NCBI GenBank assembly: GCA_964563105.1
Contig: CAZLXM010000004.1
Location: forward strand, 11,525 to 75,524
Reading direction: 5' to 3'
Source: an uncultured Bacteroidaceae bacterium
GTDB taxonomy: Bacteria > Bacteroidota > Bacteroidia > Bacteroidales > GCA-2748055
DNA length: 64,000 nt
Shown here: piece after piece, positions 1-64,000 of the stretch
Numbering within the stretch: the first letter of the stretch is position 1
Layout: each line of letters opens with the position of its first letter
Notes under the pieces: generated by a model
The model's input: only the letters and a program-made list of their open reading frames with translations
The model's database searches: none
Told to the model about the DNA's origin: nothing
Translations under genes and position numbers: made by a program

Positions 1-624
1 AATGCGATAGATTCATTGTTTAATGAATTAAAAAGAGCCCCTTCCGGACATTTTACAACCGGCATTTTTGGAACCAGGTACATTCTTGAGGTATTATCGG
101 AAAAAGGATATATTGACTCTGTTTTTCAGATTGTTAACAGTAGTGAATATCCCGGATGGGGATATATGATAAGCAGAGGTGCCACTACTATCTGGGAAAC
201 ATGGAAGGAAAGTGATAATATTTATTCTAATTGTCATCCTATGTTCGGATCAGTTTCAGAATGGTTCTATAAATGGCTCGGAGGAATAAGGCCGGACCCG
301 GATAATCCCGGATTTAAAAAATTCATAATTGATCCGCATCTGCCTGAGGGGCTTGATTCCATAAGTTGCATATATAGTTCATCAAGAGGCGAAATTGTAT
401 CAAAATGGAAGAAATTTGCCGGCGGGAAAATAGTATTCGAAATTACAGTACCGGCAAAAAGCAATGCTTTTACCAGATTACCTGTAAAAAGTTATCAGGA
501 TATTATTATGACTAAAAATGAAAAAATATTAAAAATCCCTTATAAAGATGATGGCCAAAACCATATAAAAATGAACCTTAAACCAGGGCAATATAATATT
601 GAAATTGTGAACAAAAATCTATAA
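1..624 (+). CDS. alpha-L-rhamnosidase (GH78), C-terminal part; 5' end outside window
   Basis: Frame 1 is open from base 1 (aat gcg ata gat tca ttg...), so the Met at 16 is not the real start. The translation GIFGTRYILEVLSEKGY...SRGATTIWETWKE...HPMFGSVSEWFYKWLGGIRPD resembles the C-terminal catalytic and beta-sandwich end of GH78 rhamnosidases. Confidence 0.8.
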   Translation, partial: NAIDSLFNELKRAPSGHFTTGIFGTRYILEVLSEKGYIDSVFQIVNSSEYPGWGYMISRGATTIWETWKESDNIYSNCHPMFGSVSEWFYKWLGGIRPDPDNPGFKKFIIDPHLPEGLDSISCIYSSSRGEIVSKWKKFAGGKIVFEITVPAKSNAFTRLPVKSYQDIIMTKNEKILKIPYKDDGQNHIKMNLKPGQYNIEIVNKNL

Positions 625-694
625 TATCAAAACTTGCTGCAATTTTCTGAATAAAACTATTACAGCTATAAATTAGGTTATACTATCTTTAAAC

Positions 695-2083
695 CTAGCC
701 CCTCTTTTTGATACTGGCAGAATTTTTATGAATTTTTTCTATTGCATTATAAATATCATCCATGTCATTAAAAGTTCCAAGCAGCATATTTTGGGAAAAC
801 CATACACCTTCTTCATTACAGAGACGATCATTATCAGGGCACTGATTTTTTTCAACATAAGTTTTAAAATCCAGCATCTTTTTTGGATACATTAATTTAT
901 AATTCTTAGTCTGAAAAGCATCATTCAGGTAAGGCATTTTATTTAAAGGCTGATATCCGCTTGAAGAAGGTATTCCCTCGGCCCGTAAAGCACCACGGAA
1001 TTCTTCCCTGGACAAATTGTTGAATTCCTCTTTTTTATACCTGAAAGGGAAGAGATGATAAGCAGCCCTTGTAACATTGGGATAAAGCTTATGTGGAAGA
1101 ATTCCAGGTATTTTAGACAATTTCTCCCTTAAATAATCAGCATTCTGGTTCCTTATGGTAGTTTGGCTGTCAAGCCTTTTTAATTGCATTAATCCAATAG
1201 CAGCCTGATATTCAGTCATTCTCAGATTATTTGCTGTAATCACATAACTTCCGGAAACAGAATCAACCATTTTTCCATAAGGACGACCACAATTATGGTA
1301 AGAATGACAAAGATCCATAAATTCATCATTATCACTAACAATAGCACCACCCTCTCCGATTGGAAGATGTTTTGAATTCTGAAAACTAAAGCATCCGGCA
1401 TCTCCAAAAGTACCTACCTTTTTATTATTAATTTCAGCAAACCAGGCCTGACATGCATCTTCCACAACAATTAGCTTATGTTTACGGGCTATTTCCATTA
1501 TTCTGATCATATCGGAAGGTAAGCCAAGTATATGAACAGGTAATATTGCCCTGGTTCTTGGAGTGATCTTCTCTTCTATCTTAGCCGGATTTATCTGGAA
1601 TGTATCTAAATCAACATCAGCGAAAACCGGCATGGCTCCCACCTCAATAATAGCAGAAATGGTAGCTATAAAGGTATATGGAGTGACAATCACCTCATCG
1701 CCTCCGCCAATTCTTAACATTTTAAGGGCAATGATCAAAGAATTAGTGCCATTTACTGTTGCAAGACATCTCTTAGCACCCAGTGCTTCGGCCCACTGTT
1801 TTTCAAATTCTGTTACAAGACTGTTGGTAACTCCGGCCCGTGACCAGACTCCCTTTCTTAAAACATCAATAACAAATGGTTCATCAGCCACAGGGTCCCA
1901 CATGGGCCAATTTGGCCAGCCTTTGGTGCGAACAGGCTGTCCGCCTAAAATTGCAGGTACTGATGAAACTTTAGCACTAGCAGCATTTAAAGAAATGTTA
2001 CTGCCTAAAGAAGCAATAAGGCCTAGTCCGGTCAATGAATTCTGCTTAATGAATTTTCGCCGTGTATAATCTTTTTTTCTCAT
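695..2083 (-). CDS. DegT/DnrJ/EryC1/StrS-family PLP enzyme with an N-terminal twin-arginine (Tat) signal
   Basis: The N-terminus MRKKDYTRRKFIKQNSLTGLGLIASLGS...AASA has an RRxFxK motif followed by a hydrophobic stretch. The core has GTNSLIIAL, DEVIVTPYTF and FSFQNSKHLPIGEGG, which includes the PLP-lysine context typical of the DegT family. Confidence 0.85.
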   Translation of the reverse strand: MRKKDYTRRKFIKQNSLTGLGLIASLGSNISLNAASAKVSSVPAILGGQPVRTKGWPNWPMWDPVADEPFVIDVLRKGVWSRAGVTNSLVTEFEKQWAEALGAKRCLATVNGTNSLIIALKMLRIGGGDEVIVTPYTFIATISAIIEVGAMPVFADVDLDTFQINPAKIEEKITPRTRAILPVHILGLPSDMIRIMEIARKHKLIVVEDACQAWFAEINNKKVGTFGDAGCFSFQNSKHLPIGEGGAIVSDNDEFMDLCHSYHNCGRPYGKMVDSVSGSYVITANNLRMTEYQAAIGLMQLKRLDSQTTIRNQNADYLREKLSKIPGILPHKLYPNVTRAAYHLFPFRYKKEEFNNLSREEFRGALRAEGIPSSSGYQPLNKMPYLNDAFQTKNYKLMYPKKMLDFKTYVEKNQCPDNDRLCNEEGVWFSQNMLLGTFNDMDDIYNAIEKIHKNSASIKKRG

Positions 2084-2440
2084 AAGATAATAAGTTGGTA
2101 ATTATTGTATAACTCTGAAGTTGGAATTTTAAAAAAGTAAAACTTTAAAACAAATTTAATTATAAGTTATCAGAAAGTCAAGAACTGAATGACCGGGTGC
2201 CGCTTTAATTAAAATAAACAATTGTGCGCTTAAACTTTATGATAAAAGTGTTGATTGTAACAAAAGAACAAATTATATATAATACTAATGAACAAGATAT
2301 TAAAAACCTTTTCGTATCGAAAAAAAATCTGCTATTCAGAATTTTAAAATCAAATTTCAACAGGCTTGTTCATATTACAGAAACTTTTCCATTTTTAAAA
2401 ATTTTCGGAAAATTTCACTTTCAAACTATTATTTTAATAC

Positions 2441-2448
2441 TACTTTTG
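2441..2448 (+). promoter_or_regulatory. candidate Bacteroidota sigma-A -7 box (TACTTTTG = TAnnTTTG)
   Basis: An exact TAnnTTTG match ends 37 nt upstream of the ATG at 2485. I found no clear -33 TTTG. Confidence 0.3.
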
Positions 2449-2484
2449 TCAAAATGATTTTTTTTTCATATTAATACTTATAAA

Positions 2485-3786
2485 ATGAACTTACAATCGA
2501 AAGAACTCAATCAAATTATAAATCAAAACAGCCCTGTTATTTTTAGTTTGTTATCATCACGGGGGAAAAAAACATATTTTCCCAGGAAAGGAATTCTTGG
2601 TCAATCAGCCGAGGCCCGTGGAAAAAAGATAGATGCTACTATTGGTACGGCTATCGAAGATGATAAGTCACCAATGAGGCTGAAAAGTATTGAAAAGAAT
2701 TTGAATATATCTCCTTCACTGACTTTTCCTTATGCGCCCAGTTATGGTCGACCGGATATTCGTTTGAAGTGGAAAGAAATGATATATTCAAAGAATCCGC
2801 AATTAAGCGGTACTGAAATTAGTCTTCCTGTAGTTACAAACGCACTTACCCATGGTTTAAGCATAGCAGGATTTTTATTTATCAATAGCGGAGATCAATT
2901 AATTATGCCCGACTTGAACTGGGACAATTATAGCCTGATCTTTTCTGAAGGTTATGGCGCGAAAATACAGACATTCAATACATTTACAAACAATGAATTT
3001 GATGTGGGGTCGATGGAAAAAGCATTAAACAAGGGTAAAGCAGGCAAAAAGATTTTACTTTTAAACTTTCCCAATAATCCTACGGGCTATACGCCGTCTG
3101 TCAATACTGTCCGTTCAATAGTTTCAGTTATAAAAAAAAGTGCTGATGCCGGGAACAGAATGATTATTCTCTGTGATGATGCTTATTTCGGTTTGGTTTT
3201 TGAAGATGGAATTGAAACTCAGTCAATATTCTCATTTCTGGCAAACCTTCATGAAAATGTACTTGCTATTAAACTGGACGGACCAACTAAGGAGGATTAT
3301 GTATGGGGATTCAGGGTTGGTTTTATAAGCTATGGTATAAAAGGGGGATCACAGGCTTTATATAACGCTTTAGCCGATAAAACTGCAGGTGCCATCAGAG
3401 GAAACATTTCGAATGCTTCCAATTTATCTCAATCTTTATTATTAAATGCATGGGAAAGCGGGGAATATATGAATGAAAAGCAGGAAAAATTTAATATTCT
3501 TAAAAAAAGATATATAAAAGTCAAAGCCGCATTATCAAATGGTAAATACAATAAACATTTCAAAGCATTTCCATTTAATTCCGGTTATTTTATGTGTATT
3601 AAACTTTCCGAAAATTTAAACGGTGAAGAAATAAGACAAATACTTCTAAAGGATTATGAAACAGGCGTAATTTGTTTTGGAAATATTTTAAGGATTGCAT
3701 TTTCTGCTGTAGCTGAAAAAGATATAGATGAGCTTTTCTTTAATATATTTCAGGCTTGCGAAAAATACAGCAAGCTTAAAAACTAA
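2485..3786 (+). CDS. class I/II PLP-dependent aminotransferase
   Basis: 433 aa. LLLNFPNNPTGYTP and DDAYFGLVFE are typical of fold-type I aminotransferases. Confidence 0.8.
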   Translation: MNLQSKELNQIINQNSPVIFSLLSSRGKKTYFPRKGILGQSAEARGKKIDATIGTAIEDDKSPMRLKSIEKNLNISPSLTFPYAPSYGRPDIRLKWKEMIYSKNPQLSGTEISLPVVTNALTHGLSIAGFLFINSGDQLIMPDLNWDNYSLIFSEGYGAKIQTFNTFTNNEFDVGSMEKALNKGKAGKKILLLNFPNNPTGYTPSVNTVRSIVSVIKKSADAGNRMIILCDDAYFGLVFEDGIETQSIFSFLANLHENVLAIKLDGPTKEDYVWGFRVGFISYGIKGGSQALYNALADKTAGAIRGNISNASNLSQSLLLNAWESGEYMNEKQEKFNILKKRYIKVKAALSNGKYNKHFKAFPFNSGYFMCIKLSENLNGEEIRQILLKDYETGVICFGNILRIAFSAVAEKDIDELFFNIFQACEKYSKLKN

Positions 3787-3881
3787 AATCTTTATAAATA
3801 CTTTAAAACTAAATATTTTTCAGATCTGAATTTTTTTTAAAATACTGAACTATTTGCAGATAAATTAAAGGCTCTTTGAGT

Positions 3882-5039
3882 TTATAATCTGTCTTCCAGT
3901 ATATCCCTTAATACCTGAAGCGTAACCAAGCCTCTGTCTCCGGTTTTAAACCATCCGCGCCTTTTAAACCTCCCGACAATTGCATCAATTGTCTCCTGCC
4001 CTGCACCATAATCACTAAGTTTTGTTTTAACACCAAGAGATTCAAAAAAATCAACTGTCTTATTTATTGCCTTGTCAATACGGTCATTTTCATCACCCTC
4101 TGTAATATTCCAGACTCTTTCTCCATATTGCAATAATTTTTCTTTTTTCTCTTCCCGTAATACATTCCACAAGCCGGGAAGCACAATTGCCAAGGTACGT
4201 CCATGATCAATATTATGGAGGGCAGTTAATTCATGTCCGATATTATGTGCTGTCCAGTCTGTTGGAACCCCGCAGGCAATCAGGCCATTAAGTGCCATAG
4301 TTGCAGACCACATAAGATTTGACATTGCCTTATAATCTGCCGGATCTTTATATGCTTTTGGCCCTTCTTCTATAAGTGTCAATAATATAGCTTCAGAAAA
4401 TCTGTCCTGCAAAGGTGCATTTACCGGGTAAGTAAGATATTGCTCAATAACATGGATAAATGCATCCACGACCCCGTTAGCTACTTGATTCTCAGGCAGG
4501 GAGGCTGCTGCATCAGGTAATAATACCGAAAACCGGGGAAAAACCAAAGTTGACGAAAATGGAAACTTTTCCTGTGTTGATATCCTGCTTATTACTGAAG
4601 TCATATTCATTTCAGATCCTGTAGCCGGCAAAGTTAATATTGATGCCAAAGGTAAAGCAGCCTTAACAGCTTTGCGACGGCTCAAAATTTCCCAGGGATC
4701 TCCCTGATCGTACAAGGCTGCTGCTGCAATAAATTTTGTTGCATCAATTACTGAGCCTCCGCCAACAGCAAGGAGATAACCCACATTATTAATTTTAATC
4801 TGATCTACAGCTTTCATGCAGGTTTCATATGAAGGATTTGGCTCAATACCTCCAAATTCTGTCAAGCCCCTTCCTGGCAATGATTCAATAACCCGCTCAT
4901 AGACGCCATTTCGGAATATACTTCCTCCTCCATATAATAACATGATTTTTTGATCTGAAGGAATAAGCTCTGAAATCCTGCTTAACTGATCCTTACCAAA
5001 AAGTACATTTACCGGGTTATAAAATTCAAAATCTTTCAT
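3882..5039 (-). CDS. iron-containing (group III) alcohol dehydrogenase, YqhD/butanol dehydrogenase-like
   Basis: 385 aa. The motifs are GGGSVIDATKFIA, the metal-binding region DAFIHVIEQY and HNIGHELTALHNIDHG. Confidence 0.85.
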   Translation of the reverse strand: MKDFEFYNPVNVLFGKDQLSRISELIPSDQKIMLLYGGGSIFRNGVYERVIESLPGRGLTEFGGIEPNPSYETCMKAVDQIKINNVGYLLAVGGGSVIDATKFIAAAALYDQGDPWEILSRRKAVKAALPLASILTLPATGSEMNMTSVISRISTQEKFPFSSTLVFPRFSVLLPDAAASLPENQVANGVVDAFIHVIEQYLTYPVNAPLQDRFSEAILLTLIEEGPKAYKDPADYKAMSNLMWSATMALNGLIACGVPTDWTAHNIGHELTALHNIDHGRTLAIVLPGLWNVLREEKKEKLLQYGERVWNITEGDENDRIDKAINKTVDFFESLGVKTKLSDYGAGQETIDAIVGRFKRRGWFKTGDRGLVTLQVLRDILEDRL

Positions 5040-5127
5040 TTCGATTATTTTAATATTATTCTAGCTTAAACAAAAAACTTATAAAATGGTTTTTAATGAT
5101 CTGTGCTGACAAAAATATCATTTAGGG

Positions 5128-6795
5128 ATGATATCAGCAAATACTTATTTTTATATTACCTTCGCAGCTATTATGTTATCAAATCCCTGTTCATCAGAAA
5201 TAATATGGCATACCTCAGGAAATGGAGGAATAGTAGCAGCAGGGCCAAAATCATCCGTTCAGGCTGGCCTGGATATCCTGCGAATTGGAGGCAATGCAGT
5301 TGATGCTGCCGTAGCTGTTATCTTCAATCTCGCTATTTCAGATTTTGGAAGCTTTTGCATTGGAGGAGAAGTCCCTCTTATGTTTTACAATGCTGAAACA
5401 AAAAAGGTAAAAGTATTTAACGGAATGGGAGGGGCTCCGCTGGATAAAAAAGCAATTGACTGGTTTTACAAAAATGGTATACCTCAAGAAACAAAGGGTA
5501 TTAGAGTTTCTGCGGCCCCCAGTGCTATAAGTACATGTATGAAGGCCCTTGAAATAAATGGAACATTATCTTTCCGGGAGATCATTCAATCTGCACTTAA
5601 ATTTACGGATAAAAACAGTTTCGATTGGTATGGCAATTTGTTACAAACATTCCAAAAAATGGCCGAAACTGAAAACAACACTTCCGGTAGCCGGGAAACA
5701 AAGATACTTGCAGCCAGAGACCGTTTATATAAAGGCGATCTTGCTGATGAACTCAATGATTTCTACATTAACTCGGAGGGATTTTTAAGAAAATATGATC
5801 TGGAAAATCATGAAACAATTGTGGAAGAAGCGGTTTCGATAAATTACAGAGGATACACAATAAACAAATGTAATACATGGACCCAGGGGCCGGTACTTCT
5901 CCAGACACTTCGCTTACTGGAGCCTTTTGATCTCAAATCCATGGGTTTTATGTCACCAGATTATATTCATGTAGTCACTGAAGCAATGAAACTTGCTTAT
6001 GCGGACCGAGATAAATATTATGGTGATCCGGCTTTTACAGATGTTCCCCTGAATGAATTACTATCGGATCAATATACACAAATCCGTCTTTCCCTGATAG
6101 ATATGAAAAAAGCATCTCATTTGATACAACCCGGAGATCCATATAATATGCAGGCATTAAATGGCGAAGGTCAATTTTTTCCGCCAGTAACAGGCACCAC
6201 TACATGTGTGGTAATTGATAAATGGGGAAATGTTGTTGCTGCAACTCCCAGTGCAAACGGTATTTATAGCATTTGCAAAAAACTTGGCCTGGCTCATAAT
6301 ACAAGACTAACAAGCTTTAACACTCAAAAAGGTCATCCAAATGCCATAGAAGCAGGTAAGCGCCCCCGAATAACACTTACTCCCACTATCGTTTTAAAAA
6401 ACGAAAAGCCTGTGCTGATCCTTAGTGTCGCAGGAAAAGACATGCAGGATCAGGTTAGTTTACAATTATTATTAAATTATATTGAATTTAATAAAATGCC
6501 GCATGAAGCTATTTCTTTACCAAGATTTCACACTTTTCATATGGAAGATTCCTTTAATCCTCATCCAATTGCCGGGAAAAGATTTCAACAGGCAGCAATT
6601 ATTGAAACTGATTTTCCAAATCAAAAGGTAATTAAAGATCTTCAAAAAAGAGGACATATAATTAATAGTGTTCAGGGGCCCATAGCTTATCCTGTAATGG
6701 CCTGTTTTGATCATACGAGCGGAATTTCCAATGCTGCCGCAGAACCCTTATATTGCAGGATAGATAAGAGAGGAAAGTTTTGCGGGGCACTATAA
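5128..6795 (+). CDS. gamma-glutamyltranspeptidase-family (Ntn hydrolase) protein
   Basis: 555 aa. It has GGNAVDAAVA near the N-terminus and a putative autoprocessing or nucleophile site at VTGTTTCVVIDKWGNVVAATPS. Confidence 0.75.
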   Translation: MISANTYFYITFAAIMLSNPCSSEIIWHTSGNGGIVAAGPKSSVQAGLDILRIGGNAVDAAVAVIFNLAISDFGSFCIGGEVPLMFYNAETKKVKVFNGMGGAPLDKKAIDWFYKNGIPQETKGIRVSAAPSAISTCMKALEINGTLSFREIIQSALKFTDKNSFDWYGNLLQTFQKMAETENNTSGSRETKILAARDRLYKGDLADELNDFYINSEGFLRKYDLENHETIVEEAVSINYRGYTINKCNTWTQGPVLLQTLRLLEPFDLKSMGFMSPDYIHVVTEAMKLAYADRDKYYGDPAFTDVPLNELLSDQYTQIRLSLIDMKKASHLIQPGDPYNMQALNGEGQFFPPVTGTTTCVVIDKWGNVVAATPSANGIYSICKKLGLAHNTRLTSFNTQKGHPNAIEAGKRPRITLTPTIVLKNEKPVLILSVAGKDMQDQVSLQLLLNYIEFNKMPHEAISLPRFHTFHMEDSFNPHPIAGKRFQQAAIIETDFPNQKVIKDLQKRGHIINSVQGPIAYPVMACFDHTSGISNAAAEPLYCRIDKRGKFCGAL

Positions 6796-6866
6796 ATGTA
6801 ATAACTGATAAAGAAAAAAGTAAAAAGCTGAATATAAAGAAAAAAACAGCAGGTGGAAAAGACATT

Positions 6867-7742
6867 TTAATCTTCCAGAAAGCCAAATTTTCCGTTGTAA
6901 AAATCCTCCCAGGCCTGTTTGATCTCTTCCATAGTATTCATCAGGAAAGGCCCCCTGCTTACCAATGGCTCATCAATTGGCTCACCACTCATTACCAGAA
7001 CTTTACAATTATGTGAAGCCTCAATTTGAATCAATTCATCTAAATTTTTAAAAAGGACAAATGAACTTTCAGCTGCACTGATTTCATTGTTTACTCTGAT
7101 CTCTCCCTGTATAACCAATAAACCGGTATTGTGATTTTCCGGAAGTGAAAAATCTATAAATGAATCTTTTACCAATGAGATATTAAAAAGATCAATAGGC
7201 ACAAAACTTTTTGCAGGTCCGCTAACACCTTTGAATGAACCTGAAATAACTTCAACCTGTCCTTTTCCTTTGTCCAGTACATATTTTCCCAGTTTGTGAT
7301 TCTCAATTGCCTGATATGCCGGAGCTGTCATTTTATCCTTTTTTCGAAGGTTTACCCATAACTGAACCATTTGCATATTACCCCCTTTACGGCTAAACTC
7401 TTTTTCATGATATTCATTATGAAGCAATCCGCTGCCTGCTGTCATCCATTGAACATCGCCTTCACCAATTACACCACCATTACCGGTACTATCATGATGT
7501 GCGATTTTTCCCTTATAGGCAATGGTAACTGTTTCAATTCCGCGATGCGGATGAGCACCAACTCCCCTGGGCTTCTCACTGGGAGGAAAATAGTATTCCG
7601 GATTATAATCAAGAAGAAAAAAAGGGCTCATTCTTTTTTCACCGTAACGCGGAAAGAAATTATGTACCCTGAATCCATCCCCTACCATATGGCTGGGCGG
7701 AAGAGGTATGATCGATTCAATTTGTCTGAAATTATTATCCAT
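6867..7742 (-). CDS. pirin-family bicupin protein
   Basis: 291 aa. It has HPHRGIETVTIAYKG...HHDSTGNGGVIGEGDVQWMTAGSGLLHNEYH and the C-terminal pirin domain GPFLMNTMEEIKQAWEDFYNGKFG. Confidence 0.9.
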   Translation of the reverse strand: MDNNFRQIESIIPLPPSHMVGDGFRVHNFFPRYGEKRMSPFFLLDYNPEYYFPPSEKPRGVGAHPHRGIETVTIAYKGKIAHHDSTGNGGVIGEGDVQWMTAGSGLLHNEYHEKEFSRKGGNMQMVQLWVNLRKKDKMTAPAYQAIENHKLGKYVLDKGKGQVEVISGSFKGVSGPAKSFVPIDLFNISLVKDSFIDFSLPENHNTGLLVIQGEIRVNNEISAAESSFVLFKNLDELIQIEASHNCKVLVMSGEPIDEPLVSRGPFLMNTMEEIKQAWEDFYNGKFGFLED

Positions 7743-8179
7743 GAAAAAAAATTTAGTTATATCATTATTAATTAACCAACTATAACAGAACCTTTAAATA
7801 TTTTATTTCCAATATTCACAAGCTTAGCACAATTTAACAAGTCAGTTTATAATATCTTGTGCCTGAAAGGAAATACGCATTTCTATGTTAATGAAGATTA
7901 CTCTCTTTCAAATACATTAGTTACAAAACAAATGCCCGTGAATTTTGTTCTAATCAGACAATTACTCTAATTACAAAAGTAAACTCTCATATTTAATTTT
8001 TTTATTTAATTTAGCAGCTTCTACCGAATAATAACCCTTTGAGAAGTTTCCCTATTCATATTTGCACTTATAAATCATTTTTTGCGAAAAAGAATAACAG
8101 ACTTTCTAATATTTTCCGCAATAAAAATTATATTTCACTTGTCATTAAAAATCGTTGCAACAGATTTAATAAAGTCTTA

Positions 8180-9217
8180 ATGACCATCGGATTTATTTTA
8201 TCTCCATACCTGCTATATTCTCAAAAATTTTTGACCGATACAATATATATTGATTTTCAGGGAGATTCTATTCTGGATGTCAGTCATTTATGCATAAAAG
8301 AGATTGTGGATAAAAGAAACGAAAATCCAAACTTTGTAATGTATCAAACAAGGAATAAGTTATTGATTTTCCCGGTTGACCTGGAGATTTTTACAACAAA
8401 ACCACTGACTGAGGCCCTGATTAGGGGACTTAATATTGACTGCAATGGCAGCACAGGTTTCTCATTGCATATAAATAAATTTGAAATTGAAAAAAGAAAA
8501 GGCAGGTTTAGTTCATCAACATTCCTTGTTGCAGACATTCCGGTGTATGAATATAAAAATGATTCAGCTTATTATCGCGGAACTTTTTATTATGATCATG
8601 AATATATTCCTTTAAATAAAAAGGAATCATCTGCCGGATCAAAAGAAAATCTGCTTTATAATTGGCATACAACTTTTAAAACCGATCTTCTTAGATTGAA
8701 TATTTTAAATTTAAATGATTCAGAAACTCTTCCCGCAAATCTGATTATTGACCCTTTAGTCAAACCTTTATATTTACATATTCAGGCAACAGCCATTGCC
8801 GGGCTTAAGTGGTATGGTTTTCAGGGAGAAATGTTCTTTACAAGGCCTGAGGTACAGTCTTTGAATAAAACAAGATCAGGAATTGTACGTTATCAGAATA
8901 ACCCGGATTATGAATCTCTTGGAATTGGCCGAAATTCAGAACATATTAACCTGAGGGTCAACAAGAACTTTCTATTCGATGCAGATTTAAATATTCTGAT
9001 TGGATTCCTGAAATGGAAGGAAGTTACAACTCAAAAACCAACTTTATATCAAATAATTAATGCAGAATTATCATCTATTCAAAGTATAGATTTTAACCAA
9101 CAAAATAAAAAAGGCTTTACAACCCGTATTGGGATAATGGAAAGCCTCGCATATATTTATAATAAAAAATTAAGGTTTCAGGCAGGTGCCGTTATAAGCC
9201 TTGGATATAAGTTTTAA
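8180..9217 (+). CDS. hypothetical protein upstream of the TonB-dependent receptor
   Basis: The long ORF in the track starts at a TTG (8039). The first ATG, at 8180, gives MTIGFILSPYLLYSQ. I recognise no family. It ends 3 nt before the next gene. Confidence 0.45.
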   Translation: MTIGFILSPYLLYSQKFLTDTIYIDFQGDSILDVSHLCIKEIVDKRNENPNFVMYQTRNKLLIFPVDLEIFTTKPLTEALIRGLNIDCNGSTGFSLHINKFEIEKRKGRFSSSTFLVADIPVYEYKNDSAYYRGTFYYDHEYIPLNKKESSAGSKENLLYNWHTTFKTDLLRLNILNLNDSETLPANLIIDPLVKPLYLHIQATAIAGLKWYGFQGEMFFTRPEVQSLNKTRSGIVRYQNNPDYESLGIGRNSEHINLRVNKNFLFDADLNILIGFLKWKEVTTQKPTLYQIINAELSSIQSIDFNQQNKKGFTTRIGIMESLAYIYNKKLRFQAGAVISLGYKF

Positions 9218-9220
9218 TAA

Positions 9221-11647
9221 ATGAACCCTCAATATACTATCGTTCATAACAAGAAAATGAAAATAAGCTTGTTTATATTGAAAATAATTTTTGGAATAAT
9301 GTTTTGCTCTTTAACAGGCTTTCTCTATTCCCAAAATTATGCCATATCCGGGTATATTACAGATATCAATACAAAAGAAACACTTATAGGGGCAACTGTA
9401 TTTTTACCTGAAAAAGGATTAGGTGTTATAAGTGACCGTTATGGCTATTTTCAACTGGCCGGGCTTTCAAAAGGGAAACACCTCATAAGATTCTCTTATG
9501 TGGGCTATGAAACACAGGAAATGGAAATTGAAATCAAAGACAGAGGGATCACGCTTTCTGATGTTAAAATGATACCACATCCGGTAAATATTGATGAAGC
9601 AATAATTGTTGCGTCCGGCCCCGGCAAAGCTGCCGATAAACAGATTGAAACCAGCATGATCGAAATAAGCCCGAAAATGATACAATCCATTCCAACAGCA
9701 AGGAATGATGTATTTTCAGCTATTAAATTTCTACCTGGAATTGACAGGACCGAACCTTTTTCACCCTTATTTACCGTAAGAGGGGGTGAGCCCGGTGAAA
9801 ACGCAGTTTTACTTGACGGGGTCATGATTTACAATCCTTATCATTCTGCTATTAATTCAGGAATATTTAATACCCAAACCATTAAATCAGTAGATATGCT
9901 TGTAGGAGGATTCGGGGCTGAATTCGGAGGGCGAAATTCCTCAGTCATGTATATTTCAACAAAAGACGGAAACAGTTCGGAATTACACGGAGAAATTGAA
10001 CCAAGCACTTTCCATTCAAAAGCCTTTTTTGAATTCCCTGTTGGGGAGAAAGGGTCCGCAGTAGTAGCAGGCAGATATTTTTTTGACATCTTTTCCTATT
10101 TCGTAATGCAAACTAAAGGTTATTTCTACGATTATAACTTTTCATATACATACCGCTTTAATCCAAGGCACAGGTTCACAGCCAAATATTTCCAGTCACA
10201 TGATCGAAATGTTATTGATATGAATACTTTTTATAAATATATTGATAATACTCTTGGCTGGAATTTGTATGAAGATTTTAGTTTTATTATGACTGACAAA
10301 TGGACAAACAGGGCTGCCACACTTATCCATAACTGGATCTTAAGTCCGGCAGTCTTTATCCGTTCACAACTTTATTATTCCTCACACAGCTCGGAAATTA
10401 ATTCGGAGTTTGATTATCGTCTGCCTGATGTAATTGATGGAGATAGTATTTATACCAATATCCAATTAAAGACCAGTTCGGCATTTAATAACAGGATTGC
10501 CGACATTTCTGCAAAAACACGTATTAATCTGACTCTTGCCAGATTTAACACCTTTACGGCAGGAATGGAATATAATGATTATTCTTTTAGAAATAATGCA
10601 AAAATCAATATGACTGATCAGGGGTCTTTGGCTCACAGACCTTTGCAATGGACAGTATTTGCAGAAGACAAACTGGAAGCCGGTCCGCTTATACTTCGAC
10701 CCGGTATCAGAACTGTTCTTTATAATGATAAAAAGTGGCTTCCTGAACCAAGGTTAAATATGGTTTTAGCTTTGCCGGGAGCATTCAAAGTACGATCAGC
10801 AATAGGAATATATCACCAGTATGTTATAAGTATGAATACCAATGAAATAGAGATGAACCAGACTGTTGATTATTATTTTCCTCTTAGTGGTTACAGTCCC
10901 GGGAAATCAGTTCATTATATAGCAGGTATTGACAAACAGTTAAATCCTTCAAGTATTCTTTCTTTTGACCTCTATTACAAAGATATTCAAAGGGTTTATA
11001 CTTTCGATATTAATCAAACCAATGAAACGGTAGTCACTCTTTCGAACAAACTTCAGCAAGGTTCAGGGAATGCCTATGGTGCAGAATTAATCCTTAAAGG
11101 CGCAAAAAACAATCTTTCGGGCTGGTGCAGTTACGTATTATCCTGGGCTAACCGGAAATATCCGTTTATTTATAATGGCCGTGAATATCCTTACGATTAT
11201 AACCGCAGACATACTTTAAAGATATTGGCAAATTATGCCCTTACAAAGTCACTTGAATATAATACTACATTTACTTACCTTTCCGGAGTTTTCAGAAGTA
11301 TTGAACAGTTGCGTCAGGATTATTTTTATTATGACCCTGTATCAGGAGAATTGAGCATGTTCCCAATTTGGATATCCAATGAAAAAAACAATGCAAAAAT
11401 GCCTGCAATTATAAATCTGGATATGAGTATAAAAAAACGTCTCCGCTCCGGATTTGGGCGTCAGTTTTCAGATCTTATCAATGCCGAAGAATCATATATG
11501 ATGGTGACTATTCGTAATCTGACGTTCTTCAGAAGAAATGTGGAATACTTTTTTCCTGCAACCATTAAGCCTGAAGATACCAGATATCTGCCTATGGGGA
11601 CTAATTATCTTCCTTCGGTTGGATTTAGTTATTCCATTAAATTTTGA
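9221..11647 (+). CDS. TonB-dependent receptor with N-terminal carboxypeptidase-regulatory-like domain
   Basis: 808 aa. It has a signal peptide, with an alternative start at Met13 (9257). The CarboxypepD_reg-like stretch is ISGYITDINTKETLIGATVFLP...YGYFQLAGLSKGKHLIRFSYVGYETQEMEIEI, followed by a plug region and a long beta-barrel ending in ...GFSYSIKF. Confidence 0.85.
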   Translation: MNPQYTIVHNKKMKISLFILKIIFGIMFCSLTGFLYSQNYAISGYITDINTKETLIGATVFLPEKGLGVISDRYGYFQLAGLSKGKHLIRFSYVGYETQEMEIEIKDRGITLSDVKMIPHPVNIDEAIIVASGPGKAADKQIETSMIEISPKMIQSIPTARNDVFSAIKFLPGIDRTEPFSPLFTVRGGEPGENAVLLDGVMIYNPYHSAINSGIFNTQTIKSVDMLVGGFGAEFGGRNSSVMYISTKDGNSSELHGEIEPSTFHSKAFFEFPVGEKGSAVVAGRYFFDIFSYFVMQTKGYFYDYNFSYTYRFNPRHRFTAKYFQSHDRNVIDMNTFYKYIDNTLGWNLYEDFSFIMTDKWTNRAATLIHNWILSPAVFIRSQLYYSSHSSEINSEFDYRLPDVIDGDSIYTNIQLKTSSAFNNRIADISAKTRINLTLARFNTFTAGMEYNDYSFRNNAKINMTDQGSLAHRPLQWTVFAEDKLEAGPLILRPGIRTVLYNDKKWLPEPRLNMVLALPGAFKVRSAIGIYHQYVISMNTNEIEMNQTVDYYFPLSGYSPGKSVHYIAGIDKQLNPSSILSFDLYYKDIQRVYTFDINQTNETVVTLSNKLQQGSGNAYGAELILKGAKNNLSGWCSYVLSWANRKYPFIYNGREYPYDYNRRHTLKILANYALTKSLEYNTTFTYLSGVFRSIEQLRQDYFYYDPVSGELSMFPIWISNEKNNAKMPAIINLDMSIKKRLRSGFGRQFSDLINAEESYMMVTIRNLTFFRRNVEYFFPATIKPEDTRYLPMGTNYLPSVGFSYSIKF

Positions 11648-11652
11648 ACAGC

Positions 11653-12450
11653 ATGAGAAGCATCTTTACAATTATCATATTATTCACTTTAATGGCCTTT
11701 ATGTTTTCCTGCGAATACTATCTTGGCCTGGATCAACAGCCAAAATTTAAAAGCCGGCACTTGGAAGAAGGATTGAATATTTTTGGTTTGCTTCGTCCTG
11801 ATTCATTTGCAGGATTTAACAAATCTTTTGTTTATGTGCATAAAATATTACCTGCCTTGGAGATGGAAGGTTTTTATATCCTGAACAATACAAATGTAAT
11901 AATTGAAAAAACAGATAATGAAGAAGTAAAGGAGACCCTTAATTTTTATCTAACTCCGCCTGGAAGTGCATTTGCAGATACTTCTTATCGCCCGGTAAGC
12001 AATTTTTTACCCCTGGGAGGTGAACGTTACAGATTAACATGCAAATATGAAGGCCTTCCGGATGCAGTCGGTGAAACAATTATTCCCCATAAACCCCAAA
12101 TAATCCCCGGGACATTGGCATTCAAAGGGAAAACGGTTACCTTCTCAATTGCACAAGACAGCCTTAGCGGTTTAATTGAAATTTATCAGTTAATTAATAA
12201 TATTTACCTTCCGCTGTCACGTCAGATACCCTTTCCGGATAAAGAAACAGCGATTGAACTTATTTTGCCCGTTGATCATAAGGATACAAAACTATTGATT
12301 TTCAGCTATGACCATAATATGGCGGTATATATTGGCAATTCGAATATTTCACTGAACTTCAATAAATTTCGCACTACTATTTCAACACTTAAAAGTGGAT
12401 TTGGAGTTTTTGGATCATTGAATTTTAAAGAGATAAATTTATCTCCTTAG
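11653..12450 (+). CDS. DUF4249-like lipoprotein, the usual partner of this TonB receptor class
   Basis: ATG at 11653 gives MRSIFTIIILFTLMAFMFSCEYY, a lipoprotein-type signal with Cys. It lies immediately downstream of the TBDR, whose TGA falls inside the TTG-extended ORF. The family call rests on synteny and size as I recall them. Confidence 0.55.
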   Translation: MRSIFTIIILFTLMAFMFSCEYYLGLDQQPKFKSRHLEEGLNIFGLLRPDSFAGFNKSFVYVHKILPALEMEGFYILNNTNVIIEKTDNEEVKETLNFYLTPPGSAFADTSYRPVSNFLPLGGERYRLTCKYEGLPDAVGETIIPHKPQIIPGTLAFKGKTVTFSIAQDSLSGLIEIYQLINNIYLPLSRQIPFPDKETAIELILPVDHKDTKLLIFSYDHNMAVYIGNSNISLNFNKFRTTISTLKSGFGVFGSLNFKEINLSP

Positions 12451-12542
12451 ACCGGCTCCTGACAGAATATTGAAAATGATTTGATTATCTGATAAACAGT
12501 GAAAGTGCAAGATCAGTGAACCTTAAACTCTTTCAGCAATTT

Positions 12543-13838
12543 TCAATACCTATTCTTCCCAAATTTTAATTTCAGCGACATTCCTCCATATTTTATCCTG
12601 AGATTGAGATTGGTAAGATCATTTAAAGGAACCTGAAAAAACGGCTCGATCAGTATGGAACCCGCCCTGCTGTATGGAAAAGCATAACCGGCCGATAAAT
12701 TAACCAGTCCGAAAAGATCCGCGCGGCTAAAAGAACCATAATTGCTTTGAACCTCTATATTTGTTAAGCGGGTTTCGGAAAAATACATGCCGGTATTTGC
12801 ATCCATTTCTGATCTTGTAAGTTCATTAACAAAATCGGCTACAAAATGCTGATTAAGATAAATCATACTTGAAGCCCCGGCAGAAATAAAAAATTCTGAA
12901 CGTTTTCTTTCTGCAATACTAAACACAACATTTATCGGCAATTCCACTGCCATCATACTTAATTGCCCGTTAAAAGAGTAAGGTATCCCGATGGTGCCGT
13001 CAACAAGTTCAATGTTATAATTTAATTCTGCCGGAACATTACCATTTCCAACTTCAAATGATTGTTTTGCAAATGCAAGGCCCGGACGGAGCGATATATT
13101 TTTTGTAAGCTGCTGATCAAGATAAAATCCCATAGATAATCCTGATCCTGCCGAATTTATGTTTCCGCTCTGTGCAAATAATCCCGAAAAACCTGCCATG
13201 AACATTCTTCCTCTGTAACGTTCTTTTTTTTCAGATGATTTCTTAGTGTACTTAAAGTCTGCTGAACTGTGATCATCATAAATCAGATCAACAGGAATTT
13301 TATTTCCTCTTAATACATCTATTGCGAGAAGATTCTCAAGTTCAGGCAGCCTGTTTTCACTTAATAACTGTTCCCTGTTAATTGGACCGGAAACGGATAT
13401 TTCCTCCTTAGCTGTAAGAACTTCAAATAAGGGGGCCTTTTCTGCAGAGATTTCCTGTATCTCCCCTGCCCTTTTTTCCTTTATATTTTCTTTATTCTCA
13501 AAGCTGTTCAGTGGAATATGTGCAGGACCAACTGCTGTCTTTTTACTTTCATCAGTATCGGACAATCTTTCATAAGGTTGATCCAATGGTTCATCCGCTG
13601 AAATAAGTTCTTGAACAGACGGTCTTATTAATATTCTGTATGCAATTAAAAACCCAAAACCAATGATCAGTAAAAATGATGCAGCCCTTGCTAATAAGAG
13701 TATAACAGATTTAGGCCTGCCAAGGGCATTCCGCTTTGCCAAAAAGGAATTCCAGCCCTCATCAGCAAGATGATCAACATTATAATTGCTGAAAACCTTG
13801 TTTACATTTTCCCTGAATCTCTCATCAAACTGTTTCAT
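12543..13838 (-). CDS. sigma-coupled membrane protein: short cytoplasmic N-terminus, one TM helix, acidic linker, C-terminal OM beta-barrel-like domain (putative anti-sigma)
   Basis: It overlaps the ECF sigma gene by 14 nt. The TM helix is SVILLLARAASFLLIIGFGFLIAY. The linker is E/K-rich. The C-terminal ~200 aa have alternating aromatic and Gly strands (FMAGFSGLFAQSG...SMGFYLDQQL...LRPGLAFAKQSF...YGGMSLKLKF) like the porin-family OMP_b-brl_2 type. Confidence 0.6.
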   Translation of the reverse strand: MKQFDERFRENVNKVFSNYNVDHLADEGWNSFLAKRNALGRPKSVILLLARAASFLLIIGFGFLIAYRILIRPSVQELISADEPLDQPYERLSDTDESKKTAVGPAHIPLNSFENKENIKEKRAGEIQEISAEKAPLFEVLTAKEEISVSGPINREQLLSENRLPELENLLAIDVLRGNKIPVDLIYDDHSSADFKYTKKSSEKKERYRGRMFMAGFSGLFAQSGNINSAGSGLSMGFYLDQQLTKNISLRPGLAFAKQSFEVGNGNVPAELNYNIELVDGTIGIPYSFNGQLSMMAVELPINVVFSIAERKRSEFFISAGASSMIYLNQHFVADFVNELTRSEMDANTGMYFSETRLTNIEVQSNYGSFSRADLFGLVNLSAGYAFPYSRAGSILIEPFFQVPLNDLTNLNLRIKYGGMSLKLKFGKNRY

Positions 13839-14421
13839 TATTCATATTCTCAGGATTAAAATTCATTTTATACAACTCACGTAACATTTTTTTTGCACGT
13901 GCAAGATTAGACCTTGAAGTAGATGTAGAAACATCAAGCATCCGGCCTATTTCCTCATGAGAATATCCTTCAATCTCATAAAGGTTAAAGGTAATCCTGT
14001 AATGCTCAGGTAAACGCTCAAACAAAGAAAGTATTTCATTTGCAGATAATTGAGAACTTATTTCAGGCTCAATGATTTCAGAAACTTCTTCCTCAATTAT
14101 CTGTAAATTGGATGAATACCTCGCATTTTTCCTGTAATTATCAATGGCAGCATTGACCAGGATTTTCCCATACCATGATTTAAAAGATTTGTTAACATCA
14201 AAATCCCTAATATTCCTGAGCACCTTCATATAACTGTCATTAACGATTTCCATAGCTTCAGTCTGGTCTAATGTATATCTTATGCATAACGACATGGCAA
14301 ATGAGAAATAACGTCTGTAGAGTAACTCCTGTGCACGGGACTCCCCTTCACGACAACGCCTGATAAGCTCCAGGTCAGATATTGTCCTTTCATCTTTTTC
14401 AGTTTTACTCATTTCTGTCAT
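13825..14421 (-). CDS. ECF-type RNA polymerase sigma-70 factor
   Basis: 198 aa. Region 2 is ELLYRRYFSFAMSLCIRY...AMEIVNDSYMKVL and region 4 is ITFNLYEIEGYSHEEIGRMLDVSTSTSRSNLARAKKMLRE. Confidence 0.9.
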   Translation of the reverse strand: MTEMSKTEKDERTISDLELIRRCREGESRAQELLYRRYFSFAMSLCIRYTLDQTEAMEIVNDSYMKVLRNIRDFDVNKSFKSWYGKILVNAAIDNYRKNARYSSNLQIIEEEVSEIIEPEISSQLSANEILSLFERLPEHYRITFNLYEIEGYSHEEIGRMLDVSTSTSRSNLARAKKMLRELYKMNFNPENMNNETV

Positions 14422-14489
14422 CCAAACTAAACTTCCTCAAAATAAGTTAATTTGGATGATATTATAATTGAATTATTCATTTTTTTGTC

Positions 14490-15233
14490 TTATCTGAATA
14501 TAAATCCGAATTGGATTTCAATCCGGTTATAACTCGTAATAAGTTCATTAATAGCATTTGCATTCCAATTTTCATCACTTTTGAAAATTGTTTTCTGATT
14601 ACGGTATGCTATTCCAATATTTACAGCATTGTTTCTCCAGGAAGCAAGTTCTATACCAGACCCTGCATTAAACATCGCCCCTCCCCTTGATTCAGTATAT
14701 AAATTAAAATAATTATATCTCTCCTGTGATTTATTAAAAGTAAATGACCAGCCGCCTTTAGTCCATATAAACGGAGAAAATTTTGTTTTTAACAGGTTAT
14801 ATCTCAAATCCAAATACACAGGCAAAAGAATTACTCCATCAAGCTCTTCCAGACCAGTTCCGAAACCGAAACTGATCCCTTTTTTTAACTGGTAGCCATT
14901 TGAAAGGTGAACACTCATATCCCGGATATTCCCTTCACTATTACGACCAGCCAAAACAGAAGCAGAAATTCTTACTGAATAACCCTGCCTGTTGATTGTT
15001 TGTTTTTCAAAACTCCCGGCAGATGTAAGTAGTGATATTTCAGATTTATTGATGGTTACAATCTGCGGAGAAGTTATTTTCAATATAAGATAGTCCAAAG
15101 AATCACCCAGAACAATTCCTTTTAAGCGAAACCCGTCACTTAACACTATTGTTTGTTCTTCTTGCTTTTGTGCTGAAAGAGTAAAAGTTAATGAAACAAA
15201 AATAATAGCTGTATAAATATTTACACCATTCAT
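14490..15233 (-). CDS. predicted outer-membrane beta-barrel protein
   Basis: 247 aa. It has a signal peptide (IFVSLTFTLSAQ), an alternating strand pattern and a C-terminal aromatic residue (...IEIQFGFIFR). It lies 5 nt downstream of the LVIVD gene. Confidence 0.5.
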   Translation of the reverse strand: MNGVNIYTAIIFVSLTFTLSAQKQEEQTIVLSDGFRLKGIVLGDSLDYLILKITSPQIVTINKSEISLLTSAGSFEKQTINRQGYSVRISASVLAGRNSEGNIRDMSVHLSNGYQLKKGISFGFGTGLEELDGVILLPVYLDLRYNLLKTKFSPFIWTKGGWSFTFNKSQERYNYFNLYTESRGGAMFNAGSGIELASWRNNAVNIGIAYRNQKTIFKSDENWNANAINELITSYNRIEIQFGFIFR

Positions 15234-15238
15234 ATATT

Positions 15239-16525
15239 TTATTTTCCACCACCGGATATTGGAATATGGCTTATCTGAATAATATTTTTAGGATTTGAAT
15301 AGTTATATTGAAATATTCCCTTTTCTCCTATAAGCATTAATATACCGTTCATAGGAATTACATCAAAGGCAAAGAAATCGGGATAATGAGCCAGTTTTCT
15401 ATTTATTATATCAAGAGGATCAGACTTATCGAATATTTTTAGTCCGGCCGCACCATCACAAATAAATAACAGGTTAGCGTCAATCCCAAGCCCGTGAGGG
15501 TTGAACATGGGATAAGACTTAACGAGATATGGATTTGTAATTGATGATATATCAATAACCTCCAGCAAATTTTTCCCGTTTGTACACCTCGTACCGGTCC
15601 TGAGGGTTACATACGCATAATTCTCATCAGCCACTACCGGGTCACAAGCTGTAATATGATCATATTGTGAAATAAACCTGGGTTTTGTTGCGTCTGTTAC
15701 ATCATAGATCAGCATGCCTGTAGTTGTTCCTATAAACATTTTTTCTCCAAGCATAAAAAGTGTTTCCATATTACGGGATATGATCAGACTATCCTTAACA
15801 TCCATTTTTTCCCCTTTTTCAACATTTACAGTTTTCAACATCCAGGGGTGCGCAATAACATGAAGATATTTGTCATTAAGCATAAACCTTGCCATTGAAC
15901 CTCCGGTTCCTGCCCCGGCAGACCAGCTTCCTTTACTGTCAGCAGATCCCATCAATACCATATTTTCCCGGTAAATCAATCCGCCCCAATGGCTTCCCGG
16001 CTCATTTTCCTCTGTAACCGACTCAACTTTCCAGTCAATTATAACGCCTTTTGATTTGTCAACCATAGCATAAGGATACCATTGGTCCCCTTCAGGCATT
16101 ATTTCCGGAAAAATATTCTCAATACGGCCAATCTCAACCGGATTGTCTATATCACTTATATCTATGGCAAGCAGGTCTATATAACTATCTGCAAACAGTA
16201 TATTTCCCCTGATAGCAATATCAACGTTACCTTTTATTTCATAAAATCCTTTTTTTTCAGGATTTGCAGGATCAGAGTTATTAATAACATGTATACCCTT
16301 ACCTACTTCATTAACGAACAGATAATTATCCTTAAAATAGATCTTTCCGGGAGTGGAAATTTCAATAGCTTTACTTTTTTTAAAGCTGCTTCGAAATTCT
16401 TTGAAACTCATATAAACCGGCACGTTTGCCTTATATGTGATTCTTTCAATTGTTTTGTCGGTACATCCTGAGAGGGAAGCAAACAGAACAAGAAAAACTA
16501 TTGATATTTTGATAAGAAGTTTCAT
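15239..16525 (-). CDS. LVIVD-repeat beta-propeller lipoprotein
   Basis: The lipoprotein signal is VLFASLSGCTD. It has repeated LVIVD-like units (DLLAIDISDIDNPVEIG, LLEVIDISSITNPYLVKSY, GLKIFDKSDPLD). Confidence 0.7.
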   Translation of the reverse strand: MKLLIKISIVFLVLFASLSGCTDKTIERITYKANVPVYMSFKEFRSSFKKSKAIEISTPGKIYFKDNYLFVNEVGKGIHVINNSDPANPEKKGFYEIKGNVDIAIRGNILFADSYIDLLAIDISDIDNPVEIGRIENIFPEIMPEGDQWYPYAMVDKSKGVIIDWKVESVTEENEPGSHWGGLIYRENMVLMGSADSKGSWSAGAGTGGSMARFMLNDKYLHVIAHPWMLKTVNVEKGEKMDVKDSLIISRNMETLFMLGEKMFIGTTTGMLIYDVTDATKPRFISQYDHITACDPVVADENYAYVTLRTGTRCTNGKNLLEVIDISSITNPYLVKSYPMFNPHGLGIDANLLFICDGAAGLKIFDKSDPLDIINRKLAHYPDFFAFDVIPMNGILMLIGEKGIFQYNYSNPKNIIQISHIPISGGGK

Positions 16526-16719
16526 TGTTGTTTATTAGATATTTAGGTTTATTTTTTTAAATACATAGAGTTCGTTGTTTAATAAGCAGTTTCCTACGTT
16601 TAACAAATTATTAATCGATGTTCGGCGTTAAATATGTATGTTGTATAAAGCTTATATGTAACTGACTATAAATTTGTTTCCGGGTTTTAATTCCTTAGCC
16701 TGGCGATAAATATTTCAGG

Positions 16720-17973
16720 TTAATCTTCCGGATTCATTACCTGCCCGGTAAAAAGCAGAGTATTTGTTGTACGTTCCCGTATTGCAAAGAAAAATGATTT
16801 GTCAATAACGAATTCACGTGGCTGCGGATTAACACTTGTGTATGCTATCCCGATTGTTGTTACTGCAGCAGCTTCAGTTCCTTCTTCATCAACATCAACA
16901 AATGTATTCTGCTTGACAAAGCTTACAAAAATTGATGCGTCAGAAATACCTGACAGATTTGCCTGAAAAGGTATAAAAGCATCAACCATTCCCATGCTTT
17001 GTAACTGGTCATTTAGTATTTTTTCGTAAGTGAATTTAAATTTCGGCATTAAAACTTTAAATTTTTTAAACTCATTAATCATGTCAAATTCAGATGTAAG
17101 CTGACTCCAGGATTGGGGTGTGAATGAAGGATAAAATTCCCTGAGACTCTCTTCCGGAACAATTACAATCATAGTGAAATTGGTACGTCCATAAGGCATT
17201 TCCACTGCTTTGAAATTGCTGCCATAATAAATCTTTGTGCCTGCCTCGCTGCTCATTGTTTTGACATTCAGCGAACTGCCCCTATCAGGGTAAAAAGGGC
17301 GATCCTGTGTAAGAGATTTATCAAACTGATAAGTCCAGTCACCATTAAAATAAAGGGCATTCATTAAAAACATAACTGCTGCAGGATCAATTCTGTCTAA
17401 AACTTTTGGAATTTTTCCATTCGTATTATCATTTGCCCATTTGTTAATTGTGGTTAATGCTGAGGGGCCTGCGAAGTTTAATGCATCAATGGCAGCTTTA
17501 TAATCCTCTCTCATTGTTGCAAGAAATGGAGGTTTAACGTTGAATCCCTCTTTATAAAAAATTGCATTTGCCAAAGCAAACTTCACTTTGGGATCAGCAT
17601 CTAATAATTGGCTGACAAGACTTTTATAAGCTTCATTAATCTCACTGATACTCATTCCGGCCGGATAGGAAAGAGCTCCCTGTAACTGGGTATAAGTATC
17701 TCCGTCGCAACCATTAAGTAACATTGTAAGTGCAGTACTTGCACTAAGAGGTGAAAGCATGAAGTTTTGATCTTCTTCTTCGGCAACTTTTGTGAAAAGT
17801 GTTATACCAAATTCATTACTACTTTGGATAGCCCGGGTTGCAATACTGGTCAGTGTTATTTCTTTTGGAGTTAATAAGGAGGGTTCAGGATCGATATCGT
17901 ATTCATTTGAGCATGAACTTATAAATGCAAATAAAGCTAATCCTCCTAGAAAAAATAATGTATTGTTTTTCAT
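16720..17973 (-). CDS. serpin-family protease inhibitor, predicted lipoprotein
   Basis: 417 aa. The signal is LALFAFISSCSNE, with a lipobox Cys. Serpin core motifs are SPLSASTALTMLLNG and NALYFNGDW. The hinge and reactive-centre loop read VDEEGTEAAAVTTIGIAYTSVNPQPREFVIDKSFFFAIRE. Confidence 0.9.
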   Translation of the reverse strand: MKNNTLFFLGGLALFAFISSCSNEYDIDPEPSLLTPKEITLTSIATRAIQSSNEFGITLFTKVAEEEDQNFMLSPLSASTALTMLLNGCDGDTYTQLQGALSYPAGMSISEINEAYKSLVSQLLDADPKVKFALANAIFYKEGFNVKPPFLATMREDYKAAIDALNFAGPSALTTINKWANDNTNGKIPKVLDRIDPAAVMFLMNALYFNGDWTYQFDKSLTQDRPFYPDRGSSLNVKTMSSEAGTKIYYGSNFKAVEMPYGRTNFTMIVIVPEESLREFYPSFTPQSWSQLTSEFDMINEFKKFKVLMPKFKFTYEKILNDQLQSMGMVDAFIPFQANLSGISDASIFVSFVKQNTFVDVDEEGTEAAAVTTIGIAYTSVNPQPREFVIDKSFFFAIRERTTNTLLFTGQVMNPED

Positions 17974-18268
17974 AATATAATTAATTTAAAATTTAATTTT
18001 CATATGTGAGCTATAACTATATTACGTATAAAACCTTTAAAACGCTGCAAAGCTTAAAACGATCAATATGGGATGGCTAATGAAAAGAGTGGCTTACAAA
18101 GAGTTAAACTTATTATTGATTAAAATTTATACCCTTAGAAAAGGCCGGGATATATTAATAACGGGATTCTGTAATCAAATTATGAAAAAAAATTCAGTAA
18201 ATTTGCCGCTTTAATTTAGAAAATAACAGGAGCTTTTAAAAGATTCTTTAAATAAAAAATAAAGTAAT

Positions 18269-18607
18269 ATGAAAATAATTGACTGGAAAGAACTTGGCAT
18301 TGAAGAAACCCCGCATAAGGTGGATGTTCGTAAACTTTATGATTACAACAATGCCCAGGTTATGCATATAACACTTAATCCCGGAGAAACGCTTAAACCT
18401 CACATTACACCTGTTGATGTCTTTTTTTATATTCTTGAGGGAGATGTTGATGTACGTGTTGGAAATGAAACTATAACTATTGGCTGCGACAAACTGGTTG
18501 AAAGCCCGAAAGATATTGTGCACTGTCTGTCGAACAACTCTGAATCTGTAGCACGCATTATGGTTGTAAAGGCACCAAAGCCGGTTACATCAACGAGGCT
18601 GCTCTGA
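18269..18607 (+). CDS. cupin-domain protein
   Basis: 112 aa. HITLNPGETLKPHITPVDVFFYILEGDVDVRVG fits a cupin motif 1/2 layout. The last ~8 codons overlap the IS remnant ORF. Confidence 0.7.
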   Translation: MKIIDWKELGIEETPHKVDVRKLYDYNNAQVMHITLNPGETLKPHITPVDVFFYILEGDVDVRVGNETITIGCDKLVESPKDIVHCLSNNSESVARIMVVKAPKPVTSTRLL

Positions 18608-19010
18608 GACAGCCCTCCTTTAAAAAGAATTTTAATTGACTTTGTCCGGGTGGCCCATCAACCTGAATTGCATAAGCTCTCCTTTTACTTCTCAGCGGCC
18701 CATAGATGTCCAACATGCTTATAAGGTCGATTCTTACCAGTGAAGCCACTAAGGAAAAGGCTTTCTTTACCGCCGCCATTTTTTGAATTACCGTTAAAAA
18801 TAATTGTGCTATCAATGTATACCATATTTGTATAATGGTTAAAAGATGTGTTCCGGTCTTAAATGCCTTGTAATAACGGTCACTTTTGAACTTTTTGATC
18901 AAACTTTGCATGTTTACAGCTTCCGTCAATTTGAAAATTTGTTTCAAAAAGGGCTGTCCGACAAAACAAATCCCTTTATCTTTGCTCATATTGTATTTTA
19001 TTTTTGCCAA
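18585..19010 (-). pseudogene. IS4-family transposase remnant (DUF4372-type N-terminus fused to C-terminal tail; DDE core deleted)
   Basis: The 141-aa ORF has an N-terminal part, FVGQPFLKQIFKLTEAVNMQSLIKKFKSDRYYKAFKTGTHLLTI, that looks like the N-terminus of Bacteroidota IS4 transposases. The segment IWYTLIAQLFLTVIQKMAAVKKAFSLVASLVRIDLISMLDIY looks like their extreme C-terminus. The ~300-aa catalytic part between them is missing. Confidence 0.6.
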
Positions 19011-19304
19011 AATATAATTCCGGAAAATGAAAAAAATTAGTCAAAATTAATTTTTTAGAATTTTTAGAAAAAATTCGAAATAAGAAGCTGAAATACAATC
19101 AATTTATGGATAATAAATATTATATTCCATTGATATGGATTTTATGCACAAAAAAGGGAGGAAATTTGTGGCGGGAAACAATGAAGCCTTTGATATTCAA
19201 TAGGATTACCTGTATTATTGAGAGCCAGGGCTTACACTAATACGGATAATCCTGTTTTTATACGCGAAAACCATTCAAAGATGTTGTTTATTTAGCTTAA
19301 AGTC

Positions 19305-20372
19305 TTATTTACTTTCTTTATACTCCTTTAATAAAGACTGGAAGATTTCCTTTACACTTGATATTTTTGTTGCCCTGAATGCATTGGTTCCGGCAAAGGC
19401 AAATCCATTTTCAAAATTTCCTTTACGGGCATTTATAAGTGCGATGATAATACAGTAAGGGCTTTTGGAAATATCACAGGTCCTGATACATTTAAACGGA
19501 CATTTTTGGGGTTGTTTCTTCCCTTCTTTCACCTTTTGAATAAATTTTGAAAAAATTGCTCTTCCCGGAAGGCCGACAGGGCTCTTTATAATTTCAATAT
19601 CCTTTTCCCCGGCATCGATATAGGCCTGCTTAAATCCCGGTGAGGCATCACATTCATAGGTGGTTACAAATCTGGTCGCCATTTGGACCCCTGATGCTCC
19701 AAGCTTCATTATTTTACGGATATCCTCACCCGTATAAATTCCTCCTGCTGCGATCAGGGGTATAGACTTATGTTGTATTTCTTCAAAAGGTTTCAGTTCA
19801 TTTATTATCTCCGGAATGATCTTTTCAAGTGAATAATTATTATCCCCGATTTGTTCCTCTTTAAATCCAAGATGCCCTCCTGCCTTTGGTCCTTCAACAA
19901 TAACAGCATCGGGCATATAATTGTAATTTGCTTTCCACTTTTCACAAATTATTCTTGTGGCCCTTGCCGACGAAACAACAGGTATGAGTTTTGTTTTGCT
20001 CCCCTTTTTCAAAAAGGAGGGTAAATCTAGCGGTAAACCTGCTCCGGCAATAATAATATTTACCTTTTCGGAAATTGAAGTCTTTACCATATCAACATAA
20101 TTTGTCATGGCAACCATGATGTTAACACCTATTACCCCAAGTGTTTTTTCCCGTGCTTTCCGTATCTCCTCTTTTAGCCCATGAATGCTGGCTTCGAGAT
20201 AGTTTTCGGAATAATCTTTATATAGCAGCCCAAGCCCTGCACTTGAAATAACTCCGACACCACCTTCGTTAGCTACTGCAGCCGCAAGACCTGACAGCGA
20301 AATACCTACCCCCATTCCTCCCTGAATTACAGGAACCGGAATGGTTAAATTTCCGATCTTTAATGCTTTCAT
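19305..20372 (-). CDS. nitronate monooxygenase / NPD-family FMN oxidoreductase (FabK-like fold)
   Basis: 355 aa. The motifs are IPVPVIQGGMGVGIS, AGGHLG and LIAAGGIYTGEDIRKIMKLGASGVQMATRF, plus a Cys-rich C-terminal insert (KCPFKCIRTCD). Confidence 0.8.
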   Translation of the reverse strand: MKALKIGNLTIPVPVIQGGMGVGISLSGLAAAVANEGGVGVISSAGLGLLYKDYSENYLEASIHGLKEEIRKAREKTLGVIGVNIMVAMTNYVDMVKTSISEKVNIIIAGAGLPLDLPSFLKKGSKTKLIPVVSSARATRIICEKWKANYNYMPDAVIVEGPKAGGHLGFKEEQIGDNNYSLEKIIPEIINELKPFEEIQHKSIPLIAAGGIYTGEDIRKIMKLGASGVQMATRFVTTYECDASPGFKQAYIDAGEKDIEIIKSPVGLPGRAIFSKFIQKVKEGKKQPQKCPFKCIRTCDISKSPYCIIIALINARKGNFENGFAFAGTNAFRATKISSVKEIFQSLLKEYKESK

Positions 20373-20430
20373 TTTCCCTCCTTGCTTAAATTCAAACCTG
20401 ATATATTGTTAAAATCTTTAATATATAATT

Positions 20431-22170
20431 TTAATTATTAATCGTCCTGAAAGTCCCTTTTGATCTTCTTTTTCCATTTCTAACACCAGGCCATTTTGCT
20501 GGTTTGCTTCCATGAAATTGACTTTTCCCGGGGTTAGTATTCTTTTCCCGGGCAATTTCCACTGAAACTCTTCTGTCCTTAAACATTGCATTATTCAATG
20601 CCCCGATAAGTTCATTTGCAGAATTCGTTTCAATTTCAAAAAAAGAGAAGTTGTTCAATAGGTCTATCCTGCCAACAGTTATTTTCTTTCCCCTTGTACT
20701 TGAATTTATCAGTGCAATTAGTTGTTCCGGATAAAAACCATCGGATTTGCCCAGATTTATAAACAATCTTTTAAAGCTATCCTGGTATTTTAGCCTTAAA
20801 GCCTTTCTTTCCGTTTTGTAAAGACTGTTTTCTTTGTCTGCAAAAGTTACAACATTATCATCTCCTGTACGATAATCATCCAGGAACCTGTCAAACTCAA
20901 GAGAAACCACCCTTCTGAGAAGCTCTTCCCGGTCGAGTTTTTCAAGTTTCAGTTTTATTTCAGGTAAGTATTTCTCAATTTCCTGATGAAAAGTTGAAAC
21001 TTTCTCAAGCTTATCCACCCAGCCATAAAGCTGTTTTTCGCAAATCTCGCTACCTGTCGGGACTGGAAGTGATTCAAATGATTTCTTCAACATCCTTTCA
21101 ATCTTATGCAGGTTATTCTTCTCTTTCGGATGAACAAGCGAAATTGAGATACCTCTCTTGCCAGCTCTACCCGTGCGTCCTGCCCTGTGAGTGTAAACCC
21201 CTGTATCATCCGGCAAACTGAAATTTATCACATGTGTCAGATCTTCCACATCCAATCCGCGTGCTGCAACATCAGTTGCGACTAGCATTTGCAGTTTCTT
21301 TTGTCTGAATTTCTGCATTACAGTGTCACGCTGGGCCTGTGACAGGTCTCCATGCAGTGCATCAGCACTATAATCGTCATTTAAAAGTTTTGATGCAATT
21401 TCCTGAGTTTCCTTTCTTGTTCGGCAAAAAATTATTGCGTAAATATCAGGTTCGAAATCCGCGATTCTTTTCAGCACTTTGTACTTATCCTTTTCGTGGA
21501 CCAGGTAATAATTATGTATTACATTATCCGCTGATGAATTCTTTGTCCCCAGTATGATTTCAGAAGGATTGTCCATATATTTCCTGGCGATCAGGGATAT
21601 TTCCGGTGACATAGTCGCTGAAAACAGAAATGTCCTTCTTTCCATCGGTACCTCCTGAAGGATTTCATTTATACTGTCAATAAATCCCATGTTGAGCATT
21701 TCATCAGCTTCATCCAATATAACAGTGCGAACATTTTCCAGCTTTACAACTCTTCTTCCTATAAGGTCAATAAGCCGCCCGGGAGTGGCAACTATAATAT
21801 GCGTACCTTTCTTCAGCTCTCTTATCTGATTTTCAATACTTGATCCACCATATACCGCAAGTATTTTCAGATTATCCGTATTTTTTGCATAACTGTAAAG
21901 GTCTCCGGTAATCTGAATGCAAAGTTCACGTGTAGGGCAAAGTATAAGTGACTGAGTGATGTTTATTTCACAATTCGTCGACATAACAAGAGGCAATCCA
22001 AAAGCAGCGGTCTTTCCTGTTCCAGTCTGAGCAAGTGCAATAATATCCTTTTTATTGCTGAGGACCAGGGGGATCACTTTTTGCTGAACAGGCATAGGTT
22101 GTTCAAATCCAAGATCCTTAATTGCCCTAAGGATGCCTGGAGTAAATCCCATTTCTTTAAATTCTATCAT
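20431..22170 (-). CDS. DEAD-box ATP-dependent RNA helicase (DeaD/CsdA-like) with C-terminal DbpA-type RNA-binding domain
   Basis: 579 aa. It has a Q motif, AQTGTGKTAAF, DEADEML, SAT, HRAGRTGRAG and a basic C-terminal tail. Confidence 0.9.
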   Translation of the reverse strand: MIEFKEMGFTPGILRAIKDLGFEQPMPVQQKVIPLVLSNKKDIIALAQTGTGKTAAFGLPLVMSTNCEINITQSLILCPTRELCIQITGDLYSYAKNTDNLKILAVYGGSSIENQIRELKKGTHIIVATPGRLIDLIGRRVVKLENVRTVILDEADEMLNMGFIDSINEILQEVPMERRTFLFSATMSPEISLIARKYMDNPSEIILGTKNSSADNVIHNYYLVHEKDKYKVLKRIADFEPDIYAIIFCRTRKETQEIASKLLNDDYSADALHGDLSQAQRDTVMQKFRQKKLQMLVATDVAARGLDVEDLTHVINFSLPDDTGVYTHRAGRTGRAGKRGISISLVHPKEKNNLHKIERMLKKSFESLPVPTGSEICEKQLYGWVDKLEKVSTFHQEIEKYLPEIKLKLEKLDREELLRRVVSLEFDRFLDDYRTGDDNVVTFADKENSLYKTERKALRLKYQDSFKRLFINLGKSDGFYPEQLIALINSSTRGKKITVGRIDLLNNFSFFEIETNSANELIGALNNAMFKDRRVSVEIAREKNTNPGKSQFHGSKPAKWPGVRNGKRRSKGTFRTINN

Positions 22171-22294
22171 TTAATTTGTTTATTGTGTGGCCCCGGGAGC
22201 GATTGGTTTATTATCCCGGCTGAAATGAAGTCAAATGCAGACTGGATTAAATGCCTGGTAACGCTACAAGGAAATCACTTTGTTAAAAAGACTG

Positions 22295-22302
22295 CAAAGA
22301 TA
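22295..22302 (-). promoter_or_regulatory. candidate -7 box (TATCTTTG on the minus strand) for the DEAD-box helicase
   Basis: The plus strand reads caaagata, which is TAnnTTTG on the minus strand. It would give a leader of about 118 nt. Confidence 0.25.
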
Positions 22303-22395
22303 ATCAAATCATATTCACTTTTAATTTAAAAATTCTGTTAAAATATAAAACTTCAAGAGTGGTATTACCAGAGATATGGAAAATGTTTGTGGCAG

Positions 22396-22427
22396 AAAAT
22401 AAAAAACCCCTTGAATATCAAGGGGTT
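22396..22427 (-). terminator. intrinsic terminator downstream of tRNA-Asp
   Basis: The minus strand reads AACCCCTTGA-tat-TCAAGGGGTT followed by TTTTATTTT. This is a 10-bp GC-containing stem followed by a U-tract. Confidence 0.65.
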
Positions 22428-22442
22428 TCAAGGATCCCGGGG

Positions 22443-22516
22443 CGGTCTGGACGGGACTCGAACCCGCGGCCCCCGGCGTGACAGGCCGGTATTCTAACCA
22501 ACTGAACTACCAGACC
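22443..22516 (-). tRNA. tRNA-Asp (anticodon GTC), CCA not encoded
   Basis: The reverse complement is GGTCTGGTAGTTCAGTTGGTTAGAATACCGGCCTGTCACGCCGGGGGCCGCGGGTTCGAGTCCCGTCCAGACCG. It folds by hand into a 74-nt cloverleaf with a 7-bp acceptor stem, an anticodon loop CTGTCAC and a T-loop TTCGAGT. Confidence 0.9.
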
Positions 22517-22616
22517 ATTTTAATTGCCCAGCAAAATTAATCTTTTTTTTCATAACTTAAAACTTCAGGTGGTTTTTTTATTTATTATTGTATACTAAAA
22601 AATAAGCATTAACTAT

Positions 22617-23738
22617 ATGCCGGTAGAAATTTACAAAGTGGGCAGTAAAAAAGATTTACGCCATTTCATTTATCTTCCTGAAAAAATCCATATTGATCAT
22701 AAAAATTGGGTTCATCCATTATATATGGATGAATGGAAATTTTTTAACGGGAAAAAGAACAAGTCTTTTTCCCTTTGCGAAACAATAATGGCATTAGCAT
22801 GGAAAAACGGGAAAGTAGTTGGCCGAATTATGGGTATTATAAATCCGGAATATAATAATATCCATAATGAAAAAAATGCACGTTTTTGTTTTCTTGATTA
22901 TTATGAAGATTATGAAACAGGCTGTTCATTAATGATGTTTATTGAAAACTGGGCCAGGGAAAAGGGAATGAAAAAGCTGATTGGCCCTCTGGCATTCTCT
23001 GATAAGGATCCGCAGGGGGTATTGATAGAAGGTTTTGAAGAACGTGTTCTCATTACCATGAATTTTAATTTCCCATGGATAAAGGACCATCTTGAGAAAA
23101 TGGGTTTTAATAAGGAAGTTGACCTTGTTTCATATAAAGCAAAGATTCCTGAAAAAATACCGGAATACATAGAGAAAGTATACAATCGTACCATACAGGG
23201 AAATAATTATAATTTACTCGAATTTAATTCACGTAAATCGTTAAAACCCTGGATAGTGCCAATTTTTCAACTTATCAATGAAACATATATAGATATATAT
23301 GGCTTTATTCCAATGACAAAAAAAGAAATGCATGAAATGGCCCGGCGTTATCTTCCCGTATTGAATCCACATTTTATTAAAGTAATTACAAATCAGGGCA
23401 ATGATATTGTTGCTTTTGTTATTGCCATGCCTGAACTTAGTGAAGGTATACGCAAGGCTAAAGGCAGGGTCCTCCCTTTTGGATGGTATTATATTCTTTC
23501 AGAAAGTAAGAAAACACGTCTTCTGACAATGCTTTTGGGGGCAATTAAAGAATCCTGCCGCGGAAAAGGCCTCGACACTATCCTTGGAATGAAAATTTTA
23601 GAATCTGCACACAAAAAACAAATGGACTACCTTGACAGCCATCTGATATTGGAATACAACAGCCGGATGCGTGCAGAATATGAAAGGATAGAAGGACAAT
23701 TAAACAGAAAATTCAGAATTTATAGGAAAGCAATCTAG
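22617..23738 (+). CDS. uncharacterised ~370-aa GNAT-fold-like acyltransferase family protein
   Basis: The C-terminal half has an acetyl-CoA-type motif (ESCRGKGLDTILGMKILE). It is clearly paralogous to the partial ORF at 63047..64000. Compare FIENWAREKGMKKLIGPLAFSDKDPQGVLIEGFE with AATAWLRNKGSKVVDGPVSFGENDSNWGLLVDGF. Confidence 0.5.
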   Translation: MPVEIYKVGSKKDLRHFIYLPEKIHIDHKNWVHPLYMDEWKFFNGKKNKSFSLCETIMALAWKNGKVVGRIMGIINPEYNNIHNEKNARFCFLDYYEDYETGCSLMMFIENWAREKGMKKLIGPLAFSDKDPQGVLIEGFEERVLITMNFNFPWIKDHLEKMGFNKEVDLVSYKAKIPEKIPEYIEKVYNRTIQGNNYNLLEFNSRKSLKPWIVPIFQLINETYIDIYGFIPMTKKEMHEMARRYLPVLNPHFIKVITNQGNDIVAFVIAMPELSEGIRKAKGRVLPFGWYYILSESKKTRLLTMLLGAIKESCRGKGLDTILGMKILESAHKKQMDYLDSHLILEYNSRMRAEYERIEGQLNRKFRIYRKAI

Positions 23739-24030
23739 TTAATAACAACACATATATTTTTTCCATAAATACAGATAGATTTTCTCTTTTACCCGAAAGA
23801 AAATTTTGTTAATAATCCTAAAATTTAATGCTTAATAAAATTTTTTTTAAGCAAAATATTTTTCAGTTAAGTATCTGGATTACAGCTTATAACATGTGGG
23901 CGGAAAACTTTTGGCAATAAAGTCTCTTACTGTTGCTTTAAATATTTTGGCATTTAATTTGATTATAATTAACAGGATGAATTAAATTGATCCAAAAACG
24001 AAGCAATATTTGAAAAAGGAGATAAACAAA

Positions 24031-27000
24031 ATGAGAAGCTTAATTATAAATCTTAAAAAATATATTTTATCAGAACGGACATTGGTCTTCTTTCTCCTCT
24101 TTTTTATTCCTTTGCTGGTTAAGTCACAATATTTTGGGAGAAATAAGCCCGCTTACAGTGTTTTCGACTATAAAGTATATCAGACACCGAATTTTGATAT
24201 ATATCATTATCTAACTAATGATTCGGTCTTAAATAATCTGGCAAATCGTGCTGAAGAATGGTATAAACATCATCAGGAAATATTCCGTGACACTATTCAT
24301 GAAAGAAATCCTATAATTTTTTATCAGAATCACGCAGATTTTCAGCAAACAAATGCTGTTTCAGGTATGATGGAAGAAAGTACCGGGGGAGTTACAGAAG
24401 CTTTAAAACAAAGAGTTGTTCTGCCAATAACCCCTTCTCTCGGCAAAACTGATCATGTACTTGGACATGAATTAGTACATGCCTTTCAGTTCAACGCATT
24501 AATAAATGATGACTCTTTAAAGTTATCAAATTTAAATAATCTTCCCTTATGGATGATGGAAGGCATGGCTGAGTACCTTTCAATTGGAAGTGTGGACCCA
24601 CATACAGCTATGTGGATGAGGGATGCTGTATTAAAAAATGATATCCCCACTTTGAAGGATATGACCCGCAGTAACAAATATTTTCCATATCGTTATGGTC
24701 AGGCTTTACTGGCAATGATAGGAAAAACCTGGGGCGATTCGGTTATTGTTCCGTTATTCAGGGAAACAGCAATAAAAGGATATGATAAGGCAGTTAAGTC
24801 CGTATTGGATATTGATGAAAAGAAACTTTCAGAATTATGGAGAACTGCTTTGATTGCAAATTACAGTCCATATTTAACCGACACAATTGATAATCAAAAA
24901 GGGAAACGTATTCTTTTTGAAAAAAATGCGGGCGACATAAATATTTCACCTTCTGTTAGTCCTGATGGTAAATATGTAGTATTTCTTTCTGAAAAAGATG
25001 TTTTCAGTTTAGATTTATTTCTTGCAGATGCCCGTAATGGTAAAATTTTAAGAAAGTTATCCAGCCGGATAAACCAAAATGAAGTGGATGCATTGAGTTT
25101 TATGGAATCATCCGGGACCTGGTCGCCCGACAGCAGATATTTTGCTTTTATAGTATTTTCTGAAGGAAAAAACAAACTGGTTATCATGGATGTTCCCGGA
25201 AAGAAAGTCACCGAAGAAATCTCTTTACCAGGCCTTCCGGCAATAAGCAATCCTGCCTGGTCACCTGACGGGAAATATATTGCTGTAACAGGAATGAAAA
25301 ATGGAGTATCCGACCTTTTCCTTTATGAAGTTTATTCGAAAAAATTAATTCAAATAACTGATGATCCTTACTCACAATTACAGCCTGCCTGGTCACCGGA
25401 TGGAAAATATATTGCTTTTGTAACAGACAAACCATTACCGGGGCAGGAGATTAAATTTAAAATGAGCCATCTTAATATTGCTTTAATACAACCTGAAGTT
25501 TCTGATTTTGAAGTCCTTCTTCCTTTATTCCCGGGAGCAGCAAATATGAACCCGGTTTATTCGGCTGATGGAAATAGTATTTATTTTCTGTCAGACAGAG
25601 ACGGTTTCAGGAATTTATACAGATATAAAATTGAAGATAAAACAATTTGGCAGCAAACTAAATATATGCGGGGAATAAGCGGAATTACCTCCTACTCTCC
25701 GGCAATATCTCTTGCACGTGAAACCGGAGAAATAGTATATTCATATTATAAAAACGGCAAATACCAGATATTCAATGCAAATCCTGAAGATTTCAACGAA
25801 TTTCAGGTTAATCCCCAGGATGTGGATTTTTCAGCAGCAACCCTGCCACCACTGAATCATATAGATATTAATATTATTGATAATTCATTACTTTCCGAAT
25901 TAAAAAAACCGGATATCCAGGTTGATTCCTTTAAAGATATTCCTTATCGGCCTAAATTCAAACTTGATTATATTAGCAATGTATCTACCGGGATTTCAAC
26001 CAGCAGACTGGGAACAGGTATGGCCGGGAGCGTAAGTGCTATTTTCGGGGATATGGTTGGTGACAACCAAATATTTGCAGCGCTCGCCCTTAATGGTGAA
26101 ATATATGACTTTGGCGGTCAGGTTGCTTATCTGAATCAAAAAAAGAAAATACGATGGGGAGCAGCACTATCTCATGTGCCAAACTATTACGGATTTGCAA
26201 GCTTATCTCCCGATACCCTTACAATAAATGGTGAACCCTACCCTGTCACAAAAATGAGCTTGGATTATATGAGAATGTTTGAAGACAAAGTTGAATTATT
26301 TGCTTTCTATCCCCTTTCACAGACACGGCGTTTTGAATTATCCGGGGCACTTGGAAGATACAGTTTCAGATATGATCAATATAATACATATTACGATATT
26401 TATGGAAGACCAATAGGAGCTGACAGAGATAAACTGGAAGCACCGGATGGATTTAACCTTCATAATATAGAAGGCGCTTATGTTTTGGATAACAGCAGAT
26501 TCGGAATTACCGGGCCGATTGACGGAACCAGGTACAGAATCGAGCTAGGAAAATATTTTGGAGAATACGGGCATTTTTCCACTCTTATTGATTATAGAAA
26601 ATATATATATCTGAGGCCTTATACTCTGGCATTCAGAACATATAATTATGGGAGGTGGGGAGAAGATTCAGGAAACAGTCGATTGTCTCCAATGTATATA
26701 GGATATCCTTGGCTTATAAGAGGATATGAAAGAAATGATGCAAGGTTTAATTCTCCACAAAGTAATGGATTAGGAATTAACAACTTTTTTGGAAGTAAAA
26801 TAGCTGTATCCAATATTGAATTCCGGATTCCATTAACAGGCCCTGACAGAGTATCTCTTATTAAATCCAAAATGCTTTTCATGGACCTTAATTTCTTCAT
26901 GGATGGAGGAATTGCCTGGAATGAAGGGGACAAACTTGGTAATAACTGGCTAAATCCTTCAAATAATGAGAAAGTCCCTGTTTTCAGTTATGGCGCATCA

Positions 27001-27117
27001 ATACGACTGAACTTATTTGGATATGCTGTTATTGAGCCATTTTATGCTGTACCCGTACAAAAAGGTTATGGAATAACAAAAGGATCATTTGGAGTAAGTT
27101 TCTTCCCCGGCTGGTAA
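24031..27117 (+). CDS. multidomain outer-membrane protein: HExxH (MA-clan-like) peptidase domain, PD40/TolB-like beta-propeller repeats and a C-terminal Omp85/surface-antigen-like barrel
   Basis: ATG at 24031 gives a signal peptide (FFLLFFIPLLVKSQ). The peptidase motifs are GHELVHAFQF and MMEGMAEYLS. At least four PD40 repeats are present (SPSVSPDGKYVVF, NPAWSPDGKYIAV, QPAWSPDGKYIAF, NPVYSADGNSIYF). The C-terminal ~400 aa are strand-rich and end ...GSFGVSFFPGW. Confidence 0.7.
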   Translation: MRSLIINLKKYILSERTLVFFLLFFIPLLVKSQYFGRNKPAYSVFDYKVYQTPNFDIYHYLTNDSVLNNLANRAEEWYKHHQEIFRDTIHERNPIIFYQNHADFQQTNAVSGMMEESTGGVTEALKQRVVLPITPSLGKTDHVLGHELVHAFQFNALINDDSLKLSNLNNLPLWMMEGMAEYLSIGSVDPHTAMWMRDAVLKNDIPTLKDMTRSNKYFPYRYGQALLAMIGKTWGDSVIVPLFRETAIKGYDKAVKSVLDIDEKKLSELWRTALIANYSPYLTDTIDNQKGKRILFEKNAGDINISPSVSPDGKYVVFLSEKDVFSLDLFLADARNGKILRKLSSRINQNEVDALSFMESSGTWSPDSRYFAFIVFSEGKNKLVIMDVPGKKVTEEISLPGLPAISNPAWSPDGKYIAVTGMKNGVSDLFLYEVYSKKLIQITDDPYSQLQPAWSPDGKYIAFVTDKPLPGQEIKFKMSHLNIALIQPEVSDFEVLLPLFPGAANMNPVYSADGNSIYFLSDRDGFRNLYRYKIEDKTIWQQTKYMRGISGITSYSPAISLARETGEIVYSYYKNGKYQIFNANPEDFNEFQVNPQDVDFSAATLPPLNHIDINIIDNSLLSELKKPDIQVDSFKDIPYRPKFKLDYISNVSTGISTSRLGTGMAGSVSAIFGDMVGDNQIFAALALNGEIYDFGGQVAYLNQKKKIRWGAALSHVPNYYGFASLSPDTLTINGEPYPVTKMSLDYMRMFEDKVELFAFYPLSQTRRFELSGALGRYSFRYDQYNTYYDIYGRPIGADRDKLEAPDGFNLHNIEGAYVLDNSRFGITGPIDGTRYRIELGKYFGEYGHFSTLIDYRKYIYLRPYTLAFRTYNYGRWGEDSGNSRLSPMYIGYPWLIRGYERNDARFNSPQSNGLGINNFFGSKIAVSNIEFRIPLTGPDRVSLIKSKMLFMDLNFFMDGGIAWNEGDKLGNNWLNPSNNEKVPVFSYGASIRLNLFGYAVIEPFYAVPVQKGYGITKGSFGVSFFPGW

Positions 27118-27265
27118 GTTGAAGTTTGCTTTTTATAATAAAGATAGAAAAGTAAAGCTTTATACAGCTTATTATTAGAAACTATTCTTTGATGACAAAT
27201 AATGGGTTCACAATTCATTAATAATCCTGGTTTTATAAGCAAGTAATGAATATTACCGGAAAAAA

Positions 27266-28942
27266 TCAGGGAATATTATACTCCTCAATAAGTGAACCTA
27301 ATATTTTATATTTCTTAAACAGTGTCTTATATATTTCAACTCTTTCAGGGTTCGGTTTATATTCTGTTTCAAATCCACTTCCCATTTTCTGTTGTGCTTT
27401 TTCAATATCAGGATAAATTCCCCCGACGACAGAAGCGGCCATTGCAGCCCCTAAAGCACAGGCTTGTTCTGACCTTACTATCATAATAGGCATATCCAGG
27501 ACATCACTTACAATTTGCACAACGAAAGGAGATTTTTTAGCAACTCCGCCCAATGCCATTATCCCGTCAACCCGGACACCTTCTTCTTTAAAACGTTCAG
27601 CAATCATTTTGCCTCCAAACGCTGAAGCTTCAACAAGTGATCTGAAAATTACAGGAGCTGTGGATCCAAGTGTAAGGCCGGTAATTGCTCCTTTAAGATT
27701 TGGATCAGCATCTGGGTTACGGCGTCCGTTCATCCAATCCATTGCCAGCGGGGCACTTAATGACGGGGGTATCCTTTCAGCCTCATCAGTAAGAACTGGT
27801 AAAATAGAACCATATAATTCCTTTAGTATCCGGTCTTTTAATTGTTGATCCAAATAAGCAGCATTTGTGATTATCTTCCTGGAAGGCCGGAACAATACAT
27901 CCCTAAACCAGGCATAAATATCCCCAAAAGCTGATTGACCAGCCTCAAGCCCAAGCATCCCGGGAATTATGGAACCATCAACTTGCCCGCAAATGCCCTT
28001 AATCAGTTTTTCCTCTCCCTCAACCATCTTTATAACCATCATATCACATGTTGATGTACCCATCACTTTGCTAATATAATAGGGCTTTATCCCGCCGCCA
28101 ATTGCGCCCATGTGAGCATCCAAAGAACCTGCACCAATAGCTACAGAACCTGGTAAACCAAATTTTTTTTGCCATTCATCAGATAAAAATCCAACTCCAA
28201 AATCACAGGTATATGTTTCAGAATAAAGCCTTTCCCTTATTCCGGAAAGTAAAGGGTCTAAAGATTCCAGAAACTCTCCCGAGGGCAATCCTCCCCAGGA
28301 TTTATGCCACATAGCTTTGTGACCGGCAGTGCATCTGCTTCGCTTCAAAGAAAGAGGATTGGTATTACCTGTTAAAACAGCACTTATCCAGTCGCAATGC
28401 TCCACCCATGAATAGGCCGCATCCCTCACTTTTTTATTCTTTCTCAGTACATTAAGCATTTTTGCCCAAAACCATTCCGCTGAATAAACACCCCCCTCAT
28501 ACTTTGTATAATCTATCCCACCCCAGGAGCGGGCCGAAGTATTGATTTCATCAGCCTCTTTTATGGCTGTATGATCTTTCCATAATATAAACATGGCATC
28601 AGGGTCATCTTTAAACTCAGGCAGCAATGAAAGCGGAATACCTTCAGCATTTACTGCAACAGGAGTTGATCCGGTAGTATCAACAGAAATAGCAACAATA
28701 TTTTCCTTAACTGGTAAAGACACCTTTTCTAATGACTTTTTCACCACTATTTCCATGCTTTCTAAATAATCCAGAGGGTGTTGGCGAAATTGGTTTATTG
28801 AGGGATTACAAAATCTTCCTTCTGACCAGCGCGGATAATAATAAACAAAAGTGGAAACTTCTTCACCTGTTAAAGCATTTACAATGAGAGAACGAACAGA
28901 ATCCGTTCCAAAATCAATTCCGATCACAAATTTATCAGACAT
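27266..28942 (-). CDS. araB: L-ribulokinase (FGGY kinase family)
   Basis: 558 aa. GIDFGTDSVRSLIV...YYYPRWSEGRFCNPSINQFRQHPLDYLESME is collinear with the E. coli AraB N-terminus as I recall it. Confidence 0.8.
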   Translation of the reverse strand: MSDKFVIGIDFGTDSVRSLIVNALTGEEVSTFVYYYPRWSEGRFCNPSINQFRQHPLDYLESMEIVVKKSLEKVSLPVKENIVAISVDTTGSTPVAVNAEGIPLSLLPEFKDDPDAMFILWKDHTAIKEADEINTSARSWGGIDYTKYEGGVYSAEWFWAKMLNVLRKNKKVRDAAYSWVEHCDWISAVLTGNTNPLSLKRSRCTAGHKAMWHKSWGGLPSGEFLESLDPLLSGIRERLYSETYTCDFGVGFLSDEWQKKFGLPGSVAIGAGSLDAHMGAIGGGIKPYYISKVMGTSTCDMMVIKMVEGEEKLIKGICGQVDGSIIPGMLGLEAGQSAFGDIYAWFRDVLFRPSRKIITNAAYLDQQLKDRILKELYGSILPVLTDEAERIPPSLSAPLAMDWMNGRRNPDADPNLKGAITGLTLGSTAPVIFRSLVEASAFGGKMIAERFKEEGVRVDGIMALGGVAKKSPFVVQIVSDVLDMPIMIVRSEQACALGAAMAASVVGGIYPDIEKAQQKMGSGFETEYKPNPERVEIYKTLFKKYKILGSLIEEYNIP

Positions 28943-29090
28943 AAATAAACAGTTTATTAATTAGTAATTTTTAATTTCCAATAATAGAAATAAATATAAT
29001 TGATTAATTCATGATTAAAAGTTTATTCCAACAATTAAAAATAGTTAATCTTAAAAAGAATTAAATTATTGCTTTAAAAAAATTTGTTTT

Positions 29091-29098
29091 TACTTTTG
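29091..29098 (+). promoter_or_regulatory. candidate -7 box (TACTTTTG)
   Basis: A TAnnTTTG match ends 27 nt upstream of the ATG at 29125. Confidence 0.3.
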
Positions 29099-29124
29099 AT
29101 AATAAATTCAAAAATCAGATAAAA

Positions 29125-30813
29125 ATGAACACTTTCAATCTTTCATGGATCGATTATTCGATAATATTGATTTATTTCAGTTTCGTCCTTGGGATCGGAT
29201 GGGCTTTAAAGAAATATATGAAAGATGCTGCAGCTTTCCTTGAAGCCGGCAGGTCCCTTCCTGCATGGGTTACCGGGCTGGCTTTCATTTCAGCAAATCT
29301 GGGTGCACTTGAAGTAATTGGAATGGCGGCCTCAGGAGCAAAATACGGTTGGGCTACGGTACATTTCTATTGGATTGGAGCTATACCTGCCATGATTTTT
29401 CTTGCCATTTTTATGATGCCTTTTTATTACGGATCAAAAGCAAGATCAGTACCTGAATATTTAAAACTTCGTTTTGATGAAAAAACCAGAGGGTTTAATG
29501 CATTCTCCTTTGCTATTATGACAATTTTTGCCTCGGGTATTTCCATGTATGCCCTTGCTTTACTTATGGAAACACTTTTAGGATGGAACTTTCATATGAG
29601 CCTGATTTTATCAGCTTCAATTGTTCTTGTATATACTTATCTGGGAGGCCTCAGTTCTGCAATATATAATGAAGTACTTCAGTTTTTTCTAATTGTTATA
29701 GGATTTTTACCTCTTGTGATCATTGGCATGATACATGTTGGCGGATGGGACGGACTGGTTGAAAAATTATCTATGAACCCGGCCTCAGCAGGCTTCCAAC
29801 ATTCATGGAAAACAACCTCTCCGGAACATCCGATGGGAGGATGGATGGGGATCTTTTTCGGTTTAGGCTTTGTCCTCGCTTTTGGATATTGGTGTACAAA
29901 CTTCCTTGTTGTTCAAAGGGCCATGGCAGCAGGATCAATGAGTGCCGCACGTAAAACTCCTTTAATAGGTGCCTTGCCTAAAATGTTTCTTCCATTCCTG
30001 GTTATTTTACCCGGAATGATTGCAATAGCCTTGATAAACATTGGAGATGAAGCATTTACACTCCCTCTTAAAGGCTCAGGATATGATTATGATCTTGTTA
30101 TTCCAATGTTATTACATCGTTTTCTTCCTACCGGCGTACTTGGTTTAGGGCTTACAGCCCTTATGGCTTCTTTTATGAGCGGAATGGCCGGTAATGTAAC
30201 TGCTTTTAATACTGTATGGACTTATGACATATACCAGAGTTACCTGGTACCTGGAAAATCTGACAAACATTATTTGAGAGTCGGACAAATAACTACCATT
30301 GTTGGCGTAACAGTTAGTATCCTTGCAGCCTATGTAGCCAAACAATTTAATAATGTTATGGATTTTCTCCAGCTTGTATTTGCTTTTATTAATGCGCCTC
30401 TTTTTGCAGCATTTCTAATGGGAATGTTTACAAAACGTACAACCGGGCATGGCGCCTTCTGGGGATTGATTTCCGGGACTATTTCAGCAGCCATAGTACA
30501 TGGTTTAACTCAACCTCACGGAGCTACATCTTTAATAAAAGGAGGCTGGACCGGAACAATTATTAAAATATTCCCCAGTGAAATGGCTCAAAATTTTTGG
30601 ATAGCTATTTGTGCTTTTAGTGTTGCCTTAATTGCAACAATAATAATCTCTTTATTAACTGAACAGAAAAAATCAGATAAGGAACTTACAGGATTAGTTT
30701 ATTCATTAACCCCTAAAGTTCAGGATGATAGTAAATACTGGTACCAGAAACCAGTTGTCTGGGCTGTTGCAGTAGGACTTATTACAATTGTGCTTAGTAT
30801 AATTTATTGGTAA
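29125..30813 (+). CDS. sodium:solute symporter (SSS/SGLT family)
   Basis: 562 aa and about 14 TM helices. Typical SSS stretches include GRSLPAWVTGLAFISANLGALE, YLGGLSSAIYNEVLQFF and NFLVVQRAMAA. It is divergent from araB. Confidence 0.9.
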   Translation: MNTFNLSWIDYSIILIYFSFVLGIGWALKKYMKDAAAFLEAGRSLPAWVTGLAFISANLGALEVIGMAASGAKYGWATVHFYWIGAIPAMIFLAIFMMPFYYGSKARSVPEYLKLRFDEKTRGFNAFSFAIMTIFASGISMYALALLMETLLGWNFHMSLILSASIVLVYTYLGGLSSAIYNEVLQFFLIVIGFLPLVIIGMIHVGGWDGLVEKLSMNPASAGFQHSWKTTSPEHPMGGWMGIFFGLGFVLAFGYWCTNFLVVQRAMAAGSMSAARKTPLIGALPKMFLPFLVILPGMIAIALINIGDEAFTLPLKGSGYDYDLVIPMLLHRFLPTGVLGLGLTALMASFMSGMAGNVTAFNTVWTYDIYQSYLVPGKSDKHYLRVGQITTIVGVTVSILAAYVAKQFNNVMDFLQLVFAFINAPLFAAFLMGMFTKRTTGHGAFWGLISGTISAAIVHGLTQPHGATSLIKGGWTGTIIKIFPSEMAQNFWIAICAFSVALIATIIISLLTEQKKSDKELTGLVYSLTPKVQDDSKYWYQKPVVWAVAVGLITIVLSIIYW

Positions 30814-30832
30814 CTATTAAAAAATAATAATT

Positions 30833-31045
30833 ATGGGACTCGATATAAAAATCCCTATTGGAGGAATGTTTACACTTCTGGGAGTGATACTTACTATTTT
30901 TGGGCTTTTAACAAACGGTAATGACATGTATGATACATCTCTGAATATCAACATTAATTTATGGTCAGGCCTGTTTATGCTTATTTTTGGGCTCAGCATG
31001 TTATTTGCAGCCTATAAAACAAAAAAGAATAAATCGCAATCCTAA
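30833..31045 (+). CDS. small two-TM membrane protein
   Basis: 70 aa with two hydrophobic helices (FTLLGVILTIFGLL, LWSGLFMLIFGLSMLFAAY) and a basic tail. It starts 19 nt after the symporter stop. Confidence 0.45.
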   Translation: MGLDIKIPIGGMFTLLGVILTIFGLLTNGNDMYDTSLNININLWSGLFMLIFGLSMLFAAYKTKKNKSQS

Positions 31046-31184
31046 TTTATACACTTAATGAAAATAGTTAAAGAAAATTTTGTTTTTACCATTATTACAG
31101 AACTTTCTTAATTAATCTTGTTGATTCAAATTTCTTTAAAGGATGATGATATTTTTCAAAATATTGAGCCTAGAATAAAAAAGC

Positions 31185-33062
31185 ATGGATTTTAAAGCAC
31201 TTCTAACCCTATGCTTGTTATTGCCTGTAATGGTTTATTGCCAGGATCAGCGTTATTTTTTACCTCGTGAAATAAAAGAAGCTTATGAAAAAGGCAGCAG
31301 GTCACCTGATGGAAAACCAGGAGAAAAATATTTCCAAAACCGGGCAAACTATAATATGGATATTATATTCCAGCCATTAACAAAAAAAGTGGAAGGCCAG
31401 GCAGAAATTATTTATTTTAATAACAGTCCTGTAAATCTTAGTTATATTGTATTTAGATTATACCAGAATATTTTTATCAGAGGTGGTATCCGCGGCCGTA
31501 AAGTAGATCCTGCAGATCTTCACGACGGCATGATTATTAAAAATGTTGTGATCGAAGGACAAAATTATTCTCCAGAATCCTGCATTTTAAAAAATAATAC
31601 AAATATTGTTTTTCCATTAAATCTTGGAGCAGGAAAAAAAGCGAAAATTTATATTGAATGGGAATTTTATATGCCTTCAAAAACCGGCAACAGATTTGGA
31701 TGCTATAATTCAGGCTCATGTTTTATGGGCTATTGGTATCCGCAGGTATCGGTTTATGATGATATAAGCGGTTGGGATTTTTCAGAATACACGGGAGTTG
31801 CTGAATTCTACAATAACTATGGTGATTTTAACGTAAATATAACTGTTCCTAAAAATTACATTGTCTGGGCGGGCGGAGAACTTCAAAATCCGGAAAAAAT
31901 ATTAAGCGAAGAAATTCTTAAACGATATCAGCATGCAAAAACTACTGACGAAATTGTTCATATCGTCACAAAAAAGGATCTTAAAAAGAAAATTGATATT
32001 ACAAATAAAAAAAACAATACATGGAAATATTCCGCAAGCAATGTCAGTGATTTTGCATTTGCAATAAGTAATAATTATGTCTGGGATGCAACAACAATTA
32101 CAATAAAAGATAAATCAGAATATAAAAAAATACTGGTTGAAACTGCCTATGACCCTTCTTCGGGGAATTTTCACAAAGCTGCTGAAATAGCTGCCTGGTC
32201 AGTTCAGGACTTTTCTACTGACCTTCCGGGTGTCCCCTACCCTTATTCAAAATTAACTGTATTCCAGGGGAAGGATGGAATGGAATATCCAATGATCATA
32301 AATATAGGTGACTCCGGTTTTAAAGAGCTCTTATTCGTTATAACCCATGAGATTGCCCATACTTATTTTCCTTTTCTGGTAGGGACAAATCAAAAACGCT
32401 ATGGATGGATGGATGAAGGGTTAATAACAGTATTAGGACAAGAACAGCATCTGAAGAAAGAAACAACACAAAATTTTCAAAAATTATATCTCCAACATTA
32501 TCCTAAAATTGCCGGAAAGCAGGAGGATATTCCACCAATTGTAAATTCCGGGTATCTTTCCGATGAGATTTTTCAAATTCACGAATATATGAGGCCAAGC
32601 CTTGCTTTTTGGATTCTTCGGGATATACTCGGACAAAAAACATTTAGAGAATGTCTTCACGGTTTTATTGAAATTTGGAAAGGAAAATCTCCAACACCCT
32701 GGGATATGTTTTTTACATTTGAAAATATTGCCGGCTTAAATCTCGATTGGTTCTTTAAACCCTGGTTTTGTGAGTTTGCATATCCCGATCTTGAAATTAC
32801 CGAGATTATTAGTAAAGATGGTACAAATGAAATAAAAATTAAAAACTCCGGAGGTATGCCATTCCCTTCGCGTCTAAAAATAACACTACAAAATGGTAAA
32901 GAAGTCTATTCACCTCTGCCTGCAAATATCTGGAAGGATACTTCCGAATATATTTTCATATACGATAAAGCAGATATTATAACTTCAGCAGAAATCATCA
33001 CGGAAGGTTTTCCCGATACAAATATTGAAAACAACTTAATGTTGAATAAGACAATAGAATAA
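31185..33062 (+). CDS. M1-family zinc metallopeptidase (aminopeptidase N-like)
   Basis: 625 aa with a signal peptide. The gluzincin signature is VITHEIAHTYF...GWMDEGL (HExxH-x18-E). Confidence 0.85.
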   Translation: MDFKALLTLCLLLPVMVYCQDQRYFLPREIKEAYEKGSRSPDGKPGEKYFQNRANYNMDIIFQPLTKKVEGQAEIIYFNNSPVNLSYIVFRLYQNIFIRGGIRGRKVDPADLHDGMIIKNVVIEGQNYSPESCILKNNTNIVFPLNLGAGKKAKIYIEWEFYMPSKTGNRFGCYNSGSCFMGYWYPQVSVYDDISGWDFSEYTGVAEFYNNYGDFNVNITVPKNYIVWAGGELQNPEKILSEEILKRYQHAKTTDEIVHIVTKKDLKKKIDITNKKNNTWKYSASNVSDFAFAISNNYVWDATTITIKDKSEYKKILVETAYDPSSGNFHKAAEIAAWSVQDFSTDLPGVPYPYSKLTVFQGKDGMEYPMIINIGDSGFKELLFVITHEIAHTYFPFLVGTNQKRYGWMDEGLITVLGQEQHLKKETTQNFQKLYLQHYPKIAGKQEDIPPIVNSGYLSDEIFQIHEYMRPSLAFWILRDILGQKTFRECLHGFIEIWKGKSPTPWDMFFTFENIAGLNLDWFFKPWFCEFAYPDLEITEIISKDGTNEIKIKNSGGMPFPSRLKITLQNGKEVYSPLPANIWKDTSEYIFIYDKADIITSAEIITEGFPDTNIENNLMLNKTIE

Positions 33063-33124
33063 AGCAAAAAATAAATATTTGCTTTTGCCGGATAATTTTT
33101 AATGAAACCATAACAGGTATTTTT

Positions 33125-33132
33125 TACCTTTG
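33125..33132 (+). promoter_or_regulatory. candidate -7 box (TACCTTTGcaaa)
   Basis: A TAnnTTTG match lies 21 nt upstream of the ATG at 33153. Confidence 0.35.
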
Positions 33133-33152
33133 CAAAATAAAACTAATTGCTA

Positions 33153-33365
33153 ATGGTCGTTAAAGAAGATACAAGTATTGAATGGCTGGTTAATAAGTTC
33201 CCTGCTTCTATAAAATATCTTTCCGAAAAAGGAATTAAATGTGTTTCAGTAAAAGGACCTGTTAATTGCACTCTTGAAATTGCTGCAAAACAAAACGGAT
33301 ATGGGATTGAAGATATCAGGAGTTTTGTAAAAGACCTTAATAAACTCCTCGATCAAAGAGAATAA
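33153..33365 (+). CDS. DUF1858-like small protein
   Basis: I use the ATG at 33153; the track ORF starts at a TTG at 33147. At about 70 aa, IEWLVNKFPASIKYLSEKGIKCVS...CTLEIAAKQNGYGIEDIRSFVKDLN fits the layout of DUF1858 (hybrid-cluster-protein-associated domain) as I recall it. Confidence 0.45.
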   Translation: MVVKEDTSIEWLVNKFPASIKYLSEKGIKCVSVKGPVNCTLEIAAKQNGYGIEDIRSFVKDLNKLLDQRE

Positions 33366-33457
33366 AAGCAGATTAACAGAATATGAATAACATATATTCC
33401 CAAATGATATTCAGATAGAGCGGAAAACCAGAAGACGGATAAAATAAACTTAAAAAT

Positions 33458-34435
33458 ATGATAATTATTACAGGAGCTGCAGGTTTTATAGGAAGCAAAC
33501 TTGTAGAAAGGTTAAATAATGAGTATTTTAATGATTTGATACTAGTAGATGACTTCTCAAAGAAGAATAAAGAAGCTAACTATATTGACAGAAAATATAC
33601 AAAGCTGATTGAAAGAACTGAATTTCATGAGTGGTTAAGAAAAAACCAACGTGATGTTCAATTTGTGTTCCACCTCGGTGCCCGTACAGATACAACTGAA
33701 TATGATACTAAAATTTTTGATGAACTGAACCTGAATTATTCTAAACAAGTATGGAATATTTGTACCGAATTCGGAATACCCCTGGTCTATGCATCTTCAG
33801 CAGCTACATATGGTGATGGTCGTTTTGGTTATGATGATGACCACTCCCTGATTTCAAAACTTCAACCTCTTAATCCTTATGGAATTTCAAAAAATGATTT
33901 TGATAAATGGGTCCTTCAGCAGGCAAAAACTCCTTCATTTTGGGCCGGTTTAAAGTTTTTTAATGTTTATGGCCCAAATGAATATCACAAAGGCAGAATG
34001 GCTTCTGTTATTTTTCATGCATTTCATCAAATCAGAAAAACCGGAAAATTAACACTTTTCAGGTCACATCGTGAAAACATTAAAGATGGAGAGCAACGCA
34101 GGGATTTTATATATGTAAATGATGTTACTGATGTTTTGTTCTACTTTTTGGAGCATCGTAAGCATTCTGGTATTTATAATCTTGGCACGGGTAAAGCTGA
34201 AACATTTCTTGAACTGGCAAATAATGCCTTCCTCGCCCTCGAAATGAAACCAAATATAGAGTTTGTTGATACACCGGCAGATATCAGGGAAAATTATCAG
34301 TATTTTACTGAAGCAAAAATGACTAAGTTGAGAGATATTGGATATAGAAAAGATTTTGTAGGGCTTGGGGAGGGGATAAAGGAGTATTGGGGGGAGGTGA
34401 AAGGTGACGGGGGACGGGTGACGGGTGACGGGTGA
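33458..34435 (+). CDS. hldD: ADP-L-glycero-D-manno-heptose 6-epimerase-like SDR
   Basis: MIIITGAAGFIGS..., ASSAATYG, PLNPYGISK, FFNVYGPNEYHKGRMASV and RDFIYVNDV are collinear with E. coli HldD. About 16 extra C-terminal residues (GEVKGDGGRVTGDG) are encoded by the heptamer repeat. Confidence 0.85.
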   Translation: MIIITGAAGFIGSKLVERLNNEYFNDLILVDDFSKKNKEANYIDRKYTKLIERTEFHEWLRKNQRDVQFVFHLGARTDTTEYDTKIFDELNLNYSKQVWNICTEFGIPLVYASSAATYGDGRFGYDDDHSLISKLQPLNPYGISKNDFDKWVLQQAKTPSFWAGLKFFNVYGPNEYHKGRMASVIFHAFHQIRKTGKLTLFRSHRENIKDGEQRRDFIYVNDVTDVLFYFLEHRKHSGIYNLGTGKAETFLELANNAFLALEMKPNIEFVDTPADIRENYQYFTEAKMTKLRDIGYRKDFVGLGEGIKEYWGEVKGDGGRVTGDG

Positions 34436-34436
34436 C
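34403..34436. repeat. tandem heptamer array (GGTGACG)x5, one variant unit GGGGACG
   Basis: Read directly: ggtgacg ggggacg ggtgacg ggtgacg ggtgac. It forms the 3' end and the stop codon of hldD. Its TGAs at 34419, 34426 and 34433 fall in all three frames. Confidence 0.95.
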
Positions 34437-34537
34437 AAAAATTTATGATAATTAAATGTTGTTAACAGTATCTCCACTAAATATCTTAGGTGCTAACAAT
34501 ATTTAAGCGGGCGTAACTAATATTAAGAATTATAATT

Positions 34538-34597
34538 AGGGATGTTCGTAAATTGTTAGGGATGTTCGTAAATTGTCAGGGATGTTCGTAAATTGTT
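34538..34597. repeat. three head-to-tail 20-bp direct repeats AGGGATGTTCGTAAATTGTY
   Basis: Read directly. The units occupy 34538-57, 34558-77 and 34578-97, with a single T/C difference in unit 2 and no spacers. Confidence 0.95.
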
Positions 34598-34695
34598 AAA
34601 TATTTGATTTACAAATAGTTAAATCTTATATGATTTTATAAAAAACCCCGAAATCTGCCAAAAAGGTCAAAAATCGGGGTAATTATATTAATTCC

Positions 34696-35112
34696 ATGAG
34701 AAAATTACAAAGAATTTTTGAAAATCCCTTAGAAATTTCATTTATTTCTCCACAAAATGAGTTTTCCCTATACTGGAATAATTTTCTTAATTCCGAAACG
34801 GGTAAAATATACCAGGTTATTCCCTGGAATGATCTTATCCGCTTGTTACATTTGAAGGAGAATCGTCAGGACCGTAAATCTTTATTCATTCTCCAGGGCA
34901 AACTTGCTTTAATGTTACTCAAATCCTACAGTAATTTATCTGATCGTAAACTTTTTGAATATCTCAACGAGAGTATTCATTATCAGATGTTTTGTGGTAT
35001 TTTTGGGGGAGCTGATCAGCCGGATGATTTTAAAATCATCAGCAAGATCAGGACAGAATTGGCTAAAAAGTTGAATATTCGTGTTTTACAGAATATTCTG
35101 ACTAAATTTTGA
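34696..35112 (+). pseudogene. IS5/IS1182-type transposase, N-terminal (DUF772-like) stub only
   Basis: In the 138-aa ORF, GKLALMLLKSYSNLSDRKLFEYLNESIHYQMFCGI matches the N-terminal domain of IS5-group transposases. The DDE domain is absent. The ORF runs into the 3' end of the converging gene. Confidence 0.6.
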
Positions 35113-36304
35113 ACCCGAATTCCTTAATCAGCTGTTCCCTGCCATTTACATATTCCGATAAACTTTCTTCATGATGCCCGCATTCATCTTCCCATACAGA
35201 ATGAACCGGAACTCCTTTTGAAATCGATCCGCAAATCATAGCTGAACTGGGGATACGTTCCATGATCTTCTTGTATAACTCTCTGGCATTTATCACATCC
35301 CCATAACTCAATTCAAGTTTTTGAAGTACTCTCACATCACGCAATTGGCTTCCCAGTCCGCAATGTCCCTTTACATTAAGACAGGCCCCGTACCTGCTCA
35401 GGCTGGGACAGGGAGCGCACATCATCCAATCGGCACCCTGGGCTATTCTGATTTTGGCTTTCGGATTTTTTATGATATATTGCAACATTTCAGGCAGATT
35501 GTCAGTTTCAAAAGGAGGTATCGAGCCCTGCCCATACTGACATATCGCGCATAAAAGAATATGTGGCCTGACAGAAATGGCATCAGCTTTCTTCATCGCT
35601 TCGATGGATGCCTTCTTCGCTTCAGCTCTTTCTTCCCTGGTCCTGGGGATAATCAACGCCAGGCTGGCAGCCGGCAGATCAGCCTCGGAAAAATTAAGCT
35701 GGGTGTTCCAGTGCGGAACAGCATACTTCAGGCTTATCTCGCGACCTTTTTCATAGGAACCTGATTTAGCCAGATGACAGCCTTTGCATTTGTCTGATTC
35801 CATTTCTCCACAATTGCAAATATCAGCAACATTCTCAATATTGTCCCAAATACGATGATAGATTATCCTAGCAGGTAAGGTAACTCCTGGATGCAGGTCA
35901 ATTCTCTGTAATATTTCAAGATCGCGTTTCCTGTTGAACTCAAAGCTCCCGTGGGCATCATCAGCAGTACCGGGGTCCTGGTACGTAAAAACCTCACCGG
36001 CATTACATACCAATGTCAAAGGAATGTCAGGATTATTTCTTATTGCCTTGATCCTGTCATCATCTCCATCAATATTTCCTTGTCCAATCCTGCAAATGGC
36101 ACAAAGCAGGAGATATGGTCGTATGGATATACCATTGATTGATGCCGGAGTAAATTCGGGTTTGTTATTTTCATTGCTCCCCGATCGTGAACATGATGAT
36201 ATCATACATCCTGCACTTACTGCCCCTATACCGCCACAAGCAGAACTCGCAAGGAATTTTCTGCGGCTTATTTCTTTCCTGTCTTTCATAAATTGTGTGT
36301 TCAT
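35102..36304 (-). CDS. Tat-signal Cys-rich protein with two DUF1284-like halves
   Basis: I prefer the start at the ATG at 36304 (MNTQFMKDRKEISRRKFLASSACGGIGAVSAG), because the longer ORF overlaps the IS256 remnant. There are two related segments: RPYLLLCAICRIGQGN...NPDIPLTLV and RPHILLCAICQYGQGS...NPKAKIRIAQGADWMMCAPCPS. An extra Cys cluster, CNCGEMESDKCKGCH, is also present. Confidence 0.6.
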   Translation of the reverse strand: MNTQFMKDRKEISRRKFLASSACGGIGAVSAGCMISSCSRSGSNENNKPEFTPASINGISIRPYLLLCAICRIGQGNIDGDDDRIKAIRNNPDIPLTLVCNAGEVFTYQDPGTADDAHGSFEFNRKRDLEILQRIDLHPGVTLPARIIYHRIWDNIENVADICNCGEMESDKCKGCHLAKSGSYEKGREISLKYAVPHWNTQLNFSEADLPAASLALIIPRTREERAEAKKASIEAMKKADAISVRPHILLCAICQYGQGSIPPFETDNLPEMLQYIIKNPKAKIRIAQGADWMMCAPCPSLSRYGACLNVKGHCGLGSQLRDVRVLQKLELSYGDVINARELYKKIMERIPSSAMICGSISKGVPVHSVWEDECGHHEESLSEYVNGREQLIKEFGFKI

Positions 36305-36380
36305 ATTTTTATTATTAAATAACGTTATTGACTTAGACACTATCCCATAAAGTATGTAAGTATAATCAGAGGGTCTGGCT

Positions 36381-36983
36381 TTACAGTCGGACCCTTTCTG
36401 CAAAAATAGTCAGGAATTGATTAAGAATCAATCCCCAGTTTTTAATCGGCTGTGTCCATTTTTTAGAAGTTTCCCTAAGTGCCAGATAAACCGATTTAAT
36501 AACGGCCTCGTCCGTGGGGAAAGAGAGCTTATTTTTGGTATATTTTCTTATTTTACCATTCAGGTTTTCAATCAAATTAGTTGTATAAATAATTTTTCTG
36601 ATTTCAACAGGGAAGTCAAAGAAAACGGTCAGGTCCTCCCAGTTATTTTGCCATGATTTTACAGCATAGCTGTATTTGGCATCCCACTTAAGGGCAAAAT
36701 CATTAAGAGCTGCCTCAGCCGCTTTTCTGGTGGGCGCTTCATAAATGTATCGCATGTCATTTGCATACTCTTTCTTATCTTTCCAAACAACGTAACGTGC
36801 AGAGTTTCTAATCTGGTGCATAACTCAAATCTGTGTTCCGGATTCAGGAAACATATTTTTAATTGTATCTGTAAAACCATTCAGATTATAGGTAGCTGTT
36901 ATAAGAATGTCATTTACACCGCAAGCTTTGATATCTGTCAGTATGCTCATCCAAAAAGCAGCACTCTCATTTTTATCAAGCTT
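36381..36983 (-). pseudogene. IS256-family transposase remnant (C-terminal ~200 codons, in-frame TGA)
   Basis: The translation is ...[60 protein letters not shown]...[24 protein letters not shown]. This is collinear with the IS256/mutator transposase C-terminal half. The TGA at 36825-36827 is in frame, and the N-terminal half is absent. Confidence 0.8.
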
Positions 36984-37133
36984 TTAGCCATTTTGAAACC
37001 TTGGAAAAATTGTTTCGTATTCTATTGTAAATTCTTAAACAATTAATCAATAAAACTTTATGGCATTTTCTTTTTTTCAAAAATCAAAAATGCTGTTAAA
37101 CATATGCAGATATAAAAATATTTACATTAATTA

Positions 37134-40100
37134 ATGTTGCTGCAAGGGGGGAAATATTATTTTAATAATTCGTTATTTTCAGGTAAGAGCACAAGAATAG
37201 TCGTAAACTATTTTTGTTTTATTCTCCTTTTGCCATTATTCACTTTTTCAATAAACCTGTCTGCCCAGACGAAAATATCAAAAGATAATTATAGCGGAAA
37301 TTTTACCGACAATAATTCCTGGCTGGACTCCTCTGCTCCTAATCCTGTTAATGTAAGTAATCCGGTAATTATTTATGGTGATATTCAGCATACCGGAAAT
37401 ATTAGCTTTAACCAGGCCCTGGATATATACGATTCACTAAGTATTACCGGAAATGTCACACTGGGCAATGATTGTAATCCTATTGTAAGATCCGGGGGAA
37501 TTTTTACGATTCAGGGAAACCTGGATCCGGTAAACAAAAGTAATCTGACAATTGAATCCGGAGCTTTCTTTACCATTTATGGTGATCTGACAATGGGAAA
37601 CCAAGGTAATCTGATCATTGAATCAGGCGGAATATTTATTATTCACGGAGATTTAGCTCTTGGAAATCAAGGAAGCCTGACAATTGAACCAGGTGCCATT
37701 TTTATTGTATATGGTAACTATACTTCTGATAATAAAACGAATGTGCTGGTGGAGGGGACCATGATCGTAACAGGTACATTCACACAAAATGGAGGGTCAA
37801 ATAACCAGGGTAGTTTCGAAATTAACGGTGGAAATGTTTATATCCTTGATCCGGTCCCTCAAATAAAACAGGGCTCTAATTATGATGATCTCAGATGTAA
37901 TCCCGATTGCGGATACGGAGGTATGGATGATCTTAAAAATGATCCGGTATGGGGATTATTCTCGGGAATAACATATGACATAAGTGCCTCAGGGCCCACA
38001 GAATTTTGTGAAGGAGATTCAGTGATTTTATCTGTTCCCGATAGCAGTACATGGTATCAGTGGTATAAAGATGCTGTAATTATTCCCGGAGCAGATTCCT
38101 TTTCATTTACCGCTCTTGAAAGCGGAGATTATCATATCAGGATATTAACTTCTGCATTCCCTGACACCATTGATATTGGTCCTGTTAACGTTACAGTAAA
38201 GGAAAATAGCATTGCACCTGTATCAGCATCAGTTGATCCTGATACTATTTGTGCCGGATCAGGAAACATTGAATTATCATATGAGGGAGGCAGCCCTGGC
38301 ACAGGCGGAACAGCACGATGGTATTCCGATCCGGGATTTACAAATCTGCTTGGCACTGGTAATAATCTTATCATCCCTGCCCCGGCAGTCTCACAAACTT
38401 ATTATGTGAGGTTTGAAGATCATTGCGGATATACAGATGCAAGATCTGTGAATGTAACTGTTCGTGATCTCCCTGTAGTTGTATTTACCGCTCCCGGTCC
38501 TGTTTGCATTGATGGTGCTGATATAACTCTTTCTTCGGGCAGTCCTGCCGGAGGAACATATTCAGGTCCCGGCATCATAGATGATACATTTCATCCCGAA
38601 ATTGCAGGTGAAGGAACACATACCCTCACATATAGCTATACAGATGGAAATGGATGTTCAAATTCTGCAGAACAAGATATAAGGGTAATTCCAATTCCCA
38701 TAGTCAGCTTTTCCGGCCTGGCCCCCTATATTGCTATAACTGATCCTCCAATATTATTAAACGCTTCCCCTGAAGGAGGAACTTTTTCCGGTCCCGGCAT
38801 CATAGGTGATACATTTCATCCCGAAATTGCAGGATTGGGCTTACATGAAATCGTCTATGAATATACTGAAGAATCTGTCTGTACAAATTCGGATACACTT
38901 TATACTGAAGTGCTGGATTATGATTTCATGCATGGTGCCATAACATTAACAGATTTTGATAACTGGTATTCAGGTGATGCAGTATATTCAACAATAGGGG
39001 CCACTGCCGACGGAAATGTTGCCTCCTGCTGGAATCAGGGCAATAACCACACCAGATGGTTTAAATTTCAGGCAGCTACAGAACAAATCAAACTGACATT
39101 CCTTACAGGTGGATCATATGGAACTGCCAGAAGGATTAATGCAGCAATATGGGAGGCTGACGGGACAACTGAAGTTAACTGTTACAGATATATCGTTGAT
39201 TATGACTCCGTAGTTGTTCAATCACCGAATTTAACACCCGGAAACTGGTATTATGTTTCCATTACAACAGCCACCGGAGCATATCGCGGATCTTTCTCCC
39301 TTCGTGTAAACGGACAGGTAGATTACGATTATTATGAAGGAGCAATAGAATTAACGGATTTCGACAACTGGTATTCAGGTGATGCTATATATTCAACAAG
39401 GGGAGCTACTGCAGACGGAAATGTCGCTTCCTGCTGGAATCAGGGTAATAGCCACACCAGATGGTTTAAATTTCAGGCAGCTACAGAACAAATCGCACTG
39501 ACATTCCTTACAGGCGGATTATACGGAACCGCCAGAAGAATTAATGCAGCAATATGGGAAGCCGACGGAACAACTGAAGTTAACTGTAACAGATATATCT
39601 CTGATTATGACTCAGTAGTTGTTCAATCACCAAATTTAACGCCCGGAAACTGGTATTATGTTTCCATTACAACCGCCACCGGAGGATATTACGGATCTTT
39701 CTCCCTGCGAGTAAACGGAAAAGTAGATTACGATTATTATGAAGGAGCGATAGAGCTGACAGATTTAAATAACTGGAGCTCTCCTGATGCAATCTACACA
39801 ACCAGAGGTGCAAGTGCTGATAAAAGTGCCGCTCCGTGCTGGAATACCAGTCCAAACTATAACAGGTGGTTCAAATTCACAGCTACAACTAATACTATCA
39901 GCATACTTGTACGTGGCGGAAACACAACGTATGGTACTCTACAGCGCATTAATGCAGCAATATGGGAGGATGATGGTTCAACAATTGTTTCATGCAATCG
40001 TTATATATCGGATAATGATGATGTTTATGTCGAATCAGTGGATCTGGTACCCGGAAATGTGTATTATTTATCTGTTGATAATAATTATGAAGGATTTCGT

Positions 40101-43100
40101 GGAAGTTTTTCACTTAATATAGATACCAGGGTAACGTATGATTACAAGGAAGGAGCTTATGAATTACAGGATCTGACAAGCTGGTGTTCTGTGGATGCTG
40201 CTTTTTCAACCCGGGGTGCAACTCCCGATCTTAATGCAGCAAGCTGCTGGAATACCGGACCGAATTATAACAGATGGTTCAAATTTGTTGCCAGTACACC
40301 AGTTATAAATATAAAGGTTAAAACTAACGGAAGTTACGGAACCATAAGACGCATAAACCTTGCTTTATGGGAAGATGACGGCATAACCCAAATTGCATGC
40401 AACAGATATGTAAGTGACAGTGACAGTGTTTCGATTGGAACCAGCCAGCTTTTACCCGGAAACACATATTATATATCTGTTGATAATAATTATGAAGGAT
40501 TTCGTGGAACATTTACCTTATGTATTGATAACCAACTGAATTACGATTATTTAGAAGGGGCAAAGGATATTACCTATTTGATTAATAATTGCTCCGAAAA
40601 TGCTGAATATACTACAGTTGGAGCTACACCTGACAGAACTGCACCTCATTGCTGGAATACATCTCCGAATTATAACCGCTGGTTCAAATTCATGGCCACC
40701 ACAAGCTCAATCAATATTCAGCTAAAAACCGGAAGTCCTTATGGAACAATCCGCAGGGCACAATTAGCTCTCTATGATCAGGACAGCACTACTGTACTCG
40801 ATTGTAACCGCTATGTAAACGATGAAGATAATATTGAAGTCTCTGCTGGTAACCTGATTCCGGGAAAATGGTATTTTATTGCTGTGGATAATAATTTCGA
40901 AGGATTCAGAGGAACTTTCTCTTTATGCCTGGATGATAAACCAAACTATGATTTTTATGAAGGTGCTATTGAATTGGGAATTATTCATGACTGGCATTCG
41001 TCAAATGCTGCATATACAACCATAGGGGCAACACCCGATAAAAGTGCTGCAAGCTGCTGGAATACCGGGCCAAATTATAACAGATGGTTCAAATTCACAG
41101 CTACAACTAACCAGATCCATATAGAAATCAGAACAGGAGGAGTTTATGGTACAATAAGAAGAGTTAATGCCGCTATCTGGGAAGCTGATGGTCTAACTGA
41201 AGTAGCCTGTAAAAGATATGTAAATGATAATGATATTGTAGAAGTTGAAGCTCTGAACCTTATACCCGGAAATACATATTATTTATCTGTTGATAATAAT
41301 TATGCGGGATTCAGGGGAACATTCTCCCTGTATATAAATGATGCAGTAGATTATGATTTTTATGAAGGTGCCAGGGATGTCAGTCACCTGATTAACTCCC
41401 AGTCTCTTCTGCAGGAATATACGACAATAGGTGCATCACCGGACAGAAATCCGGGGACATGCTGGAATACAGCACCAAATTATAATCGCTGGTTTAAATT
41501 CAGGGCAACTACTCCCGGAATAAATATAAAGGTTCTGACAGGCGGATCATATGGTAGCATTCGCAGGGTCAATATCGCACTATTCGAATCAGATGGAATT
41601 ACTCAATTGTCCTGTAATCGTTATGTAACTGATTTCGACATTGTTGAACTTGATTATGAAGGGCTGGCCCCGGGAAACTGGTATTATTTCTCTGTAGATA
41701 ATAACAATATGAGTTTTCGTGGCAGCTTTACCCTTGCCTTAAATGATGAAGTCAGCTATGACTATTATGAAGGGGCAATTGAACTTATTGACCTTCATAA
41801 CTGGTCTTCCCCCGATGCTGCTTATACTACATCCGGGGCCACACCTGATAAAATTGCTGCTTCATGCTGGAATACTGCCCCTAATTTTAATCGCTGGTTC
41901 AAGTTTACAGCCACAACACCGGTAATTAATATAGAAGTCAGAACAGGAGGAAATTATGGTACCATCCGGAGAATTAATGCTGCTCTCTGGGAAGCTGACG
42001 GAATTACCGAAGTTACGTGTAAACAATATGTTAATGAGAATGACAATGTATCTCTGGGTGCAAATACACTGACTCCCGGAAACACATATTATATATCCGT
42101 GGATAATAATAATCCAAGCTATAGAGGGACTTTCTCACTATATATTGACGATGCAATGGATTATGATTTTTATGAAGGTGCATATGAGATAACTAAGCTT
42201 AATAACTGGCAATCAGAATTGCAGGAGTTCACCACAGTAGGTGCTACTCCCGATAAAATAGCCGGAAGCTGCTGGAATGCTGGTCCTTACTATAATCGCT
42301 GGTTTAAATTTCAGGCTATTCATTCCGATGTTTCAATTCAGGTATTACGGGGAGGACCATTTGGAACAATAAGTCGGATCTATCTGGCACTATGGGACTC
42401 TGATGGAACAACAGAATTATCCTGCAAACGATATTCCGCTCAGCCAGATAATGTGTCAATTGCATATTCAGGACTCAATCCGGGCAACTGGTATTATATA
42501 TCCGTGGATAATAATCTATCGGCTCGTGGTACATTTACACTCCAGGTAAATAATATATCAGGAAATGAATATTATGCCATAGCCAATGGTAATTGGAATA
42601 TAGCTTCTACATGGTCCTTATCAGAAGGAGGGCCTCCGGCAACTTCTGCCCCACAAATTGGTGATGTTGTACATATAAAAGGATATAATGTTATTGTAAA
42701 TACAGATGAAGCATGTGCTGAATTAAATATTGAAGCTATAAACAATAATACCTCCCTTACTTTAAATGGGGGATCATTAGCAGTAAATGGTGAAATGACT
42801 TTCTCTAATAATGCTTATAATGTAAGCGGAGAAATCAGTATTTTAAACTCAGGAAGCCTTTCAATAAACGACGATTTCAATATTAACAGAGCCGGCGGTA
42901 ATAATATTTTCCGGATCACAGTTCAGGATAACTCATCTATTTCTGTTCAGAATGATCTTATCATTAAGTCTTCTTCTGGAAATATAAACAATACCGAACT
43001 TAATATTTCGGGTACTGCCGAAGTCCGGATCATGAATGACTTAATCCTGGAAAATACAGGGGGGATAAAATCAAGCATAATACTGAATAATTCTGCAAAT

Positions 43101-46100
43101 TTAAGAGTTCACAGGGATATTCTGTTTAGTAGCCCTGCACAGAACAGGCTGGAAATACAGCTAAACAATGATTCAAAACTCTTTGCCGGAAGATCTGTTC
43201 AAAGAGGGGCAACACGTTATGGAATATTAAATTCAAGGGATAATTCTACCATCGTATTTAATAGCAGTGATTACCTACAGATAATACCCGAAAATGCAGG
43301 AGGCGGAACGGATAATTTTAGCTACCGCAATATTGAGATCAACAATACAAGGATAAGCAGCCCGCAATTAAGCCTTGAAGGACCGGTATCAGTTTCAGGG
43401 ACCTTAACACTAACGAGAGGAATAATCAAAACAACAACAACTAAATTATTGAATATTGAGAGCAGCGGAACAATTTCCGGAGGATCAGCTCTGAGTTACA
43501 TTGAAGGGCCACTTAAAATCACGGGGAATTTAGCTGTAAGCTTTCCTCTTGGTAAAAATGGCCGTTATCTTCCTTTGGCGATATCAGCCCCCAATTCTGT
43601 AAATGATGCATTTATTGCTGAATATTTTGGATCTAATCCAAATCCTTATTATAATATTAACTTGCATGAAGCCTCCATTGATCATGTTTCAAATTGTGAA
43701 TACTGGACTTTGGAAAGAGTATCAGGCAACTCAGCGATAAATGTAAATATAGCCTGGGATGGTAATTGCAGTTGCATATCCGATCTTGCTAATTTAAAAG
43801 TAGCCGTATGGGATGGTTCTGAATGGAAAAACTATGGTAATGGAAATATTAACGGTTCAATTGCTTCAGGCGAGATTACAAGCTCTGATGCCATTAACCT
43901 TAATTCATGTGCAATTACTTTTGCAGACTTTTTACCTTTTGTAGATTTCACAGATCCGGGAGGGCCCTATTGTAAAACTGGTTCCTCAATACTCTTAAGC
44001 GGCTTTCCTGAAGATTCAAACGGCTGGTTCACTGGCAATGGAATTATAAATAATGGTGACGGAACAGCATTCTTTGATCCGGGTATTACAAACCCGGGCA
44101 GCCATCAGATCACATACAATTATACATCCGCTTCGGGATGCAGTAATTCTATAAGTAAATACATTACTGTAAATGCCAATCCTACAGCTACAATTATTGG
44201 AGGGGGCACTGTATGTGCCGGAGTGGAAGTTGAATTTTCAATTTATCTGACCGGGGCCCCTCCCTGGAATATTACTTATACTGACGGGGCAGACCTGTTT
44301 AATATAACTACTTCTGCCAATCCATATAAATTTAAAACTAGTACACCGGGAATATATTCTGTTACTGCAGTAACAGACAACAACGGATGTACAGGAAGTG
44401 TCCTGGGCAGCTCGGCAGACCTGCTGAACTGGCCGGTTATAGACAAGCCATTGGTTAGCATATTATCCGGGACAAGTACATTCTGTGAAGGCTCTAATGT
44501 GGTACTGACAACTCCGGATGCCAACCTGTATTATTGGAGTAATGGAGTATCCACTCAGAATGACACCATTGTTTCGCCGGGTAACTACTGGGTCAGGGTT
44601 GTGGATGAACATGGCTGCTTCAGTGGCAATTCAGATACAATTACAGTAAGCGTAATAAAAACAGCGAGGAAACCTTCAGCAATATCAGGTAATATTGCTT
44701 TATGTCAGAATAGCCCGAATACTAGCTACAGTACTTCATCCTGGTATGCCGATGTTTATAACTGGAGCCTGGAACCTTCGATAACAGGAACAATTATCGG
44801 AACCGCCTCAAATATCACTATCGACTGGGATGAAAATTATTCCGGAATAGCTAAGCTCACTGTTTATGGTTCAAATAGCGATTGTGGAGCCGGGCCTGTA
44901 TCTGACACTTTATATATTACTTTAAATGCATTGCCTGAAGAACCCGGTTTGATCAGCGGACCTCAAACAGTCTGTCAGGGACAGACAGGACTGATATATA
45001 GTATTGATCCGGTTCCGAATACAACGGGTTATATCTGGTCATTACCAGAAAATACTGTTATTTCAGGTCCTTCAAATGGCAATTCCATTACTGTTAACTT
45101 TCTTAACAATGCTGTTTCAGGTAAAATAAGCGTTCAGGCTTATAATGCTTGCGGAAGCAGTCTGAATATATCATCTCTGAGTATTGATGTACAGACCTTA
45201 TCTATTGCTGCAACAGGCATAAACCTTAACACGGATAGTATATGTCCGGGTGATTCAGTTATATTGAGTGTTGAAGGAGGATTCCCCGGAAGTGGGGCAT
45301 CATGGAAATGGTATCTGGATGATCTTTGCACAATACCTGCCGGACCTGAAGGTTTAACGCTCACTGTAAATCCTGTGGTTAATACATCTTACTGGTTAAG
45401 GGCAGAAGGTTTATGTAACAACACAGCAACAGTCAGTGCGACTGTAAATATGAAGGAAGCTCCTGTTCAAGCCGATGCTGTTAATGTTGACAGACCATCT
45501 GTTTGCTCTGCTGAGGGCACTATCGTACTATCATATTCAGGCGGATCACCGGGTACAGGCGGTGTAGCAAGATGGTATTCAGATCCCGGGCTGACTAATT
45601 TTATTGGTAGCGGAAATAATCTTAATCTTTCCGCTCCTGCAGCAACACAAACTTATTATATGAGATTTGAAGCTGATTGTGGCAATTCATCCGTAAGATC
45701 AGTTAGCCTTACTGTATTTGACCCTCCAACAGTAACATTTGACACTATCAATCCTGTAGGCCTTTATTCAGGAGATTTTATACTAAATCAGGGAAATCCC
45801 GGAGGCGGTATTTATTCCGGCAACGGAATTATAGCCGGAAATACTTTTAATCCTTCATTAGCCGGAGCCGGTACACATACTCTTACTTATACATATACTG
45901 ATGGAAATGGATGTGCAAATTCGGCAAATCGCGATATTTTAGTTTATGCCCTGGACATTCCTGTAATTACCGGAGCAACTGATGTATGCCTCATGAATGC
46001 AGAAGTATTCTCAACATCAGAAGATCCCGGATACAGCTACTCATGGACTGTAAATGGCGGAACCATTATATCAGGTGCCGGAACACATGAAATTACAGTT

Positions 46101-46247
46101 GAATTTACAAATCCGGGAAATGCTGATATCAGCGTAACAATAACAAAAGATGCTTTCTCTGAAACCTCAGACGTATATGATGTAACAGTATATGATTTAC
46201 ATACATTACCTGATATTGAATCAGATAACAAATTAAATCGCAGATGA
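37134..46247 (+). CDS. giant (3037-aa) secreted multidomain cell-surface protein (adhesin-like)
   Basis: A single 9114-nt ORF with a signal peptide (FCFILLLPLFTFSINLSAQ). It contains 22-aa beta-helix-type repeats, Cys-containing Ig-like modules, nine ~135-aa repeats, a second beta-helix-like region (GNWNIASTWS...) and further Ig-like modules. I could recognise no T9SS CTD at the C-terminus. Confidence 0.85.
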   Translation: MLLQGGKYYFNNSLFSGKSTRIVVNYFCFILLLPLFTFSINLSAQTKISKDNYSGNFTDNNSWLDSSAPNPVNVSNPVIIYGDIQHTGNISFNQALDIYDSLSITGNVTLGNDCNPIVRSGGIFTIQGNLDPVNKSNLTIESGAFFTIYGDLTMGNQGNLIIESGGIFIIHGDLALGNQGSLTIEPGAIFIVYGNYTSDNKTNVLVEGTMIVTGTFTQNGGSNNQGSFEINGGNVYILDPVPQIKQGSNYDDLRCNPDCGYGGMDDLKNDPVWGLFSGITYDISASGPTEFCEGDSVILSVPDSSTWYQWYKDAVIIPGADSFSFTALESGDYHIRILTSAFPDTIDIGPVNVTVKENSIAPVSASVDPDTICAGSGNIELSYEGGSPGTGGTARWYSDPGFTNLLGTGNNLIIPAPAVSQTYYVRFEDHCGYTDARSVNVTVRDLPVVVFTAPGPVCIDGADITLSSGSPAGGTYSGPGIIDDTFHPEIAGEGTHTLTYSYTDGNGCSNSAEQDIRVIPIPIVSFSGLAPYIAITDPPILLNASPEGGTFSGPGIIGDTFHPEIAGLGLHEIVYEYTEESVCTNSDTLYTEVLDYDFMHGAITLTDFDNWYSGDAVYSTIGATADGNVASCWNQGNNHTRWFKFQAATEQIKLTFLTGGSYGTARRINAAIWEADGTTEVNCYRYIVDYDSVVVQSPNLTPGNWYYVSITTATGAYRGSFSLRVNGQVDYDYYEGAIELTDFDNWYSGDAIYSTRGATADGNVASCWNQGNSHTRWFKFQAATEQIALTFLTGGLYGTARRINAAIWEADGTTEVNCNRYISDYDSVVVQSPNLTPGNWYYVSITTATGGYYGSFSLRVNGKVDYDYYEGAIELTDLNNWSSPDAIYTTRGASADKSAAPCWNTSPNYNRWFKFTATTNTISILVRGGNTTYGTLQRINAAIWEDDGSTIVSCNRYISDNDDVYVESVDLVPGNVYYLSVDNNYEGFRGSFSLNIDTRVTYDYKEGAYELQDLTSWCSVDAAFSTRGATPDLNAASCWNTGPNYNRWFKFVASTPVINIKVKTNGSYGTIRRINLALWEDDGITQIACNRYVSDSDSVSIGTSQLLPGNTYYISVDNNYEGFRGTFTLCIDNQLNYDYLEGAKDITYLINNCSENAEYTTVGATPDRTAPHCWNTSPNYNRWFKFMATTSSINIQLKTGSPYGTIRRAQLALYDQDSTTVLDCNRYVNDEDNIEVSAGNLIPGKWYFIAVDNNFEGFRGTFSLCLDDKPNYDFYEGAIELGIIHDWHSSNAAYTTIGATPDKSAASCWNTGPNYNRWFKFTATTNQIHIEIRTGGVYGTIRRVNAAIWEADGLTEVACKRYVNDNDIVEVEALNLIPGNTYYLSVDNNYAGFRGTFSLYINDAVDYDFYEGARDVSHLINSQSLLQEYTTIGASPDRNPGTCWNTAPNYNRWFKFRATTPGINIKVLTGGSYGSIRRVNIALFESDGITQLSCNRYVTDFDIVELDYEGLAPGNWYYFSVDNNNMSFRGSFTLALNDEVSYDYYEGAIELIDLHNWSSPDAAYTTSGATPDKIAASCWNTAPNFNRWFKFTATTPVINIEVRTGGNYGTIRRINAALWEADGITEVTCKQYVNENDNVSLGANTLTPGNTYYISVDNNNPSYRGTFSLYIDDAMDYDFYEGAYEITKLNNWQSELQEFTTVGATPDKIAGSCWNAGPYYNRWFKFQAIHSDVSIQVLRGGPFGTISRIYLALWDSDGTTELSCKRYSAQPDNVSIAYSGLNPGNWYYISVDNNLSARGTFTLQVNNISGNEYYAIANGNWNIASTWSLSEGGPPATSAPQIGDVVHIKGYNVIVNTDEACAELNIEAINNNTSLTLNGGSLAVNGEMTFSNNAYNVSGEISILNSGSLSINDDFNINRAGGNNIFRITVQDNSSISVQNDLIIKSSSGNINNTELNISGTAEVRIMNDLILENTGGIKSSIILNNSANLRVHRDILFSSPAQNRLEIQLNNDSKLFAGRSVQRGATRYGILNSRDNSTIVFNSSDYLQIIPENAGGGTDNFSYRNIEINNTRISSPQLSLEGPVSVSGTLTLTRGIIKTTTTKLLNIESSGTISGGSALSYIEGPLKITGNLAVSFPLGKNGRYLPLAISAPNSVNDAFIAEYFGSNPNPYYNINLHEASIDHVSNCEYWTLERVSGNSAINVNIAWDGNCSCISDLANLKVAVWDGSEWKNYGNGNINGSIASGEITSSDAINLNSCAITFADFLPFVDFTDPGGPYCKTGSSILLSGFPEDSNGWFTGNGIINNGDGTAFFDPGITNPGSHQITYNYTSASGCSNSISKYITVNANPTATIIGGGTVCAGVEVEFSIYLTGAPPWNITYTDGADLFNITTSANPYKFKTSTPGIYSVTAVTDNNGCTGSVLGSSADLLNWPVIDKPLVSILSGTSTFCEGSNVVLTTPDANLYYWSNGVSTQNDTIVSPGNYWVRVVDEHGCFSGNSDTITVSVIKTARKPSAISGNIALCQNSPNTSYSTSSWYADVYNWSLEPSITGTIIGTASNITIDWDENYSGIAKLTVYGSNSDCGAGPVSDTLYITLNALPEEPGLISGPQTVCQGQTGLIYSIDPVPNTTGYIWSLPENTVISGPSNGNSITVNFLNNAVSGKISVQAYNACGSSLNISSLSIDVQTLSIAATGINLNTDSICPGDSVILSVEGGFPGSGASWKWYLDDLCTIPAGPEGLTLTVNPVVNTSYWLRAEGLCNNTATVSATVNMKEAPVQADAVNVDRPSVCSAEGTIVLSYSGGSPGTGGVARWYSDPGLTNFIGSGNNLNLSAPAATQTYYMRFEADCGNSSVRSVSLTVFDPPTVTFDTINPVGLYSGDFILNQGNPGGGIYSGNGIIAGNTFNPSLAGAGTHTLTYTYTDGNGCANSANRDILVYALDIPVITGATDVCLMNAEVFSTSEDPGYSYSWTVNGGTIISGAGTHEITVEFTNPGNADISVTITKDAFSETSDVYDVTVYDLHTLPDIESDNKLNRR
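38916..42563 (+). repeat. nine in-frame tandem repeats of 405 bp (one of 408 bp) inside the giant gene
   Basis: Units start at 38916, 39321, 39726, 40134, 40539, 40944, 41349, 41754 and 42159. Each encodes YD(Y/F)YEGA...CWN..PNYNRWFKF...YGT(I/A)RR...W(E/D).DG...C(N/K)RY...PGN.YY(I/L)SVDNN...FRG(T/S)F(S/T)L. Confidence 0.9.
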
Positions 46248-46293
46248 AATAAAGATTAAATAAATTAAAAAAACAATAATTATTAACAATTAA

Positions 46294-47103
46294 ATGATGA
46301 ACAAAATGAAAACAAATTCAGTACTTAGAACTTTTGCAATTCTTGCTTTGATTACAGCAGGTTTTTCAAACTCTCTCTTTGCACAGTTTATTGGCAACAC
46401 TGCCAATGATCAGCTTCCAATCGTTGAAGAACGAAAAGGTGGAACAACAACTTATTCTGTTCCCGGTCCTGCATCAGATGAATACACATGGGCTGTTACC
46501 GGTGCGGTAAGTGTCTCGCCTGCACCATCTTCAGGTGATGGTTCTGTCGGGAATCCATTTGTTTTAAATTATACCGCCGGATTAACTTCGATTCAGGTAC
46601 AATGGCCGGCTGATAATGATACTATAACTTCAATGTCCGGAAATGTATCGGTACAACAAAGAGTATCAAGCGGATCCATTGCCTGTCCAAGTATTATTCA
46701 ATCCTGGGACGTTAATCTCTGGAGCCGTGCAACAGCAAGCATAATAACTGATGACTTCGAAATCTGTTCCGGAGATGATGTTGGGGGAAACATTGAAGTG
46801 AGATTAACTGGCGCCCCCAATTTCGATTTTAGCTATACTATTACCGGCCTTAACGGGGTTACGAGTGCACCGGTAAATGTTACAGGTGTGACCAATGCAA
46901 CAGCAACTATTTCACTTCCAAATAATCTCGTTAATACAAGCTCAAATCAGGATCAAACTTATGTTATTACACTGACCCGGATGAATGATGATTTTACTGG
47001 AAATGGAACGATATTAAACGATTCATTTACAATTACAGTTCATCCGACAGTTCAAACCGGTCCGATCGAAAGTAACAGATCTTTGGAAAGAAGGAATCCT
47101 TAA
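46294..47103 (+). CDS. secreted 269-aa protein with Ig-like modules related to those of the giant protein
   Basis: The signal peptide is FAILALITAGFSNSLFAQ. The modules YSVPGPASDEYTWAVTGAVSV...IQVQWPADND...CPS and FEICSGDDVGGNIEVRLTGAPNFDFSYTITG resemble modules in the giant ORF (CAGVEVEFSIYLTGAPPWNITYTDG). Confidence 0.6.
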   Translation: MMNKMKTNSVLRTFAILALITAGFSNSLFAQFIGNTANDQLPIVEERKGGTTTYSVPGPASDEYTWAVTGAVSVSPAPSSGDGSVGNPFVLNYTAGLTSIQVQWPADNDTITSMSGNVSVQQRVSSGSIACPSIIQSWDVNLWSRATASIITDDFEICSGDDVGGNIEVRLTGAPNFDFSYTITGLNGVTSAPVNVTGVTNATATISLPNNLVNTSSNQDQTYVITLTRMNDDFTGNGTILNDSFTITVHPTVQTGPIESNRSLERRNP

Positions 47104-47788
47104 TTGTGTGAATATTTTGATTTAACAACTTATTATGAACAAAAAATGCCGGTTTAATATGAAATTACAAGTTTAAGATCTTTAGTTTCAAGGGATATTT
47201 ATAGAAATAAGCGAACCGGCATTTGATTAAATATTGTTGAATGAATCCTCAACTCTTATGAAATCTCCATGTACGTCAGTGAAAAAGATGAAGAAGCTGA
47301 AAGCAGGTTATTGGCAGGCTCAACTTTCAAAAGCAGGCTATATGAAGGTTTCATTAGAAAATATGAATTAATAATGGAATAACAAATTTACTTTCTGATA
47401 AAACTCCCGGTACTATCGTTCACAACAAGAAAGTGAAAATAATTGGGGGTTCAATCAGAACAATGTAATTAACAATGATATTAACAAAAATCTTTTCTGA
47501 TGAAGACGGGTAAAAAAATAATTAATCATTGACCAATAATTATTAGCGGATATATAAATATACTGGTAAAAGAATGAGAATATTCATCAGAAATAAATTA
47601 TGTTAAATCAATGGAATAATTATTTAAATAAATATGTTTCATAAATTAAAGTAGAATAAAGGTTAAAAACTAAGTGCTGAAAATATTTAAATTATTCTCT
47701 TTCCCTCCTGGTTGTGATCCTGCTTTTTGGCAGGGTCACTATCCCGGATGGAAAAAGAGGATTCAGCCACGAGAATAATGTAAATGTA

Positions 47789-48790
47789 ATGAGATATTAC
47801 AACTACATATGGTTTATACTGATCCTGGCAGGATTATCTTTCAATTCTCCCGCCCAATATATTACTATTGTATGTCCGGGAGATACCGGATCCATTTTGA
47901 AGGTAAAAGGATCGGAAGGATCAACCTTTGTATGGACAGTGAAAGGAGGTACAATTATCCAAAATTATAATGACTCGGTAAAAGTTAACTGGGGTCACAA
48001 TGCAGGTGAATTTGAAATAACTGTACAGGAATTCTCAAAATATAATTGCCCTGCCATTCCGGTATCCGGTTTAGTACTGGTATCTGCCCCGGCCTTTAAT
48101 CTTGGTGCTGATCTGGACCTTTGTCATGGAGATTCAATTACAATTCTGGCCCCGGATAATTATTTTTCCTATTTATGGCATAATGGAAGTACAGGACTGT
48201 CATATACGGCATATACCCAGGAAAGAGTAATCCTGGAAGTCACTGATGAATATGGATGTAAACGATCAGATGATCTATATGTTACCTTACGTCCGCTGCC
48301 GGTAATAAATCTTGCTGATGAAGCGATAATTTGCGGAAATGAATCACTGATCCTGGATGCAGGTGGAGATGGTATTTTCTTCAAATGGTCAACAGGTGAA
48401 AATACAAGAGAAATAACTGTATATGAAGGAGAAAAAACTATCTGGGTTATTGTAAAAGATGCTTATGATTGTGAAAACTCAGATACAATACAAATCCTTG
48501 CCTGTTCCAGCAATATATATTTTAAGGATATGCCAACCGCATTCACCCCGAATGATGATGGAGTAAATGATGTATGGAGGATACCTCAACTTCAGGCCTT
48601 TCCTGAATCAGTTGTGGAAATTTTTGATCGTTGGGGAAACCTTCTCTTCCGTTCCGCACCAGGTTATCCAAATCCCTGGGATGGTACTTATAAAGGAAAA
48701 AGAATGCCCATGGATTCATATTATTTTGTTATTATCTTAAATAGTGATGGCATGGACCCAATAACTGGTACAGTAACATTAATAAGATGA
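47789..48790 (+). CDS. T9SS type B (gliding-motility-associated) C-terminal sorting-domain protein
   Basis: ATG at 47789 gives the signal MRYYNYIWFILILAGLSFNSPAQ. The C-terminus PTAFTPNDDGVNDVWRIPQL...VEIFDRWGNLLFRS...WDGTYKGKRMPMDSYYFVIIL...GTVTLIR matches the TIGR04131/CHU_C consensus. Confidence 0.85.
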   Translation: MRYYNYIWFILILAGLSFNSPAQYITIVCPGDTGSILKVKGSEGSTFVWTVKGGTIIQNYNDSVKVNWGHNAGEFEITVQEFSKYNCPAIPVSGLVLVSAPAFNLGADLDLCHGDSITILAPDNYFSYLWHNGSTGLSYTAYTQERVILEVTDEYGCKRSDDLYVTLRPLPVINLADEAIICGNESLILDAGGDGIFFKWSTGENTREITVYEGEKTIWVIVKDAYDCENSDTIQILACSSNIYFKDMPTAFTPNDDGVNDVWRIPQLQAFPESVVEIFDRWGNLLFRSAPGYPNPWDGTYKGKRMPMDSYYFVIILNSDGMDPITGTVTLIR

Positions 48791-49812
48791 CACATTCATT
48801 CAAATATTCAGCAAATAAACTGCATTTGACAGGGTATCTGGTTTTAATTAAACTTTGGATTATCTTGTTGGCGGCTTCTTTTCATTTAAATTTATTTGCA
48901 CAACAGGTGCCATTATACAGCCAGTATATGATGAATGGTTTCCTTTTAAATCCTGCTGTCGCCGGAAGTGAAGGTTACACTGCTATCAATCTTATATCAA
49001 GGCAGCAGTGGCTTGGATTGAAAAATGCCCCGTCCACACATGCCCTGAGTGCTCAGACAAGGATAATGAAGGATGCTTATGTTTCAAGGAGCTCTTCTGT
49101 TAAAAGAAGGCAACGACTAAGTTCAAGGAGTGGTAAAGTAGGATTGGGGGGATATATATTTACTGACCGAAATGGGCCGGTTCTAAGAAATGGTCTACAA
49201 TTATCTTATGCATACCATATAAGGATGCAACAACAACAGTTATCTTTTGGATTATCAGGTATTTTTTACCAGTTCTCCCTTGATAAAGAAAAAATAAGAT
49301 TCGAAGAAGAGGATTTATTTTATGAACATGCAAACAAAACTATATTTATTCCGGATGCAAATACCGGTGTCTATTATTCCGGTCCTGATTTTTTTGCCGG
49401 ATTTTCTGCCAGCCAGCTCCTTGAATCGGGGATACGATTTGGTGATAAAGGTTATGCCGAATATAAAATGAAAAGATATTATTATTTAACTGCAGGATAC
49501 GATTTTGCAATCAATGAGTATCTTACACTGGCTCCTTCCTTTCTGTTAAAAACAAATGATAATTTTTTATGGCAAACTGATATTAGTACCAAGCTAATTT
49601 TTAATGACGAATATTGGGGAGGAATTTCATATCGTACAGGCCGTTCATTGATTTTTATGGGAGGAATAAAAATAGATAAATATATATTCGGGTATTCTTT
49701 CGATTATACACTTAGCAGTATCATGAAACATAGTTATGGTTCACATGAATTTATCGCAGCATTACTCCTGGGGGACAACACCAGGAAATATAGATGGCTT
49801 AACAGATATTAA
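48787..49812 (+). CDS. PorP/SprF-family T9SS membrane protein
   Basis: 341 aa. AQQVPLYSQYMMNGFLLNPAVAGSEGYTAINLISRQQWLGLKNAPST is the signature N-terminus of the PorP/SprF family. Its start overlaps the upstream stop (ATGA). Confidence 0.85.
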   Translation: MTHSFKYSANKLHLTGYLVLIKLWIILLAASFHLNLFAQQVPLYSQYMMNGFLLNPAVAGSEGYTAINLISRQQWLGLKNAPSTHALSAQTRIMKDAYVSRSSSVKRRQRLSSRSGKVGLGGYIFTDRNGPVLRNGLQLSYAYHIRMQQQQLSFGLSGIFYQFSLDKEKIRFEEEDLFYEHANKTIFIPDANTGVYYSGPDFFAGFSASQLLESGIRFGDKGYAEYKMKRYYYLTAGYDFAINEYLTLAPSFLLKTNDNFLWQTDISTKLIFNDEYWGGISYRTGRSLIFMGGIKIDKYIFGYSFDYTLSSIMKHSYGSHEFIAALLLGDNTRKYRWLNRY

Positions 49813-49896
49813 AAAATTTATAAATTATCTGAAAAAAGCTGAAATACGGTTTCGAAAATATAAAAATCTGATTTCCCCGGATAAAAAAAACCCTTA

Positions 49897-50856
49897 TCAG
49901 GCTTTGATTGTTTTATAATTTTTAAACTCGCCAAGACGGATATTAAAAAACAAATTTTTTTCTATCCATGAAATAATCCGATATTTTAACTTGTCATGCT
50001 TATTCTTAAGCGGATTTAAAGTTCCTGCCGTGCCATTAAACCTTAACTGATCCTTCCAATTGAACTTGTCAATCCATTCCTTCATAACAGCAGGATGTGT
50101 ACCGGTAAATAAAGGTATACGTGATAAATTTCCATAATCATAAAGATTCTCATATAGTCTTGCTTTGTCCTGCTTTTTCACATTCTCCTGCCCATGGTGA
50201 TTGATCCTGAAGGCTCTTATTTTATTACTCATAATATCAGGGGGCCTCACCCAGCCATAATGATAAATATATGCATCGATTTCAGCAACTTTCAATTTAA
50301 AGGTACCTTCCTGCTGACGGTAATTTATCCCGTCAAAATCCGGGATACGCCTGAAAGACTGGGCTGATTCCCATGAGTGTATTTCCGGGTCATTACGAAT
50401 AATACGTATTTCCTTCCTGTACCAGCAATGGCTGTCCTGATAATGGTCATAATCGCCCCAAAAATGCCGGTATTTAAAAAGTATGCCTTCTACATCCTTG
50501 TTATCCAATAACTCCTGACAACGCTTGTTTATAAGGGGCAGGTATTTTTCATGAATAACTTCATCTGATTGAAGATATAAAAGCCAGTCGCCTTTACAAT
50601 GACTTTTTGCAATATCCGTCTGACGGGCATGTTCCATACCCCGCGGATACTTAACAATATCCCACAAAGTATCAATAATCTTTATTTTATCTGAGCCAAT
50701 ACTCTCAATTTCTTCCCGGGTTTTATCGTCTTCATCACAATCTCCCAGAGCAACAACAAACTCATCCACAATAGGCAATACCGATAAAATAGCCTGTTTT
50801 AAAGGATAGTATAATTTGTTGGCATTTTTTGCCATGGAAAAACCACTGATTCTCAT
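49897..50856 (-). CDS. family 2-like glycosyltransferase
   Basis: 319 aa. The N-terminus MRISGFSMAKNANKLYYPLKQAILSVLPIVDEFVVALGDCDEDD and the LYLQSDEV (DxD-like) motif resemble Bacteroidota proteins annotated GT2, as I recall them. Confidence 0.6.
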   Translation of the reverse strand: MRISGFSMAKNANKLYYPLKQAILSVLPIVDEFVVALGDCDEDDKTREEIESIGSDKIKIIDTLWDIVKYPRGMEHARQTDIAKSHCKGDWLLYLQSDEVIHEKYLPLINKRCQELLDNKDVEGILFKYRHFWGDYDHYQDSHCWYRKEIRIIRNDPEIHSWESAQSFRRIPDFDGINYRQQEGTFKLKVAEIDAYIYHYGWVRPPDIMSNKIRAFRINHHGQENVKKQDKARLYENLYDYGNLSRIPLFTGTHPAVMKEWIDKFNWKDQLRFNGTAGTLNPLKNKHDKLKYRIISWIEKNLFFNIRLGEFKNYKTIKA

Positions 50857-50871
50857 TATTTACACCTAAAA

Positions 50872-52692
50872 TTAAAACATTTGAAGTTTGTGAAGCCGGC
50901 TGTACATTCCGCTTTCAATTTCAATCAGCTCATCATGCCGCCCCGATTCAACAATCCCGCCTTCTTCAAGAACAATTATCCTGTCAGCATATTTAACTGT
51001 CGATAAACGATGAGCAATTACAAGAGAAGTACGGTTCTTCATCAGATTTAATATTGCTTCCTGTACCAGTCTCTCTGATTCAGTGTCTAAAGATGAAGTT
51101 GCCTCATCAAGAATTAAAATAGGCGGATTTTTCAATACAGCCCTGGCAATACTGACCCTTTGTCTCTGACCACCCGATAATTTACTTCCTCCTTCTCCTA
51201 CATTTGTATAATAACCCAAAGGTGTCTCCATAATAAAATCATGTGCATTTGCCACTTTCGCTGCGGCTATAACATCTTCTTCCCTGGCATTTAAAACTCC
51301 AAAAGCTATATTGTTAAAAAAAGTATCATTAAAAAGAATAGATTGCTGGCTCACTATACCCATAAGTTTCCTAAGATCATGTAATTTGATGTCCCTGACA
51401 GAGATCCCGTCAATGAGTATGTCCCCCTCAGAAGCATCTATAAACCTGGGAATAAGATCAACAAGTGTGGACTTTCCGGCCCCTGATCTGCCAACTATAG
51501 CAATGGTCTGACCTTTAAATATTTGTAAATTTATATCCTTAAGTACCGGTTCCTGTCCATAAGAAAAAGACACATTATGGAAAATAATTTCTTTTTTAAA
51601 TTCGCTAACGGTAATTGCGTCTTCTTTTTCCTTTATTATAATATCAGCATCCATAATCTGGTCTATCCTGTCAATGGATGCAAGACCTTTAAGTACATTA
51701 TAATATGCAGTAGTAACAGATTTTGCGGGATTTATTATCTGAGAAAAAATAACCAGATAAGTGATCAACACAGATGAAGAAAGGGAACCATGTTGCCCGA
51801 GAACCATTGCTCCTCCAAACCATAAAACCGTAACTAATACAAAAACTCCTAAAAATTCACTTAATGGACTGGCAAGTTGTTGTTTGCGGTAAACTCTTTC
51901 AGTTAACCTTGTAAATAAAAGATTCGTATTTTCAAATCTTTTAGTCATTTTTTCCTCTGCATTAAAAGCTTTAATAATTCTTAAACCTCCAAGAGTCTCT
52001 TCAAATACTGACATAATCAGGCCAAGTTTTTGCTGCCCTTTTAACGAACTGCTCCGGAGGGTCTTTCCAATCCGCCCTATTATGTAACCACTAACAGGAA
52101 GAAGTATGATTACAAAAAGAGTGAGTTTTATGCTCATATAAAATAAAGATCCCAGGTATATAATTATAAGAATTGGATCACGAAAGATCATTTCAAGGGA
52201 CCTGACAACTGACACTTCTATCTCCTGAACATCCTGGGCCATCCTTGACATAATATCTCCCTTCTTTTCTTCAGTAAAATATCCTAAAGGCAATTCCAGA
52301 ACTTTCTTATATACTTTATTACGAATATCTTTTACCACACCTGTTCGAAGGGGGATCATAAAAAATTTCGATAAATAAAGAAATAAATTTTTAAGGAGTG
52401 TGGTAATAACAACAATAAGGCCGACAAAAAACAAGGCATTAACCTTTCCTTTATAAATGATTATCCAGCTTAAATAATAATTAAAATTATGGATAATAGA
52501 ATTGGCATTAAGTGCAAAAGGTATCGGTTCTGTTATAAGATCAGATTGCCCAAATAGAACATTAAGAAAAGGGGCAACCATTGCCAGGCTAAACAAAGAA
52601 AATATAGAAGATAATATCACAAATCCAATGCTTGCAGCCGCTTCCCATTTATAGGGCAATATATATCTGAAAATCCTGTAAATACTCTTCAT
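50872..52692 (-). CDS. ABC exporter, fused permease/ATPase (MsbA-like)
   Basis: 606 aa. It has six N-terminal TM helices, Walker A GRSGAGKST, the signature LSGGQRQRVSIARA and Walker B ILILDEATS. Confidence 0.9.
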   Translation of the reverse strand: MKSIYRIFRYILPYKWEAAASIGFVILSSIFSLFSLAMVAPFLNVLFGQSDLITEPIPFALNANSIIHNFNYYLSWIIIYKGKVNALFFVGLIVVITTLLKNLFLYLSKFFMIPLRTGVVKDIRNKVYKKVLELPLGYFTEEKKGDIMSRMAQDVQEIEVSVVRSLEMIFRDPILIIIYLGSLFYMSIKLTLFVIILLPVSGYIIGRIGKTLRSSSLKGQQKLGLIMSVFEETLGGLRIIKAFNAEEKMTKRFENTNLLFTRLTERVYRKQQLASPLSEFLGVFVLVTVLWFGGAMVLGQHGSLSSSVLITYLVIFSQIINPAKSVTTAYYNVLKGLASIDRIDQIMDADIIIKEKEDAITVSEFKKEIIFHNVSFSYGQEPVLKDINLQIFKGQTIAIVGRSGAGKSTLVDLIPRFIDASEGDILIDGISVRDIKLHDLRKLMGIVSQQSILFNDTFFNNIAFGVLNAREEDVIAAAKVANAHDFIMETPLGYYTNVGEGGSKLSGGQRQRVSIARAVLKNPPILILDEATSSLDTESERLVQEAILNLMKNRTSLVIAHRLSTVKYADRIIVLEEGGIVESGRHDELIEIESGMYSRLHKLQMF

Positions 52693-52753
52693 TAAATTTC
52701 TTCAAATAATTCGGGATTACAAACTTAATTATTAAACGTAAAAAAGTACATTA

Positions 52754-54097
52754 TTATATTCCGGTATAATTTTGGGGTGAAATATTTTTAAGTTCGGCCT
52801 TAACCTTATCCGAAATATTAAGTGTTTCAATAAACTCATGAATTAATGCCTTTGTTACAGGCTTATTCTGTCTCGTCAATGATTTTAAAGCCTCATATGG
52901 CCCCGGATGTCCTTCCCTGCGCAAGATAGTCTGAATTGCCTCAGCCACTACTACCCAGTTATTTTCCAGGTCATCTTCGATTTTAGCTTTATTCAGTATC
53001 AATTTGTCAAGGCCCTTTAGTATTGATTTGAGCGAGATAATAGTATGGGCCATCGGAACACCAATATTCCTCAAAACTGTTGAATCACTAAGGTCTCTTT
53101 GAAGGCGCGAAACAGGAAGTTTTTCCGACATAAAACTGAAAACAGCGTTAGCCATACCCAGATTTCCTTCAGCATTTTCAAAATCAATAGGATTTATTTT
53201 GTGGGGCATGGTAGATGAACCTGTTTCAACTTCACTAATTTTCTGATGAAAATATTCCATAGAAATATACATCCATACATCCCGGCATAAATCAATCAGA
53301 ATATTATTAATTCGTGATAAATTATCCATTAAAGCAGAAATATTGTCATAATGTTCAATCTGCGTGGTTATCTGAGTCCTGGATAACCCCAGTACCTTAT
53401 TCACAAAATCATCAGCAAACTGTATCCAGTTTATCCGGGGATAAGCTGCAACGTGAGCATTAAAATTCCCCACAGCACCTCCAAATTTTGCAGACCATGG
53501 AATACTAAGCAACATTTCCTTCTGAACTTTAAGACGTTCCGAAAAAACTAAAAATTCCTTCCCTACCCTCGTTGGTGAAGCAGGTTGGCCGTGAGTCCTT
53601 GCCAGCATCGGAATTTCTTTCCATTCATCAGCCAGTTTATCGATTTTATTGATAAGAGTTTCCAATTGTTCAGAATAAACCTCTTTTAAAAAGTCTCTCA
53701 CAAGAGCTGGTATTGCTGTATTATTTATATCCTGTGATGTTAGTCCGAAATGAAGAAATTCCTTATACTCAGATAAGCCAAATTCATCAAACTTATTTTT
53801 CAAATAATACTCAACCGCTTTAACATCATGATTTGTCTTTTTTTCTATTTCTTTTACGTTTTTTGCATCTTCCAGTTTAAAATTTTTATATATACCCCGC
53901 AAAATATCAATTTTAGCCAATTGTTCAGCACTTAGGTGAAAAATTCCGGCTTTATACAAGGCAATAAAATATTCTGTTTCAACCCAAACTCTATATCGAA
54001 TTAAGCCGAATTCTGAAAAATAGGAAGCAAGTTTATCTGTCTGATTATGGTATCGACCATCAATCGGTGATATAGCGGTTAATGGATTTAAGCCCAT
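52754..54097 (-). CDS. purB: adenylosuccinate lyase
   Basis: 447 aa. The motifs are SPIDGRY, GLTSQDINNTA, TH GQPASPT and GSSTMPHKINP, the fumarate-lyase signature. Confidence 0.9.
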   Translation of the reverse strand: MGLNPLTAISPIDGRYHNQTDKLASYFSEFGLIRYRVWVETEYFIALYKAGIFHLSAEQLAKIDILRGIYKNFKLEDAKNVKEIEKKTNHDVKAVEYYLKNKFDEFGLSEYKEFLHFGLTSQDINNTAIPALVRDFLKEVYSEQLETLINKIDKLADEWKEIPMLARTHGQPASPTRVGKEFLVFSERLKVQKEMLLSIPWSAKFGGAVGNFNAHVAAYPRINWIQFADDFVNKVLGLSRTQITTQIEHYDNISALMDNLSRINNILIDLCRDVWMYISMEYFHQKISEVETGSSTMPHKINPIDFENAEGNLGMANAVFSFMSEKLPVSRLQRDLSDSTVLRNIGVPMAHTIISLKSILKGLDKLILNKAKIEDDLENNWVVVAEAIQTILRREGHPGPYEALKSLTRQNKPVTKALIHEFIETLNISDKVKAELKNISPQNYTGI

Positions 54098-54445
54098 ACA
54101 TTGGTATATTAAAATGTATAAAGATAAAAGATTTTTTTGAAAATTTTAGCCGGCATTATGTTCTTCTGTCATTAAACAGTCTGATTCAGAAAAGTAAAGA
54201 CCTTAAGCCGGATTTATCATCTCATAATTAAATTCAGGACAACCAGGTATTTAATTTGAATTTATGCTTAAATTTACATGCTTATTATTTTAATTGATCA
54301 TTTTAAACGATTTGAGAGACAAGGTTCATTTATAAAATAAAAGTAATTTTTCTGAAATAAACCGGAAAATGAATAATTTTAATACAGGGACCAGGAATAA
54401 TAAACTTAAATATAGCCTGTTCTTCTAAAATTTAATTATGAGATA

Positions 54446-55867
54446 ATGAATAATTTTTTGTTAAAAATAATATCTTTTGCACTTCTGTTTAAGCTGCCTT
54501 TCATGGTCAATACTCAGGAAAACTACAACATTGAACATGAAGAAAATCTTGTTTATACATTTGAAATAAAAGAACAAATTGCCCAGCCAATATGGAGAAT
54601 CACTAAGAAAGCCATGGACGCTGCTGAGTCTTTAAATGTAAAATATATTATAATTCAGATGAATACCTACGGCGGTCTGGTTGACATGGCTGATTCCATA
54701 AGAACCAGGGTTCTCAACAGTAAAATACCCGTTTATGTATTTATTGATGATAACGCAGCATCTGCAGGCGCCTTGATTGCGATAGCATGTAAAAGAATTT
54801 ATATGAAACCGGGCGGAAAAATAGGTGCAGCTACAGTTGTTAATCAAACAGGTGATGTTGTTCCGGATAAATTCCAGTCATATATGAGGGCTACCATGCG
54901 TGCTACAGCTGAAGCACATGGAAAGGATACAATTATTACCGGAAATGACACTGTATATAAATGGAAGAGGGATCCAAAAATTGCAGAAGCAATGGTTGAT
55001 CCTGCAGTGGCTATTCCCGGAATAATAGACACAGGTAAAGTACTCACTTTTACAGCCGAAGAAGCACTACAAAATAATTTTTGTGAAGGGCTTACCTCTA
55101 ATTTTGAGGAAGTATTGAAACAAGCAGGTATTGATAATTATAAAATCATTGAATTTAAACCTACAACAATTGACAAGATCATTAGTTTCCTGTTAAATCC
55201 CCTGATACATGGACTTCTTATAATGATAATAATAGGAGGTATATATTTTGAACTGCAAACCCCGGGAATCGGTTTTCCCTTTGCTGCAGCTTTAACTGCT
55301 GCAATACTTTATTTTGCCCCTCTTTATCTTGAAGGTATTGCCCAAAATTGGGAATTAGCTGTTTTTATAGTTGGGATTATACTCCTGCTTGTCGAAATTT
55401 TTGCAATTCCCGGATTTGGAATAATTGGGATAAGTGGTATTGCAATGATCGTTATTGGTCTTACTCTTGCAATGGTTGATAATGTAGTTTTTAACTCAGG
55501 CGATATCACATTGATACTCAATACTGTTTTTGGCGCATTCTTTATTGTAATAGTATCAATGTTTATCTCACTCATTGCCTCAATCTATTTCGGAAAACAG
55601 TTAATTACATCAGGATTGTTCCCGCATATTGCCTTAAAAGATACACAAAAAATGTCTGAAGGCTTTATTGGAGTTGACGACTCTTTTATAAAATTAGTTG
55701 GAAAAGAGGGGATTGCTTATACCATTCTTCGTCCTTCAGGAAAAATAATGGTGGATCAGGAAATATACGATGCAAAATCGGAATATGGCCTGATTGATAA
55801 GGGAGAAAAAGTAAAAATAACCAGATATGAAACAGGACAACTTTATGTTGTCAGAGACTCTGATTAA
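54446..55867 (+). CDS. NfeD-family membrane-bound ClpP-class serine protease (long form)
   Basis: 473 aa. It has a signal peptide and a ClpP-like domain (IIIQMNTYGGLVDMADSIRTRV...FIDDNAASAGALIAIAC). Four or five TM helices follow, then a C-terminal OB-like NfeD domain (GKEGIAYTILRPSGKIMVDQEIYDAKSE). Confidence 0.8.
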   Translation: MNNFLLKIISFALLFKLPFMVNTQENYNIEHEENLVYTFEIKEQIAQPIWRITKKAMDAAESLNVKYIIIQMNTYGGLVDMADSIRTRVLNSKIPVYVFIDDNAASAGALIAIACKRIYMKPGGKIGAATVVNQTGDVVPDKFQSYMRATMRATAEAHGKDTIITGNDTVYKWKRDPKIAEAMVDPAVAIPGIIDTGKVLTFTAEEALQNNFCEGLTSNFEEVLKQAGIDNYKIIEFKPTTIDKIISFLLNPLIHGLLIMIIIGGIYFELQTPGIGFPFAAALTAAILYFAPLYLEGIAQNWELAVFIVGIILLLVEIFAIPGFGIIGISGIAMIVIGLTLAMVDNVVFNSGDITLILNTVFGAFFIVIVSMFISLIASIYFGKQLITSGLFPHIALKDTQKMSEGFIGVDDSFIKLVGKEGIAYTILRPSGKIMVDQEIYDAKSEYGLIDKGEKVKITRYETGQLYVVRDSD

Positions 55868-55958
55868 TCAGAGAAATAATTAATCAAAAGGTGAGATTTG
55901 TAAAACCAAACAATATTCAAATTATTACAGAAGGAACACTAAATAAAAGATTTTGAAT

Positions 55959-56405
55959 ATGATCGTTCAGGGCTGTTTTCAAATCAGGGATTATGAAAAA
56001 AAAGATTTTAAAAGTCTTCTTAAACTCTGGAAAGATACAGGCATATTTAATCCGGAAAGACAGGATGATGAGAAAAGTATTGAGAGATGCAACAATTTTG
56101 GGGGAAAACTGCTGGTTATGATTGATTTAAATAATGATCAAATCATTGGTTCATCATGGATGACAGTTGATGGAAGAAGGTTATACCTTCATCATTTTTG
56201 TATTTTACCCGAATATCAGGGTAAAAACCTTGGAGAATCTCTTGGATACGCTTCCCTAAATTTTATTAAAGAAACTGGTTATCAGGCGAAGCTGGAGGTA
56301 CACAAAAACAATATCCCTGCAAAAAATTTATATGAAAAACTCGGTTTTATTAGTTACAGTGATTATGATATTTATATGATAAGAAATTCGGCAGGAAGAA
56401 AATAA
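55959..56405 (+). CDS. GNAT-family N-acetyltransferase
   Basis: I use the ATG at 55959; the track ORF begins at a TTG at 55953. The motifs are HHFCILPEYQGKNLGESL (motif A) and NIPAKNLYEKLGF. Confidence 0.8.
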   Translation: MIVQGCFQIRDYEKKDFKSLLKLWKDTGIFNPERQDDEKSIERCNNFGGKLLVMIDLNNDQIIGSSWMTVDGRRLYLHHFCILPEYQGKNLGESLGYASLNFIKETGYQAKLEVHKNNIPAKNLYEKLGFISYSDYDIYMIRNSAGRK

Positions 56406-56454
56406 ATTAGCACATTAATTTTTAAAAAATATAACCATATTCATTAAGAAAATT

Positions 56455-57882
56455 ATGAGACACGAAACATCACGCACAAAAATCATTGCGACGTTAGGGC
56501 CTGCATCTTCCGACAAGGAAATACTGAGACAATTATTTATTGAGGGTATTGATGCTTGCCGTCTTAATTTTTCTCATGGAACAGCTCAGACACACATAGA
56601 TAATATAATGAAGATCAGGGAACTAAATGACGAAATGAATGCTAATGTAGCAATATTGGCTGATCTTCAGGGACCAAAATTAAGAATAGGAGAGGTTGAA
56701 AATAATGGGGTAATGTTAACAGAAGGAGAAAAATTCCGGCTTGTTACCAAAGAATGTACAGGCTCAAGTAATAAAGTTTATATGAATTATGAACTTCTTC
56801 CTAAAGATATAAAGCCCGGTGAGATTATCCTTATTGATGACGGAAAAATAAAATTACTTGTAATTTCTACAAATTCAGTCGATGAAATAGAAACAGTTGT
56901 TATTCATGGTGGATTACTAACTTCAAAAAAAGGCGTAAATCTTCCGGGTACCAAAGTATCACTACCAAGCCTGAGCAAAAAGGATATTGAAGATGCAAAA
57001 CTTGCCCTTGAATATGATGTAGATTGGATTGCCTTATCCTTTGTAAGGTCAGCAAATGATCTGCTTGAATTAAAAGAATTAATCAGGCAAAGCAACAAAA
57101 ACACCCGGATTATTGCGAAAATTGAAAAACCTGAAGCACTTGAAGAAATTATAGATATAATTGAAATAGCAGATGGCATAATGGTTGCCAGAGGAGATTT
57201 GGGAGTTGAAGTTGATTTTAACCGTATTCCCCTTATTCAGAAAGATATTCTCCAACGCTGTATTGAACACTCAAAACCGGTGATCGTAGCAACACAAATG
57301 ATGGAAAGTATGATCACAAATTTCAGGCCCACCCGTGCAGAAGCCAATGATGTTGCAAATGCAGTCCTTGATGGTGCTGACACGCTTATGCTAAGCGGTG
57401 AAACTTCTGTCGGTAAATATCCGGTAGATGTTATCAGAAGTATGCAAAAAATAATAGACTGGACGGAAGATTATGGCTATCATTATTATATTAATCGCCC
57501 TCCCAATGAATATTCACGAACTTTTCTTTCAGATTCTATCTGTTATAATGCCTGTATGATGGCAAAACAAACAAATGCTGAGGCTATAGTAATTTTTACC
57601 AATTCGGGTTATACTGCTTTCCAGATTTCATCATTTCGCCCTAAAGCGCACATTTTCGCCTTTACCATGAATCAGGACCTCCTTCCAATATTGTCATTGG
57701 TATGGGGAGTTCGTGCTTTCCTGTCGGAAGGAGATGAAAATATTGATGATTATATTGAACATTCTATCAATTTCCTGAAAGACAGAAATCTGATTAAAGA
57801 AGGTGATGTTGTTGTTCATGCAGGAAGCATACCTATCCTGGAAAGGGGCAGAACAAATATGTTGAAACTAAGTTATATATAA
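56455..57882 (+). CDS. pyk: pyruvate kinase
   Basis: 475 aa. The motifs are TKIIATLGPAS, RLNFSHG, LADLQGPKLR, MVARGDLGVE and MLSGETSVGKYP. Confidence 0.92.
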   Translation: MRHETSRTKIIATLGPASSDKEILRQLFIEGIDACRLNFSHGTAQTHIDNIMKIRELNDEMNANVAILADLQGPKLRIGEVENNGVMLTEGEKFRLVTKECTGSSNKVYMNYELLPKDIKPGEIILIDDGKIKLLVISTNSVDEIETVVIHGGLLTSKKGVNLPGTKVSLPSLSKKDIEDAKLALEYDVDWIALSFVRSANDLLELKELIRQSNKNTRIIAKIEKPEALEEIIDIIEIADGIMVARGDLGVEVDFNRIPLIQKDILQRCIEHSKPVIVATQMMESMITNFRPTRAEANDVANAVLDGADTLMLSGETSVGKYPVDVIRSMQKIIDWTEDYGYHYYINRPPNEYSRTFLSDSICYNACMMAKQTNAEAIVIFTNSGYTAFQISSFRPKAHIFAFTMNQDLLPILSLVWGVRAFLSEGDENIDDYIEHSINFLKDRNLIKEGDVVVHAGSIPILERGRTNMLKLSYI

Positions 57883-57960
57883 TTGAAACCTTTATCAGCC
57901 TCATCATTAAATCGTTATTCCAGAGATCCTTAGGGATATAATTTATAGGTCTTTTACTTT

Positions 57961-58467
57961 TTAGTAAAACCGGCCCATGCCCCTGCCGCCAGGTCCAAAT
58001 CCTCTACCCATACCGCCTCTTCCCACTCCCCTTCCCATACCAAACCTGCATACTCCCTGCCTGTATACCGGGGCTATGGAGTCTTGTGCAGCAGGTTCTG
58101 AAATATATCCCTGCCTGTAATACCCCGGACCTAAAAATAAACCTTGTCTGGCGCCCTGACCTAACATTAAGCCCTGTCTGTTTCCGGGACCGAACATAAG
58201 ACCTGGTCTGTTACCAGGTCCCAACATAAGACCCTGTCTGTTTCCGGGACCATACATAAGACCCTGCCTCAAAGGCACACATATACATTGGCCACTTTCT
58301 AAATAATCACATATACCATTATTATTAGCATCAACGTAACAAGGTCCGTATTGTGCACGTGGATCTATGGCAGGCTGCTTCGATTTAGTATCTTGTTTTT
58401 GTGCATTAATAGATACTGATAATCCCAAAAGAACAATGAAGGTAAAGAATATTCTGATTTTGTGCAT
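57961..58467 (-). CDS. secreted Gly/Arg-rich repeat protein
   Basis: 168 aa. It has a signal peptide (FIVLLGLSVSINAQ) and a Cys-containing segment (YGPCYVDANNNGICDYLESGQCICVP). It also has five decapeptide repeats GPGNRQGLM(L/F/Y) and a GMGRG-type tail. Confidence 0.6.
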   Translation of the reverse strand: MHKIRIFFTFIVLLGLSVSINAQKQDTKSKQPAIDPRAQYGPCYVDANNNGICDYLESGQCICVPLRQGLMYGPGNRQGLMLGPGNRPGLMFGPGNRQGLMLGQGARQGLFLGPGYYRQGYISEPAAQDSIAPVYRQGVCRFGMGRGVGRGGMGRGFGPGGRGMGRFY

Positions 58468-58637
58468 GTTTGAAAAATATAGTTTTTAAAGATATGATCT
58501 GCAAAAATTATTTTTTATTAAATTTAGTAACTTTTTGTATAAAAAACAAAAGTATCCTGTTGATCATGATGAATCGTTTTTTTATCCGATATTGAAGTAT
58601 CTAATACTAATAATCCTGAATTAATATCAGATTTTTT

Positions 58638-61097
58638 TCAGGCTGTAGTACTTTCAAATTTCAGGGGATTATTTACTCTTTCATCTAATAAAGCAAAATC
58701 CAGTACATCAAGGATTTTATCCTTATAATGGAAAGTAAGCCCTTCCTTATATATATCTTTTATCTCTTCAACATCTTTAGCATTCTCACCTGAAATAATA
58801 ATATCGTCAATTCCGGCTCTTTTTGCTGCCAGAATTTTTTCTTTTATTCCCCCAACAGCTAATAATTTACCTCTAAGTGTAATTTCACCTGTCATTGCCA
58901 GTTTTTTACGAACTTTCCTTTGGGTAAAGGCGGATGCAAGCGCTGTAACCATAGTTATACCGGCTGAAGGGCCATCTTTAGGAATAGCTCCCTCCGGAAC
59001 ATGAATATGAACATTCCACTTTTCGAATATTTCCGGGTTAATATCAAGATAATCAGCATGGGATTTTAAATACTCCAAAGCTATCACCGCAGATTCTTTC
59101 ATTACATCTCCCAGATTTCCTGTTAAGGTTAGATTACCTTTCCCTTTACTCAGACTTGACTCTATATACAATATATCACCGCCGGTTGAAGTCCATGCCA
59201 ATCCGGTCACAACTCCGGCAAATTCATTGGATTCATAGCGATCTTTATTATATTTTGGCACCCCCAGAAGATCTTTCAGGTCGCTAACCTTAATAATTTT
59301 AGAAAATTCATCTCCAAATGCTATCTTTTTCGCAAGTATCCTTAGAACCCGGGCAATTTCCTTATCAAGCTGACGAACACCGGATTCCCGGGTATAAAAT
59401 TCTGTTATATGCTCAATTGTTCCTTTTCCAAATTTTATGTCTTTTTTATTTATACCATGGGCATTATATTGTTTGGGTATAAGATGCCTTTTGGCAATTT
59501 CAGTTTTTTCCTCAACGAGATAGCCTGAAATCTCAATTATTTCCATTCTGTCGAGTAAAGCCGGATTAATTGTTGAAGTAGTATTTGCAGTAGCAATAAA
59601 CATTACTTTTGAAAGATCATAATCCAGGCCCAGGAAATTATCATGGAATGCATTATTTTGTTCAGGATCCAGCACTTCAAGAAGTGCCGATTCCGGATCA
59701 CCATGAAAATCACGTCCGGTTTTATCAATTTCATCCAAAACAAAAACCGGATTGGATGAACCGGCCTTTTTAAGATTCTGGATAATTCTGCCCGGCATTG
59801 CACCTATATATGTTTTACGGTGGCCTCTGATCTCTGATTCATCATGAAGCCCTCCCAAAGACATTCTGATATATTTCCTGTTTAATGCTGATGCTATCGA
59901 TTTCCCAAGTGAGGTTTTCCCAACTCCCGGAGGGCCTGTTAAACAAAGAATCGGAGCTTTCATATCCCCTTTCAGCTTTAATACTGCAAGATGCTCCAGA
60001 ATTCTGTCTTTAACATTTTCAAGGCCAAAATGATCTCTGTCTAAAATCCTTCCTGCTCTTTTAAGATCAAAATTATCTTTTGTATAATGATTCCAGGGCA
60101 GATCAACTAAAGTCTCCATATAATTAATCTGCACAGAATATTCAGCTGAAGCAGGATTAAGCCTTTGAAGCTTATCAATTTCTTTCATAAAAGCTTCACG
60201 GACTTCATCAGACCATTTCTTCTTTTTAGCTTTAGCCATAAACCCCTCTATTTCCTGATCAACAGGGCTTCCTCCTAATTCATTCTGTATCATTTTCATC
60301 TGTTGATGAAGCAGGAATTCTCTCTGCTGCTGATCCAGATCATGCTTAACTTTAAGTTGAATATCGTTTTTTAACTCAAGCATTTGTACTTCTTTAGTAA
60401 GATATTCAAGAAGCTTAATACCTCTCTCTCTTAAATTATTTATCTCCAGCAATTTTTGTTTCTCCTGAATTGCCATATCATTGTTGGATGATAGAAAGTT
60501 TACAAGGAAAGAGGAACTTTCAATATTTTTAACAGCAAATGTCGCTTCGGGGGGGATATTGGAAGAGAGCCGTATTATTTTCATGGATATATCCTTTAAA
60601 GAAGCAACAATAGCTTGTAATTCATCCGGATTATCACTATGAACCTCTTCTATTATTTTAATCCTCGAGGTAAAATATGGTTTTTCTGAAACCATTTCAA
60701 TAATTTCAAACTTTTTCTTCCCCTGAATAATAACAGATGTTGAACCATCAGGCATTTCAAGGATCTTTAAAATTTGTGCCACAGTACCAATTTTATAAAT
60801 ATCATGAAATGACGGTTCTTCAATTCCGATATCTTTCTGGGCCACAACTCCGAGTATCTTGTTTTTCTGATATACTTCTTTTATGAGTTTTAAGGATTTT
60901 GCCCTTCCAACTGTAATAGGGATAATTACCCCTGGAAAAAGAACAGTGTTTCTAAGTGGTAAAACGGGTAGTATATCCGGAAATGTCTGTTTCTGATCTT
61001 CCTCTTCATCATCTGTAATAATAGGAATATATTCGGTATCTGCATCCATAGTCTGAACTTCAATATAGGCCTTATATTCCTTGTCATGTATCTTCAT
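58638..61097 (-). CDS. lon: ATP-dependent Lon protease (LonA)
   Basis: 819 aa. It has a LON N-domain, Walker A GPPGVGKTS, VFVLDEIDK and the protease Ser motif PKDGPSAGITM with ...GIKEKILAAKRAG. Confidence 0.95.
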   Translation of the reverse strand: MKIHDKEYKAYIEVQTMDADTEYIPIITDDEEEDQKQTFPDILPVLPLRNTVLFPGVIIPITVGRAKSLKLIKEVYQKNKILGVVAQKDIGIEEPSFHDIYKIGTVAQILKILEMPDGSTSVIIQGKKKFEIIEMVSEKPYFTSRIKIIEEVHSDNPDELQAIVASLKDISMKIIRLSSNIPPEATFAVKNIESSSFLVNFLSSNNDMAIQEKQKLLEINNLRERGIKLLEYLTKEVQMLELKNDIQLKVKHDLDQQQREFLLHQQMKMIQNELGGSPVDQEIEGFMAKAKKKKWSDEVREAFMKEIDKLQRLNPASAEYSVQINYMETLVDLPWNHYTKDNFDLKRAGRILDRDHFGLENVKDRILEHLAVLKLKGDMKAPILCLTGPPGVGKTSLGKSIASALNRKYIRMSLGGLHDESEIRGHRKTYIGAMPGRIIQNLKKAGSSNPVFVLDEIDKTGRDFHGDPESALLEVLDPEQNNAFHDNFLGLDYDLSKVMFIATANTTSTINPALLDRMEIIEISGYLVEEKTEIAKRHLIPKQYNAHGINKKDIKFGKGTIEHITEFYTRESGVRQLDKEIARVLRILAKKIAFGDEFSKIIKVSDLKDLLGVPKYNKDRYESNEFAGVVTGLAWTSTGGDILYIESSLSKGKGNLTLTGNLGDVMKESAVIALEYLKSHADYLDINPEIFEKWNVHIHVPEGAIPKDGPSAGITMVTALASAFTQRKVRKKLAMTGEITLRGKLLAVGGIKEKILAAKRAGIDDIIISGENAKDVEEIKDIYKEGLTFHYKDKILDVLDFALLDERVNNPLKFESTTA

Positions 61098-61298
61098 TTA
61101 ATTAATCTCCTTATAAGTAAATAACTTTATAAATACTTACTGCTAAATACAGAAAAAGTATTATAATTTCTTTAGAAAAATCCGGTATATAATAAACATA
61201 CCTGACAATTAGTCGGGTATAATGACAAAATAAACCGAAGATCTTTGGAAAAGTAAATAAACAAGTCTTATGCCAAATTGCATATACTAATTAGCTTT

Positions 61299-62483
61299 CT
61301 ATCTTCTGTATTTTTCAGTTATTGTAAATACAGATTCGAAAATTTCTTTATCCTTTTTATCAAAAAGGACATTTTTCATGGACATGGCAATTTTCGCTGT
61401 TTCAAGTGCTTTATCAAGAGAATAAGTTGAAAAGCCCTGTGAACCTCCCCAGCTAAATGAAGGAATAAAATTTCTTGGAAAACCTGTACCAAAAATATTT
61501 GCAGACATACCAACAACTGTTCCGGTATTAAACATTGTATTAATGGAACATTTTGAATGATCCCCCATTATCAGGCCGCAAAATTGTAAGCCGGTAGGGA
61601 TAAATCTTTCTTCTTTATATGACCAGAGTTTAACTTCAGTATAATTGTTTTTTAAATTCGAACAATTAGTATCCGCTCCAATATTGCACCACTCACCCAC
61701 AACCGAATTCCCCAGGTAACCATCATGAGATTTATTTGAATAGGCCTGAAGAATACTGTTTTTGATCTCTCCCCCGGCCTGGCAATAAGGACCGATAGTT
61801 GTAGGCCCATAGATTTTAGCAGAAAGTTTCAGAAGTGAACCTTCACATATTGCAAATGGCCCTCTGATAACACTGCCCTCCATCAATTCAGTGTTCTTTC
61901 CTATGTAAACAGGACCTTTAGATGCATTAATGGTTATATACTCAGCCTGTACCCCCTCTTCTACAAAAACATTCTCCGGAGATATGATATTATTTGAACC
62001 TGAAAGTTTATTCGATTTACAAGTTTTTGTAATAATGCCATAATCTCTTATAATCTCCTTTCCGTTTTTCTCAAAAAGATGCCAGGGATGATTAATATAA
62101 TCAATGTCCCCTTTGTATTGAATAAGCTCATAATTTTCACGATACAAAGGATTAAATTCATCAAGGGCAGTTTTTCCAAATCTGACAGCAATAAATTTAT
62201 CTTCCTTAATAAGTGCCTGCATCGGTTTCAAAGATTTAAGCGATCCGGCCAGATTGTCTTCAGGCAGAATACTGCCATTAATCAATAAATTGTCAGTCCC
62301 GGTATGAATGGGATATTTAGATGACAGATAACTCCTGGTATGATAACCATGAATCTCATTGAAATAAAATTTCCACTTTTCACTGATCTTTAATATCCCA
62401 ATTCTAAGATCGGCAACAGGGCGGGCAAAGGTTAAAGGCAACAGGGATTCCCATGAATTGTCTTCAAAAAGTATAATGTTCAT
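61299..62483 (-). CDS. putative sugar nucleotidyltransferase with left-handed beta-helix C-terminus (GlmU-like family)
   Basis: I prefer the start at Met7 (62483), which gives MNIILFEDNSWESLLPLTFARPVADLRIGIL, typical of this Bacteroidota family. Hexapeptide-like repeats occupy the C-terminal half. Confidence 0.65.
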   Translation of the reverse strand: MNIILFEDNSWESLLPLTFARPVADLRIGILKISEKWKFYFNEIHGYHTRSYLSSKYPIHTGTDNLLINGSILPEDNLAGSLKSLKPMQALIKEDKFIAVRFGKTALDEFNPLYRENYELIQYKGDIDYINHPWHLFEKNGKEIIRDYGIITKTCKSNKLSGSNNIISPENVFVEEGVQAEYITINASKGPVYIGKNTELMEGSVIRGPFAICEGSLLKLSAKIYGPTTIGPYCQAGGEIKNSILQAYSNKSHDGYLGNSVVGEWCNIGADTNCSNLKNNYTEVKLWSYKEERFIPTGLQFCGLIMGDHSKCSINTMFNTGTVVGMSANIFGTGFPRNFIPSFSWGGSQGFSTYSLDKALETAKIAMSMKNVLFDKKDKEIFESVFTITEKYRR

Positions 62484-62498
62484 AAAAAAATTATTTTC

Positions 62499-62506
62499 CA
62501 AAATTA
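62499..62506 (-). promoter_or_regulatory. candidate -7 box (TAATTTTG on the minus strand)
   Basis: The plus strand reads caaaatta. It lies 16 nt upstream of the preferred ATG at 62483, and supports that start over 62501. Confidence 0.3.
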
Positions 62507-62509
62507 AAT

Positions 62510-62547
62510 AAAAAAACTCCGGTATTCCTAAAATATCATACCGGAGT
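62510..62547 (-). terminator. intrinsic terminator after rpmE2
   Basis: The minus strand reads AACTCCGGTAT-(12 nt)-ATACCGGAGTT followed by TTTTTTATT. Confidence 0.65.
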
Positions 62548-62573
62548 TTATTATTTCTGATATAAAAGAAAAA

Positions 62574-62849
62574 TTATTTTTCGGTTTTTTTCTTTTTTTC
62601 AAGATGACTTTTGTAACGGCTCATAAATTTATCAACACGACCGGCAGTATCAACAAGTTTCATCTTACCCGTATAAAAAGGATGTGAAGATGATGAAATC
62701 TCCAGTTTAATTAAAGGATATTCTTTTCCGTCATCATGAACAATATTTTCTTTCGAAGGAGCTGCAGATCTGGTAATAATAGTATGCCCGTCAGACATAT
62801 CTTTAAATACTACTAATCTGTAATTCTTAGGATGAATATCTTTTTTCAT
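62574..62849 (-). CDS. rpmE2: 50S ribosomal protein L31, type B (no CxxC zinc ribbon)
   Basis: 91 aa. It has [10 protein letters not shown]...[10 protein letters not shown]...AGRVDKF and no Cys pairs. Confidence 0.9.
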
Positions 62850-62970
62850 ATAAAATAATTTAAATTTTAAAAATCACATTATGCCGCATTTAACTGGAAT
62901 TAAGAGGCTTACAAGCCTAATAAACATCAATGCCAATCATATGGATTTCATAGCCTTTTTTATGAGTTTG

Positions 62971-62978
62971 CAAAGGTA
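62971..62978 (-). promoter_or_regulatory. candidate -7 box (TACCTTTGcaaa on the minus strand)
   Basis: The plus strand reads tttgcaaaggta. It lies about 122 nt upstream of the rpmE2 ATG. Confidence 0.3.
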
Positions 62979-63046
62979 AGCATAGTAATGAAAAATACAA
63001 AATTTTCTTCCTAAATAATCTTTAATCGAACTATGTATTTACTATT

Positions 63047-64000
63047 TCAGAGAATGTTATCATCAATAACCTGTTTTGCCTTTTTCCTGGCTAAAGGTAC
63101 ATTTACCTTATCTGGCATAAATCGTTGAAAAGGTATTGAAGGATCAAGCATATATCTATAGGTGTAATGTGTTTTCGCCCTGACTCCCCCTACCGTTTCA
63201 TAGAGTGCAATCATTTTTGGGTTAAAATCACCAACCCATGACAACTCAATTTCCTGATAGTGAGGCTTATGATCCATCATTTGTTGTAAATTCCAAAATA
63301 TTCCTGATTCAACACCTGAATTTTGAAATTTTGGAACTACGCCCGCAACCTGAGCCCTTAATCTGTTTATAGTTTTTGTTTTTGTGTAATAGTAAAATCG
63401 AATTTTATTCAAAAAATGCAATTTTCCATTCAATTTTTTCAGTATTTGATTTATGTCAGGAAATAATATAAAAAATCCAATAGGTTCATTCTTATGATAC
63501 GCAAACCAAATAAGTTCTTCATCCAGTATTGGCTTTGACTTATTCATTCCCTCTCTAATATCAGCCGGGTCAATAGGCCTGAAATCTTCTTTGAAAGCCG
63601 ACCATGCACTGTTATAAATTAAAACCATATCATTAACAAACTTATCAGCTTCTTTCCAATTGAAATGACGAAATGAAAAATCAGGTTTTTTGCTGATCCA
63701 TTCGGCAATTTTCCAAAATCGGCCGGGGAATTTTTTATTCAGGTCGAGGTGATAACTGTATTGTTTAAAATATAACTGAAACCCATAATTTTCGAACAGG
63801 CTTTTATAATAAGGGAAATTATATGGCATGCCATAAGCAGGATGAGTAAAACCGTCAACTAAAAGCCCCCAGTTACTGTCATTTTCCCCAAAACTTACCG
63901 GACCATCAACAACCTTAGAACCTTTATTTCGTAACCAGGCTGTAGCCGCATTAAAAAGCAGATTCGCAACCTCCTGATCCTCAATACAATCAAATTGAAT
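63047..64000 (-). CDS. GNAT-fold-like acyltransferase family protein, paralogue of 22617..23738; 5' end outside window
   Basis: The reading frame stays open upstream of the listed Met (63829) to the window edge, reading IQFDCIEDQEVANLLFNAATAWLRNKGSKVVDGPVSFGENDSNWGLLVDGFTHPAYGMPYNF.... Confidence 0.5.
   Translation of the reverse strand: MQFDCIEDQEVANLLFNAATAWLRNKGSKVVDGPVSFGENDSNWGLLVDGFTHPAYGMPYNFPYYKSLFENYGFQLYFKQYSYHLDLNKKFPGRFWKIAEWISKKPDFSFRHFNWKEADKFVNDMVLIYNSAWSAFKEDFRPIDPADIREGMNKSKPILDEELIWFAYHKNEPIGFFILFPDINQILKKLNGKLHFLNKIRFYYYTKTKTINRLRAQVAGVVPKFQNSGVESGIFWNLQQMMDHKPHYQEIELSWVGDFNPKMIALYETVGGVRAKTHYTYRYMLDPSIPFQRFMPDKVNVPLARKKAKQVIDDNIL

Follow-up and report, generated by a model that had tools for sequence, protein, structure and literature searches.

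How would a protein of 3037 residues that carries no sorting domain of its own take part in a type IX secretion system (T9SS) surface module? To our knowledge, every T9SS substrate bears its own folded C-terminal sorting domain (CTD), and genome-wide cargo prediction depends on finding that CTD. In the locus examined here, which lies in a window of 64,000 nucleotides (the whole stretch of DNA analyzed), four genes on the + strand run in the order giant protein, 269-aa protein, small type B CTD protein, and PorP/SprF-family protein, with the following features.

37134..46247, + strand: giant CTD-less protein, 3037 aa (open reading frame; Pfam PKD_6 91 bits, Ig_7 67 bits, no CTD family)
38919..42572, + strand: nine tandem 135-aa repeats, aa 596-1813 of the giant (WFKF motif every 135-136 residues)
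45954..46196, + strand: final PKD_6-like domain of the giant, aa 2941-3021 (alignable to repeats inside other giants rich in PKD_6)
46197..46244, + strand: C-terminal tail of the giant, LHTLPDIESDNKLNRR-COOH (motif P.I.EI.S.NKL.RR)
46294..47103, + strand: 269-aa CTD-less protein (open reading frame; family of ∼265 aa, signal peptide plus two Ig-like beta-sandwich domains)
47044..47100, + strand: C-terminal tail of the 269-aa protein, PTVQTGPIESNRSLERRNP-COOH (family consensus PT.ETG.I.S...LTRR)
47104..47788, no strand assigned: non-coding spacer of 685 bp between the 269-aa gene and the CTD gene, AT-rich (29% GC), no open reading frame of note
47789..48790, + strand: small type B CTD protein, 333 aa, proposed carrier/anchor (TIGR04131 79.2 bits, CHU_C 68.4 bits)
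48787..49812, + strand: PorP/SprF-family outer-membrane protein, 341 aa (TIGR03519 247.8 bits, PF11751 241 bits)

To assign sorting domains, the four proteins were compared with NCBIfam and Pfam. The type B CTD family TIGR04131 matched the small protein only (79.2 bits, cut-off 35; profile positions 2-85 of 85), as did PF13585 (CHU_C; 68.4 bits, cut-off 27), and TIGR03519 matched the 341-aa protein over profile positions 4-287 of 292 (247.8 bits, cut-off 90.55). The small protein is type B CTD cargo by this measure, and its neighbor is a full-length PorP/SprF-family protein, in agreement with a first-pass annotation of this DNA that had placed the type B CTD solely on the small protein with PorP/SprF next to it. 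That annotation had also described the giant and the 269-aa protein as lacking any type A or type B CTD. Searches with TIGR04131 and TIGR04183 bore this out: neither protein had an NCBIfam match at E<=1, neither qualified as a type B CTD protein, and the type A families (TIGR04183 and PF18962, Por_Secre_tail) had no match at E<=1 on any of the four proteins. The last 97 residues of the giant consist of an ordinary PKD_6-type repeat plus a 16-aa tail and align to internal PKD_6 repeats of other giants. A cryptic CTD is rejected for both proteins on the basis of the family searches and, for the giant, of its PKD_6-repeat C-terminus as well. One part of the earlier description has to be amended: the CTD-less pair had been said to end without anything recognizable as a type A or type B CTD, and both proteins finish in a conserved C-terminal tail.

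Putative signal-peptidase-I-type signal peptides were recognized by eye on all four proteins, with the h-region kept across alignments of the protein families. Cleavage is predicted, also by eye, after ...LFAQ, ...SPAQ, and ...LSAQ (before F, Y, and T, respectively), and no lipobox Cys stands at position +1 of these sites on the subunits. Of two candidate starts for the CTD gene (47714 and 47789), the family alignment favors the ATG at 47789, giving a protein of 333 aa whose gene overlaps that of PorP/SprF by 4 bp. Co-directional the genes certainly are. However, their earlier description as a single four-gene unit is weakened by the 685-bp AT-rich gap before the CTD gene: the four are not obviously one operon, and the cargo genes may be transcribed separately from the carrier and PorP genes. 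In related loci the spacer measures ∼10 to 400 bp by open reading frame coordinates. An Rfam search of the 685-bp spacer returned no family, the TAnnTTTG motif was absent from the three intergenic regions, and a sigma-70/terminator scan of the locus gave no informative signal.

The first-pass annotation had named a lack of conservation of this gene order elsewhere as part of what would speak against its reading. A locus search seeded with the 269-aa family alone (15 closer sequences) returned 23 species-level genomes, and the order giant, 269-aa family, small CTD protein (∼335 aa), PorP was kept in 23 of the 23, all from uncultured Bacteroidales/Bacteroidota. Independent metagenome contigs carry the identical four-gene order. 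In two loci, L003 and L004, the first three genes of this order are present but no PorP gene adjoins them. A metagenome scan with distant small CTD proteins recovered mainly ordinary, unsplit type B giants and only two further split modules.

The 269-aa protein belongs to a family of 114 homologs, every one of them unnamed or labeled "hypothetical." Its AlphaFold2 (AF2) model (mean pLDDT, 91.4) places domains at residues 33-139 and 143-246, and Foldseek searches with this model returned generic tandem-Ig matches only. The tail is a coil that follows the second Ig-like domain and lies outside the fold in the model, where pLDDT drops from 84 to 68. Across 106 sequences, three tail residues (I254, L260, and R262) never vary, and conservation reaches 93% or more at T251, G252, S256, and R263. 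Mean top-residue frequency in the family is 0.71 in the tail versus 0.62-0.65 in the folded domains. At the other end of the protein, the long first strand (residues 33-43 of the model) closes with an EER(K)G motif, whose Arg43 is invariant. We also considered whether the tail of the giant might complete the first domain of the 269-aa protein; this is thought unlikely, as the model shows that the domain has this long first strand of its own.

A related tail closes the giants. About 21 of the 23 tabulated giants upstream of a 269-aa family gene end in P.I.EI.S.NKL.RR, although their domains differ (Laminin_G_3/DUF8202/HYR, SprB/Ig_7, or PKD_6). A regular expression for the tail matched 21 of the 642 open reading frames of 100 aa or more that the retrieved loci contain (a few of the matches being duplicate copies of one locus), and 20 of the 21 lie directly upstream of a 269-aa family gene. 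Such near confinement to one genomic position argues that the tail is not a chance occurrence. The exact C-terminus shows some variation: a few tails are one or two residues longer or finish in RK, RN, or just one R. When the last 97 residues of the giant were searched exhaustively against 1.84 billion cluster representatives, PKD_6 repeats dominated the matches; among the best 150 PKD_6-rich giants, the recognizable complete C-termini were type A/B CTD-like, and the tail was found only on the window's own giant. A profile of the last 50 residues of the giants gave one short match in a 5.8-billion-protein index, whose word-based lookup is unsuited to so short a motif. A second tail class (...TGPIYHI.N..., more loosely ...TGP.YHI.N...) occurs in five loci on CTD-less proteins encoded ahead of small CTD proteins that form a more distant clade and differ in their mature N-terminus. 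The two cargo proteins of a locus have one common tail class. This co-variation of tail class with anchor clade could reflect shared ancestry alone.

The small CTD protein represents a conserved family of 333-337 aa. It comprises a signal peptide (aa 1-23), a truncated PKD_6-like first domain (D1, aa 24-98), two more Ig-like domains, and the CTD (∼aa 247-333). Its AF2 model (mean pLDDT, 90) gives D1 a first strand of just residues 26-28, and Foldseek searches with the model returned generic Ig-chain matches and GhpA. In calibration against the PKD_6 profile, the invariant Cys29 falls at position 15 and the mature protein starts at about position 10; because Cys29 maps to position 15, D1 lacks profile positions 1-9. 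In complete members of the stand-alone family, inspection of the N-termini placed the Cys ∼3-7 residues past the predicted signal-peptide cleavage. Stand-alone D1 begins only six residues before this conserved Cys, and thus the front half of its A strand is missing.

Where that strand may have gone is suggested by relatives in which the module is unsplit. Three proteins (P0186, P0198, and P0207, from loci L028 to L030, with reading frames open to the starts of their contigs) carry three Ig-like domains plus the type B CTD within the giant itself, and these modules are 48-66% identical to the small CTD proteins of split loci L001, L025, and L027. Residues 7-230 of P0198 are 51% identical to the C-terminal part of the L027 giant, a match that stops 7 residues before the stop codon of that giant, and residues 242-549 are 50-54% identical to the small CTD protein, starting at its Cys. 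Downstream of P0186 and P0207 (L028 and L030) lies a PorP gene; the open reading frame after P0198 (L029) has no family on record. L028 and the split locus L001 have common downstream synteny. In the unsplit giants the module is covalently continuous with the rest of the protein, with no stop codon, intervening 269-aa gene, signal peptide, or RR-ended tail, and the junctions read ...TPNTGNIETITNQGQVPAGGVCAGD... or ...PAPGITSITGKTNLCGGD.... Since the last domain of the giant runs straight into the module in these relatives, the tail corresponds to the linker and first (A) strand of D1; by this homology, it is the evolutionary counterpart of the linker plus the first strand of the first Ig-like domain of the module. 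The two pieces do not form a clean split-domain complement, as the tail spans approximately PKD_6 positions 2-16 and the anchor N-terminus begins at about position 10, an overlap of ∼7 positions.

Taken together, the explanation that we prefer, and to which we give about an even chance, is that the locus encodes a conserved split type B T9SS adhesin in which the tail of the cargo docks onto a carrier/anchor with a gene of its own. Ordinary relatives are single giants that finish with three Ig-like domains and a type B CTD, with a cognate PorP/SprF gene next; here, that module is a separate protein. The giant, the two-Ig accessory of 269 aa, and the small CTD protein would each reach the periplasm via the Sec pathway. 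There the tail of the giant, or alternatively that of the 269-aa protein, would dock on the truncated D1 and yield a linear bead chain like that of the unsplit protein. The T9SS would then export the complex via the type B CTD of the carrier and the cognate PorP/SprF shuttle, and the CTD would remain on the PorP-like barrel and hold the complex at the cell surface. Tail-to-D1 binding, co-export, and surface display are steps that we infer. The giant and 269-aa tails differ from each other and would compete for one acceptor domain, an observation that sits uneasily with this explanation. The more general proposition, that the T9SS exports and anchors CTD-less proteins in trans by letting a ∼15-residue tail complete D1 of a dedicated carrier ("one anchor, exchangeable cargo"), we advance tentatively, leaning slightly against it; on this reading there are at least two tail classes, ...I.S...L.RR and ...TGPIYHI.N.... 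We found no report of non-covalent complex export by the T9SS in the literature searched.

Two readings offered in the first-pass annotation converge here. A carrier or anchor role for the small CTD protein gains indirect support from the unsplit relatives and the truncated stand-alone D1. That the partners use a new sorting signal stands as far as a conserved tail motif is concerned, but not as an independent secretion signal: the homology suggests that the tail is a docking motif derived from an Ig-domain strand. Each reading probably captures one half of a single mechanism. Should the split module function in the proposed way, surveys based on CTDs would overlook some of the largest surface proteins that these Bacteroidales make, and the T9SS would be moving non-covalent complexes. 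A short portable tail and a small carrier could then display foreign proteins on Bacteroidota surfaces, and the locus would offer a testable handle on the open question of the coupling among type B CTD, PorP-like shuttle, and passenger. Even the genomics alone adds two protein families, conserved but unannotated, and a pair of conserved C-terminal motifs, which deserve family models.

Among known systems, SprB/SprF of Flavobacterium johnsoniae and PG1035-PorP-PorE of Porphyromonas gingivalis likewise have a type B CTD gene directly upstream of a PorP/SprF-family gene, and SprB/SprF-like systems share with this locus a giant, repetitive, Ig-domain-rich, adhesin-like cargo. The difference from these systems is that the CTD resides on a separate 333-aa protein and that short conserved tails close the giant and the additional 269-aa protein; no such in-trans CTD arrangement was described in the literature searched. 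Type B CTD proteins require cognate PorP/SprF shuttles for secretion (PMC12618676) and remain uncleaved, bound to PorP-like proteins on the cell surface (PMC9143113); by analogy, the CTD of this locus is expected to stay on the PorP-like barrel and provide surface anchoring. The closest solved structure and sequence match is the grappling-hook protein GhpA of Aureispira (PDB 9flp and related; profile E=1.9e-185, Foldseek E=7e-14), a 5898-aa Ig-like bead chain ending in a type B CTD; unlike the proteins of this locus, GhpA has bead chain and CTD on one polypeptide. There is a conceptual likeness to chaperone-usher pili and Bacteroidales type V pili, in which an incomplete Ig-like domain is completed by the terminal strand of another protein. 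Strand donation at the locus would be a comparable event, to judge from the homology and the truncated first domain, but without lipoprotein signal, usher, or chaperone, and with the T9SS as the export route. In hitchhiker (piggyback) export by Tat or in peroxisomal import, a signal-less protein rides a signal-bearing partner (PMC9251779); the locus differs in machinery and compartment, and such export is undescribed for the T9SS.

Several other explanations were weighed. The tail could itself be a CTD-independent sorting or attachment signal, read by the PorP/SprF-like barrel or another T9SS component, with the small CTD protein as a third, ordinary cargo of the same PorP. The very C-terminal position of this linear motif, its conservation and lack of structure, and its presence on two proteins that are otherwise unrelated would suit such a role, as would the nearly constant adjacency of PorP and the differences in tail class between clades, which are expected of a cognate shuttle. 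Known T9SS signals, however, are folded domains of ∼80-100 aa, as stated for F. johnsoniae (PMC12618676), and loci L003 and L004 retain both cargo genes and the small CTD gene with no PorP beside them. Moreover, in the unsplit relatives, the homolog of the tail is the junction by which the giant runs covalently into the module, which indicates the module as the partner of the tail, and we consider a self-sufficient signal unlikely.

Equally unlikely, in our judgment, is that the CTD-less proteins are not T9SS cargo at all but stay in the periplasm, as the third reading in the first-pass annotation had it, or reach the surface by another route, the tail serving some other interaction or persisting as a constrained relic of gene fission. 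The failure to detect a CTD on either protein agrees with this, and the 685-bp gap suggests a possibly separate transcription unit. Against it stand the strict synteny with the CTD protein and PorP in all 23 genomes and the company these giants keep: relatives with PKD_6, Ig_7, HYR, or Laminin_G domains almost always have a type A or B CTD, which marks them as typical T9SS surface proteins. A relic, for its part, would not outdo the folded domains in conservation across 33-75% identity, nor would it be common to giants with non-homologous bodies.

Type V pili are built from an anchor, a small subunit, and a large tip protein, and their pilins are lipoproteins. The locus mirrors that layout, and a donor-strand filament can be imagined in which the CTD protein forms the base, the giant forms the tip, and 269-aa subunits polymerize after N-terminal strand cleavage at EERK, every subunit giving its tail to the next. 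The invariant Arg43 of EER(K)G, which closes the long first strand of the 269-aa protein, would fit such cleavage, and the tail end ...L.RR loosely resembles the first-strand end ...IEERK. This likeness is weak, however; the lipoprotein signal of type V pilins is absent here, AF2 predicts with high confidence a complete first domain in the 269-aa protein, and some distant modules have no giant (L033). We therefore rate a filament of this kind as highly improbable. Least credible, to the point of being negligible, is an artifact or pseudogene, in which mutation or an assembly error would have split one giant type B CTD gene: transposase fragments a short way upstream and frameshifted giants in some related long-read metagenome-assembled loci would suit it, but it is contradicted by one break position in more than 23 species, by the start codon and signal peptide that each downstream protein has of its own, by the entire conserved 269-aa gene between the pieces, and by the tight length classes of the stand-alone proteins (∼265 aa and 333-337 aa).

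As to the body of the giant, an N-terminal signal peptide is followed by a beta-helix-like, G-rich repeat region, the nine 135-aa repeats, and PKD_6/Ig_7-type Cys-containing Ig-like domains. The nine repeats (aa 596-1813) had no significant Pfam match; by eye, they look PPC-type beta-sandwich-like (RWFKF...RRINAAIWE...PGN.YY.SVDNN).

The module occupies positions 37134-49812 of the window, where four open reading frames (ORFs) lie co-directionally on the plus strand:

37134-46247, plus strand: ORF of the 3037-aa giant protein
46294-47103, plus strand: ORF of the 269-aa protein
47104-47788: non-coding spacer (685 bp, 29% GC) between the 269-aa gene and the small CTD gene
47714-48790, plus strand: ORF of the small CTD protein (333 aa, beginning MRYYNYIW), with start ATG at 47789 backed by the family
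48787-49812, plus strand: ORF of a 341-aa PorP/SprF protein, overlapping the small CTD gene by 4 bp

The first-pass annotation had placed the type B C-terminal sorting domain (CTD) of this split type IX secretion system (T9SS) module on the small protein, with none on the giant or the 269-aa protein, and NCBIfam, Pfam, and HMMER searches agreed with that assignment. The type B model TIGR04131 matched the 333-aa protein alone, over the full profile (79.2 bits against a cut-off of 35), and the last protein matched TIGR03519 (PorP/SprF; 247.8 bits against a cut-off of 90.55). For the giant and the 269-aa protein, no NCBIfam model gave a match at E ≤ 1. In Pfam, CHU_C was detected on the small protein only, PorP_SprF on the last protein, and PKD_6 and Ig_7 on the giant; the type A domain Por_Secre_tail was absent from all four proteins. 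The small protein is a genuine member of the type B CTD group, as is the last gene of the PorP/SprF family. The giant and the 269-aa protein lack the defining CTD and so fit neither the type A nor the type B class of cargo; they may act as cargo in trans. A cryptic CTD at the C-terminus of the giant was ruled out: when HMMER was run exhaustively against 1.84 billion cluster representatives, its last 97 residues aligned to internal repeats of other PKD_6-rich giants.

The 269-aa family comprised 114 matches with lengths of ~265 aa and identities of 33-75%, every one from a Bacteroidales/Bacteroidota metagenome and without annotation. Scanning one genome per GTDB species with this family as the only seed yielded 23 loci, MAGs throughout. 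In 23/23 loci the 269-aa family gene was followed by a small CTD homologue and then a PorP/SprF homologue, and in 23/23 it was preceded by a large Ig-domain-rich ORF. The same order was observed on independent contigs, so the arrangement described in the first-pass annotation is kept elsewhere. The small CTD proteins form a tight length class (333-337 aa). The giants show no full-length orthology, carrying Laminin_G_3/DUF8202/HYR at locus L003 and SprB/Ig_7 at L001 (precomputed Pfam), and PKD_6 in the window (our Pfam search). The upstream giant ORF was frameshift-fragmented in several long-read MAGs and cut by the contig edge on short contigs. On the long-read MAG contigs of L001, L002, L009, L017, L018, and L021, several giants were split into many overlapping ORFs across near-identical Ig_7 repeats; such breaks probably reflect assembly errors at homopolymers or repeats, not biology. 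L002 is a second assembly whose 269-aa protein is identical to that of L001, and a frameshift removes its giant's RR stop. The L003/L004 lineage lacks an adjacent PorP: there (12605-20813) the small CTD gene is followed by another giant of >5700 aa with FG-GAP, DUF2341, HYR, and its own CHU_C domain, so that split and unsplit type B giants coexist side by side.

Giants with different bodies had alike C-termini (...YDQPEIFEIQSNNKLNRR, ...HDQPTISEISSNNKLLRR, and ...NATPEMGEIQSGSKLNRR), and the window giant ends in ...YDLHTLPDIESDNKLNRR. The 269-aa family ends in ...ITVHPT.ETG.I.S...LTRR; across 106 sequences, I254, L260, and R262 of this tail were invariant, and T251, G252, S256, and R263 were at least 93% conserved. 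Of the loci's 642 ORFs with 100 aa or more, a loose regular expression for the giant tail matched 21, 20 of them directly upstream of a 269-aa family gene, though some were duplicate copies of one locus. Among the best 150 PKD_6-rich giants in the representative library, the tail occurred on the window's own protein only, and giants whose complete C-terminus could be recognised ended like type A or type B CTD proteins. An AF2 model of the 269-aa protein from the 106-sequence alignment (mean pLDDT 91.4) placed Ig-like sandwiches at residues 33-139 and 143-246 and coil at residues 247-265, where pLDDT fell from 84 to 68. Mean top-residue frequency was 0.71 in the tail versus 0.62-0.65 in the domains. 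As modeled, this conserved, unstructured C-terminal segment appears to behave like a linear interaction motif. The family's first beta-strand closes with a nearly invariant EER(K)G motif (residues 41-45 in P0001; window ~46426-46440), at the position where ordinary PKD_6 domains carry the 'vC.G' Cys motif. This motif may serve as a protease site or pair by charge with the RR of the tails.

The origin of the tail was suggested by a few longer small-CTD homologues. Three of these, P0186, P0198, and P0207, represent the C-terminal parts of large ORFs that continue beyond the contig edge. A PorP gene comes next after P0186 and P0207; for the ORF following P0198, no family is recorded. P0198 and a split locus are colinear: residues 7-230 of P0198 resemble the C-terminus of the L027 giant (51% identity, the match stopping 7 residues before the giant's stop codon), and residues 242-549 resemble, from the conserved Cys on, the small CTD proteins of L001, L025, and L027 (50-54% identity). 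The unsplit junctions read ...KNATPNTGNIETITNQGQVPAGGVCAGD... (P0198) and ...NPAPGITSITGKTNLCGGD... (P0186), and the L027 giant ends ...KNATPEMGEIQSGSKLNRR-stop. The unsplit locus L028 has the same downstream synteny (PorP, Pterin_4a, TonB-dependent receptor) as split locus L001. From this colinearity and synteny it follows that the small protein is a type B giant's C-terminal module, now detached, and that the tail corresponds to the linker and first strand of the module's first Ig-like domain (D1). In one internal PKD_6 domain of the giant, P2601 falls at Pfam profile position 2 and the Cys is C2614, which places the Cys at about position 15. In the small CTD protein, the Pfam match opens at profile position 13, with the invariant Cys29 two residues further on; its predicted mature N-terminus (AQ|YITIVC) would thus lie at about position 10, with positions 1-9 missing. 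The inspected N-termini of complete stand-alone family members are truncated likewise, the Cys following the predicted cleavage site by ~3-7 residues, and in the AF2 model of the small protein (mean pLDDT 90) the first strand of D1 has only three residues, 26-28. The giants' tail covers roughly PKD_6 profile positions 2-16. On this alignment it would supply the missing front half of D1, yet it overlaps the anchor's N-terminus by ~7 positions; the split is not perfectly clean.

More distant small CTD proteins, with mature N-termini such as Q.LPVAC.GS..RYGV or GTVCAE, also precede PorP. Upstream of them are CTD-less giants of 3222 and 2544 aa and proteins of ~290-370 aa, with a second class of tail (...PETGPQYHIENAWGN, ...PVTGPIYHIDNTWGL, ...PTTGPGYHIKNTWGE, ...PETGPIYHIPNNYAY, and ...PTTGPIFHIDDAWAD). 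Each locus has one tail class, common to both cargo proteins, and tail class thus goes with the clade to which the small CTD protein belongs. Cognate recognition would account for this pattern, but so would simple co-inheritance. The ~290-370-aa proteins at L031, L032, L033, L034, and L037 constitute a second CTD-less family upstream of small type B CTD proteins, with an internal ...ISRK.DY... motif and a C-terminal ...TGPIYHI.N.W.. tail in common. At L032, a 1156-aa protein ending in this same tail is encoded on the opposite strand, indicating that tail-bearing cargo need not be co-directional.

Type B CTD proteins require cognate PorP/SprF shuttles (PMC12618676) and stay uncleaved, held by PorP-like barrels at the cell surface (PMC9143113). 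Given these properties, the most economical reading of the sequences, to which we give an even chance of being correct, is a split adhesin whose tail docks on a separate carrier. All parts would be exported by Sec; the tail of either the giant or the 269-aa protein would dock on the truncated D1 of the small protein, restoring the bead-chain topology of the unsplit protein; and the carrier's CTD, with its PorP, would pass the assembled complex through the T9SS and keep it anchored at the surface. The interpretation offered in the first-pass annotation is supported in part, with a carrier plus docking tail favored. Its four-gene unit is co-directional but may comprise two transcription units, and the CTD-less pair proved to have a common C-terminal motif. 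Searches of full-text literature pairing 'piggyback' or 'hitchhik' with T9SS or type IX secretion retrieved no account of such co-export by the T9SS. It is unlikely that the tail is instead a new signal read directly by PorP or the T9SS, because it is homologous to the junction preceding the small-protein module, pointing to that module as the partner. Cargo that does without T9SS export, its tail serving something else or persisting as a relic, is likewise improbable in view of the strict synteny, the near-universal CTDs on comparable giants, and a tail more conserved than the folded domains. A donor-strand filament resembling type V pili would accommodate the nearly invariant EER(K)G motif that closes the first strand of the 269-aa protein, as well as the anchor/subunit/tip layout; however, neither a lipoprotein signal nor evidence of cleavage was found, and we consider such a filament quite doubtful. 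A pseudogene or assembly artefact deserves almost no credence, being contradicted by the tight families (~265 aa and 333-337 aa) and an order kept in 23 loci.

The closest solved relative is GhpA, the Aureispira grappling-hook protein, likewise an Ig-bead chain with a type B CTD. Unlike the window module, GhpA is a single 5898-aa polypeptide with its own CTD. Within the type B CTD/PorP system, the window arrangement is a new variant with the CTD on a separate small protein; it includes two conserved families and two C-terminal motifs, all without annotation. Derived entirely from comparing the genomes of uncultured bacteria, this result is specific, conserved, and open to testing, and it calls into question the rule by which every T9SS substrate bears a CTD of its own.

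The giant also contains nine near-perfect tandem 135-aa repeats (aa 596-1813; window 38919-42572) without a Pfam match, with the pattern YDYYEGA...CWN...RWFKF...RRINAAIWE.DG...C.RY...PGN.YY.SVDNN...RG.F.L. By eye, these resemble PPC/pre-peptidase-type beta-sandwiches, and the near identity of the first two copies suggests recent expansion. Short G-rich repeats at aa ~100-230 (window 37134-38000; SGGIFTIQGNL / SGAFFTIYGDL / SGGIFIIHGDL / PGAIFIVYGNY) had no match in Pfam and look like a beta-helix or polymorphic-membrane-protein-type repeat.

The corresponding spacer in related loci is roughly 10 to 400 bp, versus 685 AT-rich bp in the window. The window spacer matched no Rfam family and contains no TAnnTTTG box; it carries a 10-bp inverted repeat whose arms, AATGCCGGTT (47145-47154) and AACCGGCATT (47214-47223), enclose a 59-nt loop. 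The flanks hold ordinary chromosomal genes, with two transposase fragments directly upstream of the giant gene that hint at past mobile-element activity:

34696-35112, plus strand: transposase fragment with a DUF772 domain
36381-36821, minus strand: C-terminal third of a Mutator-family transposase

Elsewhere in the window, and bearing no relation to the module, an ECF sigma factor gene (13825-14421, minus strand) overlaps the downstream gene at 12543-13838 (minus strand), whose 431-aa product has an outer-membrane beta-barrel domain.
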